The notes below the pieces were generated by a model, which was not told the DNA's origin, did no database searches, and saw nothing but the letters and a program-made list of their open reading frames with translations. Source: Gnetum montanum (Eukaryota; Plantae; Gnetophyta). From it: a stretch of DNA of 64,000 bases. Below are positions 1 to 64,000 of this stretch, piece by piece; the stretch's first letter is position 1, and each line of letters opens with the position of its first letter. The stretch is from the NCBI GenBank assembly GCA_015680685.1, contig MNCI01000690.1, positions 274,487 through 338,486 of the forward strand, written 5' to 3'. The translations under genes and the position numbers were made by a program.

Positions 1-562
1 CCACGTATGATCTTTATACTTGGTTCGTTAAAAATACTAAACACTTCCTGATCTACAACATCTCTGGCCATGTACCGAATGGCGTTACATCTTTATTCTT
101 CTTAGGTCTTGAGAGAATAATTATATGCAACTCTGATGCTACTACTGCTTCTACAACATCATCAGCATTTTCAATTCTGCATTCCCCATTTTTATGCAAC
201 CTCACATTTCTGACCTGTATAAATCTCTCCAATAGTGAGTTCTTTGGACCTATCCCAAAGAGATTGGTAGACTGAGGCGATTGCAATATTTAGATCTCTC
301 CTCAAATGTCTTGTCAGGACCTATCTGTTCCATGAAATGGCCAAANCCTTCGGATCTGACTTCTGGGATGCGTGGTTTAATTTAATCATACGAACCATTG
401 ATTCAAACTGAACAGGAATAGCCACTATATCCTACCCCCTTGTATTGAATTTTCCGCGTCATTCGTTCTTGTAACCCGGGTAACTCGTGTAGTTCGTTCC
501 TGTAAGCTCTCACCGATCTCAGCACTCCTCTGTGTATGAACAAGGTTGTGGTTGTCCCAAAG

Positions 563-1008
563 CTAGTGGAAACTTAAATTAGGAGGCATGCGTTCTGCAA
601 GGTCTTCCGAAAATCGTAACTGGTAACACCCATCGATTATAAGGGAAACCAAAGAGTTGAAAGAGGCAAAGTTGCCGACTGGTAGTAGCAGATGTGTTAG
701 GCCAACACATCCTCGGATTTCAAGCGCTTTAAGTTTCCTGAGGTCTGAAAACCCAACAATGCCCTTGAGGTTGGTACAATCGTGTACGACAAGATTTTCT
801 AGATTAAACAATCCTTGTATGTGGATTACTTCCACCATCCAACAATGTTCCACATGCAACCCTCCAAGACAAGAAAGATTCCCAAGTGAAGAGGGGAATT
901 GTTTCAAAGCAAGGCAACCAACAACTTGTAAGTGTTTTATTAAAGGCATCGGAGAATAGTGTGCCGGTCTTCCTATCTTGCAGTAGAAAGATTTAAATTT
1001 TGGATTTT
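563..1008 (-). pseudogene. C-terminal leucine-rich-repeat region of an NLR-type resistance gene, 5'-truncated by TE sequence
   Basis: ORF 563..949 has plant NLR LRR units (LKQFPSSLGNLSCLGGLHVEHC, LENLVVHDCTNLKGI, LRKLKALEIRGCVGLTHL, LVSLIIDGCYQL). The frame is open back to a TAA at ~1009 where TE-like sequence begins. CpGs are retained, unlike the rest of the window. Confidence 0.8.
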
Positions 1009-1391
1009 AGCACCAATGTATGTGTCTGGATAAGTTAAGGTTTTGGTAGTGTTCATGATTCTAGGCTCATTTTTGTCCGGATGCCAACAAGGGATGAAAT
1101 CCAATGGAATGGTATGATTTTTGCATATGGGCAACATGGTCCTTGGAAGGAGGCTCTACAACTTTTGTGTATTGGTTGGTTCAAGGATACAAGTTGAATA
1201 AGGCTTCTAAGATTTTGGGACATTCAACCATGCCTTTGTGGATGTGAACCAATTAGCAAAAGCCCTTCTATAATCAACATGGTAGACTTCAAGGTGAAGA
1301 AACAAAATCTCAAAAATCTCTTTTAAATCATTCAAAAAATCACCATAACCTTATAAAGCTTGTTCCATTGAATGGCCAAAATGTGCCAACA
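1000..1391 (-). mobile_element. Truncated LTR-like fragment (terminus TGTTGGCACA on -) abutting the RT of element A
   Basis: Element A RT reading stops exactly after KDDFPLPS at 1392 and is followed on - by TGTTGG..., a typical LTR 5' terminus. No partner LTR is in the window. Confidence 0.5.
1042..1170 (+). pseudogene. PLS-class pentatricopeptide repeat (PPR) gene fragment
   Basis: Manual translation FGSVHDSRLIFVRMPTRDEIQWNGMIFAYGQHGPWKEALQLL matches the PLS PPR consensus [42 protein letters not shown]. Flanked by stops. Confidence 0.75.
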
Positions 1392-2015
1392 GCTAGGTAG
1401 TGGGAAGTCGTCCTTTATAGTGGCTATGTTTAAATCACAGAAGTCAATGCAAATGCGTATACTACCATTCTTCTTAGGAACAACTACAATGTTTGATACC
1501 TACTCAGAATAGTCAACAGCCTGGATGAAATCGGCTTGGTAGAGCTTTTTGATTTTAGCACGGACTACTAAAGCCACCTCAGGTCTAACTTTTCATGCTT
1601 TTTGTTTCACTAGTTTAATTTTTTCATCAAGGATGATACTGTGTTGGATGATTCAGGGGTCTAATCCTGGCATGTTGGTATATGAACATGCAAATGTTTT
1701 AATGTTGTCTTTCAGTACTTGAGTGATGTCGTTGACAAGTTGTGATTCTAGTAGGGCACTTAATTTCAATGTTCTGGTTTCACAGTCGGATGTAGTTATG
1801 GGGACCTCAACAAGAGGATCTTTGGTGATATTATTAGCCTCTAGATCTAAAGTCTTGGCCACGTTTTTAGGCCAGGTCGATATTTCTTGAGTAGAAGCTA
1901 CTGAGTTAGTATAAGCGCATGGGTCTAGATCCAAGGATTCTGGATTGATTACCCTTTTAACCTCCCCGTATGGTCCACTAAGGGATAGTGTTGAAAGGAT
2001 ATTCTTGGTGGCCAT
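1392..2015 (-). pseudogene. Element A pol N-terminus (reverse transcriptase start)
   Basis: VLKDNIKTFACSYTNMPGLDP*IIQH...VSNIVVVPKKNGSIRICIDFCDLNIATIKDDFPLP is a Tat-type RT start. Confidence 0.9.
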
Positions 2016-2637
2016 GTGCTTGCTCCTACCAATTTAAACCAAGAGCAAAGTGAGTGACTCTTGCTTGATGAAGGATCATTTAAGTGTAAACGGGCATTAG
2101 ATAACTAATTTATGTACTAATGAAATTGTAGAATGTAACGATCATCATGGCAGTTTTAGGCCATACTGGGCCATGTGATATTCATGTTAACTTGTCATTC
2201 TAAATGAGTGTATGCAGTATTTTTGATTTTTAAATTTTTGTGTGAACAATAATTTTACGAGGCTTTAAAATTTTATGGATTTTATAAATATTCATATATG
2301 TATATATATATATATATATATATTGATTTTAACTTTTCATCCCTTCCTTTGCATAATAATAACTTTCTTTGGCTTCATCTCCAGAGGCTAGAATGATGAG
2401 GAATATAGACCAACATAAAACAAAGATGACATAAATGAAAACAAATTTTAAACATGGTGAAATTTAAATAAAATAAAATAAAATAAAATAAGAGAAAATA
2501 AAATAGAATTTTATGGGTTTAAAAGGGGGTTTTGAAGTGAGGGGAGGGGGTTTTTTGCTACGTGAGTTCTTGGACTGCAACGACTCTAGGAGTGCAGCAT
2601 GAGCTATAGTGTCAACGTCAGTGTGAGCAAGGCAACC

Positions 2638-5600
2638 ATGAAGGACAAGGGCAGAAGAAAGGCAAGGTGAGACAAAGGGAAGAGGCAAGCAGATCTGGTG
2701 TTTGTGGAGGAGGGTGAAGAGCTTACATAGGTAGATTTATTTTCTCCTGCCTTTCCCCAGTATTTATGATCTGCGTTACCCAGGATAGAATTTTATGGCT
2801 ATGATTTTGGGGTTGTTTCAAGGTTTGTCTAGGATTTGTGGCATAAGCATGAATTCTTAGGGCATGTGTGCAGGGTGTCATGGGTTCCAGGGATATCCTG
2901 CACAATGTGAGCTTTTGGGGCTTCCTGCAGTGCAAGCTTTTTTAACTTTCTTGGGCATCTTGGATCACAGGGTTTTTGGGCTTTCTTGAGCATCCTGGGT
3001 CACAAGGTTTTTAGGCTTTCTTGGGACTTGAGCACTAGGTTTCCTAGTAGCGTGAGTGCCAGGAGAAGCAAAAGCCATCGTGAATGCAGGGGAAGGCTAG
3101 TTTTCTTTTTGCTTGCAGCATGAGCCATGTTATTGGGAGGTTTCTAGCATCAATTTTTTTCTTTTCTTGTGCCAACATGAACAAAAATTTCTCTGGGCAG
3201 CGTGAGCTGCCTATTCCTAGCATGAGTGGCTAAACAGGCCCCAATGTGAGTGTGGGTGAATAGGCCCCAACGTGAGCATGGGTGAACAAGCCCCACCATG
3301 AGCGTGAGTTCAGAACATCAACGTGAGCAGCGTTACAGGGGGAGAAGAGGAGTTTTCAGCATGACTACCAAGGTCTTGGGTAATGTGAGCACATTCCCAG
3401 GGCAAGCTGTAGGTTTCCAGCGTGAGTTTGCAAGTTCCAACATGAGTTGGAATGTAAGAACCCAATGTGAGTTTAACACTAGGGCAGTTCCCAGCATGAG
3501 CTGCCAAGGATGCCCAGCATGAGCTAGAATGTGAAGATGTGTGTTGTTTGTTGGGATGCACATTACTTGCTGGTTTCATGTTTATTTGTTTATTTGTTTT
3601 CCTGAGATGGATTATTTAAACCTTGCTTCAATCAGTGTTTATGTTATGTACTTTTGTGTGGGTTTCTTGTGAAATGGATTTCAATGTACCCCATTGAGCG
3701 TCAGATACACTAAATGAATATTGGTGTCCTTGTCTCATGGGGTGGAACTGTGTATTTTTTTTATGTGTGTTTTTTTTGTTTATGTGATTTTGACCTATTG
3801 TTAGCACTTACCTAATGTTTTTGACTATATGCAAGGGACCTAAACCTTCTCTTCTCGTAGTTGAGCTTGTTGGTGTACTTACTTGGTTTGGCCCCTTTGG
3901 ACCGAACACACCTCCCTATGACATGTGCATTAGGCCCCATGTGATATGGTTCCACCATGGTGTCAGTTCATTTTTGTCATTTATCCTGCAAAATTTTAGT
4001 GTGGTTATATGGTCTCACCTGAGTGATCAGTTGGGTCATGATGTTATTGAGACCGTGTTACCCAGGTCTACATAAAGCATGCTCGCCTTTGTTACCAACA
4101 TAGATGAGGGACTTTTTAGAGTTGAGGGAGGCCCTACTGAGGGTCCTAGATCTACTCATCCCTTGACTTTGTGTGGGAGCTACCTACTTGTAGTCATTAC
4201 AACAGCAGCAACACACTTTTCTTAGCCTTCCGTGTGCACACTCTATTCCAAAACCCACTTGGGACAATATATAAAGTAGACAGGTATGCATTCTTGTGTC
4301 TTACTTTAATTTTTGATTCCTTTTTAAATTTTATGTCATCATCTAAATGTAAATGTTGTTTTCCTGTGCAGGCCTCATTTTGATGAGAATGGGATGCACG
4401 ATGATGATGTTGGGCTTTCCTTAGTGTGCATAGCGCTAAAGACATTCATGGCAGGCCCCATTCCTCGTGCCGTAGTACTGGACCAAATAAAAGTGGCTAT
4501 TGTTGACTACCATAGGCAATTTTCAAGAGCTTTTGAATGTTGCTAAGTTCGTAGTTGGTTACATAAGGATTGGTCTTCTAATGGGCCAATTTTCCCTCAA
4601 AGGATTGATCCTGCACCCACCCCACCTACACCATTCACAGATGGTAAGTGACCACACTCTAGACTCCATTATCCTTTTTGTTGCATCATCGTGTACTATG
4701 CTCTTTTTTAACTCTTCACTTTATGTTTTTCTTTTACAGCAGCCATCATCCTCGAAGAAGTTACCATTATAACAGGGCATACTGAGGCCACACTTTTTAC
4801 AAAATATGGGACGATAGAGTAGTTGCAAAAATGGTTGCAGAAGAAAGCTTCTGATTTGATCATCAACCACCTTACCCGGGTAGGTCTGATGGACTTGTTC
4901 ACAGCTTTGACTCCTAGCATTCCATCTACTGAGATGGTCACCATTGTTGATTCTTTCAGTGATGATGCTTCCCATTTTATCACACGGGTTCAAGGAGTCA
5001 AGGTATCTTTCCACCTGACCACTAAGTTCCTTTCTAATCTTTTTGGTATGCCCATGGATGGTGCCATGGTGACCATAGATAAAGCAACTAAACACGAACA
5101 AGTCATAAGAGAGCTTGAGTAGTGGTTAGGCATGTCTTGGGGTCCTAAGGACTTTGCCATGCGAGATGATACCTGATCAATGGAGATGAACTTCCTGTAT
5201 CCTCTCTTCTGGGCATGGGCATTCCCCAAATCTTTTTCTCAAGGAAGAAACCTTAGGATTAAGTCCACACATGTGATACGTGCAGTTTTAGAGATGGGCA
5301 TGTGCTATAACTAAGCACATTTTCTCGGATCTGGTTTTCATGGAGAGATTTTTAGGTTATGTTCAAACATCCATACTAAATCCCATTTTACATTTGCTTC
5401 CTTCGCAGGGTACCTACGTAGGTTTTCTGAGTTCCTAGTAGTTTATGATGATAACCACTATATTTTGAGGGATCGTTCACAACTGTCCTACCCTTGGATT
5501 CGCCATTTTTTTAGCACCACTAGATCCCAAGATCCACCAGAAGACATCGAGGAATTAGTATCAGTCACTACTGGGGGTGCCGCTAGCCATTCCCATCATT

Positions 5601-7564
5601 CCCATGATAGCTTGGGATTGGAACCACCTAGGCTATGCACGTCTATTAAAAGAGATGAACGTTTGATTGGTGAGATTGTTAGGAAGTCTAAAGCAAAGGT
5701 GAAGAGGAAAGAATGCCCAAGGGAGCCTCCTCTAGATGTGATACCACCAAGAGCAAAGAAGATCTGGTTTGTATTGCTAGTGGAGGGTAAGTAGTTTATT
5801 TTATTGTTAAATATTTATTTTTATTTATTGTTTTGGCTTATATGTTATTAAAAGTACATATATGCTATGTGATACTAACTCTAGGATTCTGGTATTATTC
5901 AGAGGAAAGTCCCGAGAGGGAGAGAGAGGTCATGGCCCTAATGGTTGAACTAGAAGCAATCATCACAGGACCTGAGGAGGAAGGAAAAGAAGGGGAAGAA
6001 GAAATTGAGGAACTTTAGCTTTGCAAGAGGAAGATGTGCCAAGCATCGTAGGGATGAAGCTTGTGGAGGCCTTGGATGCACTTAGGAATTTGAGTAATGA
6101 AAGAGATGTCCTCGATGGTTTCTTTGATGGCTCTTTGCAACTGGGTGATACGCCTAGGCTAAACAACAAAGGGCTTTTTGGTATGTTCCCTTTAGCTCAA
6201 TCCATATTCTGTCCTTTAATTTTCATGCGTTGTTCTTGATTATCTTGATTATTTTTAGCATCAAAAGTAGATGCTAAAATTTCTGAGGCACATACATCCT
6301 AGGCAGCGACGTCAGGATCACAAGTTCTAATTGAAGATACCTCCCCTACTCAGACCACATCAACTAACCTGCTAAGGCCATGGCCTGAGATGCCTAGCAA
6401 AATGGACTTTGTTAAGGGCATTGTTAATGATGTGGTCGCTCACCTACGAGAAGCTCATCCAGAACTAGGTATGTGTACATTACATGTCATGCCAAGTGTC
6501 TAGTTTCATTTGTGTTTCTTTGTGTTCATTGTTGATTATAGATGATTCATGTGTGCGGTATTTACACCTGCAAGTGCCAAGCTTCAGTGGGATCCTTATG
6601 AAGCCACTCATATCGATGCTCTCCCTAAACTTCTAGGGAATATTGAGCAAGTCCCTAAGAAGTTTTATGATGTAGTTTTCGGTTGCGTCGTATAGAATGC
6701 CAAATTACTTTGTACTTGTAGGTGTTTGGTTGAATATCTATGGGATGAGGTGCATTCATTGAAGGAAGCACTAGTGAAGGAAACAGAGGAGAAGAGGGAT
6801 CTCCAATCCCGTTACAATTTTTCCACTGCTAGGTTTTCTGATGATAGCACTTGGCGCACATCTGAAATCACCTATGCATGTTACTAGATAGTTTTGAATA
6901 GCAAAGTGCAGGTGACACAGGATCTAGCAGAACAAAGAGCACAAATGGATTTTCTGAACAGGAAGTGTCATGATTGGAAATCCTTTGCTACCAAAGTATG
7001 GAAATGGGGCCAAGACCAAAAGGACCACAAGCATCAATATAAGAAATGGTTAAGGGAAGAGTCAATTGAACATCACCAGATGGAGATGTTCATCGATGGG
7101 TTAGGCTTACAGTCTACTTATGATAGATTTTCCGAGGGCATTGAGGTGGAGGGATCTCCCGAGAGAACCATTACTACTACCTCCAGGGAGGCTTCAATAG
7201 GCATGTTCTCTTTGAAGCACCCTACCTGGACTTCAGTGGACAAGGGGAAAACTTTGGCTGGTATTGATCTTGGCCTGGAGGAGGATTGGGCAAATGTGCC
7301 CGAGGAGGAGATTCTACAATGTTTGGAGGCCAACTTAGGGCCCTCCTCACTCATGAGTGTTTTATTATTTATTTTTGTATGGTTTTACTATTTTCATTGT
7401 TAGTGTTACTGTTTTTCTTAGTTTTTCATTTATGATTTTCTTCACTACTCTTACCTATTTTTTTGTTTTCTGCCTTCTTATAGGGACATGTTAATGATGG
7501 AGCTAGCCCCAGTGGAGCGAGAGTGGATGATGAAGAGGATCTTGGGGACTAGCCCCCTCCATGA
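2638..7564 (+). pseudogene. Element A antisense 8-exon accessory gene (FCP1-like pseudo-phosphatase + transposon-protein domain + acidic + coiled coil)
   Basis: GT-AG introns inferred at ~2731-3835, 4284-4371, 4644-4739, 5787-5902, 6181-6258, 6469-6541, ~7353-7483 (last donor mutated). Exon peptides are homologous to those in B and C. Confidence 0.8.
3045..3525. repeat. AGCGTGAG-type motif cluster in intron 1 of the element A antisense gene
   Basis: Many copies of agcgtgag / agcatgag / aacgtgag / aatgtgag (CpG-deamination variants). Confidence 0.8.
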
Positions 7565-7924
7565 GCTTATTGTTAATCAGACTTTGGCTATTAAATGTTT
7601 TGGATTTTTGGATATTTGATGGAAATGTATGGTTGACAAGTGTAATAATATGGATCTAATTATGCCATAACGTGTTGGAATTTTACCACCATGTTGACGT
7701 ATCATTTGTTTTTTGTGTTTGCTCTTTTTATTTATTTTTTTTTTCAAGTATTATCATGAACATATGCATGTACCTAAATGTAAAATGGAGGAACAAAATG
7801 TAAATCAACACTTGTAAAAGAGGAAAGTAACGAGAAGGCATAGATCGAGACTGCAACTTATATCATTTAAACGAAAATTTGACATAACATAGTGAATGTT
7901 TGTAAACTTGCGACATATTGAACC

Positions 7925-8165
7925 CTAGTTTAAAGCCATTTCGAGCTATGCACATTAGTTTAAAGTCGTGGTGGACTGTTGCATCTATTGTCAAAGAAAG
8001 AAGGATTACCAATTTTATGCCATAGTGAGCCAAAAGAAACAACAGTTTTAGAAAGCTTTTAAGAGGAACCGACCATTTCTGACCATGGCTAGTTTATCAT
8101 CATTGCAAATGTTCGCTGGTAGTTTAACATCATACTAGATAATTGGTAGTTTAATGTCATTCCGA
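7925..8165 (-). repeat. Hairpin-TAAACTRG motif copies downstream of the element A gag-PR stop
   Basis: On -: AGCT-CGAAAT-GGCT-TTAAACTAG, AGTC-CACCAC-GACT-TTAAACTA and several degenerate copies. Confidence 0.7.
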
Positions 8166-8182
8166 ACATTTAGTGATTCGCT

Positions 8183-11100
8183 CTAGTTATTGAGTTGCCT
8201 CTTAATATTTTGTAGCTTAATGTGAGGGGTTGGGCATGTAGGTATGATCTTATACTCACCGTCCCCTTCACTGGTGATGTCAAAGGGTAATTTCAACCAA
8301 GAGACATCAATGGGAATGGCTCCTATGTTTGTGTTGTCTGGTGTTTCCTCAGTTTCAGTAGGGTTGTGAGTTAACATTGGGTTCATGTCTTAAAGCATGC
8401 TCATAGTTCCTTGCTTAGGCTCAACTAACTCAATTTCTGACTCTTGATCCACTCCAGGGTGTGAGGAAGTAAGCGATATTGTTGTATCCCCATGTATGAT
8501 GATTTCACCGCCCTCGTAAGGTAGTTGGATCTCCTAATGGATCGGTGAGGATACGGCTCTAAGTTGAGCTAGCCAAGGACGTCCTAAAATCAGATTAAAC
8601 CCTGGCATTTTGTCAACCACTACAAATGTAGCTGATGTGGGGAATTGGTCCCTAGCTATGAAATCTAAGGTAATCGTACCTTTCACCCCAACATGGGAAC
8701 CATTGAAGGATTTTAGAAAAGAAGTTTTCATGGGCTGTATTTGTTTAGTAAGTCCCAATTTTTTGATGACCAAAAAGGATATTACATTCTTTGCTGCACC
8801 TTCATCAACATGCACCCTAAGTATCTTGAAATGGTTAACTTGTATTGTTATGAACATAGGGGCTATTGTGACTTCTCTTGTTTTCTCATCTAGCTTAATG
8901 TCATTAGTATGAAACTCTAGGGATGTAGTCTTTGATTCTTGATGTTGAGGAGACAATACTGCATAAATGGATGGTTCATCTGTAGGAAGATCCTCACTAA
9001 TAGGGATCGAAGTCAACATCATATGAGAGCTTCTCGATTACGAAGATATTACTAGGTCATATAGACTTAAAGAAGTATTTTTTTGTTTCAATGCTTGTGT
9101 GACCTGGGTCAATGCGCTTGCTAGGTCTTTACCGTTTGGGGCACCCTTTTCTGTAGAGATTTGGTCCATTTGACCTAACATTCATATTTCTCGTGGAGGG
9201 ATTTTTGCATTGGTAACCAAGGATGTTGGGTTCAGGACACAACCTGTGACATTATCCTCATTTTGATAACTCATACTAGGCTCATTAATGGGTGGACCGA
9301 TAAAAACAGCGTTTAGCAGTATGGGCTTTGGTGGTCCTAATTTGTGCTGATGGTTTTCTCTTTCCAGGTACTCTCTTATTAGTCTATTGGCAAGATGTTC
9401 TCATAGAGGTCGCGGGGGAACGAAGGTGGGTTGTGTGTTAGGGTATTTTGGCACCCGGATCACAAAGGGAATGGGTTGGTTTTCATATGATGTGGTTTTT
9501 GCTATAATAGAAGGAGGTACATGGATGACGAATGGTTTTTGTGGTGTAGGGGATGTGCATATGATGAAAGGGGTTTGAGGAGATGTTGGGATAGGTGTAT
9601 TTTCTAAAGGCCTACGAATCATAAATGGGTTTCATGGGACGTCTGGTCTGTTCTCCACATTGATGGTATTAATCACATACGGTGCATCATTAGTATTGAA
9701 AGAATCCTTGTAGACTCTCATGGGTTGGTTTTCAGGTCTTACTAGGTTTGCCTCATTGAATACTACGTCACCCCTATCAATCATGTGTTGTATATCATGT
9801 TTCAAGGTGAAACAGCAATCAGTCCCATGACCACACCATTGGTGATATTCACAAAACCTATCCAACCTAAAGCCTCTTGGAATGGGGGGCTCATTAGCTG
9901 TTGCTAGAGCTGGGTTCTTGGCCAACTCACAAAATTGATCATGTTTTTGAGAGGCCGTAGGAAACATTTGTTTATGTTGGATTAAACCAACCTTTAGAAG
10001 TTGATCAAGAAATTGTGAAGGCTTCATAGGTAAGGGTGTATATTGAGCGGGGTCTTTTCTTTTGAATGTACGGGCATGACCCATGTTGGTGTTTCTATTT
10101 GATAAAGGTTCATGTGTAGATGCAGGTGTGTTTATTTCATAGCCATTTGGGATAGTGGGCTATTTTTCCTTTTGTCTTGGATGGTTATGTCAGGCTATCT
10201 CAGCCGCTACTGCTACCATTGTTTTGGATTTATCTTTCCTCATATGTTGGCTCCTAAAAGTTGAGTAAGCTCGGTCATTGCTTGTTTGTGTAGCCTCCTC
10301 TATGTCCTTAATTTTCACAAATGCTTGGCTCAAGGTACAGGCTTTCAAATAATAAAGTTTCAATTTAATAAAATCACTCACGACTACCTTAAGGATGGTA
10401 AGTAAATATGTTTCAAGGATGGGCTCGTGAAGTTCATTCAAGGCTACACTCCATCTTTGGATGAATTTCTATGCTGGCTCTAACGGCACTTATTTAATCT
10501 GAATCAAGCTATACAATGTTGCTTCAGGTTTTAGATTGTACTTGAAACAGGTGACAAACTGGTGCAACAAGTCCTCTAGAGAAGATATGGAGCTACAGGA
10601 TAAAGCTCAATACCAATCTAGGGCTTTTCTCATTAAGGACATAGCAAACACATGTAGAATTACATGAGGCCATGCTTGAAGCAATAGACATTCTATTCGG
10701 AATGTCACTAGGTGGGAATTTGGGTCTCCCTCTCCATTGTACTTGGTTAGCTAGGGTAATAAGACTCCCTTTGGTAAGGTTAACGGTGGAACTGAGGGGT
10801 CGATTAGATCATCTTGATAGAAGTCTAGTACTTTGACTTCCTTGGTGTTTACAGTTTTGAGACACTTTAATTCTTCTGCTAATGAGTGCGTCATTCACTT
10901 TGTGTCTTCCCACTCTTAGATAGTAGGTAAACCAATGGATTGAATGGATTGTGATTGATAATAATTCGATTGTTGCATCATTTGTGGAAAGACAAATTGT
11001 TGGACTGTCGTTTGTTGCGATGGGACAACATTCGGGGTTGAGACTATGGGGTGTGGTACATTGTTGTGAGTAGACATGTTTTGCTATACAGATGGTGGAA

Positions 11101-11938
11101 CCCACTACCTAGCCACAGGTTATGAAGTGATACCCTGAATGTGTTGGGTTGAAGTAATCGATGGTGCCCTGTGGATTTGCACTTGAGGTATGTAATGGGT
11201 GGACGTGGAAGCTAGTATGACCGATGGCATCCCAATCACTTGAGGCTGAAAGGTCGATCCTGCATTAGTTTGGAGATGGAGTTGTTGGGACTATACTTGC
11301 AAAGGTATGATGGAAGTAGACGTATCAGATTGAATATTGAGCACGGAGAAGATGGGAATGGAAGCAAGTATCTCCTGTTAGGAAATTGGTGCTTAAGTGT
11401 TTGTGGATGAAGGAGGAAGCATAGTTTCTTCCAAAGAAGGATGGAATAATGAGTTTGTATGGGCATGGAGACTGACGGTATGGTATAAATCCCCATGTTC
11501 AGATTGGGCTGTGAAGTCATCTTCCTCATCTCCACTCTAAGGCTCTATTGGAGGTGGTTGTAAGGCTTGACTTCTTGCCATGAGAAGCTAGGATATGAGT
11601 CTATGATGGTGTTCGGAAAGAGGGATTATATCAAAAGTTAAGGGGATAAATTCATGACCTCCTTTATAAATGAGTTCATAGTCTCGCTTTGCTTCCCTTT
11701 CTACACGATAGATAGGCAAGTTGGCTTGGATCTTGACATAGATGAAGTTATACTGTTCAGGTGTGAGAGTTGCATAAGTAGGGTCTTTGCCCTGTAGCCT
11801 GAGTGACTGGTGCATAGGGCCTTGGGGGTTTATCTACTCAATAACAATTATGGGTTCCATAGCAGTTACAAGGTTTGAGGTTTCAGCTCTAAAGTCGGAG
11901 ATCCGAAATGTCACTGGGTTAATCTGGGAGGATTTCAT
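8183..11938 (-). pseudogene. Element A gag-protease
   Basis: HQSLRLQG N-terminal motif, KYNGEGDP capsid-like region, RFCEYHQWCGHGTDCCFTLKHDIQHMIDRG (Tat/Ogre C-x2-H-x3-GH-x3-C), protease RVHVDEGAAKNVI...FNLILGRPWL. Many stops and frameshifts. Confidence 0.9.
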
Positions 11939-11964
11939 AGTGAGTGTAAGTAAACTGGACTAGA

Positions 11965-12210
11965 TGAGCTGAGCATGAGCAATTGTAGCGTGAGTAGCTG
12001 CAGCGTGAGTACTACAGTGTGAGTAGTTACAGCATGAGTACTGCAGTGTGAGTACTGTAGCGTGAGTAGCTACAACGTGAGTACTGCAGCATGAGCAAGC
12101 TTACAGACAAGGTGAGTGACTGATAGCGTGAGAGACAATAAGCTAATAGCATGGGCAAGCTGATAGATAGCATGAGTGACTGATAACCTGAGTGGCTAAC
12201 AGCATGAGTA
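11965..12210. repeat. 14-15 bp tandem array (AGCGTGAGTA(G)CTRC) in the element A 5' leader
   Basis: tagcgtgagtagctgc agcgtgagtactac agtgtgagtagttac agcatgagtactgc ... directly visible. Confidence 0.9.
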
Positions 12211-12338
12211 GGTAAGGACAGAGTGGGTAAGTCAAGCTAAGCATGCACAAGTTAGCTTGACAAGCTGGGCTTTAGTTTTGTGCAGTATTTGGACAGGTAG
12301 TGTGATCCACGTTTTGGTAGATGATAAACAAGTCTAGT

Positions 12339-12354
12339 CCTCCTTCTAGCGCCA
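12339..12354 (-). promoter_or_regulatory. Primer binding site TGGCGCTAGAAGGAGG (complementary to plant tRNA-Asn 3' end)
   Basis: Exact 16-mer 6 nt inside the LTR end ...GGTCAGTACA. Confidence 0.85.
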
Positions 12355-12360
12355 ATTTAC

Positions 12361-14052
12361 TGTACTGACCTAAATCGTCGGTGTAAGGCTGGAAGGAAAA
12401 AAAATACCAAAAGATTATCAGGTAGACATAGCTGACCCTGCCTTCACCTAAGGGCAAGATGGAAAAGAAAACAAAGGTAGAGTGCCTTGGATGGTCTGCA
12501 TGCAAATCAACCAAGGACTTCCCCAAGCGTAAACTACGGCTTGCGCTAGGGTTATCGTAACTGATGTTTGAAATGTAAATAGTGCTGTACAAAATGCAAA
12601 CATACTGTACACAGAACAGTATTGCAAACAAAACATAAACTGAATGTAAAACAAAGTAAATAATATAATGGCTGGAAAAATGAATTGTATTGTATTTCTT
12701 AGAAAAGATGTGCACTAGTCAAAGTGTAGTTGCGCTTGTAGATGGCAAGTCAAGTGCCAAGCCTGGGGTGATGCGATGTGTTTCAGAAGTGCTTGGATGC
12801 TAGGAGTCAAGTGTGCCTAATTGCCCAAGGATTGCTGGTCTGATTTTCCTAAGTCGTCCACCTTCAAAATTGCCAACCCTGTTTAGGTGAATTGACAGGG
12901 TTTTTCTAGGTTCGGGCACGGAATTCAGAAATGAATCAACAGCTGAGAATTGAGAGGAAAATAAATCAAGTGACACGTGTTCGATGGACAGCTATGCGTG
13001 AGTTGGACATGTGTGGGCAAGCTACGTTTTTTACCAGGTGCAATGTATCTTACAGTGTGCGTCGGCTTACTCAAGCTAGCTTGCGCTCATGGAAGCACAT
13101 ACGATTTACAGCATAAGAGCTTGACAAACCAACAAATGATGAACATTTACAATGAAATAATAATGTACAACAAGAGAAATTGACTCTAGCTCGCTTGAAA
13201 CTTCTTAAGCTCTGAATTGACTGTTGTAGGATGTCGATCTGGGTGGCTTTATGGTTGTTTGAGGCATCCAAGACTTCCAGTGTGAGTTGATTTTGGCTTG
13301 GTGTGTCCTTAGCATGCTCATGCTGCACTCACGCTGCTAGCATGACCTCAACATGACCTCAACGTGAGTGAGTGAAAATGATAGATTTTCCACCAAATTT
13401 TGATTTTTGAAGCCTAGTTCTTGAGTGCAACTACTGTTTGATTGTGTTTTTAACCTTAGGAATGATCTAAAAATCAAAAATTGAGTCTGATGTGCCCTAT
13501 TTTATACCACTTTTGGCAGCTCATGCTGGACTCACACTGCCAGCATGAGTGTAGCATGACCACAGCATGAGCTACAACATGACCATAGCGTGAGCTATAG
13601 AAACCTATAATTTTGAACCTAATAGAGGTTGGAACTTGAATCTTGTCAATGATGGACCTTGAGGATGATTTGCATGTTGGAAATTAGATCATTTTGACTC
13701 AATTTTTGGCTTTGAAAGTTGCTCACATTGCACTCACGCTGCCAATGTGACCTCAACGTGAGTGACAGCGTGAGTGAGGAAATTTACACCTTTTGATGCC
13801 AAAATTTGAATCTCTAATTGCTGAAACTTGGAGTTGACATCTGTGACCCTTGAGGATGGCTTGCCCCTTTAGATTTGGCCATCTTTGAATTGATTTTGAG
13901 GCTATTGGAGTTACTCACGCTGAGGGCGAGCTAGCTTGATAGTGTGAGCAAGCTGGACCTAAGTTCCATGCCTTAGTCAAATTTTTCCTCCCGCAAGCTC
14001 GAAATGGCTTAAGTCATTTTCAAAGTGCTAAGCTGAAATTAGTGGTGTTTCA
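12361..14052 (-). repeat. LTR (TGAAACACCA...CAGTACA), ~1.7 kb, shared between A' and A
   Basis: Bounded by a PPT on one side and a PBS on the other. Same TGAAACAC 5' terminus as the B and C LTRs. TATA-like TATAAAATAGG at ~13500. AGCGTGAG motif cluster at 13310-13950. Confidence 0.85.
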
Positions 14053-14068
14053 TTGGTCCCTCTTTGTT
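14053..14068 (-). promoter_or_regulatory. Polypurine tract (ACAAAGAGGGACCAA) of element A'
   Basis: Immediately precedes the TGAAACAC LTR start. Same sequence context at 28325-28340 in B. Confidence 0.75.
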
Positions 14069-15259
14069 GATGTCTAGAGGAATCCACCTGAGAGGCATCG
14101 ACAAAGAAGCACAAAGCACCATGAACAACCAAGTACCAAACATTAACCATCAACCCTTGGCTGGACGTCATCACACCGTGTTCAAAAGTACATGGGATTC
14201 GGGGAATGCAGTTCAAGATGCAAGGGGATTGGTTATATCTGGGTAAATCAAGAGTTGATCAAGGGATATGATTGCTATTGGAATTGTGAGATAGGAATGC
14301 TCTCACATGAACAAGCTATATCATTGGTCCTTGTTAATAGCCGATTTTTAACAGACTTGGAGCCAAGACATAGGAGGTGCATTCTTTGGGGAAACGGGAC
14401 TCTTATAAAGTGTTTATGGGGCCTGTTGTAAATAGCCAAAGCCACGTGATGATGTGCAACATGATCTCTTTGAGACATAAGTGTAATTTTTTTCCAAGAC
14501 AATTGCCTTCTCACCTGGGACTTCTATGAGAATAGCCAATAGTCTTTGGTTTATAACGTTAACGGGGTCATGAAGACCTTTTCTGTGTATTTTTCTCTTT
14601 CACCTTTTTGTTCTTTTTCTTTTTCTTTGTTTCTTATTTTCTTTTTGTTTTTTTTTTCTTTTGTTTTTTTCTTTTCTTATTCTTTTTGGTCTTTTTGAAA
14701 AAGCTTGCTTTTAGTGCTATGCTTGTGCTCATGTGTTTTCATTTTGCATCATGTATTGTGTACTATGTTTTGCATTGCAACCACTTGGAAAGTTACAGTG
14801 TGCAATAATGTATCAAGAGCTTTGGGGGAGTAGAATGTATCCAGGGGGTATGATTAAATAGGACAAAGGGAACATGATGGGGAAAAGGGAATGTATCAGG
14901 ATTAGGGAATGTACTTATGAACGGATTGATTAACCCAGTTGTAGGCATTAGGAAGAATGTGATACCTTATTGTCATGATGAAGTGCATCTGTGCACAAAC
15001 GCCTCAGGCGTGTCATCCTACAAACACAACTCCAAGAATACAAGAAAACCACAAATGAAATGGTCAACTAAGCACTTTAAACTTGAAAACAACCAAGGAG
15101 ATAGAGCCACCATGTGCAATTTCAAAGCAAATGGAATCATGAATGGCATCAGCTTCATCAGGGTCCATGGGACAAATTATGTAGCAAGTCTTTGTGAAAC
15201 ATGTACAGCCAATTGTAGCAACACTTCTTTTCAAGTTTTGCCTAGTCATCGATGATGTC

Positions 15260-15680
15260 ACCAGTTTATAGTCTTAGTGAACCGTTGTGGGTTAGTTTCA
15301 CATCATAACCCTTTGGACAATGTCAGTTTAGTGTCATAGCGGATGGTGCACTACTAGTTTATAGTCATAGCAGAAGTGAAGAGGCAAACCAGTTTATAGT
15401 CTTAGTGGACTCTGGATGCTAGTTTCACATTATGGCAGATGGATGTGGTAGTTTAGTGTTGTACCGGATGGAGCTCTGTGGTGTCATTTTATTTTCATGA
15501 CTCCAGGACATTTCTGTGGTGCCAATTTCAAGTCATAGGCCTAGGACCGTTCTGTGGTATCAGTTTTAAGTCATGATGCCAAGATCATTCTGTGGTATCA
15601 GTTTTTTAAGTCATGATGCTAGGACCACTTTGTGGTATTAGTTTTAAGTCATGATTCCAGGACATTACGTACCTTAGTTT
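15260..15680 (-). repeat. ~30-35 bp degenerate tandem array (hairpin + TAAACTRG) after the A' integrase stop
   Basis: About a dozen units containing yagttta(t/a)agtc on +. Confidence 0.85.
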
Positions 15681-15889
15681 GATTAGACATAGTACCGTTT
15701 CAGGTATAGATGATTTGTAGGGTTAGCGAACTCGTTCACGTCCATGTCAGCAAGTTTGCATGCTCCATTATTGTATGCCTTGGTGACTAAGTAAGGCCCT
15801 TCCCAATTGGCTGAGAATTTTTTTGGATGTTCACGGATAGCCTTAAGGACTAAGTCTCCTTCTTTAATTGGGCATTTATGCAGGTCATG

Positions 15890-17520
15890 TTTGTTTCATT
15901 AAGGAAGGCATTATCCATGTTTATGCATGAGCATCACCACAAAGAAAGAACTAATGGCAATGTTGTACACGCTAGAAAAGTTCAAGCACTATGGGATTGG
16001 TTACAAAGTACCTATGCATATGGCTCACAATGCAATCTGCTTCCTCATGAACAAGCCAATGGTGAGCCCTCATGTTATACAGTGGCTGGTGATCTTGTAG
16101 GAATTCGATCTCACTATGGTAGATTGAAAAGAAACTGAGAATGTGATTGTTGATCACCTCTCTCGCTTAAGATGGAATAATAAAGAGGAGGAGAGCTCAC
16201 TCTTTGATTAGTTTCCAAATAAAGTCCTCTTTATAGAAGCAATAAGTAAACAAATTCCTACAAAAACAATATGGTATAATGACATCCTCACATATTTTCT
16301 CACTCAAGAGATGCCACAAGACTTGTATTTTAGGAAAAAGTAATAATTTCTTCATTGGGCCAAATATTTCATGGAAATCAACGAACACCTTTACAAGGTG
16401 TGTGCCAATGGCCTAATTCTTTGGTGTGCCCTTGATGAAGATCAATTGCATGTTCTTCAAGATGCTCACTAAGGGCCTCGTGGAGGCCATTATGCAGGGA
16501 GATGCATGACCATAAAAATCTTGATGGTAGGATATTCTTGGCCTATAATCTTTAGGGATGCCCACCAGTTCATCAAGTCTTGTGAATGTTGTTAATGAGA
16601 TGGTGGGATGACTACTTGCATGGAAGGTCATCAATAGTGGATTCAATCACTAAACCTTTCAACATATGGGGCATTGCCATTATGGGTTCCATCACACCCA
16701 TGTCCAATGAAAAAGTGTATATTATAGTAACAGTTGACTACTGCACAAAATGGGTAGAAGTAGTAGGTATTACTGATTGTACAGCATCCACTACTACCAA
16801 ATTTATACAAAAAAATATTGTGAATAGGTTTGGGGTGGCATGTTCACTAATTTCTAATAATGCAACTCATTTCATAGGTGCCACATTCTAAAGGTTAATG
16901 CAACACTTAGAGGTAGAACATAAACTAATAACACCTTACCATCCCTAATCCAATGGTCAAGTAGAGGTAACCAACCAAGAGATTACAAAAATACTAATGC
17001 GAAGCATCAGCAAATATAAGAAGGATTGGAGTACAAAACTTAATGATGCTCTCTAGGCTTATCATTCAACTTGGAAACTTCGTATTGACTATTCTCCCTA
17101 CGAGCTAGTGTATGGGAAACTTCTAATGCTCTTGATTCAATCCAAGTTTTGTACACTCTCAACAGCCTATGAACTAAATCTTGACCTAAGTCTAGCACAG
17201 AAAGAAATATTAATCAAGCTGAACATGTTAGATGAAAATCGATTAGTGGTCCTATCCTTGAATGAGATGAACAAGAAATTCAACAAGTAATGTCATGACC
17301 TTAGAATCAGGAAAGTAAAACTTTAACTAGGAGATAAAGTTCTCTACTAAAATCCCACACATGTACCCTAAAAGACAAAATTCCAAACATTGTAGGAGGA
17401 ACCTTATGTAATTAATGAAACCTTTCCCTCTAGGGTCATGTTGATACACAAGCCTAAATGCCTAAGTAAAAAGCAATTGGTCAACATTCAATAAGTAAAG
17501 GTTTTTCTCAAACCTCAATA
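15890..17520 (+). pseudogene. Element E RNase H-integrase remnant
   Basis: TTKKELMAMLYTLEKFKHY...EFDL...ENVIVDHLSRL; GPRGGHYAG; PFNIWGIAIMG...VTVDYCTKWVE...IVNRFGV; TPYHP*SNGQVEVTN. Confidence 0.85.
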
Positions 17521-19669
17521 GGCTAGTGTAATTACCACCTCGACAGATGGACAACCACATTCTATTTTTCATATCTCCTCCTTCTAGCTTAGTCATGGGG
17601 GAGATGGTCATCCATGCTAACCATAAAATTGGCTTCTTAGTTTTTATACTTTTTATTTTTTACATTTTTGATTTTTACAAATTATTTATTTTACAAATTC
17701 TTGATTTTTGAAATTTTTCTAATTTTACAACAATTTGGTTTAATTGTGATATTTTCTCATCTTTGCTGATAAATTTGCTTTATTACCATAGGACATAGTG
17801 CCACTGTTGTTGTTTACTAATGATGGTTTGTGCTTAATGTGTGATTGTTGATGCTTGGTCTCTATTTTTGAATTTTGATGTCCAATGACTTTGACATGAT
17901 TATTTTTCATGGAACAAGTAATGAGTTCATGTCATCTACCCAACTAATGAACTCTATGGTTTTCCTTGTTTTGGAAATTTAAGGTCCCTTTTCATTAAGA
18001 AACTTTTAATCAATTGGTGACCTTGGTAGTTCTAGAATTATGAAGGATTCAAAGGTTTGTAAAGGATGTGACTTCAAGGGAACTCAATACTCTTTGTAAT
18101 CTTCTACTTGCTTGAGTGATTGTGCATTTTTTCACAAACTTCTTACCATTCCACATCAACCACTAATAGAAAGCCAAATAACATCATTGCATGGTGTGGT
18201 TCCCATTCAAAAAAAATGATGAGAATTCAAAGCACACTCCTTCAACACCAATAATTCCTCACATGGTGTGGTTCCCATTTCAAAAAAAATAAAAAAATGG
18301 GAATTCAATGCACACCCCTTAGACAAATAAATGGGCTACAAGCAAACAGCATGCACCTATGCCTAAAGGTACCCTCTAACTAAGGCTATTTCTCTCACTT
18401 CTTACGTCTCTTTTCTTCTCTTTGTGGAATGGTGGTTATTTTGTGGAAGCACTCTAGTTCCTTAAGTGGGTGGATCAATCTTAGAGTGGTGATGCAAAGT
18501 CATTGAAAGTAAATGATTTTGTTCTAGATTGAGGATGAAACTTCTCAAGTCATTTTAACCACAAATTCCACAAGGGACTTCTTATGACCCCAATTTGAAA
18601 CTCCATTCCACCTCCTCTATCATACATCCATGCTATTATAACTCACCTACTATCATGTTTTGTGTTATGCTCTATGTTTTGGTTTGATGTGCTAGGATTC
18701 TTGGGTAGATTCTTTTGGGTTGGTCCTTAACTTGTCATGATCATTATATCAACTATCGGACCCATGAACTTCTTAGTTGAGGCTATGTAAGGGCAAAAAG
18801 GGCATGATCCTACTATGGGGAGGACCCACTTACATAGCTCTTGGTCTAGTTAGTTAAGGTTCCTTACCTTTGATATCGCTACAATCCTATCTTTCACATA
18901 TTCCATTGAGTATATCGCTCAGTGCTCCTTAATCTTTCATTTCATTCATCTACTAAATCAAATTTTCTCCATTTTTTCCAAATTTATGAGCTTCAACACC
19001 CTCTTCTCATATTTTCATATTGTTCCTAGTCCTTTAGGCTTTCATTTGATCCCAATTTCATATTGAAATTTTGACCAAATTCAATGGAAGTCAATGGTAG
19101 TCAATGGCTGCATCGACGAGGCCTCATCATTGCATCCAACCATGTCAACAAGGCCTCGTCGATACAGTGCATACATGCTATATATACCACCTAGCACTTA
19201 GGAATTTTTTGCAAATTTCTTATAACACACAAGGAGTTTTTGTAATTTTCTCATAGGCCAAAACCTTCCAAAGCTCATAACTTCCCAATCATTTTTCCAA
19301 ATCACTTCATTTTTTAACCTTACACTTATCATAGGTAAGATCTTTGTCATGGGGGCTGCAAACCTTAAAGTTTCCTATGAAAAATCACTGAAATGTTTTC
19401 AAAAAATTTTCTAGCTCCCCAAAAGGTTAATAACCTTAATAACATATAAACATTAAGTCTTTTAAAGATTAAACCTTCCAATAACCTTTAGGATGGTTTA
19501 TTAATGATAATACATAAATAAAACAACAATTAGATTAATTAAATCAATAATAATTACAACTTAGCCAAGTGTAACTATCCTTAAGAGATAAGGTATCCCA
19601 ATTACATTAAGGCTACACAATGATTGCTAATCCATGGTCTCATTATGATTATAGATAGCACCAAAATAG

Positions 19670-22550
19670 AAATGCCCATAGGAAGGAGAAACCTTGCAAC
19701 CATGGGAGAAGTGGCCTAGAGCTAGAAGGGGCCAACAAGGAAAAAGCTAAGAACTACTAGAAGGGACCCATGCAATGGCACCTCTTAATGAGGAGCCCAA
19801 AGTGGAATCTATCTAATAGATTCTGGAAGAAGAAGTGCTGACAAAAAAATCCCAAAGAGGAGAAGTGCCTAGACCTGTGCCAAGGTTACTTTGACTCAAG
19901 CTGTCTAGAAATCATCAAGACCAGAGAGACCTAAAGATCAGTTCTTCAAGAGATCAACTTTGGGCCATTTTTGGAGAAATCTCCAAAGGATGTCAAGACA
20001 CAACTATAAGTATCTTCTATGTGGCTAGTCATCACATCCAGTGGGGAATGGTACATGGAAGATGCATATATCTTCTAGAGTAATTGAAGGCTAGGGTTCG
20101 TTGTCAAAATCAAGGACATTTAAGTGTCCTATTTGGAAGAAACTATTGCATAGGCACTTGGGTTGCCTAATATAGGAACATAGCTAGCTGAACTATCTAG
20201 AAAAGGTGATCCTAAGGCCAAAGGGAAGTGTACCTAGTAATGTTACAAGGTTAACCATAAGGAGTATGATGCACTCACACCAGTGGAGCAAATTTACTTC
20301 AAGATTATGGCCTATCACCTCAATCCAATGATGAGGCCAAGTAAGGTAATTACCTTCTTTACCCAATCATGCACCACTCTAAGTAAGAAATTTTCCATTA
20401 ATCTTTTGTAGTTGATCTACTTAAAGATAGAAAAGCACTTCAAGGAGAATGAATGTGGAAGGAATACCTTGCCCTTTCCATGCCTCATCTGGAAACTCTA
20501 CAAGAGGGCAAGCATTATTCACTATTCTAATGATACCCTTAAGCATGCTTCCTTGGCCTCATGGTTAAAAATTATGAAAGATAAAATGCCAGCTACAACC
20601 TAAGAAGAGGAGTAGCCACCACCACCACCCACTCAGGAAACAACACCAGAGGCTTACACAGTCATGGAACATCTATGCAAAATCTGAGAATAGATCTTGA
20701 GTGAACAAGAGCAATGAGCATGAACAAGTGGGGCAGATCCATCTATATATTAATGAGTGATGAGTCACCTTGATGAGGTGGCTTGAATAATTAGTTAGAT
20801 GGAGAGAGGTGGTCCAACCTTCTCTACCCAGTGAACATAGCTACTTGCGAGGTCAGATCCCAATGTTGGAGAGGTGACAGTGTCACTATCAACACAACAT
20901 CTATTCCTAGAAATCTTTGGGAATGCCACCACCTTTTTGATGCAATTGGAGGAAGGTGAAGAGGTAACTGTCTTGGTGATGTAGCATCATGGATAGGAGA
21001 TAGCAACTAAAGTGATGGCTGATTGTGTAGCAAAAGCATTGAATACATCTACGGCATCTATACCAAATGTATCTTCATTTCGAGATGTGTAGACATTTGT
21101 AAGCAAAATTAGCAGGATATTAGATGTAGCCCAACATAAAAGGTTGCTAGAACGACTAGTAGAAACTAGGCAACTAACTCTGGACATCTTTGATCTTTTG
21201 AAAAACATCATTGTGACCCAATTAAAGCTACTTAACACAAGGGGAAAATGAATTATCCTAGTAGAGAAACTTGAAATAGTCCAAGAAAGAAACCAATGCT
21301 TTGCTGCAAAGGTTGCTAAACTTCATGACTAACTTGCAGATCCTATGATCCTCAAGCCAGCAATATCAAGAGATGAAGCTTTCAAATAGCTTCAAGAATA
21401 ATTCTAGAAGGCTAAGGAGGAGGTAGTTACAACCATCTTCAACCAATCCATAGCTGAAGTAGAAATGCACTCAATCTAAAAGGACTTGGAATAGATCTGC
21501 CAGAAGAATGAAGCCTTGACCGCACAAAATTATTACTTGTGAAATGTTGATGCTCAAAAGGATCAAATGTAGGAATTTCTTCATCAACAGTAGGAGCAAA
21601 TTACTAGGGTAAACACTGAATTGAGGAGATTGATTGCAAAAAATTGTAATCTATCAATGGAGGAAGTGTGTGCCTTACACTAGAAATTGACCATCGAAAT
21701 TGCCACCTAGAACAATGAGGCCCTCAAATTTGAGAAAGTGAAGAATCACTACAAGGACTAGGTTGGCTTGTAGAAGGAAGTAAATGAAAAACAAATTTAG
21801 ATGGCAAAGGTGAAACTGAATGAAGTCCTCCAGCAACTTCAACAAGGAAGAGAAATGTGACAGCCCATTGTTAATGCAATCAATGCCTACAATAAAGTGG
21901 ACATCCATTTAAAGGAGTTGCAAATCAAGGAGATGATAGAGTATATAGAGTTGACCAATCTTTGATATGCAAACTTGGTGATGTTGATTGCTAGATGGTC
22001 ATGGTCAAAATTGGAATAATAAGTGGCTAGCTTGTATTTGTTATATGAGGCAAAGTTCAAGCATCACAAAGATGCCAAGTAGAAGCTTGAGACTACAAAT
22101 ATTGAACTCGAAGTTCTCAATTCAAAGACCAACGATCAATCACTAAGAACCTAGCTAGATGAATGAATGACTACCAAGAGTTGAAAGACATAGTCAAGGT
22201 GTTTAACATCAAGTGCAAATAGTTCTCTACCTGGTTCATTAATGCAAAGGAGTTATTTCCAGTAATCCCATGTCCTTGGGATGTGCCCATTCCAACCCAC
22301 ATTGGGGAATCTATGTGGACAATGCATGATCCCTAGAGTAAGGAGGAGAAAATAAAAGCACTATTGGATGCTTCTCCCTCCCACCTGAAGTTGCAGTAGC
22401 AGTAGGATAGCCATACCCACCTCAATCATTGCCCATGCATGAAGCTAGTGAAGGTCTCTCAAAGCCTTAGGAACTGCCACCACCTAGGACCATTTGATCT
22501 TCTCCAACAAGCTTCACATCATCAAGGAATGTGTTGTCTAATTTTGAAGA
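19670..22550 (+). pseudogene. Element E 3' accessory ('env-like'/plant transposon protein) ORF, heavily decayed
   Basis: Purine-rich coding-like tract with ETIA*ALGLPNIG and TLPFPCLIWKL motifs, followed by an E/K/Q/L-rich coiled-coil-like stretch. Confidence 0.55.
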
Positions 22551-22798
22551 GTTGAGTCATGGTGTTCAATTTTGTGTCCTGAACACCTTCATTTTTTTGT
22601 AATTTGTGGATCCGTACACCTAGGCACTCCATTTTTTGTCAAGTCAATTAGTTTGTTTTGTTTGAAGAAAAGTTAGTCAATAATCTCATGCCTTCCAAAT
22701 TATGTAAAAAAACTCAAGGATAAGTTTTCATTTAGTCATGGGGGTATGATGAGTCACATTTATGGCTACGTCGAGTGCCCATAGCAAAAGTCATTAAG

Positions 22799-23140
22799 TG
22801 TATGGATCTTTATTCGAGCATTGTTGTACCTAAGCATGATAGTGTGTGTGGTAATAAAGATGAACTTTCTAATAAACCTTGTACCACTTTGGATAGATTA
22901 GCTATTTTAATTATGCATTTAATGTTTTCCATTAGTTATTAAATATTTTCCAGTTATTACATTAATGAAGCAGTTAAGCCAGATAGATTACACACATAAG
23001 TACGACTGTTTCAAGCATAACACATATTCACTTGGTAATACCGGCAACATTATTGCTTGGTACACCTAGTAGCATAGTGCTTAGTCACCCAGTAGTGGAT
23101 ACGTGGGTTCAGGACGTGTACAAAAAGTGGGATCAAATGC
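22799..23140 (+). mobile_element. Possible short LTR (TGTA...TACA) followed by a degenerate tRNA-Met PBS
   Basis: ...GGACGTGTACA AAAAG TGGGATCAAATGC resembles LTR end + TGGTATCAGAGC. No partner LTR found. Confidence 0.3.
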
Positions 23141-24524
23141 TTATCTTAGGATTAGTTAAATGCTAGTTAATTAGTTAATCAAATTCATTTTATCTACATT
23201 TTGAGCACCAAATTATAAAACACAAAATGATAAAAATCAAATGCCTCAATTACACTTAACCATACCAACAAATGCCACAAGTGTAATTGGGAAGACAATA
23301 ATTAACATTAAGGCTAGATTCACTTCCTAAAGGACTAGTGCACTAGAAACGATAAAGTCCATAGGATTTGATTAGATCATGCATGAACGCTTTGTGATTC
23401 ATATGGTTAGGTGTAGGGGTACCTCGCCACTCATCACTCTAGGAAATGAAAATTAATAAAAACAACAAAAAACATATCATCTAGGCATTCTCGAAATATC
23501 TAAAAATTGAAAAATAGCAACTGATAATGTTTATAGTATTTTAGCAGCTTAGAATGAAATCTAGGAGCTTTGAATTCATTTTTGGAATTTTCTACATTTT
23601 TTCAATCAATCATTATAACATACATTTAGTCTTATCTTTTTTTTTCTAGCATCTTAGAGCCTTTGTTTTAGCAACACCATTCTTAATCTTATATCTTTTT
23701 TACTTTGTTAAGTAATTTGGATATGCCTCCCCACCACTAAAGGAATTATTTTGTTATTTTGCATATTATATTTGGTATTTGATAATTAGTCTTTTTGTTT
23801 CTATTTATTAGTTTTTTTTCTTCTAAGTTGTAATGTTCAACTCTAATTTTTGTACTATGTGATGATTTGTATTTGTAATTTTCCTGTCCTTGGTGAAGGC
23901 CTAACTTGAATATGAATTTTATTTTTGCACCTTTGGTTATTTTTCTGTTATTGGTATTTAATATTTCTGGCCAACGCTAGTGCCTTTTAATGCATTCACT
24001 CATTTATCAAGTTTTATGCAATTGTTGTATTTTTATTCCACTACATATTTTGGTAATTGTTAATGTTATTTTGGCTTGGGAAATAGGATTTCATCCTATT
24101 TTTCTTAGTGAATAGGTTGTGTTTTATACACATGTGGTCATTGTCACTATTTTATAATGTTTTTATCTTTTTCTAAGCATTTTCTTACCCTCATTTATGT
24201 ATTCTATGAGTGCCTACTACTTTGCCCATTTAAGTGGCTTAGCATCCATCATTTTAATGAAGTAGCGATTTATATTTATCAGTATATTTTGTTAATTTTT
24301 TAAGAAATACCTTTCTAGCCTAACCTTGGTTAGTAAAGTATTACAATGATGAACCAGGGGAGCCATGCCAACTTTCTCTTCTTCCCTAGTCCCTTTGATG
24401 ATCTTGTTCTTATCTACTAGAGGATCTAGGCTTATAGACCCTCTTGTTCTAGAACCTATTCCATCTCCTTAAGGATTTCATGCTAAGGTTGAATGTATTC
24501 TTGAATTTCTTAGATTATCAATGT

Positions 24525-24550
24525 TAAATAGGGGAGAATGCTGATGTTGT
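24525..24550 (+). promoter_or_regulatory. PPT-like AGGGGAGAATG followed by a possible LTR start (copia-like remnant)
   Basis: aaataggggagaatgctgatgttg resembles a copia PPT/LTR junction. No coding support. Confidence 0.3.
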
Positions 24551-25203
24551 GATCTTTTTTATTGGTAGCCTATATCCTTTCTATTGGATTTTGAAGGAAC
24601 TGGAATAGCACCAATGTGTTTTTCATTTCACTATTCATATAGAGCCTCTTTCATTTATTCTACTCTACACTAGACTTCTATAGGTTAATAAGGTCTACAC
24701 GGTAACCTTTGTAAAGGTAACTGAGACTAGATTTTATGAGTGTAGCCTAGAGCATGAATGGAGTTGCCCTATTCATCAACCTTACAATGTTTCCTCACAT
24801 ATTCCTCCATAAAAATTAATCATCTTAATGGAATACAAAGTTAAAGTTAGATATGTAGAAATCGTCATGAACAAAGAAGACCTTTGCTTACAATGGTACT
24901 TGTGAGTCCTTATCATCTCCTATGTCATCATTATCCCTTTCAAGATTTTTCAAGAAGTAGATATGATATATCAATATTATGTGTATTATTAATAATAAAT
25001 ATTTTCAAGATGATAAATATTTTAATTCTTACACAATGATTGTATATGATATAACCTTTTAAACTATCAACACCATCCCTTGGCAATGACACCAAATAAT
25101 GAGCAAGAAGTATGTCTAATGCTCCAACCATGTTGTAATTTGTCAATACAATATACAAGTATCATGGTAGAATGTGACATAATTTGTGAATATGATCTAT
25201 AAT

Positions 25204-26260
25204 CATGGGAGAAGGTTCCCTCCTATTAAATTAACCTTCAAATCCCACTAAATCAAAATATTATAAAAAAATAACCAATATGTTAAAAACAAGAAACTAG
25301 TTATCTTTAATTAATATAATAAGGATTACAATCAATAGTTTTACAAACCACAAACATTCAAATCCCTCAAAACACTAAGATGACATTGCAAAGTAAAAGG
25401 CTCTACAACCAAATAGTAATTGTTCTCAATGTAAGGCACAACCAAATGAGATCTCTTCCACAAACATAGGATTGAGGTTCAAAACACACAAGAACATAAG
25501 AGACACATAAGTCAAACATGTATAATTAACATTGGAGCTATAACCACATTCTTCTACTCTCATAATGTGCTCTCATATAATCATCATCTTTCATCCATCA
25601 TGTCAAAACATGAAACACAATAATATTTTTTCCAAAAGCAAGATAAGAAACCTAGAAACCTTTTCCTGAGCTCAACTTGAAATTTTTTAGCTATTTCTAT
25701 CTTTTTCTCTTTTCATAGTTTTTTTCCACTTTGGAACTACCACCTTAGATCTTTTCTTAACCATATGGGTCATCTTTGGACGTTCAAAGATGTCTTCTAC
25801 AAAATCCCAACATTTTGATGAGATGTCTCCTAAGGATGTAAGACATCTCCTCTAGTAGTGAAATGTCTCACCTAAGATGTCTCCAAAAATTCTGGGATGT
25901 CTTCCCTAAGATATCTCCCAATAGGCTAAGATGTCTCCTTAGTAGCTGATATGTCTCCTTCACATAAGAGACATCTCCTATTAAATGTCAACTCTTAGCA
26001 AAGATGTCTCCCAAACATGTGGGATGTCTTTTATCACATCTCAATTCTTAGCCAAGACATCTCCTCAACCTCTAAGATGTCTTTCCAATACTCAAAACCT
26101 ACAAAAACCATCTATAGGAAAGAAAAAGAGAATCATAAGAGATGCTCCTATACCAACTCTTTGACCCTTCAAAAAGTGAACTCACTTGAATAAGGAAGTA
26201 GGGGTAGAATTGATCCCTGACTCGAAAAGTTTGGTATCATTCATCCATGCAACATCATCA
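25204..26260 (-). repeat. Element D 3' LTR (inner boundary approximate)
   Basis: First ~530 bp align by eye with 48526-49044 (e.g. tcctatta..ttaaccttcaaatccca; catccatcatgtyaaaacatgaaacacaataatattt). Confidence 0.8.
25775..26085. repeat. AGA(CG)TCTCC motif cluster in the D LTR
   Basis: Roughly 15 copies of agatgtctc / agacatctc / agatatctc. Confidence 0.8.
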
Positions 26261-26292
26261 ATGGATTGATCCTCCTAATAAATCAAGTACTC

Positions 26293-27037
26293 TTACCTAT
26301 TCATTCCTTGAATGCTTGAAGCTTCCCTTCCCTTGAGTATGATTATCTTCCTCTTCATTGAAGGCTTGGACTTGTCAATAGCCCCATTTAATTTATTTAT
26401 GTTATCATGTATGCTTTCATCATCAACTAGTTCATGGTAATGCACAACATCTATAACATTAAACATAAAAAATATACCACTATCATTGGATAAGTTAATG
26501 TCAAAGGAATTATTATTAATTTTTGTCTTTATTGTGAAAGGATTCATCTTCTTAGCTTTGAACTTAAAGAAGTTGATACCTATTAACATTTTCTTCTTCA
26601 AGTATACCAAAACTAAATCACTAAGAAAATTAAGGCTTCCTCTTGCCCTTATTCCTCTTGAGGACTATCTCTTTAGCCTTCTTTTCAAGGTTTTCCTTCT
26701 CTTATGCATCAAGATCTCTCATCTTTTGCATAAAATTAGCACTGAGTTGAGCTTCTCCCTCAAAGATCCTCACATTATCCACTATCTTAGGATAAAAACC
26801 ATAATTCATCTCAAATGAGATCTCACCAATGGCAACATAAAAATCATTATTATACAAAAATTCAACATGACACCATAAATTTTCCCATTGATTGGACTAT
26901 CCATCATATAAACACCTTAAAATATTTATTAAGGATTTATTCACCACCCTTTTTTGGTCATTAGAATGAGAATGATATGCACTAGAAAAATTTAATTTTA
27001 TCCCTAAATTTTTCCAAAGGGAACTTAGAGTCTCTAT
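26293..27037 (-). pseudogene. Element D integrase C-terminal half
   Basis: RDSKF..LWKNLGIKLNFSSAYH...VVNKSL; VYLKKK...KFKAKKMNPFTIKTKINNNSFDINL...FNVIDV (decayed CRM-type GPF tail). Confidence 0.8.
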
Positions 27038-28324
27038 TGTAGCGACTAAAAACGCCGATGGCTAGAACACTGAGAGGTTGTCGGGAAAACAATTTAACCC
27101 CAGATCCATGCGAGGGCCATGTTGGAGAGAAATGGAAACGGGATGCCCTGAATGGTCTAGTCGATTAGATAGGGACGATTGGTGTATCTTAACCTTTCGT
27201 AAACGTTTGTTTCAAAAACGATGCATGCAAAATAAATCGATGATCAATAAATGCAAGGCAATGAAAATAGTGCAAAACATGATGATAGTGAGCGAATAGC
27301 AAAATAGATTTGGGTGAGAGAGTGCACCACCCCAAAGGTCGTGGATTTGATCTTTTGCCTTGTTGAAAGGTGTACAACAGGTTATGCAACAAGTTCTAGA
27401 GCTATCCAAAGATGTCTTGATGCTTTCGTGTCAGTGTTGCACTACTCACGTTGTTGAGCACATTGGTGTAGTGTAAGTAGCTACTTGCTACGCTGTGCTA
27501 CGCTACATAGCATAGAATAGTGTAGCCACTGGTCTTGACAGAAATTTGTGTAGGAGCCAAAGAGCATTTGTCTGAGGCTTGGTCAAGCAAACAACTACAA
27601 CTTTTCTCCTTTATGCCGGGAAGCCTTTAGACTTGCTGAATTCATGTTTGGAACACTTTTTTTGTTTTTGCATTATTGCTATGCTGTGCTACACTATGTA
27701 GTGTAGCATAGTGTAGTAGCCAATGTATCATGCTTCCTTGTTCAATCCACCATTTTCTAACAAGAAAATTTTCTCAAGGCCTGAGGGCTAAGTGGGGCAA
27801 CTAGTTTTTGAGGTCGAAGTCTTACTAAAGTGCAATCTTCTTGTTGGAATCACTTGGCAAGATGGGCCTTTCTGCTTTGCCTTTGCTACGTTGTGCTACA
27901 CTGTATAGTGTAGCATAGCATAGCACCTTGTGTTGGTTGAATCCTAACTTGTCTTGCAATCATTTTGTCAATTCGCATGTGGACTCTTGAGTAGTTATCT
28001 TTCAAGGCTTACTATGTTGCACAGCGTAGCAGAATTCTTCACTAGAAAACTTGCCGAACTATTTTTCTCATCCTGAACACTTTTGACAACTCCTAGCATG
28101 GTTTTTGGGTAGATTGTTAGCTGGGTCAATTGTCCAATTGGGCAGGCTAGAGAGTCCAGTGGGCCTATTAGCCTTGGAGATAGAAAACTTGCCAGACTAG
28201 ACAGTCTATCCTCAATGCCTACACTTTCTTGCTAAACCATCATGATGCTGCACTTGTGGAAGTCCTTGCCCAAATTCCAAGACTCTACTGAAGCATGAGG
28301 ATCCTAAAATTTTATCGTGTTTCA
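27038..28324 (-). repeat. Element B 3' LTR
   Basis: TGAAACACG...GTCGCTACA, preceded by PPT ACAAAGAGGGACCAA (28325-28340). Confidence 0.85.
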
Positions 28325-29719
28325 TTGGTCCCTCTTTGTCGATGTCTAAAGGATTTTCCTGATAGACGTTGACAAAGAATATGAAACACCATGAAGGACA
28401 AGACACCAACATCACTCTCCAATGGTCGCTCAAATGTCACTTTGCTATGCTTGGGAGTATCAGGATAGTCATGCAGGAAAAAGGGGGAAAAGGGTGGACT
28501 TGAGGGGATAGGTTCAAGAAAAGAAAATATGAAACATAGCGTGGTCCCTCATCAGAGTGCTTGTGAGGGAATCGGCATGCATGGACATCTTTCTTTTGCT
28601 GGCTTTTGACCTCTTAGTAGAATGCTTAGAGATGGTCATTGTGAAACAGTTTGTGTGCCATTTTTTTTGGGCACAAGCTCTTTTTTTTTAAGCTCTTTTG
28701 CTCTTTTATGCTTTTGCACTTTTCTTTTATTGTTTAGCCATGTTCACTTGCAAACAACCTTGTTGTTGTAGGATAGGTGTTTCCTCCCCAAGATGAGTTG
28801 TGTTACATCCATGTGGGGCTTTGACCTACCTACAGATGCTTGCCATGTGGTGAGCTACATTACATGTGTCATGGACTTTGTAGTTCAGCATATGGAAGGG
28901 CTTTACATGCATTGAGAAATTTTGTAAAAGAGATGTAAAAAGGGAAATTGCAGGTGTAAGAAACAAGATGACGAAGGTTAAGAGGAAGGGAAGGATGTGC
29001 ACTCTCAAGTAGCTAAGCTAATCAGAGTAATCACCTTGGAATGATGTAGTGTCCTATCCTCCTGGTGAAATGCATCCCTAACCAATGCCATCTGGGCCTA
29101 TATCCTGCAAGTGCAACAAAAAGCATACTAGAGAAATATAACCATGAAATGCAGTTAGGCAAAGGTCTTACTTGCTTTAGACACCGCTGAAGTGGCAGGC
29201 ATTATTGCTGAGGCATGCAACATCCAAACTAGTAAGGCCAGTAGCTATTCTGGCAACGGTAAACTAAAGGGGTTGGCACCAAGGGGGCTAGGAGTTGTAA
29301 CAATGTGAGTGCTTAGGAGTCCCCACCCAAGGCAAACATCATGTACTTTAGCTATAAGGTGAGAAGCATAACAGCTGAACGTCTTTCGGGCTTGGATGAT
29401 GGCAAGGGCTGGAGGGTAGCAACTTTGTGGCTAGGCCACAATAGTGTTGAGACTCCAGTAGCAGGTGCTGACAATGGAAGCTACTGCTAGCACGATGGGC
29501 TGTGGTAGCGGTAGCTCCAAAAGGTCAGCAAGATGTCAAACAACATCTTCGGAGGATCAGCAAGATGCTAGGGGCAGTGGCATTGCATATGTTCCAGAGG
29601 ATGTTTTCTTATCATCATGAACCACATTTTGGAACTACAATGCCCCACCCAGTGTTGGCACTATGCATGCTCATTTGTTTATAGGGTCATGGATGCGAGC
29701 TGGGAATGTTGTGCTGTGA

Positions 29720-30025
29720 ACCCAATTTAAGGTCTTGGTAGACCATCAGATGTACTAGTTTAAGGTCCTAGTAGACTACAATCTGCTAGTTTAAGGTCCT
29801 AGTGGACCACTATGCTAGTTTAAAGTCCTAGTAGACTATTGTGCTAGTTTATCGTCATAGCAGATAGTGGATGGGCCAGTTTAAGGTCGTAGCAGACCTT
29901 ATGTTCCAGTTTTACATCATAGTGGACAATCTGTGCAGGTTTATAGTCATAGTGGACTATCTCTACCAGTTTATAGTTATAGCGGGCTATCTGTGCCAGT
30001 TTATAGCCATAGTGAACTATGGATG
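29720..30025 (-). repeat. ~30 bp tandem array (hairpin + TAAACTRG) after the B integrase stop
   Basis: About 10 units such as ctagtttaaggtcctagtggacc and ccagtttatagccatagtgaact on +. Confidence 0.9.
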
Positions 30026-30042
30026 CTTAACTTTCTTTTGCA

Positions 30043-33000
30043 TCAGATGTAGTATGGCTTAAGGTACAAGTGGTTCACTAGATTTGTAAACTCTCTGCCA
30101 TCCATATCTGCTAGTTTGAAGGCTCCATTCTCATAGGCTTTGTGACTATGAATGGACCTTCCCAGTTTGCTAAAAACTTATTTGCATGTTCATGGAAAAC
30201 TTTGAGAGCTAGGTCCCCCTTTTTGATTGGTTGTCGATGTAGGTTGGAATGATGCTTTTTTCACTGCTTATTTTGGTACCATTCAATATGACTCAGTGTT
30301 TATGCACGCTTTTCCTCTAGGGAGTTGAGGTCCATGATCCTTGACTCATTGTTCTGGGCTTCGTTCATGATGCTTGAAAGGATCATTTGAAGTGACGGTA
30401 CCTATAATTCAAGATGTAACACTATTTCAAATCTATAAACTAGGCTATAAGGAGTCTTACCTGTAGCCATTTTGCACATTGTACGGTAGACCCATAGCAC
30501 ATAGAGGATTTGCTTGTGCCATCGCCTCTTACTATTGCTAAGCATCCTTTTAAGCAAGTTGATGATGGCCTTATTTGTTGCCTCTACCTGACCGTTTGCC
30601 CGCGGGTAGTATGGCGACGAAAAGGATTGCTTGATGTCAAGGTTGCTACAAAAGGTTTTGGTTTTTTCACTACTAAATTATGGCCCATTGTCCATCACAA
30701 TAGTCATGGGAAGACCAAACCTTGTTACTATGTTTTCTAAGATAAAGTGGCAAACCTGTTGGAATGTAGTTTTCCTAAGGCGGATAGCCTCAGTCCACTT
30801 TGTAAAGTACTGGGTGGTAATGATGATGAAGCTATGTCCTATGGAAGACTTAGGTGTTATGGGTCCTATGATATCTAGTCCCCATCGTTAAAATGGCCAC
30901 GTGATTTGTGTAGGGTGTAACTCAGTAGGTGAAACGTGTATAAGATTTGCATGATGTTGGAATATATCACACGTCCTAACTTTAGCAAGGCAATCTCATT
31001 CCATACAAGGCCAGTAATACCCTAGGCGTCTGATTTTAGCTACCATGGCCGTAGGAGCTATGTGTCCTCCACATAGTCCTTCATGGACTTCGTTAATGAT
31101 TTTTTGTGCCTCTTCCCCACCAACGCAAGTTAGCAATATCCCATCAAAGGATAATTTGCATAAGGTATTATCTCCTACAAGGACATACTGCCATGCTCAC
31201 TTTCGGATTGCATCCTTTTGGGTGGATGTCAAGCTTTGTGGGGGTTCACCATGTTGAAGGTAGGCTTTAACATTAGCATACCACTCTTGGGCATTGGTAG
31301 TGCTTACAGAGGCAATGTGTACCACTTGAGTGATAGGATCTATGCATTCTGTTATTGAAGCAGGTAAATTTGCAAACAAGTGTGGTGGCACGTTTAATGC
31401 TAACATGGCTAAGGCATCTACTATAGTGTTCTCGTTGCATGGCACATGCTGGATATCTATCATTGTGAACTGTTTCAAAATTTTTTTGGAAAAATCACAA
31501 TAAGGTTGTAAGTGTGAAGCTTTACATGCATAGATTTCAGTGATCTGGTTGATGATGAGTTGGGAATCGCCTCGAACTGCCAAATGTTGGATCTTTAATT
31601 GATGGGCTACTAAAAGGCCTATAAGGAGTCCTTTGTACTCAGCTACATTGTTTGTACAAAGGAACATAAATGGTAAGCAAAAGGTTGAATGTCCCTTGAG
31701 GGGAATGTAATGACGGCGACAGAACTACCACCTCACGTGGTTGAGGCGCCATCAAAATGCAAAGTGGCCTCGAAGTGCAATGGCATAGGGTTGATGTTGT
31801 TAACATGTTCTTTGGGGAATTTTGATTCTATCATCACCTGATCATCGACTGGTGAGGTCATGAGCTGCATAGCTATTGCTTGTCCTTTCATCGATGATTG
31901 GGCTACATAGTGTAAATCGAATTTCACTATTATAGCTTTCCATTGAGCTATCTTGTTGCTTTCATATAAGTTGTTCATGATAGCCCGGAGTACGTTGCTC
32001 TTGCATATGATGTTAACCTGGCTACGGAACAGGTAGTGTCTCCACTTTTTTAATGTAAATACTAGGGTGAGACAATTTCTTTCTACTTCATTGTATTTTT
32101 CCTCATAAGCTATCAGTGCATGGCTCAAGTAATAAAGTGGGATTTCAGAGTCATCCTCTCTTTTCTAGCATAATAGTGCTACAATAGATGTGTCTGAGGT
32201 GGCAAGGTAGATGTAGAAAGCCTTATCCCTCTATGGTAGGTAAATAATTAGGAGGTGTAAAAGCTCTTTCTTTAAGTCATCGAAGGCTTGTTGACATTGT
32301 GTTGTCCACTTGAAGTTAACCCCCTTCTTTAGTAAGTGTTGCATGGGGTGTAACTTGTCGGTCAACTTTGCTATAAACCTTTTGATAAACTATATTCTAC
32401 CTTGCAACCCACGTAATTCTTTAAGGCTGGTAGGGGGTGCTAGGTTAATGATGGCCTTAACTTTGTCAGGGTCTACTTTTATTCTAGCCTCTGATACTAA
32501 AAACCCTAGCATGCGTCTAGTTTTAACTCCAAAAACACATTTCTTTGGATTGAGACATAAGTCATGCCTGTGACAATGCTTGAGGACTATCATTGGGATG
32601 ATCAATAGCTCTCTTAGACTTGATTGCTATGTCATCCATGTAATTGTTTAGTCTCTCTAGGAGGTAGTCATTGAATATGTACGTCATGGCTCATTGATAG
32701 GTTGCTTCGGTCTTTTTGAGACCAAAGGGCATCATAGTGTAACAAAAGGTTCCCCAAGGGGTCATGAAAGTAGTCGTTAACTGATTCTCTAGATTGATAC
32801 GAATTTGACTGTAAACCGAGAACCCATCCATAAAGGATAATAAAGCATGACCAGCTATAGTGTCGATAAGTTGATCAATACTTGGTAGTGGAAAGTCATC
32901 TTTAATCGTTGCTTTGTTTAGATCCCGAAAGTCGATACAAATTTGTATTCCTCCTGTTTTCTTAGAGACTACAATGATGTTTATTACCCACTCTGAGTAA

Positions 33001-33503
33001 TCAACCGCATGAATGAAGCCTACTTGATATAGTTTGGTAATTTCATCACGTACGGCTAGTGTGATTTCCAGTTTAATTTTTTGAGCCTTTTATTTGACTG
33101 CCTTGATACGCAAGTCTAAGATAATGTTATGTTGTATGAGTCATGAATCTAAGCCTGACATGTCATCATAGAACTAGGTGAGCACTTTGACATTGTCTTA
33201 GAGGACTTTAGATACATTCTTTTGCATTTTTGGATCTAAGAGGGAGATAAGTTTTAATGTCTTTATTTCCCCCCTAGATGTAGTTATAGGTATTTCGATG
33301 AGAGGGTCCTCAATCACGTCCCCAACCTCTAAGTCTAATGCTTGGACCAGATGTTCGAGCTAATCTAGGGATGTTTCCAGGGATGCTACAATGTTATCAG
33401 TGGATGATTCCCAATCTATTGACTCTAAGTTTAGATGTCTTGCAAGCTTTCCATGAGGACCTATCAAGGTTAAAAGTGAATGTAGATCACGCTGCACGGC
33501 CAT
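30043..33503 (-). pseudogene. Element B pol: RT - RNase H - additional (archaeal-type) RNase H - integrase
   Basis: KDDFPLPSIDQL, FMDGFS, MPFGL, YMDD, LNPKKCVFGV; KYNEVERNCLTLVFTLKKWRHYL; LHFDGAS...TNNVAEY.GLLIGL...GDSQLIINQ (aRH); HEGLCGGH, YYWP, WGLDIIGP, YFTKWTEA, ANWEGPF. Confidence 0.95.
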
Positions 33504-33634
33504 TTTGTTCAACCTGCCACAATAAGAAAAATCCAAGTCAAGTGATACCTATTTGTAGTAATAGCATGTAATAAACATTCGCAAAGCAACAATGAAACAT
33601 GAAGTAATTGTCAACTATTCGGCCAAGTTCGCAA

Positions 33635-33950
33635 CTTACCAGTTTAAGGTCTTGATGACTGTGAATGGGTTTGAACATGCAAGGGATATTAACTTTGCCA
33701 GTTTAAGGTCATGGTGGACCGTAACATTGCGAAATCTAGTTTAAAATATGAAATGGATACTAAGGCTGCCAGTTTAAGGTCATGGTAGACCATACTCATG
33801 CTATAGTGTACATCAAAATGTAAATTGAGGTTGCTAGTTTAAGGTCTTAGTAGACCATTAACAGGTGGATTTTGAGAACTAAGGTCACTAGTTTAACGTC
33901 TTTACAGACCATGGTGGGTAGGCTTTGTAAAGATAGGTTGCTAATTCAAG
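33635..33950 (-). repeat. ~60 bp-spaced hairpin-TAAACTRG copies upstream of the B pol splice acceptor
   Basis: ccagtttaaggtcatggtggacc-type units at ~33639, 33698, 33769, 33834, 33888. Confidence 0.8.
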
Positions 33951-34244
33951 GTGGGACGAAAGTTTTGGTTGGGACCCACCTGTTATGCTACAAATAATGA
34001 TGCTATGCTATAGCAGGATTATGACACAATAGTGCTACGCTATATGGGGCATCCCACATTACTCGGTGTGCAAAAATGGCAAGTTCTTTTCACCGCATTA
34101 GCTATAAATAGGGGTTTACTCCTGGTAAACTTGTCATTTTCATTATCAAAGCGCAGAACCCACATCCAAAGTGTAGCGCAGTCGTGCTGAGAGAAAGTAA
34201 AGTAGTGTAGCATAGTAGTTGACATAGAATTTGCAAGTGATATA

Positions 34245-37200
34245 ATGGCACCCAAAGACAAATGCAAGCACTAAGGACTTGCTAACGTGGATGAGGTAAA
34301 GGACACTTTGGGACACCTATCCAAGGTGCATGTTGAAGTGTGGGAGGAGGCTCTGTTTGCTTAGTAAGTTGCTACACTACCCTTATTTTTTAGACCATAG
34401 TAATTGTTATTGTGATGAAATCCATGTCTTTTGCGATTGTTTTGGTTGCCGTTTTTGCTGCTATGCCATCACTATTGCTGGTTCGCCAAAATGGCTGTAG
34501 GGACATTACTCTATAGCTACATGCGGTATTGCCTCGACCGCCATTGTTGTGACTACCTTGTTGTGGGGGTTTGGGTGATTCTAGATAGCTTAGCGCATGA
34601 TTAGAGTAGCGTACCATCCTCAGGAGGGTTTAGCCATCTACGAGATTTGACAACATGACACGTGTTTAACATAGTGTAGCATGAGTTATTTTGTATGGTA
34701 GAAGTATGGTTGAGATGGCTATAGCATAGTGAATTCTTTCTTATCTAAACTTTGTAATGTTTTTATTACACTATTTCGGTATGTCTTAAGGTCTTTAGGT
34801 TTGTCGCATTGCTATGTTGTTGAATCTGGAACACCGCTACATTGTTGAATTTGTTTCTGTTAAGTTTGCTACGTTGCCATGCCCGTCATAGTAATATGTT
34901 AATTACATTATTATATTGTTGCACGTCTATCTGTTCTTGTTCATTTGCAACATCACGTGTCATGTGTTTGCATCTAAGTGTTGTTACGTTGTGCGAGGCT
35001 TGATGACTATGCTACACTGCAAGTATCGTGTTGCTACATCACCTATGATTTTTATTCTATTTTTTTATTAGAGAGAGATTTGCAACTAAGAGATCATGTT
35101 ATGCTACATGCAAAGAAAGTGTCATGCTACGCTATATGTACACAGTGCTAACGTTTGATGCTTCATTGTGCAGGGTCATGTTGAAGCCCATTCTGATTGT
35201 CTTGGAGATTGTGGGAGTCCTGTGCTGCCTTAGCAAACTGATGGCCAATGTCACTCCTCCCCATGCACGTGTGGGACGATAGGTAGTTTGGTTCTGAGAG
35301 GGCACATGGGACTTCCTATAGTTCCTCCTCCATCATTTTAGTATGATTGTTTGGTCACACTTATCAGCAGAGATAGTAGCCGCAATCACAGAAACCCTGT
35401 TTCCTAGGGCAAACTAGGGCATTCTGAAATTTTTAACTAATGGATCAATCGGGGGTGATCAGGAAAAAGGTTCCAACTAGTGCCCAAAAGGCTTAAGATG
35501 CTTAAGTTAGATTTAGGAGATGCCTAAGTATAAGTGCTATCACTTATACAACACATTATTCGTTGCCCGTCACATGGGCACTTACTTTTAGTACCCACCT
35601 GGAACCATTTATAATGCTGGTGGGTGAGCTCTATGAAGGTATTTGATCATGTTGTGTAATCCATGCTACACTAGACATAGGTATTAATAGTGTGTATATA
35701 TATATATATATTTATGTGTGTTTCCAGGTTTTTTATTGATAGAAGTGGTCTCCACAGTGATACAGATGCCTTAGCATTAGCACAGATAGCCCTGCGGGAG
35801 TTTTCCTCTACTAGGAATGTGCACGATTACATAATAGGCCAATTTGGGGGTGAGTTAAAAACCCATCCAACCTGGTATTCCCAATTTTATGGGAAGTGTA
35901 AAGAATCTAGTTGGTTGGATAGGGAGTGGGCCTCCCTTAGGCCGCTCACCATTGAAGACATGTTGGTGGATCTCCCACCATTTTCCATGCCATTTAAACC
36001 TGGTACGCTAAACTATGAATTCACTATTACATGTTCGAGTGATGTTTATTTTTTTGCTAACTTTTTTCTTTTATTTTGCAAACCGTTTCAATGGCAAGGA
36101 AATCCCAAGAGGTAATTATGATCACCTTCGGGCACAACGAAACCAACCTCTTTTTCAAGTATGGGGAGGTGGAGGAGACCTAGCATTGGTTCTACAATGG
36201 GACCCCAACCACGCTTGTCTACAACCTTCAGGAGGTTGGGCTCATGAACTTATTTTTGATCATCAACCCAAACGTCCTACCTACCAAAATGCTTTCCCTA
36301 GCCGACTCCTTCTCCAAGAAAGTGGACTGCTTCCACACACGTGTTCACGGTGTGCAGGTGGTGTTTGAAATCAACAACCAACTGTTTATGAATCTTTTCA
36401 GTGTCCCTTCTAATGGTCTCCACGTAGGAGAAAAATCTAAGAAAGATGCAAACTATTAGGGGGACATTGAGGAGTGGCTAGGGGCGGCAAAGGACCAAAA
36501 GGGGATCTACATTGAGAAGGTCAAACTATAGGTGGCCAAAATGATTTACCCTGTTTTCCATGCCCATGCCTTCCCCAAGCTACTCTCTCAAGGAAAAATC
36601 CTTGGAATTGAGTAGGCTTGGATAATGAGGGATGCTATGGAAGAGGGGACTCACTACAATTGGATCAAATACCTGTGCAAAGGCTTGTAGGCTAAAATGG
36701 TCAAGCGTCGCGGGAAGCTTAAGTCCCGCTTCAATGTGCACCATGCCTTCTTTATATCATACTTGCAGCATTTTTTAAAATTTTTGGTAATCTGTGAGAA
36801 TGATGTCTGAGTGCTACAAGACCGCAACTAGATTTCCAAGTCGTGGATTTGCCAAGTCTTTCGTACCACCTGATCTCAAGACCCCCTGGAAGCTATTGGG
36901 GAATCATTTTCAATGACGACCAAGGATCAGGTGGCACACAACTTTTGTGCCTAGGAACGTGGGAGAGGCACCCTCCATTACCATTAGTAGTGTGACAAGG
37001 GGAGAACACCTCATTGCAAAGATGGTGACAACTAAGTTGCAATGCAAGAGATCTCTCCCAACCAAGGAACTTCCTCGCACAAATGAGGAAAGAGGGAAGA
37101 AGCTGCGGCTCAAACTTTGCAGAGTGCAGCCTCCGATTGGTAAGTTTTTTTTTTTTTTGCTAATACTTACTACATTGTGCTATGCTAGATAGCATTACAC

Positions 37201-37656
37201 AGAGTAGCTTTTATTCCAAGTTAGTATATCTTGCCTACTGTAACCATGTTTTATTAGTAGAGGAAGAAGAGGAAGAAGGGGAAGAAGAGGTGGTGGCCCC
37301 TACAATAGGGGTGACTGGTGAAAACGAAGAGGCTCCGGCCACAGAGGAAAGGGCCCCAACTGATGAAGAAGGGGCCCCTATTGTAGAAGAAGGGACCTCG
37401 ACTGGTGAGGAAGAGGTTCCTACTGATGAAGAGGAGGCCCCTGCCAACAAAGAAAGGGGTCCAACCAATGAGGAAGAGGCTCCCGGCAATCCGAAAGAGG
37501 CCCCTGCTAATGACCCTTTTGCAGAGAGTAGTTAAGTACCAAAGGGGAACATGAGTATTGAGGAAGCTACTATGTTATTGGGTCAGCTGGAAGGAGAGGG
37601 GCTCCATTTTGACACTGGTGATTTTGACAGCAGTTTTAACAGTGTGTCGGTGGGCG

Positions 37657-37693
<37 letters not shown>

Positions 37694-38980
37694 NGGTAGG
37701 AGCTTTACACTATCATTTATGTTGTTCATTAGCTTTATCATGGTTCCTCTCCACTATGGCTAACACATTTTACTATGCAGCTGATACCACTATTGATACC
37801 TCTGGCCCTTCCTCGATCTACTTGTGATCGTGGACCAAGACCCCCGATAAATTTACTTTCATGGAGGGGGTGGTTGATGACATGATCGATCGTCTGAAGC
37901 AGATCAACTCAGAAGTACGTAAGTTAAAGTTGCTATGATAGACTCTCTAAATTGTTGTTGCTTCATTATGCCACTGTGACTAATGCCTTTCTATGTGTGG
38001 TTGCCAGCCTCTCACCTTAAGTGGGACCCTAAGCACATGGTTGAGGTTGACACTGTGCCCGAATTTCCACCGGAGGTGATCGAAGTACCTCGTCACATAT
38101 ACAACAAAGCAAGCTAATGTGCACTGTACTCAGCATGCTCCTTGTGGGAATGTAGACATGTGAACGAAAACCTCTAAAAATGGGTATAGAGGCTTGAGAA
38201 GGAGAAGGCCAATTTGACTGCCAAGGTGGAAGATCTCCAATCCAAGAATGAATTCCTGTTGGCCTGAGACACTAAAAATGGTAGTTGGCGCATAACTGTC
38301 ATCGACTACACAAGGTATTTGACAACCGTGTGATGTAACAATGAGGCCACTCATGAAATAATAGAAGAGTGCATGTAAATGGACCTACTAGCCTAGAAGA
38401 ACCAAGACTTGAAATACTATAGTGCAAAGGTTTACGAGTTGGGGTAGGCACAGAAAAACCATAAACACATGTATAAACTAGAACGTGCCACCTACCGTAA
38501 ACAATATTGGGATGCCTCTGTCAAGTTGCATACTTATGAGGTATTCCTTCACATTATTGGTGCTTCTGGGGCTTACGATAGGTTTATGCAATAGGTGACA
38601 GTCAGTGAATCTCCCAAAAGGGAAATGACCTTTCCCACGGGTGAGACCACCACTGCCACGTTTTTTTTAGGACCACTGAGATGGACAACCATAGAAAAGG
38701 AGAAAGTTGTAGCAAGTGCTGATCTGGGAGATAGGAATTGGGCTGATATTACAAAGGAGGAGATCTTGCAACATCTTGCGACAGGCATGGATCAGATACC
38801 CCCTAAAACAAATGTGGGGCTGTCTCGGGTCAATCATTTTTTGGTGTTGTGATAATTTATTTTATTCGAGTCCTTATTGTAGCTTTAACTGACTATTTCA
38901 TTTTCCCTATGGTACAGAATCCAGATGAAAACACAGGACCTAATGAGGCAGGGGACGATGAAGCAGGCGAAGGGTCATAG
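34245..38980 (+). pseudogene. Element B antisense 8-exon accessory gene
   Basis: TATA (CTATAAATAGG ~34102), ATG 34245, introns ~34364-35173, 35624-35727, 36003-36081, 37140-37260, 37696-37780, 37919-38007, 38814-38917. Same exon order and peptides as in A and C. Confidence 0.8.
37320..37515 (+). repeat. 21-bp coding minisatellite (EEAPxxE) in the acidic exon of the B antisense gene
   Basis: NEEAPATEERAPTDEEGAPIVEEGTSTGEEEVPTDEEEAPANKERGPTNEEEAPGNPKEAPA. Confidence 0.85.
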
Positions 38981-39164
38981 CGTAGCAGCAGAGCATTTTA
39001 TTTAGATTCTCACAAAGAATGTTGTAAACATTATTGATTAACATTTTGAATGAAAAAAATGGAATATGGAGAGATTTATTTCATTTTGGCTTATGTGTTG
39101 TATTTATTTTTATTTTATTCTTTATCTTTTTTTTATTAATTAAACTCCTTGGGAGCATCTCGTT

Positions 39165-39300
39165 TTAGTTTTAGGCCATTTCGGGCCATAACAATAGTTT
39201 AAGGCCATTCTGGGCCGTTGCTAGTTTTAGGCCATTTCAGGCCATTACATGATGGTAAAGAAAATTTTTTTGCCAGTTTTAGGCCTTAGTGGGCCGTGGC
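39165..39300 (-). repeat. Hairpin-TAAACTRG copies after the B gag-PR stop
   Basis: Four units; on - GGCC-CGAAAT-GGCC-TAAAACTA and variants. Confidence 0.8.
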
Positions 39301-39452
39301 ATGATGTAAATAGTGGACGTGATATGAATGGTTTAAAGAATGAGGTAGACACTTAGTGTAAATGAACAAATATGAAGTAAACAAAAAATAAACATATGAT
39401 AAGCGTTAATCATGTTGGAAGTAGTGGAGTAGTTATGCTATGCAAGTAACAA

Positions 39453-42400
39453 TCATTCTAGCAATTGCTTTCTAACCCATCGTGGGCTCGGTGATGCGTA
39501 AGGCCAAGGGGCTTTGTTGAGGTATTCCTCTATTTCATTATCTATCGCTTGAAAAGGTAATTCATCCCATGTAGTTTCATTTTTTGAGCCAACATTTTGG
39601 GCCAGCTCATTTGCCAAACAAGTAGCTTTGGTGGAGATAGGTACTTCATTTTTAGAGGTTATTACTTCTAGACCTTGCTCCATGTTGACATTGTTTATTG
39701 CTTGGGTGGCCACTTCATCACCGTAGATCACCACTTCCCTGCCCACATAAGGTAGATGGATTTCTTGATGTATGCGTAAAGAGATGGCCCTAAGCTGGGC
39801 TAACCATGACCTCCCCAAGATCAGGTTAAACCCAAGTATCTCTTCTACCACGATGAATGTTGCACTTGTGGGAAACTAATCCCCTGCCACAAAGTTAATG
39901 TGGACAGTCCCCTTTACCACCACCCACACTCTATTGAATAACTTCAGACATGAGGTTGTCGTGGGTTTGATTTGATCCACCAAATGGGGAACGAGATGAC
40001 ATTTGTAATAGCCCCATCATCAACATGTACTCTTCGGATCTTGTGCTGACCAACCCAAATCATGATGAACAAGGGTGCCATTGTGTCCTGGCCCTTCTCA
40101 GGGTCATCCTTGATGGACTCATCACGGAATGTCAACTGAGCTAGTTGCGGTTCTTTGGGCATAGAAGGAAGCATGACCGCATGGATTTCTTTCTCCTCTG
40201 CCAGCATGTTTTTGTTAACTAGTATGGACGCTAACATGCAAACCAAGGCCTTGTGATGTACAGTGGAGGTCATTACCAAGTTGTATAGGCTCAAGGTTGT
40301 ATTCTTTTCTTTCAGAGCTTGTTTGACTTGAGTAAGGGTGTTTAGGAGGTCTTGTCCACTTTCTTGTTTTTTTCCGCCCTTCTCTTCCTCCATTCGTCCT
40401 AGAAGACAAATTTTACAAGAAGGATCAATTTTAGGTGTGGGGCTAGACCCTTTTGGATGGGATGGCGATGATTATGTGCACGTAGTGGTGTCAACTGTTG
40501 ATGATGAGGGGGATGTAGACACAAAGGATGAGGGGGTAGGCTTAGGGGGACTTGGGACGGTATGTTCGTTGGCTGTTTCGTCTATCAAACACTCTTCCTG
40601 TTTTGTTGAATGGGAAGGCTATCATGTCATCTTAGATTGGCTCTATGTGATGGGGGCCATTGAGTGTTTTGGCCCCTTAATGACAAATGGTGATTATGGC
40701 ATTAGCACGGGCAACGATGTAGTTTTGAATATAAAGGGTGCAAGGGCGGATGTCTGAGGGGGAACCTTGAGAACAAATGGTTGTTGTGGCATATTTTTTG
40801 CTGTTGTTGGTGTTGCTACACTACGTTGAGGCACACAAACCACAAATGGCTACTGTGGCAGTTCTGGATTACTATCTACACCAATCGTGTTGATAATGTA
40901 CCTCGTGTTATTAGCATTGAGGGGGTCCTTGTAGATGTGCATGGATTTATTTTTAGGGCAAACAAGGTTGCTTTCATCCAAAACCAACTTCCCCTGATCA
41001 ATCATCCGTTGGATGTCATCTTTTAATGCTAGACAGTAATCTGTGTTGTGACCACAAAGTTGATGGTAGTCACAAAACTGCTCTAGCCTGAAGTTCTTAG
41101 GAACTGGTAGCTCATTGGGCATAGCTAAGGAGGGGTTCCTAAGGAGTTTGCAATACCGCTGATGTTGTTTAGTCACCTCCTCTAACATCCTTTTATGTTC
41201 AATATACCCAGCCCCCAACAATTTCTTTAGGAGTTTTGAATGCTTGACAGGTAAGGAGGTGTATTTGGAGTGATCTTTACGCTCAAAGTTGGGTTTAGGC
41301 TGGGTAGATGCCTCTGGTGCTGACGTGGAGGGTTGGGCAACATTACTTGAGCTAGGCATGGGGTTAGTTGATGTTGTGGCTACCTTTTTGTTATTGTTGC
41401 TGTTGGGCTTTGCCTCATTTGTCACAACAGCCACCGTGGCCATTGCAGCTTTGCCCTTTTCTTTGTCTTTTTTGGTATATGCATTTTTGTACGCAACATA
41501 GGTCGAGTCTTTACTGGCTTTGGTTGCATCTTGGATGCTCTTCGTCTAGGAAAAAGCTTGACTAAGAGAGCATGGGGCTAGGTAGTACAGCATGGATTTG
41601 ATGAAATCATTTACCGCCCCCTTGAAGATAGCCAGCAAATGAGCCTCCGCGATAGGCACACGGATCTCATTCAAGGTAGCACTCCACCACTGTATAAACT
41701 TTTGCACCGACTTTAGCGGGTCTTGCTTAACGCCCATCAACTGATCCAACATGACTTTGGGCATCAAGTTATACTTGAAGCGAGTCACAAACTAGGTCAG
41801 CAGCTCTTCCAGTTTTGAGATGGAGGGGCGTGGGAGCCCATGGTACCAATCTAAAGCTTTTCCCATCATAGACATAGCAAAGACACAAATAATAGTGTGC
41901 AACCACTACTGCAACAACAAATATTCAAATCTAAACGTGACTAAATATGCATTAGGATCACCCTCCCCATTGTATTTTGTGAATTGGGGGAGTGGCATCC
42001 CAGGAGGTAACATGAGCATGGGAACAACCAGGCTGATGGGGTCATCATGGTAGAAATCCCTGACCTGCACTATGTCAAAATTGATGACTTTGAGATGTTT
42101 AATCTCTTTAGTGAGGGTCTAGATAAGTTGGAATGCTTGGTCTAGACCCGGAGACGGCGTAGACAGTTGCGAGGTTGCAGGGGCAACCATCATTGGTGAC
42201 ATAGTAAGGATAATGGCCTGTCTCATAGAGGGTGCCATTAGGGCTACCCTTGTGAAGGGTGTTACCTATGAGGTTCACCACCTACTAGGTGATGATGTTG
42301 GAGTGACGGCTGCTAGTGGTGCTATAGGGTTAGTCATTTACATGATTGATGGGATGGGCCATAGTCCCACGCTTGGTTGTGACACTTGCGGGACTTGGTA

Positions 42401-43253
42401 TGCTTGGTGATAAGGGTAATGTGGCATCTGGGAGGGTTACGAAACAAGGAGTGAAGTGGCTGGGGTCCACCACATGGTTGGAGTTGGGCCTACCGCTAAT
42501 GGTGGAACAGGTGTAGACAATGGAATAGGAGCAGAGACTCCATGCAGCTATGAAGTAGACGCGGTGTGCACGTAGGGAAACGTAGCTATGATCGGCGCTT
42601 GGTATGAGGATGGGACAGAATGAGAAGAGAGAGTGCCTAGGAATGAAACTGAGGGAGGAGCATGTTGGTACACTAAGGATGTAGAATGGCTACCCATGGT
42701 TGATGAAAATGTAGATTGTAGTGGATTCGTAGTAATCACAAAGGGGGCTAATGCAAAAAGTGGGTTTGACTTGAAGACCATGGTGGGAGGGATGGTCATA
42801 GGGTAAGTCTGGCCACCACCGTTGGATTGGGAGTCCAGGTCTTCCTGTCCATCCTAGAACACCTCATCATAATGAGACGTTGTATCTCACTCTCTAGACC
42901 TACTCACTTGTATGAGTTGGTTCAAGAGCCATTGATATGACTTGGTCAATCGGATGATGATATCAGGGGCTAGGATAAATTCCCTTTTGTTTCGATGAAG
43001 GAACTGAAAGTTACATTTTTCTTCGAGTTCTTGGTAATCCAAGGGTAAATTTTCTTGGATCTTTGCATAAAGGATGTCGTAATGCTTTGCTTCTTGTGCC
43101 AAGAACTCAGGTGATAGATGTTAGATCCTAAGAGACTAGTGTTGTGCTAGCACTGGGCTAGGTGGCCGCTCGGCACCTATGGTGCTTTGAGCCAAGAAAA
43201 GAGCCTCAAGGTTCGAGGTGGAAATAGTGGTTGTTGGAAAAATCATTTTGCAT
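39453..43253 (-). pseudogene. Element B gag-protease
   Basis: FTKYNGEGDP, QFCDYHQLCGHNTDYCLALKDDIQRMIDQG, RRVHVDDGAITNVI, FNLILGRSWL. Confidence 0.9.
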
Positions 43254-43469
43254 GATAAAAGGGAAAGTTGCAAACGAGAAACATGAAAATCAATAGGTGA
43301 TCAAAGGCTTTTCATCCTGCCGGGTTCTAAAGGAACCATCATCATGACCAGTCTGCACCACACAATGTGTAAACAACTACAAAAGGATGTCACATTTACA
43401 CTAGTGGATGATGGGTTATAGAGAGTGTGAAGGACTACCCATAAGATGCAGAAAGGGCACCCAAAAGGC

Positions 43470-43485
43470 CCTCCTTCTAGCACCA
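43470..43485 (-). promoter_or_regulatory. Element B PBS TGGTGCTAGAAGGAGG (tRNA-Asn, one CpG transition)
   Basis: Adjacent to the LTR end at 43491. Confidence 0.85.
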
Positions 43486-43490
43486 AAAAC

Positions 43491-44710
43491 TATAGCAACA
43501 GAAAACATCAGTGGCTAGAAACACCAAGAGGTCTTCGGGAGCACAGCCTAACCACAGATCTGTGCAAGGGCCATGCTGGAGAGAATGGATTCAAGGTGCC
43601 CTAAACGGTCTGGTCAATTAGATAGGGACTTAACTAATGTACAATAACCCTTTTGCAAAAAATGATTTTAAATGGAACACCTGGTGGTAAAATAAAAGAA
43701 AATGTAATGTGCACAGCAGTAGAAACGTGCTAAAGCATGTAACGGAACAATGGACATGATTGAACGTTTGACAATCCCAAAAAATAAATGTTGTAATCAG
43801 AAAAAAAGAGAGTTTGAATAGGAAGATGCACCACCCCAAAAAAATTGTACAAGTATACAGAGTATACAATAGGTGTAGTAGGAGCACAGTCACAGCCTCG
43901 ATGGTGTCAAGCGGTGAAATATAGTGCTCATTGTGAAAAAATGTGCTTGCTGGGTCGATAGTCATAATGTACTATGCGATGTTCCACTGGGCTGCAATGG
44001 GGCTGCAGTGTATGGTGCAGTGTAGTTGTGCCTCTCTGTCAGTGTGGTGTGCTTTGGGTCTTGTTCGTCCACGTAGCTAAATGCTAAGATGCCAAAATGG
44101 AAGTGCCAACTGCCTTGCTAGTGAAGAAATGGAAGCCTCCCCCCCTTTCGCTCCTCTTTTTTCAAAAGAGAACGTCGAGGTATTTATAAGACTAGGTTTA
44201 GCCCAAATTGCGGATCAGGTGCCATGTGGCAGCGTGGTGGGTGGGACCATGCTATCTGCTATGCTCGTCCCATGTTATGCATGGAACATGGGAAACTGGC
44301 TGCAACATTGGACATGGTGCTACACAGCGTGACAGGGTGCTACACTGCACAGTGTAACAAGGTGTTACGCTACGCTACACTATGCAGTGTAATAGGATGC
44401 AGCGTAACAGGGTGTTACGCTACACTATGCTATGCATCGTAACAGGGTGTAGCGTAATAGGGTGTTACACAACGTAACAACGCATAATAGTGCGTAACAG
44501 CACGTAACAAGGTGTTACACTACGCTACGCTATGCAGCATAACAAGGTACAACATAATAGGGTGTTATGCTACGCTACGCTATGCAGCGTAACAATGCGC
44601 TACGTGACACTACGCTACGCAGCGTAATAGGGTGTTGAAAGTGCCATTGTTTTAACACTTAGCCATATTTGCAGTCATGATGCCGAGACCTGAAATTTTG
44701 TGGTGTTTCA
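43491..44710 (-). repeat. Element B 5' LTR with GTTACGCTACGCT/AGCGTAAC array (44320-44630)
   Basis: TGAAACACCA start, TATA (TATAAATA ~44185), U5 end homologous to 27038-27180. Confidence 0.85.
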
Positions 44711-47700
44711 TCTTTTACTAACAATATTCAAAGGAATACCATGCATCTTTTTGCACAAAATAAAGTGTGTCATCTTGGCAAACTTATTTACCACAACAAA
44801 AATAGCATTGTTCCCACTCTTGGTTTTGGAAATATAACTTACAAAATCCATTGACACACTTTTCCATGCACCCTTTGGAATTGCAAAAGGCATGTAATGT
44901 CCATCCACTCCTTCACCTCCTTTGAATTTCTAACATGTTAAATACTCCTTCACAAATTTTGAAACTTTAGTTGACATACTTGGCCAAAAATAGTACCTAC
45001 CCATAAGCTCCAATGCTTTATCCTTACTCCTATAACTTGCTATGCCATTATAATGTTTTTCAAACAAAATATTTTCCTAAAATCATAGTTAGAAATACAT
45101 GCCTTTCCATTTTGGAACAACAGTTCATTTTAAATATCATCATCTCTACGTTGGTCTATTCTACTCAATAATGGTTCCTTGAGAATTCTCCAAACCTACC
45201 CAAAATCTAAATCATGTTCATACAAATCAACAAAATAATCCATACCATCAACATGAGGCACACTAAAATTCACCACATGCACCCTATACAATGCATTAGC
45301 CACCACATTGGCTTTTTTACTTTTGTGCTTAAGCACAAAATTGAACTCATGTAACTGTGCAATCCACTTCATGTGTTTAGCACTCAAGTTATTTTGGAAT
45401 TTAGAAACTAAAGCACTTTATGACCCATCATCAAAGTGAACTCCTTGGGTAACAAGTAATGCCTCCAATTCTTGGTTTCTTGAAGAATAGCGTACAAGTC
45501 CTTCTCATATACACTATATCTCTATTGTACTTCATTTAACTTTTCTAAAAAATAGAAATAGGTCTACCTTCTTATGAAAGTACCCCACCAATGGTAAGTC
45601 CACTTTCATCCACCTCCATCTTAAAAAGCTCCAAGAAATATGAAATTGCAAGCACTAGTTCATTAGTTATTTTTACTTTCAACAAGTTAAAGCTCCTTTG
45701 GGTTTCATCACCCCACCTAAAATCTTTATTCTCCTTTAGCAAAGTAAAAATAGCCTAATAAATACCACTAAATTTTTTTATAAACCTCTAACAAAAATTT
45801 GCTAAATCAAGGAATGATCTTACTTCCTCAACATTCTTAGGAGTTTTTCAATATCTAATAGCCCTCATCCTCATAGCTTCCATTTAAATTTGGTTTTTAG
45901 AAACCACATGTTCCATGTGAGCTCCCTCTTGAAGAAATGGATTTTTTCACATTGATCACCAAATGTGCCTTCTCTAATTTAAGGCACACTTTCCTTAAGT
46001 AATCCAAGTGCTCCTCCTCATTAGAGTTGTTGTACAACAAAATATCATCAAAGAAGACAACATAACACTTACTAATCAAGTCTTTGAGTACACCATGCAT
46101 CAATATCATGAATGTAGCAAATTTGTGAGCCCAAATGGCATCACCAACCATTCAAACAATCCATCCAGTGTTTTAAAAGTTGTCTTTCATTCATCACTAG
46201 GCCTGATTTGAATTTCATGGTAACCACTATTCAAATCAATTTTACTAAAATCCTTCACATTAGTAAGGACATCAAGAATATCATCCATCCTTGGAATAGA
46301 AAACCTATATCTCACTATTATCCTCTTCACTACCCTAGAATCAATGCCAATCCTCCATTAATTACTATCTTCTTTAGCATAAGCACCATTGGAACTAAAT
46401 AAGGCAAAATGGATTTCCTTACAAAGCCATTTACAACTCCTCTACTTACCTTTGCAATTCCACCTATTAATTTATGTCATCTGATATACCCTCTTGTTTG
46501 GAATGATAGCATCAAGGATGAAATCAACTTGGTACTATACATTCCTCAATGATAACAATCCATCCAATTCCTCATTAAATACCTTAAGAAATTGCTTCTT
46601 CAAACCTTGCACACTTGTTAGATGCTCTACTTGCACAACATAATGGTTAGAAGCAACAATTGATACAACAACAAAAGAAAAATAGTTTCATCATGTTTCT
46701 TAATATATTCCCTCTCTTCTAAAAGAAATAAGAAAGCATTAAGTAAGCTTTGCTACCTCACTTCTTCAACTATCATAGGAATCAACTCATGAATTCCATC
46801 AAGTCTAGCTACACTCCATATATTTCTTGCCCCATTAAATTGAGAACTATTGTTAAATTTCCATGGTCATTTGAGAATCACATCAACATAATTAATTGGA
46901 AGTACATCACATTTCATAACATCATGAAAACTCATAATTTTAAGTTTTAAAATATATTCCTCTTAGACCTCTTACGAAAAATATCTTAACAAACAATGTA
47001 CCTTGTAAGGTCTAGGATGAGGATTTGTCACTAAATCTAATCTAGTAATTGTCCTAGATGAAATAATATTTTTTCAAGATTCTTCATTAATCAAAATATG
47101 AATTCATTTTCCATTAAGAAAACAACTAGCCCCAATTCAAAATAATAATTTTCTAGTAGGAGGATCTCCTGTATTCACATTTCTCATAAATGCACAAGAA
47201 TTTAATTTAGAAGCTTCCTTAATCTTGAGAGCATTAGGATTATCTCTTTAAAGAGCTTGGTTGGACGGCTCCTCTACTTCTATAGTTTGTGCATCCTTTC
47301 CCATACCTACCTCGAGAACTAAACATTTCCATTACCTTTGTCCCCATTCTTTACATTTAAATCATTGAATCTTGGATGAGTTACTACCCTGATCCTTGCC
47401 TCCATTTCCTTGGTCCTTCTTGGCCTTGCCCTTTTCATCACCCAATTTTGTTTTCTTATTACGGTTACCATCCATATCTTTAGATTAAGACTTGGATTCT
47501 TTCTCAAATTTGGATTTCTTATCCCTTTTTTTGAAAGATTATTGATCCCTTTTCCCAAATCCCTTTTTTGAAAGCTTATTGATCCCTTTTTTTGAAAGCT
47601 TCATCAAGAGTTTGTGGCTCATACAGTAACAACTCCTACTAATACATCATTTTGAAACCTTTTAGAAAGATTGAAGTCTATTCATTCCCAATTTAGCTTA

Positions 47701-48455
47701 GCTTAATGGAATAGTTCATAAAATTTAGTGTAAAACCCCTTGACATAATTGTCACCTTGCCTTAAGAATTTCAACTTCATTATTATTTCTTACCTCTAAT
47801 AAAACTATTCCAATTTTCTCCTCAACCTCTATTTCATCAAATTTCAATCTCTAATGGGTTGACCATTTTGTCTTTCATAAACTTGGAACTCCCTCTCCCA
47901 CTAAGTAGAAGTCATACATTCTAATTTGGATTAAAAAATAGGTATCCTTAATTAGTTTATTATCTCTTCCATCTCAAAATGCTTTTCAAGTGCCTTTAGC
48001 CAACTTGAGAAAGCATTGGTATTACCTACACCACTGAAAGTTTTCATTTCCACATACAAAAGTTTGGTAGCATTTCTAAATGTTTTAGCAAGCCTTGCTT
48101 CATCTTCCTCATCAAGCTTTCTATGAGAACTAGTGACCACTAATGAAACTCTTGAAACTCTAATATGATGAAGTGGATTTCTTTCCATTGAAATTCTTAG
48201 TTGATGGGTTCTTACACTTTTATAGCTAGATTATCCTTTCTCATCATCTACTCCTCCACCAGGCTAAGAAACATTTTCATCACCATTCAAACATGAATGT
48301 TCATCATCTCCATGGGTCAAAATATAGCTAGGACCTAGATTCATATCTACTTTGGTACTAATATCATACAATTGAGCAACCATCAATTGAAAGGTAGACT
48401 TCATGCTCTTCATGTCTCTATTTAGGGCTTGAGCTTATTTCTTTGTAGGTGCCAT
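44711..48455 (-). pseudogene. Element D gag-pol (gag to integrase N-terminal half)
   Basis: MAPTKK start; EMKTFSGVGNTNAFSSWLKALEKHF; PHPRPYKV; LFEWLVMPFGLTN; VVFFDDILLY; KHMKWIAQLHEFNFVLKHK..KANVVANAL; WKSVSMDFV. Confidence 0.85.
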
Positions 48456-48509
48456 TTGAATTTAACAAAAATTCACAACTAATCTTCCCAAGCAATAATC
48501 AACCTAAAC

Positions 48510-48521
48510 ACTCTAATATTA
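48510..48521 (-). promoter_or_regulatory. Decayed tRNA-iMet PBS of element D (TAATATTAGAGT from TGGTATCAGAGC)
   Basis: Position 4 nt inside the LTR end; all four differences are transitions. Confidence 0.6.
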
Positions 48522-48525
48522 ATAA

Positions 48526-49044
48526 TGTTAGAGTAGGTTCACTCCTATTAATTTAACCTTCAAATCCCAATAAATTTAGACATTATGAAAAATAATTAGT
48601 ATGCTAGAAAATAAGAAAACTAGCTATCCTCAATTAATGTAATGCAAATTATAATCAATGAACATCCAAATCACTCACAACACTCAAACAACATTTTAAA
48701 GCATGAGGCTCTATAATCACATAGCGATTATTCTTAATGCAAGATACAACTGAATGATATATCTTCCATAAACACAAGGCTAAGGTTTAAAACACAGAAC
48801 AACATAAAAGACATACAAGCCAAACACACACAATTTACCTTGGAGCTACAACCACATTCTTACACTCTTACAATGTGCTCTCATCTAATCATCATCTCTC
48901 ATCCATCATGTTAAAACATGAAACACAATAATATTTATTGCAAAAGAATAAGAAATCTAGAAACCTTTTCCAAAGCTCAACTTGAAAATTCCTAGTCGTT
49001 TATATATTTTCTTATATTTTTCTAGTTTTTTTCTACTTTGGAAC
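48526..49044 (-). repeat. Element D 5' LTR, interrupted by element C
   Basis: Alignment to the 3' LTR ends at ttggaac, immediately followed by TGAAACACCA. Confidence 0.85.
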
Positions 49045-50845
49045 TGAAACACCATGAAATTTGGGCTATGACATCTTGACTACAAATTTTTCTAAGTTTC
49101 AGCATGAGGCAAATTTTTTGCTAAGTGCTGGGACTATGCTCTTCACTACACCAAAGTGTAGTCAGCCTAGTGAAAAGCATAGTTCACTCTAAAGAAAAAA
49201 TTTGTGCAATTTTGTCTAAGTGTTAATGTGAAGCAAGAAGTTGCAAATTTTTCTAAGTGTTGGAACTACACTCTCCACTACATGGGAGTGTAGTCAACTC
49301 AATATAGAGTTTAGCCAATACTAGAGGCCAATTTTGCAAACTTTCCTAAGTGTCAAGCTAGCAATTATAGAGCTTGGTTGGCATGGAAGAAATAGTTTGG
49401 CAAAGACTACGATCTTCACTACATCAAAGCATAGTCAAGCCTAATTGGGATGGAAGAAATACTTTAGCAAATTTTCTAAGTGCTGAGACTATGCTCTCCA
49501 TTGCCTGGGAGCATAGTCAAGTGTATTCAGCACTAAAGGCTCAGTTTTTTGTAGTTTTTTCTAATTGTTGAGACTACGCTCTCCACGACCCTAGAGCATA
49601 GTCAAGTGTAGTCAACTGGAAGCTTGATTTCTACAAAAATTTCTCTAAGTGCTTGAACTACACTTGACCCCAATTGGAAGTGTAGTCAGCCTCCCCTAGA
49701 GCATAGTCAGCACATGGCTTAGAATTTTTCTAAGTTTGGGACTACGCTCTCCCCCAATCCAGAGCATAGTTAAGTGTAGATAGCCAGAACAACCTCTAGA
49801 AGCCTCCACAATGTAGCACCAACATTCACATTAGCTCCAACACATCTTTGGCAAGTAGCATGCATCCTTTTAGCATCCCCCTTTGTCCAAAAATTGTAAC
49901 TACACTCAACACCACTCGAGATAGTGGACAATGTAGTCCTAGAGTGTAGTCTCCAAAATTGCATTTTTATTTTTATTTTTGCATTTTTGTTAGGTACATT
50001 GTAGTCTTTTTAACACATGAACATGTATTTGGTAGCATAGTCATAGTCTAGCAGTCTTGTAGAGTCCATTGGAGCACACTAGAGCATAACACCATTTGCT
50101 TCAATGGAGAGCATAGTTGGGTATAGCATAGTCCCAACCATCCCACTACCACATGGCAAATAATCCACATTTTCCACTAGCCCTAGCCCTATAAATCCCC
50201 CAATTCTATATGTTTTAGGGGTTGGAAAATTTGCATTTTAGGAATTTTGGCATTTGGCATTCTTAAAGCACAGTTGGCATCTCAGTAAGGTAAGACATTC
50301 ACTCACCACCACAGTCCACCACAATCCACTATAGACCACCGCAGTCCATTGCACCCTATGATGGCCAACCCAATAGGCACAAACACCATGGCAAAACATT
50401 TATCCTCATGGCCAAACACCCTAAGACTGTGACTATGTTTTCTATAGCGCTTGTTATACATTGCATACCTACCTCATCCCATTTGTTGTTAACTACGCTC
50501 AACCCCATTTAGGGTGGTGCTGCTTTCTCTCTCACTCTCATATTGTGCATTTGTTTAGCATTTTACTTGCATTCTTCACTATTTTTGCATGTAATCATGT
50601 GTTGACACCTTTTTTTTTGGTGAAAACCCTTAACTATACTCACCACCATTCACACCGTGAACACTACACAAACACTTAGCATCATTACGGCATTGCATTC
50701 CATAAGCCTCTGTTTGATCGACAATATGTTTTTGGGCACCCCACCTCCACCTCCAGTAGGCCCTCACATAGACGCAAGGTCAAAGTTGTGCACTTGTGAA
50801 CCTCTCGGTGTTTGGTTCCAACCACCAATGTTTTCGATCACTAAA
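49045..50845 (+). repeat. Element C 5' LTR with ~60-bp units (TTTTCTAAGTG...GACTACGCTC...GAGCRTAGTC) at 49085-49780
   Basis: TGAAACACCA start, TATA CTATAAAT ~50190, followed by GTTTT and PBS remnant ..TGTTAGAAGGAGG at ~50852-50867. Confidence 0.85.
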
Positions 50846-51332
50846 GTTTTCTACTGTTAGAAGGAGGGCTTTATCTATTTTTCTCTTTTGAAATTAGTTG
50901 GTTGTCACCTCTCATGCTCTCTACGTCACCATTGCTAGCTTTGAGCTAGCATAGATCCAACATCCTGATGGACCTACCCCGTGTAGTAGCTAGATCTTAA
51001 GCTAGAACAAACATTTTCTACAAACTAATTGATGTAGACTAGACCTCATCTTTGATTTCCTTGGAACCTCACAGAGCAACTTCAAAGCATCCCTTCCAAC
51101 ACTTAGCTAATTCTAGGTGCTCTCAGTGGAAAGCGTAGTTGGCTCTCAGTGTAGAGAGCATAGTCTCAGGACTTAGCCATTTTTTCATGATTTCAAACTT
51201 AATCGTTTCTTCCAAAGTTAGTCAAATTTTTATATTTTTCATACTTAGCCATTTTTCTACAATTTCTAGACTTAGCCATTTTTTATCAATTTTTAGAGTT
51301 AGCTATTTTTGTTGCAACTTTCTCTTGTTACC

Positions 51333-54300
51333 ATGAACTCTAAGCAACCTTTGGCATCAATTACAAACATGCTTTCTGTCCTACCTAAGCAACAAGAGGG
51401 TAGAATCAACCACTTTACCAGTCCTGGCATGGTAGAGCCAAGGTAGTCCCTTAGGCTACATCACTAGGAACCTGAGTACATGATGCTCAACAATAAGTAG
51501 TATAACTTCATTCATACAAAGCTCCAAGCATGTCTATTCATAGACCACTTAGACATGGAGGCAAAGAGAAGTTATGAGCTCATACATCGAAATAGACAAG
51601 AGTACATTCCTTCTCCCATTAACTTCACCCTACTCACCAAACCTTATCAATGGATGCTCACATAGCTCATCCGAGCTAGTGAGTATGATGTGGGGAAAGA
51701 TTATGAGGAGCCCCTATAAGAAGAGCAAGATGAGTTTGATTCTCAATCTAAGCATGACAACTCTTTCCATACCTCTTTCTAGCAAACAACTCCTACTTTC
51801 ATTCCCCCACAATCCCATCCATTTTTCTTCCTAAAGACAGTTACAACCCCAGCATCATCCTCTAGGTCAATACCTATGGTGGCATCCCACAAAACACACT
51901 ACAAACACCAAGACATAATGCCTCCCATTAATGTACCTTTTGTGATATAGTTGTAGCTTGTCCAATCCTCCCTACCAAAAACCATCATGCTTGCATAGCC
52001 CTACATGAACACTATGCATATCCCTTAGCCTCAAACAACTCAAGCATCTTACATCCTGCATGTCTCATCTACATCATCAGTAGTGGCCCAAACCACATAC
52101 TCATGGTTTGCCCCAGTCACTAGACTTGCAACTCAACCTACACAGCAAGCATCCTATGTGGTCCCACAACCCATAGCCAAGTCATGGGCCACTCAACTAG
52201 CATAGCTAGTGACATAACTACCATAGCCCATTGTTGCATCCCCAAGCTTGGATCAGGTGTTCCAGCTGATCCAAACCTTAACTGAAGAGGTTAAGTGGCT
52301 CAAGGCTTCTTTCTTTGAAATAGTCCATGTGATGGACTTCTATCAATATGATCCCATGAGTCCTGCTATGCCACCACTAACTCTCCCAACTAATATTCCA
52401 TTGCCCTACTTCACCAAGTACAATGGTGAAGGAGATCCTAACATGCACCTAGTGACCTTCTAGTTTGAGTGCTTACTGTTACAGGCATGGCCACATGTCA
52501 TTATACATGTGTTCACCATGTCCCTAACCAGCAAGGCACTCAATTGGTACCAAGTGTTGCCTAGGATCTCAATCTCATCTTTGGAAGACTTGCTCAACCA
52601 ATTCATCACACGCTTCAAGTATAACTTGAAGCCTGAGAAAACCCTTGACCAACTAATGTAGATTAAGTAGGGTCATATAGAGCCCATGTAGAATATTATT
52701 CAATGATGGAGTGCATCACTTAATGAAATCCATGAGCCCATAGCAGAAATGCACCTTTTGGCTATTTTCAAAGGTGTAGTCAATGACTTTATTAAGTCAA
52801 AGCTATACTATCTAGCACCGTAGTCCCTAAGCCAAGCATTTGCCCAAACTAAAAGCATAGAGAACATGGTAGAAGCTAACAAGACCTAACCTACATGGCC
52901 TATAAGAACTTGCACATGAAAAAGGACAAGAACAAGGGCAAACATGCTACAACTGTAGCAACTGTGGCCAACAAGGCCAAAGCCACTAATCCAAAGGCAA
53001 CAGCCAAGTCACCCAAGGCCTTGACCCACAATAAGACTGTTGGCCCTAGCATCATAATAATAAACTAGCCTACATCACTGGAAACCACAACACAAGTGGC
53101 TCTAAGGTTCAACTTTGAGTGCAAGGATGGCTCAAAGTACACCCTATTGCCCTTGAAACCATTGGAACTCTTGGATCAAGTACTCAAGACTAGATGAATC
53201 TAGTACAAAGAGATGTTTGAGGATGCTCACAAGAGATATGATAGATACTATGAGCTCCTAAGGAATCCCTCAACTATAGCCTCGAATGAGCCTCCAGTCC
53301 CTAAGCACTTTAGGCTAGACTAGTTTTACCATTATCATTAGTTACCTAGCCATAACACTGACTTTTGCGTGGCCTTGCAGGATGACTTGCAATACATGAT
53401 TGATAGGGATGATTTGGTGCTCAATGACACTAACCTAGTTCACCCATAGAACCAATAAATGAGGGTATACAAGAACCCTCTTAATGCAAATGATGCAAGG
53501 TACATCATCAATGTCATTAGCATTGATGATAACCCAGAATAGGTGTAGTGGTCATTTGTGGTCTACATTCCCTCTGGCAACATAGGGGTCCCCTTGGCCC
53601 CCATTAGTTCAAGGTCTCCTTTTGTTGTTAGAGTGCCACCTCAGGCACCCACAACACCTATCATGGTTAGGGTCCCATAGCACATTACAGTAGCAACAAC
53701 CTAGTCACCGTTTGTCATTAGGATGCTACAACATGTTGGTTCTTCCCTTGCCCCTAGTCCAGTGGTGGGTGACACATTAATCCCTACCCATCTGAGGTAC
53801 CATCTTACAGGTAATGCTAACAAACCATCTATAGGGCAACCTGAATGGCCTAATGAGTAGCTCACTAATAAAATTCTTAGGCAACATTAGGAGAAAAAGG
53901 TGCTAGGTCCACCCAAACCAGTCTGCATGTCCAAATCAACTGAGAAAGCCATCACTAGCAAGCCACAACCAAGCACTAAGTCTCCTAAATAGGCTAGGCA
54001 AACCAAGCCCAAATCTCCTTCGCAAGAGATCTATCTCCTAGGACGTATGGAGGAGGTTAAGGCCAACAAAGGGACAGACACTGAAAAAGACTTCTGAGAC
54101 ACATTAGCTCAGGTGAAGTAAGCCTTAAAGTAAAATAACACTACATTGAGCCTGTACAACCTCATTATGACCTCATTTGCTCATTGCAAAGCGTTAGTCC
54201 ACATGTTGACCTCCATTCCTATCATAGAAGACATTCCAGCAGATGAAAACTCCATCCATGTTGTGATGTTGCCTCCTACACCACAAGAATCAAGCTCAAC

Positions 54301-55005
54301 ACCTCTAGAATTTCACAACAAGGCAATCAAGGTTGATCCTAAGAAGGATCAGGTCATTACAACATCCATGTTTATCATGATACGTGTTGGGTAGTGCAAA
54401 ATCCATAGAGTGCATGTCAATGATGTGGTGGAAACAAACATCATCCCATACACTATCATTGACAAACTAGGCCTTGTCGAACCTATTAAGCCCACAAAAA
54501 CAACATTCTTGAAATCCTTCAATGGGTCATGCGTTGTCATTAGGGGAAACATCACAATAGCCTTTGTGGTAGGGAAATAATTCCCTACTACTACTGAGTT
54601 CATCATTATTGAAGAGATGTCAGGCTTTAACCTAATCTTGGGTAGGCCTTAACTGGTCCAATTATTGATCATTTCCTCTCCCATCCACCAAGAAATCCAC
54701 CTTCCATATGAAGGTAGTGAGGTCATTATACGTAGTGACAATGTAGCTCCTCTAGCCATTAACAACATTGACACGAAAGAAGGATCAGAGGTAGAGTTCC
54801 CTAATGCAGTGAAGGATGATAGCAAAACATGTGAGGTAACCCACGTGAGAAAATAAAGGAAGAAAACAACCTCTTAGAGGATGCTCTATAGGTTAAATTA
54901 CCCTTTGACATAGCTGACGAAGGTCAAGGGGAGTGTCGTATAGTTCCATCTAGGCCCTATATGCCCCCTAACCCTCACTAGGTTAGGAAGCAATTACACG
55001 ACTAA
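51333..55005 (+). pseudogene. Element C gag-protease
   Basis: PLPYFTKYNGEGDPNMHLVTF; SLYNLIMTS; IHRVHVNDV; FNLILGRP*; SSPIHQEIHLPYEG; ends VRKQLHD*. Confidence 0.9.
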
Positions 55006-55309
55006 GGCATCTTCTTAGTACAACACATGCTACCTGCCTATCTATCCTTTTCTTGTACATTTGCATTTTATTTGCATTTCATTTTTTTCTTGTATTACAT
55101 TAGTCTACACATTTATACTTAGCTTTATTACTTAGATTATGCATTGTCCACTTTGTTTGCACATTTATTTGCTTTGTTTATGCATTTTGCTTAGCCTATG
55201 CAGTTACTCGTTTAGTTTTCCCATTAGCAGTTTTTTAGCTAACACATGAAAAACATAAAAATGCATAAAAATTAGAAAAAAGCCAAAATCACAAAAAAAG
55301 AAATCACAC

Positions 55310-55510
55310 TACATGGCTCGCCATGGCCTTAAACTGGCAATGTGTGGCCCACCATGGCCTTAAACTAGTAACTCACTACCTAAAATGGCCTAAAACTATC
55401 ATCACAGCCTAAAATGACTTTCAACTAGCACCTTTTATTCCATCATCGTGGCCCAAAATGGCTTTAAATTAGCATAGGCCCTCCCACTATGGCCCTAAAC
55501 TAGCATGGGC
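55310..55510 (+). repeat. Hairpin-TAAACTRG copies after the C gag-PR stop
   Basis: GGCC-CACCAT-GGCC-TTAAACTAG, GGCC-CAAAAT-GGCT-TTAAATTAG etc. Confidence 0.8.
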
Positions 55511-55756
55511 CTCACAATGCCCTAGTTACATTATCACCACGTGATCTAAACTTAGTGCATCAATCCATCACATTACAAGCATAGTAAGCACAAAATAAAA
55601 CATAAAAAAAGAATTTGCATGTTACACATTAGACATATGGAAACACATGCATTAGATATCACATGGATAACAGTACATAGCATGAGCTGCATGAGCAACA
55701 AAAAATACAAAAAAAATGCAAAAAAATCCCAATAGTAGGGCTACATCAGGACATGC

Positions 55757-58700
55757 TTAACCAGTGGTACTAGGTGGTGGAGGAGTTCCTTCTTCCCCTG
55801 TTGCACCACTAGGGCCCGTAGCATCTCCTAGTACCTGCTGCTACAACCACAACAAAACAAGTAGTCAATAAGTAGAACCTATACACAAGCTAAAACAAAA
55901 CATGTAGAAAAGCAAATAAAGAACTAACCTGAGATTGTCCCACATCGACATCATCTAGAGGCAACTTGTCAAGGCCATCCTCCAAGCATTAAAGGATCTT
56001 AGCCTCTAAAAGCTTCATCCAATCATCCTAGCCAAAGTCAATCCCCACAAGGGTCTTACTTTTGTCCATGGCGGTCCATGTGGGTGGCTCCATGGAAAAG
56101 GTAGTAGAAGACACCTCTCCTGAAGGGATGACAATCTACCTCTCAAGAGAGCCACTCACCACTATATGTTAAGGAAACAACTTGTAAGCCTATCTTTCAT
56201 TATTTACCTCAAGGAACATCTCAAGGCAATGGCATTCAACAAAATCCTCCTTGTACCATCGAAGTTTTGCATCATACTTGCACTTATATTGGTGCTTGTA
56301 GTTCTTCTAAGTCTATCCCCACTTGTACACCTTAGTGCTACAATTTTTCTAGTGCTAGTTTTTCTAGGCAAGTAGATCCATCTGCAACCACTGCTTGATT
56401 ATCTCTCGCATGGCTTCATTTTTGCCTCTAAGAGCTAACCAATAACAAGCATAGTCTATCTTAGAGGTCCTCCAAGTATTATCCCATTGTGACCTAGTAG
56501 ACAGAAAATCATATCAAAATTGAAGATCCCAAATCTTCGTGTCCTAGCTGGTCACTTGCTCTTGGAGCTTATGCACCCATTTTCATAGGTGCTCATTTGA
56601 GCACCTATAGACCCACAATGCTTTGGCATAGGAAAATGTGCACTTGCTCACTATCTCGTACATGCGATGAGACACCTGATCTACCTCAAGAGGGAGTTCA
56701 AGGAGGGCATCCACCTTCACCACCTTAGTTGGATTTCATTGAAGCTTGAAACCTATTAGCATGCAACAAGAAAATCAACCTTAGCTTTCGATCAGTAAAG
56801 AAACATAGCAAACATACTGAGCTTGGGATCTATCTATTGTAGGTGGTCAACCATGTCCTACATAATGCCTTCCATGAAGGAAAATTTGTCACGCATGTCT
56901 ACCCATGGCTTCATGCAATAGGTAGATGTTGGACCATTGGCAAGCACATTTGAAGCTATAACACAATGATGCAATTAGCATACAATCAAATAGTTGAAGG
57001 TGCTAGAGCAAAAAGGGTAATAATAAATGATAACACAAATGACTTATCTAGCAATCCCTTAGGTGTGAGTGCAAGAGGGTCACCCAGCTATACACCATCA
57101 AATAGGCAATCAAAATCACCCCTATTGGGGTGGAGCAGCCCCTCCTCCTCCAACTATTGGAGGGCCTCTACTACACTAGGTAGCTCATCTCCATGAGCTT
57201 CCTTCTCGTCAGTTTGGGGAGTTGCTTCTTCTACTACCACTTCTGCTACTACTTCAACAACTTCTCTTCAATCTCTGCAATCAACATATACACACCTTAG
57301 CAAAAGCATAGTAGCATAACATAACATAAAAACATGAAAACATAAACATATAATATACAATAAATGCATCAAGCAAGTTACTCATACTAACCTACAACCT
57401 CCACATGCAAGCTTTGAAACTTGATGTGGATTTTCTTGCTACTTGGCCTCCTAGCCTCAGGTGCAGCCTCCTCTATAGTGTGTGGCCTCTTAATCTTTAC
57501 CTTGGATAGTCCCACCATCTCTACAATGTAGTAGTCCACCTTAGCCATGTTCCCAATGCCAACTAGGGGTGCCTCACCTACATTATCATGTGAATAGTGT
57601 GACTGCCCCATGGGACCTTTGGTCATTACTGATAATGACTCATTGATCTCCTCCGAGGGGTCTTATCCCCATGTGCTCATGAATAGATGCTTATTCCATG
57701 GCTTTGAGAGCTACTCATGGTCTTGCACCACCCAACGCCCACCATCAAGTATGACCAAAAGCTCCACAAACCTTCATAAGTACCCTATGAAGAATGTGAA
57801 GTGAACATGGGATCTCACCTAGATGTTAAATCTTAGCCATGAGATCTCCGCATGCAAGCCAATCGCAATATAGGTAGCCCAATTGAACCTTGTGCCCTCT
57901 AGCAGCACCTCTTTCATCACCCATGCCTACTCCACCCCAAATATCTTTCCTTAGGAGAGTAGCTTCAAAAAGGCATGGGCACATAAAAAAGGATAGAGCT
58001 CTCTCACCTTGGGCATAAGCATGCCCTTGATTGGTATGCCCTTATGAGATCGAATGACACCAAACCAATCCTCGATCTCCCCTATGTGGTCCACCTCCTT
58101 GCTATCCTTGTTAACAATTAATAGGCCATCAGTGGGAAGTCCAAAAAGATTGGCAAAGAAGGCCTCACCAAGGTTAGGAACTACCCTCACACCACACACG
58201 GGGGTGACAAACTATCGAACATCACTGCTGAAGGAGTTGATCATGGTAACCATTTTGACCACCAGAATACTTGGGCTAAGGGCCAAAAATAGGTCAATCA
58301 ACCCTGCATGTGTGAGCCTAATGGTTAATGCATCTAAGGCCTTGTGGCACAATGAATGTTGTGTACCCTCTACATCACCATATTTCATGATGAGGGTGGC
58401 CTCTATGTGACCTATGGTGACCACTGTCACCTTGCTTGAAGTAACTATTGCTACAACAAAGGCAAAGCAATGTTAACATCATGCAAAACACAAACTAATG
58501 GGCAAACATGAGCAAGCACATGAGCTAAAACATAAACACTTACATGGCACAAATGAATTACAGACATCTCATCAGTGTTAATCATACTAATGGCCCACTT
58601 CTCATCCAACCAATCATGGGCCTTGCACCACTCATGTGCCCTCGGTTAGTGGGTGGGGTAAGCCTCCAAATCAAACCCCACCTACTCAAGCATAGCTTCC

Positions 58701-61163
58701 CAAACATTCAGGCTAGAATAGAACACCTCTAGAGCAGTGCAGGTCAACGCTAGAGCATCCCTCTCATCATGTAGCCCTTTCTCATTAACTATAAAGCTGG
58801 CATTAATCATGAGTAGCTAGCAAGATAGCGTGAGCAAGTAGCAAGACATAAACTATGAAAGCTATAAGAACAATTACCCTCCAGCACAATAGATAGTTCT
58901 AGGTGGGTTCTAGAATAGGATGTGCACTTGCAAAGCAACAAAGAGGGTGTTGTTCTTGTTGTAGCAACTGAACCCTATCATACGCCAAATCCTGGATAGG
59001 TACCAAGCATCTCTAGGGCCTCTGTCTAAACCACCTACTCCATCACCACTGGCAATTGGTTCATTAAACATGAACCTTAAGATGTTCCAATTAGCCTTGG
59101 GCAATAATGTCTCGGTAATGGCATTGGTGACCTCCACCACTAAGTGTGACCACATGATCACACTAAACTTTTGTAGCAAGTACTCCAAGAACTCACAAGC
59201 CCCTAGCTGAAACCACATTGCCTACTGGCCCACCCACATATCTGGTGTAGGTATGTTGGGAACAGGCTCACTCATGCAACACAAGATGTCCATGAGCTTG
59301 ATGACAACCAAGATGGGCTTCAATAGCACTTTGCAACAATCAAGCAATGAACAAAGTGTTAGTATACATCCATAGATGCAAATTTTGACATGGAAGTACT
59401 AAATTAAAGTTAGTAAAGTTAACATAATATAGCATGGCCTAGCAAAAATTTTTAATCTTGTTGATGCCCTCAAGGGCCCTGTGGGTATAGGACATCAACC
59501 AAATACATTTGATGTGCCTGGTACTCACTGGGATACAACACATTTACATAGGATTAGCATTTCATTTTATAGTTTTCATAGGTTTAGCATTAGCATGTTT
59601 TTGTAGGTTTAGCATTGTTGCAATTTGCATAATTAGCATTGTTACATTTTGCAAATTTAGCATTACATATAGTTTGCAAATTATTTCTAACACCAAACCA
59701 CCTTAACGGAGAGTGTAGTCCAAAACTTTCAAAATTTTTCCAACTTTCAACTATCACAGTGGAGGGCGTAGTCCAAATATTTGCAAAAAAAATCTAACTT
59801 TGGGCTATCTCTGTAGAGAGGGTAGTCTAGACAAGAGGTAAAATTTTTCTAACTATTAGTGTTGTGACTATGCTCTCTATAAAGTGTAGTCTCAAAAAAA
59901 CTAACTATTGGGCAAGCAACATTTTGACAAACACTTGGCATCAACTGTGCCTCCAAGACAAAGAGTGTAGTCCTACATGTGGCCAATAGAAACGAAGTTT
60001 TGGCCATTGCCCCAATGCTCTTGACGTCAACACACAATGCATCCTACCACAACACCACACACCACCACCACCATCACTTCCTCACACCTTGCACATCACA
60101 AGCTACTACAGTGCTAAGCATCATGCCCACCATGGCCACTATGCCCATCATGCCTACCTCACATCCACGATGCCATCATGCACCATGCCTCTACCCTATC
60201 TCACCCTACCCTACCACTACCCCCAAAATTTGTGCACAAGAAAAATAATATAGTGCAAGTAGAAAACATAGAAATGCACCCTTGGGACCAAGCCTCCCCT
60301 CATGGCCCCTATAGCTGCATGACTATGCTGTGAGGTGTAACGCCCCTGCAACCCTCACACCATATTGTGAGGGTGTAGACACCTCATGGCCCCTCAGGCC
60401 CCTAATGTGCCTAGCCCCCACACAAAAAAATAAAAAAAAATAGCAAAAACTGGCCATGCCCCCCTTTCCTTACATCAAGATGCCCTTGACCATTGTCAGG
60501 GCCTTTGTCCTTGTCCAATGCCAACAACAATGAAAAAAATGAAAAAAAAAATTACAAAACCTTGTGGCACTCTCTACTCCACAGTCAGCCATCTTTGGCC
60601 ATAGCCATTGTCAAATCCTAATTCCTACCTTGCTTGTGTCACAAAAAATGAAAAAAAAAATTCAAAATAACCACAATACAAACCCTCCACATCCCAAAAA
60701 ATCCTATAGCAATTCAACCTTAGGCCAGCCCTATAATTTTTTGTGCATTCCCTTGAGGCTGCACCATGACCAATAATAGCCAATTTTTTCCCTCAACTGC
60801 ATCATAATATGTGACTTGCAGCCTTCTCATGGTCCACACAAGAACACCCAAGCACCACAGGTAAAACCCTTATTGCCAAAACACCTTCCTAATGCATGCA
60901 CTCCTAGCCATAGTAATCCAAATGACTCACGAAGGTGGTGATCCCTCCCATGGTTGGACACCAACAACTCCCAAAGCCCAAAACCCTCAAGTGCAAAAAA
61001 GCTAAATGAAAAAAATGGCTAAGGGGAGAGTGTAGTTGGGGTACCTAGCTGACATCGATGACCTCCTCTCTTTGATGTGTACTTGTCGTAGGTGGCCCAA
61101 TGCCTGTTCCCCCTCGTCCATATTTGCCAATCCTAGGTGTAGGCATCCACTTCAATGTGTCAT
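55757..61163 (-). pseudogene. Element C antisense accessory gene
   Basis: Exon 1 MTH*SGCLHLGLANMDEGEQALGHLRQVHI aligns with B exon 1 MAPKDKCKH*GLANVDEVKDTLGHLSKVHV. Donor at 61044. WFQLGACEFLEYLLQKFSVIMWSHL...YNKNNTLFVAL; LTHAGLIDLFLALSPSI; FFANLFGLPTDG. Confidence 0.8.
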
Positions 61164-61703
61164 CTTGGCTCCAACTACACTCTCTACTGGTAGCATAAAA
61201 TGACTACAATGACAAGTCTATGCCCTAGATTTCATGTTTTGCAAGTTTGAAAATGACAACTTACCCATATTGAAACATGCTTTTATACCCTCCCAGGGTC
61301 ATTTAATGACTCACCAACCTAGAACTACACTTCACACTTAGCCAAAATTCTCAACTTTTGGTGGGAGCATAGTTGGATAAGAGCGTAGTCACTCACACTT
61401 ATCCAAAATTTTCAACTTTTCATTGCTCAATCAATGCCTTAGCCAATTTCACTTTTTGATCACAGCCAACCTTTTCCAAACTAATACCTTTGATGCATCC
61501 ATGGTTTTCTTAGACCTAAAACTAGCATGCACAACCTATTAAGGCCCAAAATTGACACACATACATGTTTACCATTCTTTATAGCCCCTATTGCATACTT
61601 GGGAAAATTTTCATTACATTACTTTTTATTCATTTATGCATGTTAACTTGGTTGCAACAAGTGTCACTTAATGTTTTGTTGGTTTGTTTTGCAAGAATAC
61701 GAC

Positions 61704-62820
61704 ATGGCCATGCTTGAGCAGCTTCTCTCTCCTCTAGTTCTCATAGGACGTCATGGTGATATCAAGTGATGCATTAATCCACATTGCCTAGACCTTGAGC
61801 CTACAACTTATGCTGAATACATAGCATCTATAGAGACATCGCTAGATTGACCCTACATGGAGCACGATTTCATCTCCAAGGTCATAACATGCAACATGTG
61901 TCAACAACATGGCAACTTAATGCATGTGCCACCAACTAAACTACAGACAACATAGATCACGTGGTCATTCCAATGTTGGGGCTTGGACATCATTAGACCT
62001 ATCATGTCTACGTCCTTCACAGGGCATAGCTTCATCATAACTGCAACTGAGTATTTTACCAAGTGGGTTGAGGCTATTCCCCTTAGGAAGATAAGATCAC
62101 AATAGGTTTGCAAATTTGTGCTTGATAACATAGTGATCTATTTTTTTTTTACCCATGACCATAGGCACAAACAATGGTTCACAATTTAGCAATGCTAAAA
62201 CAAAAGCCTTTTGTGAGCACCTTGGTATTAAACACTCCTTCTTGTTGTCGTACTACCCCCAAGTGAATGGCCAAGTAGAGGCCACCAACAAATTCATTGT
62301 GAACCTTTTGAAGAAAGTGCTAAGCAACAGTAAATGATGATGGCATGAGCAACTAGTTTGCACACTCTAGGCCTATTGCAGAACATGATGAATAGCAACA
62401 GGTAAGACGCCTTACAATCTTATCTACATATCTGAAGCAATTTTGCCCCTTGAATTGTAGGTTCCATTACTCCAAGTGATCCTCTCAAGCTTCATTAATG
62501 AAGATTAGAATAACGAGTTGAGGACCATAGACCTTAACTCAATAGAGGAGGAGCACATGCAGATGCTTGATTGCATTGAATGGTACCAAGAAAAGCAATA
62601 GCAAAATCACCATCACAACCAGCATCAATGCTTGATCAATAAAGGGGTCCTAGTCCTCAAGGTCATTTACAAACCCACAAATAAATTCTCAGTCAACTAG
62701 GAAGGGCCTTTCTTGGTTACTAAGGCCTATGACAATGCAGCATTCAAGATTGCTGATCAAGATGGCAATGAGTTTTCCAATCCAATGAACCATTCATACC
62801 TAAAGTTTTATTATGCCTAG
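61704..62820 (+). pseudogene. Element C pol leader fused directly to integrase
   Basis: MAMLEQLLSPL...ETSLD*P|YMEHDFISKVITCNMCQQH...WGLDII..EYFTKWVEA...YYPQVNGQVEATNK...EGPFLV...FYYA*. Confidence 0.9.
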
Positions 62821-62854
62821 CATGTAGTATTACATCTCAACAAAGCAAGGAAAG

Positions 62855-63330
62855 CACAAGTCCACTATGACTATAAACTAGTGTAGAAAGTTTTCCATGA
62901 CTATAAATTGGCATAGCACAAGTCTACTACGACTATAAACTAGCATAACACAAGTCTGCTATGACTACAAACTAGCACAGTATAACTCTACTATGACTAT
63001 AAATTAGTGAAAAAAGTCCACTATGATTTTAAATTGGCACAGCACAAGCCTGCTATGACTATAAACTAGCATAGCAAAAGTCCGCTATGACTATAAACTA
63101 GCATAGAAGTCTGCTATGACTATAAACTGGTGTAGAAAGTCCACTATGACATTAAACTAGCATAGAAACAACCTTTCATCTACCATGACATAAACTGGCA
63201 CAACTCATCCTTGGGTTATGATGTTAAACTAACACAATAGCATTCATTCACTACGACATTAAACTAGCACACAATAGTCCACTAGGACTATAAACTAGTT
63301 CACCATAGTCTACCAAGACCTTAAACTGGG
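62855..63330 (+). repeat. ~30-33 bp tandem array AGTC-CACTAT-GACT-ATAAACTAG after the C integrase stop
   Basis: About 15 units directly visible. Confidence 0.95.
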
Positions 63331-63494
63331 TTTTCCATCAATCACACATAGTTCCACTAGTAAGTGAATGAGAATAATTTTAACTCCCCCCACCCTGCCT
63401 CCCCTTCCCCGCCCACCCCNNNNNNNNNNNNNNCCCACTTCTTTGCACCACATGGATAGGGATACTACAATTCCAAGATGGAGTATTGACCATC

Positions 63495-63760
63495 AACTTA
63501 GCCTTTGGAGCATTTGCAGCATTATGGTCCCTCATCATTTTGTTGTTTGTTTTAGGCTCTTGCAATTGCTTAGGTTGTCAAGCACTTGTAGCATCATGCC
63601 TCCCCACCATTTTGCTAGCTTTATGGGCTTCTATCATCAGTGTGAACTCTCAAGCACCTACAACATCATCACCGCCCACCATTTTTCTAATTTTTTGAGA
63701 ACTTGCCATCAATGCAACCTTTGGAGCACTTACAACATCATCACCCCTGACATTTTACTT
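63495..63760 (+). repeat. 72-bp degenerate tandem repeat (~4 units) in the C 3' region
   Basis: ORF 63368..63778 shows a 24-aa period: LWSICSIMVPHHF / LSSTCSIMPPHHF / LSSTYNIITAHHF / LWSTYNIITPDI. Confidence 0.75.
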
Positions 63761-64000
63761 GCATTTCATGTTTTGTGATTTTCTTGTCTTCTCAAAGTTG
63801 TCTTTACAAGACAAATCCCTAAGGCAATCAAGCAAATGCACATCTCATCATAGCAGCAAGTCACAACATTACTCTGACATGCATGATTGGACTAGTTAGG
63901 CCTCTCAAGAATGCATATCCCTACTATCCTTGTTATAGCCTACTCATACCCATCCCTATGCTTCCATACCCTTTACATTCCCCCACAAAATCAAAACTAC

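Follow-up and report, generated by a model that had tools for sequence, protein, structure and literature searches.

CpG-centred words at the LTRs and antisense-gene promoters of three Ogre-like retrotransposons of Gnetum montanum, and their candidate readers

Organization of the elements and their antisense genes

The window, i.e., the whole 64,000-nucleotide stretch of Gnetum montanum DNA that was analysed, consists of nested, decayed Ty3/gypsy DNA with a GC content of 0.40 and a CpG observed/expected ratio of 0.04–0.65 per kb. It holds three related, decayed Ogre-like Ty3/gypsy elements, A and B on the minus strand and C on the plus strand, and an older Ty3/gypsy element, D, that was the host of the B and C insertions. 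A, B and C have one common order: LTR, primer-binding site (PBS), which we take to be of the tRNA-Asn type in all three, gag-protease, an oppositely oriented gene with many introns, and pol. About 6 kb lie between gag-protease and RT, and the antisense gene occupies this gap. In each element pol begins with its own ATG (2015 in A, 33503 in B and 61704 in C), located ~ 10 bases past a pyrimidine-rich AG that resembles a splice acceptor; by comparison with foamy viruses, the RNA for pol may arise by splicing or from a start of its own. The antisense gene stands head to head with the pol ATG, at a distance of 550–750 bp, in all three elements. TATA boxes given throughout are consensus matches, i.e., predicted promoters.

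The LTR of A (12361–14052, minus strand) has a PPT directly upstream (14053–14066) and a PBS directly downstream (12340–12354), and is therefore common to two tandem elements; the 3' end of the upstream tandem partner lies at 14053–15900. The gag-protease of A (8420–11581, minus strand, left end approximate), recognized by translation and by homology to the gag of B and C, is decayed by stops and frameshifts and has its ATG at 11581. The pol start of A (1290–2015, minus strand) is truncated in RT. Element B has a 3' LTR at 27038–28324, pol at 30050–33503 and a 5' LTR at 43491–44710, all on the minus strand. Pfam analysis of B pol gave the order RT, RNase H, a second, archaeal-type RNase H and integrase, with the second RNase H detected as RVT_3 (E = 2.6e-16) between RT_RNaseH and Integrase_H2C2. 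B is flanked by a 5-bp target duplication in which four of five bases match. Its terminal repeats can be aligned only over the first 20 and the last 140–200 bases (77% over 138), and with the alignment confined to the repeat ends we rejected them as sister LTRs. The mismatched repeats possibly arose by strand transfer between co-packaged subfamilies or by later conversion. The promoter of the B 5' LTR aligns with that of the C LTR (74% over 91 nt). The 5' LTR of C is located at 49045–50843 (plus strand), and C is without RT and RNase H, as its first pol codons run almost straight into integrase (61704–62820).

Several other features were observed around these elements. Tandem repeats of one 29–38 bp family are located behind the integrase stop of three elements (29726–30020, 62853–63330 and 15325–15666), and appear again, inverted, just upstream of the B pol start (33674–33858). 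Positions 15900–22600 of the plus strand hold an Athila-like element with an integrase and a long sense ORF; this ORF has a weak Transposase_32 match (E = 5.4e-4, short of the cut-off), and sequence resembling a coiled coil comes after it. The DNA around the Athila-like element is heavily CpG-depleted and gave no strong CpG word. Leucine-rich-repeat gene fragments, on both strands, are present at the left window end (1–1000).

The antisense accessory genes are decayed in all three elements, with 4–8 stops in each core exon. The multi-exon gene of A (2638–7550, plus strand, right end approximate) consists of exon 1 (2638–2730), intron 1 (2731–3835), intron 2 (4284–4371), intron 3 (4644–4739), a core exon starting at 4740 and a long-helix exon at ~ 6560–7340. 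The gene of B spans 34245–38990 (plus strand); its promoter, exon 1 and intron 1 (33980–35173) include a TATA box at ~ 34103, the ATG at 34245 and sites of the B word described below. The gene of C (55790–61175, minus strand, ends approximate) has sites of the C word in intron 1 and around a TATA box at ~ 61288. The two large exons can be aligned across A, B and C at 35–45% identity, compared with 60–69% for capsid and 50–54% for protease; the accessory protein is diverging faster than either.

Expression was examined by mapping three of the six listed raw RNA runs and one DNA run on A 2350–5790 at 80% likeness. Almost all RNA reads were less than 90% alike, which indicates that they come from relatives and not from the copy in the window. 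The oligo-dT (polyA) runs X14 and X16 gave ~ 200 reads each over exon 1, all with identical differences, and the 5' overhang of these reads contains two A words in the CA form. RNA depth in both runs was zero over 2810–3499. Five X14 reads join 4643 to 4754, and the 14 letters in between resemble the first 14 letters of the exon; these joins reflect excision of intron 3 as predicted, 96 nt long and with GT-AG ends on the antisense strand. A splice of intron 1 was not seen in the mapped RNA reads, and some reads cover introns 2 and 3. The antisense gene is thus transcribed and spliced in relatives. Summed DNA contig depth, which is not a copy number, was 128–171 over the motif-rich intron 1 and 2,596–15,044 over the remaining gene, introns 2 and 3 included, which shows a much stronger subfamily restriction of intron 1 than of the exons or of the two small introns. 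The contigs also carry deletions and duplications among the motif units of intron 1.

Searches for relatives of the accessory protein returned little. The antisense core had no match among 1.84 billion representative proteins and none among 1,968 candidates of near length, and the helical exon had none among 7,995 longer candidates. No relatives were found in metagenome or viral contigs, the PPT-LTR pattern was absent from the metagenome contigs, and PDB sequences gave nothing below E = 0.22. In Pfam, the core exon hit no family at E ≤ 0.05 and the helical exon had weak sub-threshold matches. The word-based protein search was also blind to the Athila-like ORF that Pfam weakly detects; the blanks therefore point to poor coverage or sensitivity and not to novelty. 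AlphaFold models, with pLDDT values of 35.8 and 38.8, were unusable and fold searches with them gave no usable match; the second model predicts long helices that would fit a coiled coil. The core, judged by eye, has the order helix, hairpin, helix of PMD and Transposase_32, which we treat as a lead only. A profile comparison of the core with the Athila-like Transposase_32 ORF gave a probability of 0.4%, and no DUF1985/PMD homology of the accessory protein was found by Pfam, PDB-sequence or profile comparison.

Distribution and spacing of the CpG-centred words

The first-pass annotation of this DNA had proposed that each element carries its own AGCGT-core word, massed in non-coding DNA around two promoters, in the LTR and in intron 1 of the antisense gene. 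We defined the words as A[AG]CGTGA[GC] for A, YAGCGTAR for B and RAGCGTAGT for C, and counted sites with CG, TG or CA at the word centre. With these CpG decay forms included, the words were present at all nine proposed intervals: A with 15 (3045–3525), 12 (11965–12210) and 19 sites (13310–13950), B with 13 (27440–28030), 13 (33980–35150) and 21 (44320–44630), and C with 19 (49085–50135), 4 (59705–59975) and 5 (61025–61395). Intact words in the respective intervals number 4, 4 and 5 for A, 3, 2 and 8 for B, and 2, 0 and 1 for C, and because they are so few it is the decay forms that carry the pattern. When only the flanks were fixed, the centre was CG, TG or CA in 48 of 56 sites in A, 48 of 54 in B and 31 of 34 in C, and both decay products were present, as had been proposed.

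Statistical comparison with order-2 Markov simulations indicated that none of 300 simulations per region matched the observed count, in ten of ten regions (for example, 11 sites against 0.61 expected in the A leader, and 14 against 0.04 in the C LTR). In a de novo scan, the top word of an element was identical from one of its compartments to the next. The density of the cognate word in regulatory DNA was 11.9 (A), 11.5 (B) and 6.8 (C) per kb, in comparison to 0–1.7 per kb for the same words in the regulatory DNA of the sister elements and 0.1–0.6 per kb in own coding DNA; the definitions were picked after sequence inspection, which inflates these contrasts somewhat, not to the size observed. 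The concentration of the words in non-coding DNA at both promoters is thereby borne out. The 3' UTR repeats are built of other units and are nearly without words. In A, the LTR, leader and intron 1 share no blastn alignment of at least 25 nt, and in B and C the compartments align with each other only as motif-bearing pieces of 30–40 nt. As the compartments of one element cannot otherwise be aligned, the flanks have changed in concert across non-homologous DNA. Both terminal repeats of B carry the B word despite their lost alignment.

The interval 11965–12210 had been assigned to LTR or intron 1; it is instead the leader of A, between the PBS and the gag ATG. Its array (11972–12208, plus strand) comprises 12 sites in one orientation, including a 14–15 bp tandem unit at 11987–12095. 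A TATA-like box at 11663–11668 (minus strand) lies ahead of gag and downstream of the PBS and the array; judged by its sequence, it could start a gag-only RNA. The 18 sites in intron 1 and the 5' portion of the A antisense gene (2596–3525, plus strand) are likewise all in one orientation. The earlier statement that the words occur in both orientations is consequently correct for the LTRs and incorrect for the A leader (12 plus, 0 minus) and the A antisense promoter and intron 1 (18 plus, 0 minus).

Within the LTRs, the words form head-to-head pairs. The A LTR has three head-to-head clusters within 13279–13950 (centres ~ 13336, 13540 and 13742, ~ 200 bp apart) with 9/11-bp steps, and a TATA-like box at 13500–13506 (minus strand). 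The B 3' LTR has three dyad clusters (centres ~ 27506, 27697 and 27904), the B 5' LTR a 50-bp tandem array at 44349–44627 upstream of a TATA box at ~ 44186, and the C LTR six 20-bp head-to-head dyads upstream of a TATA box at ~ 50190. Tandem arrays are present in the A leader and the B 5' LTR, with short ones in the A LTR and intron, and sites elsewhere are dispersed or in dyad clusters. A 19–21 bp inverted pair was found in 14 of 15 mixed-orientation clusters (A 3/4, B 3' LTR 3/3, B 5' LTR 2/2, C 6/6). Pair distances were phased at 10–10.5 bp in the A LTR, the B 3' LTR and the C LTR (p ≤ 0.0016 vs uniform distances, although pair distances are non-independent, since clusters of the same LTR are in part copies of one another, with spacer z values reaching 6.2 in A). 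Phasing was not seen in the B 5' LTR, the A leader or any of the three intron/promoter zones. Given the non-independent distances and the old duplicate clusters, the evidence is fairly counted as four LTR lineages that agree in spacing; these four LTRs are mutually unalignable. Dyad clusters recur every ~ 200 bp in two unrelated LTRs (A and B 3'), near the nucleosome repeat length, and in A this recurrence is partly due to an old duplication.

Element D served as a control. Its 3' terminal region (25785–26085, exact LTR edge uncertain) contains 11 palindromic GA[TG/CA]TC sites in a 53–54 bp unit, all decayed, with 20 bp between sites in four of ten gaps; an intact site would be a bZIP C-box. 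The internal region of D is gag-pol, with no room for an accessory gene. The first-pass annotation had named the same arrays in families lacking the gene as evidence against its proposal, and D agrees with this in part, being a gene-less element with a CpG-centred array of its own. The idea that LTR arrays require the accessory gene was rejected, since D has an array and no such gene.

Comparison with known systems

The first-pass annotation compared the words with VANDAL DNA transposons, whose VANC proteins bind CpG-free motifs in VANDAL non-coding DNA (YAGTATTAY and AGTTGTCC/AGTTGTAC, none with a CpG), and for which both binding and methylation loss were demonstrated (PMC5735166). The VANC domain is described as resembling the PMD of MAIN/MAIL1 (bioRxiv 2024.04.02.587720, PMC13547354), and PMD proteins as acting via promoter motifs (bioRxiv 2024.09.27.615353). 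The cis half of the analogy holds: a short family-specific word is concentrated in the non-coding parts of the element (introns, intergenic and terminal DNA), at both promoters and within a fast-changing intron, and the element has a fast-evolving multi-exon accessory gene with a predicted coiled coil. The words here, however, are CpG-centred in contrast to the VANC motifs, and the carriers are not MuDR DNA transposons, since A, B and C have LTR, PBS, PPT, gag, RT, RNase H and integrase. VANDAL tandem amplification is matched in part, by the A leader, the B 5' LTR and short A arrays. VANDAL is a more distant comparison than either the Sirevirus motifs or the foamy-virus Tas loop.

In Sireviruses, CG palindromes specific to each family are reported upstream of the LTR TATA box and also, if one is present, 5' of the env-like ORF; they were read as host-factor sites (PMC2829016, PMC4728375); the palindromes are also described as hairpins and as siRNA and indel hotspots (PMC4728375). 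Some Sireviruses without motif copies outside the LTR keep the LTR arrays (PMC2829016). The word distribution is the same here, namely a CG motif in many copies that precedes both the LTR TATA and an extra ORF and changes fast in number, so the pattern is of a known kind and ours is a variant. Unlike the CGG-CCG palindrome of the Ty1/copia Sireviruses, the AGCGT unit is a non-palindromic half-site in inverted pairs, the elements have the Ty3/gypsy order RT-RH-aRH-INT, and the extra gene is antisense, intron-rich and situated between protease and RT.

RT-RH-aRH-INT is the Ogre/Retand order (PMC6317226), and A, B and C resemble the Tat clade (Ogre, Retand/Grande) in this order, in having gag-protease apart from RT, and in an extra gene with a predicted coiled coil; antisense genes with their own promoter and a suspected regulatory role are known from this clade (PMC4408406, PMC11963269, PMC7264820). 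Tat extra ORFs often encode a PMD and a coiled coil (PMC4408406), and Retand antisense proteins are predicted DNA binders whose role is described as unknown (PMC11963269, PMC7264820). The published Tat extra ORFs lie 5' of gag in the sense orientation (Ogre) or between pol and the 3' LTR in antisense (Retand), in contrast to the protease-RT gap here, and they carry PMD or TRP28, whereas the present gene has several introns and no Pfam match. In foamy viruses, Tas binds an internal promoter and then the LTR (PMC3798896). The likeness consists of an accessory gene with an internal promoter, the same type of site there and in the LTR U3 (here at the sequence level), and a pol that is separate from gag and has an ATG of its own. 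Foamy viruses are animal retroviruses with tas in the sense orientation after env, and the analogy is one of logic, with no homology implied. In the main texts searched, few of them from subscription journals, no plant LTR-retrotransposon accessory protein is shown to bind a cognate motif, and no antisense gene between protease and RT is described.

Candidate readers of the words

From their sequence and arrangement, the words are likely protein-binding sites. The binder would be a dimer or oligomer, as suggested by the two helical turns between inverted sites and by the long helices predicted for the C-terminal half of the accessory protein. Flanks that are shared across unalignable promoters and differ in sister elements point to a subfamily-specific reader or to a copying process, and the simplest reader would be the product of the accessory gene, which evolves fast and has the word at its own promoter. 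We give about even chances to the explanation that the words are binding sites for the element's own antisense protein, which would activate its own promoter and then the LTRs of its own subfamily, in a positive loop modelled on foamy-virus Tas. Such a loop would start with low basal transcription from the internal promoter; the protein would then assemble as an oligomer on the one-way sites at that promoter, and afterwards on the phased LTR dyads of its own subfamily only. Host CpG methylation could break the loop, with the central CpG conferring methylation sensitivity. The protein may activate directly or may act, like VANC, by keeping the CpG sites free of methylation.

This self-activating loop is supported by the high cognate and low sister densities and the flanks shared across unalignable compartments, by the recurring 19–21 bp inverted pairs with 10–10.5 bp phasing in the LTRs, and by a fast-diverging protein whose gene is transcribed and spliced in relatives and has a subfamily-restricted intron 1. 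Published precedents, namely the PMD ORFs of Tat elements, the likeness of PMD and VANC, the promoter motifs of PMD proteins and Tas, argue for it by analogy. The loop is weakened by the protein being without a sequence or fold link to any DNA-binding family, and by protein distances that do not track motif likeness: protein identity is 42% and 45% for A-C, equal to or above the 42% and 38% for B-C, though the B and C words both have a TAG flank, a comparison of three decayed copies that has little power. It is further weakened by the array in the gene-less D and by some Sireviruses that have LTR arrays only (PMC2829016); by the absence of phasing in the leader, the intron/promoter zones and the B 5' LTR, together with clusters that are partly duplicates; and by the intron 1 splice that was not seen in mapped reads.

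The strong rival is that host transcription factors bind the words and that the two promoters of a subfamily have both become adapted to a single such factor, which we regard as quite possible but somewhat doubtful. Genomic RNA and accessory mRNA would then be made together, and the accessory protein would do other work. CGT[GA], common to all three words, is what we take to be the NAC-family core, LTR motif arrays are general enough that the gene-less D has one, and no DNA-binding domain was found in the accessory protein. Motifs in the LTR and before the env-like ORF of Sireviruses were explained in this manner (PMC2829016, PMC4728375), although Bousios et al. identified no known site that these motifs have in common (PMC2829016). 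However, a host factor that reads only the AGCGT core has no need for flanks that match within an element and differ between sisters, and three different factors would be required.

A more specific reading, which we consider unlikely though not far-fetched, is that the antisense gene encodes an anti-silencing factor: a remote PMD/VANC-fold protein that, by analogy with VANC, would oligomerize on the 10-bp-phased CpG words, keep them unmethylated and license its own subfamily only, with word and protein co-evolving as a private code that counters methylation by the host. Least probable, and in our view improbable, is that the words are by-products, either copies from reverse-transcription slippage and template switching or RNA hairpins and small-RNA sources, and not protein sites: tandem units at 11987–12095 and 44349–44627, deletions and duplications between units in relatives, the 30–40 nt pieces common to compartments in B and C, and the hairpin-forming, siRNA- and indel-prone palindromes described for Sireviruses (PMC4728375) speak for it, but most sites are dispersed with unrelated spacers, sites are nearly absent from coding DNA and the 3' UTR repeats, the unalignable B LTRs keep one word and a 20-bp dyad, and the one-way A leader and intron arrays cannot form hairpins among themselves.

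The role of the extra genes of the Tat clade, which are often antisense, is presented as an open question (PMC7264820, PMC11963269); the same holds for the protein that binds LTR motif arrays. In the window, each of three diverged accessory genes goes with a matching word of its own at two promoters, which offers a clean test of cognate against sister words. If host factors bind the words, the elements are a further case of the Sirevirus pattern, and an anti-silencing factor, if true, would be the first VANC-type system in a retroelement. If the element's own protein binds them, the most abundant plant retroelements would use private factors for their own regulation or release from silencing, and subfamily-specific bursts in very large genomes would become easier to explain.

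Follow-up and report, generated by a model that had tools for sequence, protein, structure and literature searches.

Arrays of a coremin-like predicted RNA pseudoknot in decayed Tat-type retrotransposons of Gnetum montanum as candidate exoribonuclease roadblocks

The stretch of DNA analysed here (64,000 nucleotides of Gnetum montanum, contig MNCI01000690.1, positions 274,487 to 338,486; hereafter the window) holds a nested assembly of decayed plant retrotransposons, in which the longest open reading frame comprises at most 231 codons, CpG stands at 0.27 of expectation and all element copies are dead. A Pfam scan of the 203 stop-to-stop fragments of the window located a protease in element A (minus strand, 8537-9037), the order RT-RH-aRH-INT in element B (minus strand), and gag together with integrase in element C (plus strand). 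An additional RNase H between RH and INT defines the Ogre/Retand order (PMC6317226), which has also been found in conifer II and gnetophyte Tat elements (PMC13468544). Element B carries this domain between RH and INT, as is characteristic of the Tat clade, and the repeat arrays described below belong to decayed Tat-type Ty3/gypsy elements. The integrases of the window are about 35-45% identical to their best relatives; among A, B and C, the coding DNA is about 64-68% alike. The family is present in high copy number, two DNA runs each supplying about 25,000 contigs that match a stretch of 1.5 kb. The coding features of the elements are the following:

3842-7361 (plus strand), 35169-38849 (plus strand) and 55959..58412 (minus strand): antisense coding regions of the spacers, with 35-47% identity between the copies of A, B and C, the last of which is decayed
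30043..33503, minus strand: decayed pol of B, with Pfam RVT_1, RT_RNaseH, RVT_3, Integrase_H2C2 and rve in order, i.e. RT-RH-aRH-INT (Tat type)
61704..62820, plus strand: decayed pol remnant of C, recognised by Pfam rve at 62137-62334 and by translation
62818..62820, plus strand: integrase stop codon of C, 38 nt upstream of the first repeat unit

The spacers between gag-PR and pol extend over about 6 kb and contain the antisense coding regions common to A, B and C. In legume Ogre elements, gag-PR and RT are separated by an intron that is short (mean 274 bp); in this respect the window elements fall outside Ogre. Pfam returned zero families at cut-off for the antisense spacer proteins, one segment of which presumably resembles an FCP1/NIF phosphatase-like domain. 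Moreover, pol may possess its own start codon instead of being fused to gag-PR. B, in turn, seems to be nested inside another gypsy element, which is devoid of the repeat units.

Several further observations concern the same region. The pol frames at 2015 (minus), 33503 (minus) and 61704 (plus) all open with ATG-GCC, about 10 nt upstream of which lies an AG that follows a T-rich stretch, and in C the candidate ATG (61704) leads almost directly into the integrase zinc finger, with RT, RH and aRH apparently deleted. Direct repeats that are 78% alike (25209-25738 and 48531-49045) enclose RT/RH (45.6-46.4 kb) and an integrase SH3 domain (26.3-26.7 kb), while a fragment of a plant resistance-type LRR gene (566-1006, minus) adjoins the truncated pol of A. 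Other repeats, tandem or dispersed and unrelated to the unit under study, occur at 44349-44627, 11987-12095 and 49098-49689 (50-nt, 14-nt and 68-nt units).

The unit itself spans 23 nt and combines a short hairpin with a conserved tail. A profile built from the window retrieved 50 units of at least 12 bits, against 0.7 expected (maximum 3) from 30 dinucleotide shuffles, and all 50 lie on the sense strand of their elements, A/A' and B on the minus and C on the plus strand. They form nine clusters, situated after the three gag-PR stops, after the three integrase stops and before the three candidate pol starts, as listed here together with weaker and long-loop units:

2150..2172, minus strand: single unit of A, 134 nt before the candidate pol ATG (2015)
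7925..8168, minus strand: 6-unit array of A, 14 nt past the gag-protease stop (8183-8185)
15261..15441, minus strand: six-nt-loop array after the A' integrase, with 4 units of at least 12 bits and 1 weaker unit
15475..15666, minus strand: 38-nt-period array of degenerate long-loop units of A', directly after the integrase stop (15683-15685)
29722..30018, minus strand: 10-unit array of B, beginning 24 nt past the integrase stop
33639..33910, minus strand: 5-unit array of B, its last unit 135 nt upstream of the candidate pol ATG (33503)
39165..39295, minus strand: 4-unit array after the B gag-protease stop (39453-39455), found by profile
55315..55503, plus strand: 6-unit array after the gag-protease of C, found by profile
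61503..61525, plus strand: single degenerate unit of C, 178 nt before the candidate pol ATG
62859..63329, plus strand: coremin-like predicted pseudoknot array after the integrase of C, with 13 six-nt-loop units of at least 12 bits and a period of 29-32
about 63206-63232, plus strand: one 10-nt-loop unit within the post-integrase array of C

An earlier note on this DNA had described arrays in a single orientation downstream of every gag-PR and integrase stop, and this description holds for all six stops and all 50 units; its seven example units are likewise present as written (62859, 33698, 55346, 39165, 7955, 7925 and 29815). The distance from stop to first unit amounts to 14 nt for A gag-PR, 157 nt for B gag-PR and about 310 nt for C gag-PR, the last figure depending on an uncertain stop in a broken frame, and to 24 nt and 38 nt for the integrases of B and C. 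Past the A' integrase stop, a 10-nt-loop unit follows after about 17 nt and the units with 6-nt loops after about 240 nt. The additional copies that had been placed before pol in A and B are indeed there, and C contains a previously unlisted one at 61503, so that all three candidate pol ATGs are preceded by units at 134-178 nt; the "pol acceptor" named in this connection is a sequence resemblance, and no splice junction was observed. Besides the 6-nt loop ascribed to the unit, loops of 8-10 nt occur too. The profile scan detected zero units of at least 12 bits in the other gypsy remnants of the window (16-27 kb and 45-50 kb). On its own, a constant orientation is weak evidence, since duplication in the course of reverse transcription would also preserve it.

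Beyond the window, metagenomes were searched with a two-unit pattern in which the compensating columns were left open. Of the 25 loci found, 22 contain at least three units; the three loci with 0-1 units were left out of the counts, as was a duplicate contig. Eleven loci with one record prefix, termed F1, represent a non-coding LTR element. Its complete copy (L069:202-4573) measures 4372 nt, has 521-nt LTRs (502/521 identical) and a 5-bp target duplication, and carries 30 units, all on the strand of its purine tract, while stop-to-stop frames within the 3330-nt interior reach at most 111 codons. This copy adjoins BRCA2-like domains, and a related one (L076) lies near a fungal protein kinase gene. 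A second group of nine loci, F2, contains units near-identical to those of the window; its arrays (L058, L062, L066, L071, L078) are situated between two purine tracts, each followed by TG, in an element inserted in gypsy and copia. We take these tracts to be copia-like. From the neighbouring gypsy domains and the loss of CpG we infer a fungal host for F2, and the unrelated retrotransposons that carry the unit are probably fungal. Two further unclassified contigs (L065 and L061; 29% and 41% GC) also contain unit arrays, with all L065 units conforming to YGNNAD, and plant Tat arrays were not among the loci returned by the metagenome scan.

The 23-nt unit is predicted to fold into an H-type RNA pseudoknot, in which the tail pairs with the loop. 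In this model, stem 1 comprises columns 1-4 and 11-14, loop 1 columns 5-6, and stem 2 columns 7-9 and 21-23, with column 10 unpaired and columns 15-20 (WWAAAC) forming loop 3. Covariation was assessed in a pooled set of 240 unique units (43 from the window, 130 from F1, 59 from F2 and 8 others; one unassigned window match was excluded). Among 741 column pairs, the highest APC-corrected mutual information was obtained for 8-22, 7-23 and 1-14, with 3-12 in fifth place; the top two pairs each connect a column of the loop with one of the tail. Columns 7-23 exhibit all four Watson-Crick types (129 pairs vs 59.8 expected), columns 8-22 pair in 90 units vs 56.5 expected (C-G 70, U-A 20; in addition U-G 26 and C-A 2), and 9-21 is A-U in 239 of the 240 units. 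The tail, to which the earlier note assigned no pairing, covaries with the loop and has to be redrawn as its predicted partner.

Permutation within arrays, whose members are kin, gave 0/5000 for each of 1-14, 3-12, 7-23 and 8-22 when all arrays were considered. In the window arrays alone, 1-14 was significant (15/5000), and 3-12 (655), 7-23 (433) and 8-22 (514 of 5000) were not. With an anchor that ignored columns 7, 8, 22 and 23, the signal persisted for 183 units with six-nt loops (101 vs 48.1 and 64 vs 41.5) as well as for 53 units with 7-12-nt loops, counted from the 3' side of the loop (33 vs 15.8 and 34 vs 23.5). For the 50 window units, the share of paired cells is 86.9% with the full pseudoknot and 85.3% with stem 2 alone, each outperforming 500/500 shuffles, which ignore kinship, and all slid registers; the latter yield 8-44% for stem 2, compared with 85% in the true register. 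Columns 3-12 are U-A in 33 and C-G in 12 cases, and 1-14 is altered on both sides in 19 of the 50 window units. G-C at 7-23, present in four groups, is one example of the compensated states that recur between separate arrays, and at two stem positions mismatched in the window copy most of the depth in two DNA runs carries the pairing letter. Extension of stem 2 to 6-24 and 5-25 found no support by permutation (1070/5000), and many units, mostly of F1, contain A-A, G-A or A-G in stem 2.

Pairs of the G-U type bear on the question of which nucleic acid is folded. They had been invoked in favour of RNA within the hairpin stem, where the counts do not bear this out (G-U 16 vs A-C 13 in 43 window units, 57 vs 89 in the pooled 240). 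The excess resides instead at 8-22, with 11 G-U vs 2 A-C in the window and 26 vs 2 pooled. It points to the sense RNA, because decay by context would hit the G of C8-G22 at least as often as the C. Moreover, the covariation of loop and tail is non-nested and the unit is present in RNA viruses (see below), both of which argue for RNA structure as opposed to a DNA palindrome; in this, the initial reading of the arrays as a multimerised structure of the sense-strand RNA was right.

In sequence, the units closely match the hexaloop coremin motif (xrRNA-C) with respect to stem, 6-nt loop and AAACU spacer, and they are coremin-like, i.e. a variant, rather than proven members; they are not xrRNA-WCC. 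Coremin is described as a hairpin of 3-4 bp with a YGAD or YGNNAD loop, a spacer with an essential AAACU-A and a second hairpin; it stalls Xrn1 as well as scanning ribosomes and occurs in repeats (PMC6546385, PMC10520033). The viruses named as its carriers are BNYVV RNA3, cucumoviruses and enamo-, umbra-, hypo- and chrysoviruses (PMC6546385, PMC10520033), and BNYVV coremin was reported to stall both yeast Xrn1 and plant XRN4 (PMC5869530). The units share with these descriptions the GUC/GAC-type stem of 3-4 bp with the same tolerated swaps, the loop of 6 nt that opens with Y, has A in fifth place and closes with D, the NN-AAACU spacer, the location on the sense strand after stops and between ORFs, and the tandem repetition. 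Accordingly, the inner three stem pairs are intact in 33/43 window units, a YRNNAD loop is found in 39/43 window, 122/130 F1 and 41/59 F2 units, and the AAACU core in 40/43, 130/130 and 58/59, respectively, the last count being partly by construction as these columns belong to the search profile. Placement agrees as well, with 50/50 units in sense and all 6/6 stops followed by units in the 3' UTR or intergenic position. One unit of F1 agrees with a viral unit at all 23 nt, four window units differ from viral ones at no more than two positions, and the window units closest to viral coremin reside in the array after gag-PR of A (7925..8168).

The published assays can be aligned with natural variation in the same register. 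A loop-spacer pseudoknot was proposed for the coremin-type motif, and its tested pairs 6-20 and 7-19 (PMC10321173) correspond to 8-22 and 9-21 of the window unit. The positions that were free in the assays (outer stem pair, first two spacer bases, middle of the loop) vary in the units, and the U-A to C-G swap that rescued stalling equals the natural swap at 3-12. As in xrRNA-WCC (PMC10321173), a canonical loop-spacer pseudoknot in the same register, with G-U tolerated at the first pair, is seen in the units; xrRNA-WCC as described there has a 4-nt loop with G as first base and depends on a G8-C18 pair, whereas 43/43 window units begin their loop with C or T, the corresponding pair 10-20 is Watson-Crick in only 4/43, and a third pair, 7-23, is added. 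Class 3 xrRNA (xrRNA-LT) of Tombusviridae/Solemoviridae is a pseudoknot-dependent nuclease roadblock of intergenic regions and 3' UTRs as well (PMC12397905), but its fold is larger and different (a P1/P2 stem-loop with a ring); the likeness to the units is one of function only, by analogy.

On the other hand, the units deviate from viral coremin in several respects. G at loop position 2 is found in 15/43 window, 92/130 F1 and 22/59 F2 units, compared with 64/65 viral ones. The full YGNNAD loop is present in only 14/43 window units, or 9/43 when loop, stem and spacer are demanded together, which speaks against the roadblock reading given below. Hexaloops beginning with CA or ending with C were described as not resistant in the viral context (PMC10520033), and window loops start with CA in 19, TA in 9, TG in 8 and CG in 7 cases, a distribution compatible with CG and then CHG decay. 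F2, with 35 CA vs 8 TG, is unlike decay, hence the A variant of loop position 2 may be native. In the 65 viral units, 7-23 lacks covariation (20 vs 17.6) and 8-22 is purine-A in 61, with F1 being similar; since viral and F1 units mostly depart from it, the canonical stem 2 is not universal. Column 22 is A in 27/43 and G in 16/43 window units, each G facing C or U at column 8. Within the window, units of the viral (purine-A) type account for 9/16 after the protease, while those with the canonical stem make up 21/21 after the integrase, so the post-integrase units differ from viral hexaloops by canonical pairs at Y8-R22 and 7-23 and often by A at loop position 2. A second hairpin is not evident downstream of the window units (27/43 vs 24.9 shuffled at 3 bp, 16 vs 9.4±2.5 at 4 bp), although viral units likewise show no excess by this test. 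Successive units are mostly 6-9 nt apart, compared with 2-5 nt in viruses, and small insertions between the coremin hairpins were reported to hurt stalling in vitro (PMC6546385). Finally, the host is a nuclear LTR retrotransposon instead of an RNA virus, and arrays reach 13-30 units, compared with at most 4 matched per RNA-virus locus.

As a positive control, the two-unit scan of viral contigs yielded 46 loci, and Pfam assigned the 42 scanned to RNA viruses (27) and DNA viruses (9), with 6 lacking a family. In 24 of the 27 RNA-virus loci the first unit lies at most 128 nt past a stop on the same strand, a placement like that of the window arrays. Contigs of DNA phages and giant viruses with coremin-like units, mostly between genes, were also noticed (L085, L089-L091, L097, L109, L112, L114, L118 and further L087/L088, L098, L099, L119, L123). 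The two-unit pattern retrieved 4 loci with zero full units from prokaryote genomes, and a three-tail pattern applied to viral contigs gave 53 unrelated short repeats, none of which scored as a unit. Rfam produced zero matches in the window at gathering scores and zero at E<=1 in five metagenome loci. Four Rfam matches on the array, including ToxI (E 4.9), were rejected as chance-level, and a hammerhead core, Helitron 3' end, m6A sites, U12 branch point, iron-responsive element and tobamovirus upstream pseudoknots were considered and dropped for want of a match.

With a probability of roughly 0.6, the arrays act as roadblocks to a host 5'-to-3' exoribonuclease on retrotransposon RNA, leaving protected sub-genomic RNAs. 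By analogy with the viral motif, we infer that the window units fold and stall like coremin. The nuclease, XRN4 in plants or Xrn1 in fungi, would enter after decapping, cleavage or co-translational decay, run up to the first folded unit and stall there. The RNAs left behind would be nested, beginning after gag-PR, just before pol or after the integrase, and would thus resemble the products of viral xrRNAs in intergenic regions and 3' UTRs. Repetition of the unit would raise the probability of stalling, and the next unit in the array might replace the second hairpin needed by the viral motif. The protected RNAs could serve as pol template, silencing decoy or nuclease sink. A nuclease that is conserved among hosts would account for a motif shared by RNAs of plants, of viruses and probably of fungi. 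Two RNA runs labelled as the same species contributed 206 and 83 reads, which exhibit no end pile-ups, although ordinary RNA-seq of such depth could hardly reveal them. For the functions suggested at first, i.e. NMD shielding, nuclear export or Gag packaging, the notion of an RNA element persists, yet none of the three is the best supported, and the pseudoknot and the match to coremin had been missed. The wider proposition that plant and fungal retrotransposons use coremin arrays as programmed XRN roadblocks, by which the decay enzyme carves pol-bearing and non-coding sub-genomic RNAs, is more tentative, and we put it slightly below even odds.

The same coremin-type fold could alternatively obstruct ribosomes, blocking post-termination scanning, re-initiation or read-through into the spacer or 3' UTR and possibly blunting NMD, which comes near the NMD shielding proposed in the earlier note. 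In extracts of rabbit and wheat, coremin does stall scanning ribosomes, and frameshifting is promoted by it as well (PMC10520033, PMC10321173); at four of the six stops the array starts 14-38 nt downstream; however, distances of 157-310 nt occur too, units before the pol ATG would hinder scanning towards pol, and the F1 element maintains 30 units although its 3330-nt interior is free of stop-to-stop frames above 111 codons, all of which renders this reading unlikely. A multi-site dock for Gag or an export factor, marking full-length RNA for packaging, would suit the non-coding L069 element, which with its 30 units fits a packaging parasite, and the fact that two of the three array sites fall into the gag-PR/pol spacer, an intron in legume Ogre elements. 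Nevertheless, the unit is common to Tat elements, to an element of another kind whose purine tracts are copia-like, and to 27 loci of RNA viruses, which lack Gag. A single element-encoded partner cannot explain this range, so that we regard such a dock as quite improbable.

Little credence is likewise given to the arrays being neutral tandem repeats, grown from a coremin-like seed (by viral capture or chance) through template switching in reverse transcription. Hypervariable 3' UTR repeats are common in Tat/Ogre elements and were proposed to be born from replication (PMC7004042, PMC11963269), many window units break the published coremin rules, and A-C exceeds G-U in stem 1. Neutral growth is opposed by the retention of arrays at the same three sites despite the divergence of A, B and C (coding DNA about 64-68% alike), by a core that stays constant while linkers and periods vary, by the recurrence of compensated states in separate arrays (G-C at 7-23, four groups) and by the pairing letters that prevail in DNA-run depth where the window copy is mismatched at two stem positions. 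Lastly, a regulator encoded by the element, for example the antisense spacer protein, might bind the array as double-stranded DNA, presumably in the manner of VANC-like anti-silencing. Stem 1 does constitute a spaced palindrome, conserved antisense proteins are encoded in the spacers, and those of Retand are predicted DNA binders (PMC11963269), but two interleaved sets of covarying pairs, the ratio of 26 G-U to 2 A-C at 8-22 and the presence of the unit in viruses without a DNA phase make this very improbable.

Tandem repeats beside pol have been described in Tat elements, their function being without a known answer in those accounts (PMC7004042, PMC11963269). The arrays of the window resemble such 3'-region repeats of Tat/Ogre/Retand elements as short tandem arrays beside pol, accompanied by long non-coding regions and antisense ORFs. 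The known repeats are portrayed as family-specific and highly variable (PMC7004042, PMC11963269; Macas 2009 as cited there), whereas the present unit is common to families and kingdoms, is found at three sites of each element and shows covariation in its fold. A literature search, with subscription journals largely outside its scope, returned no paper linking coremin or xrRNA to retrotransposons. Judged from sequence, a coremin-like variant of the motif known from RNA viruses appears here in a new class of host element, and with the roadblock reading at least one class of retrotransposon repeat obtains a concrete candidate function. Coremin was described without a solved structure, and its two middle loop bases were presumed to bulge out (PMC10520033). 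The natural variants compiled here, numbering in the hundreds, suggest that these bases pair with the spacer, and if so, natural covariation would fix the register of the coremin pseudoknot (7-23, 8-22, 9-21). Should the units indeed stall XRN4/Xrn1, nuclease-resistant RNA would not be restricted to viruses but would be carried by high-copy nuclear elements, such that nuclear genomes would encode functional xrRNAs in very many copies, with possible effects on pol expression, silencing evasion and the load on the host decay machinery.
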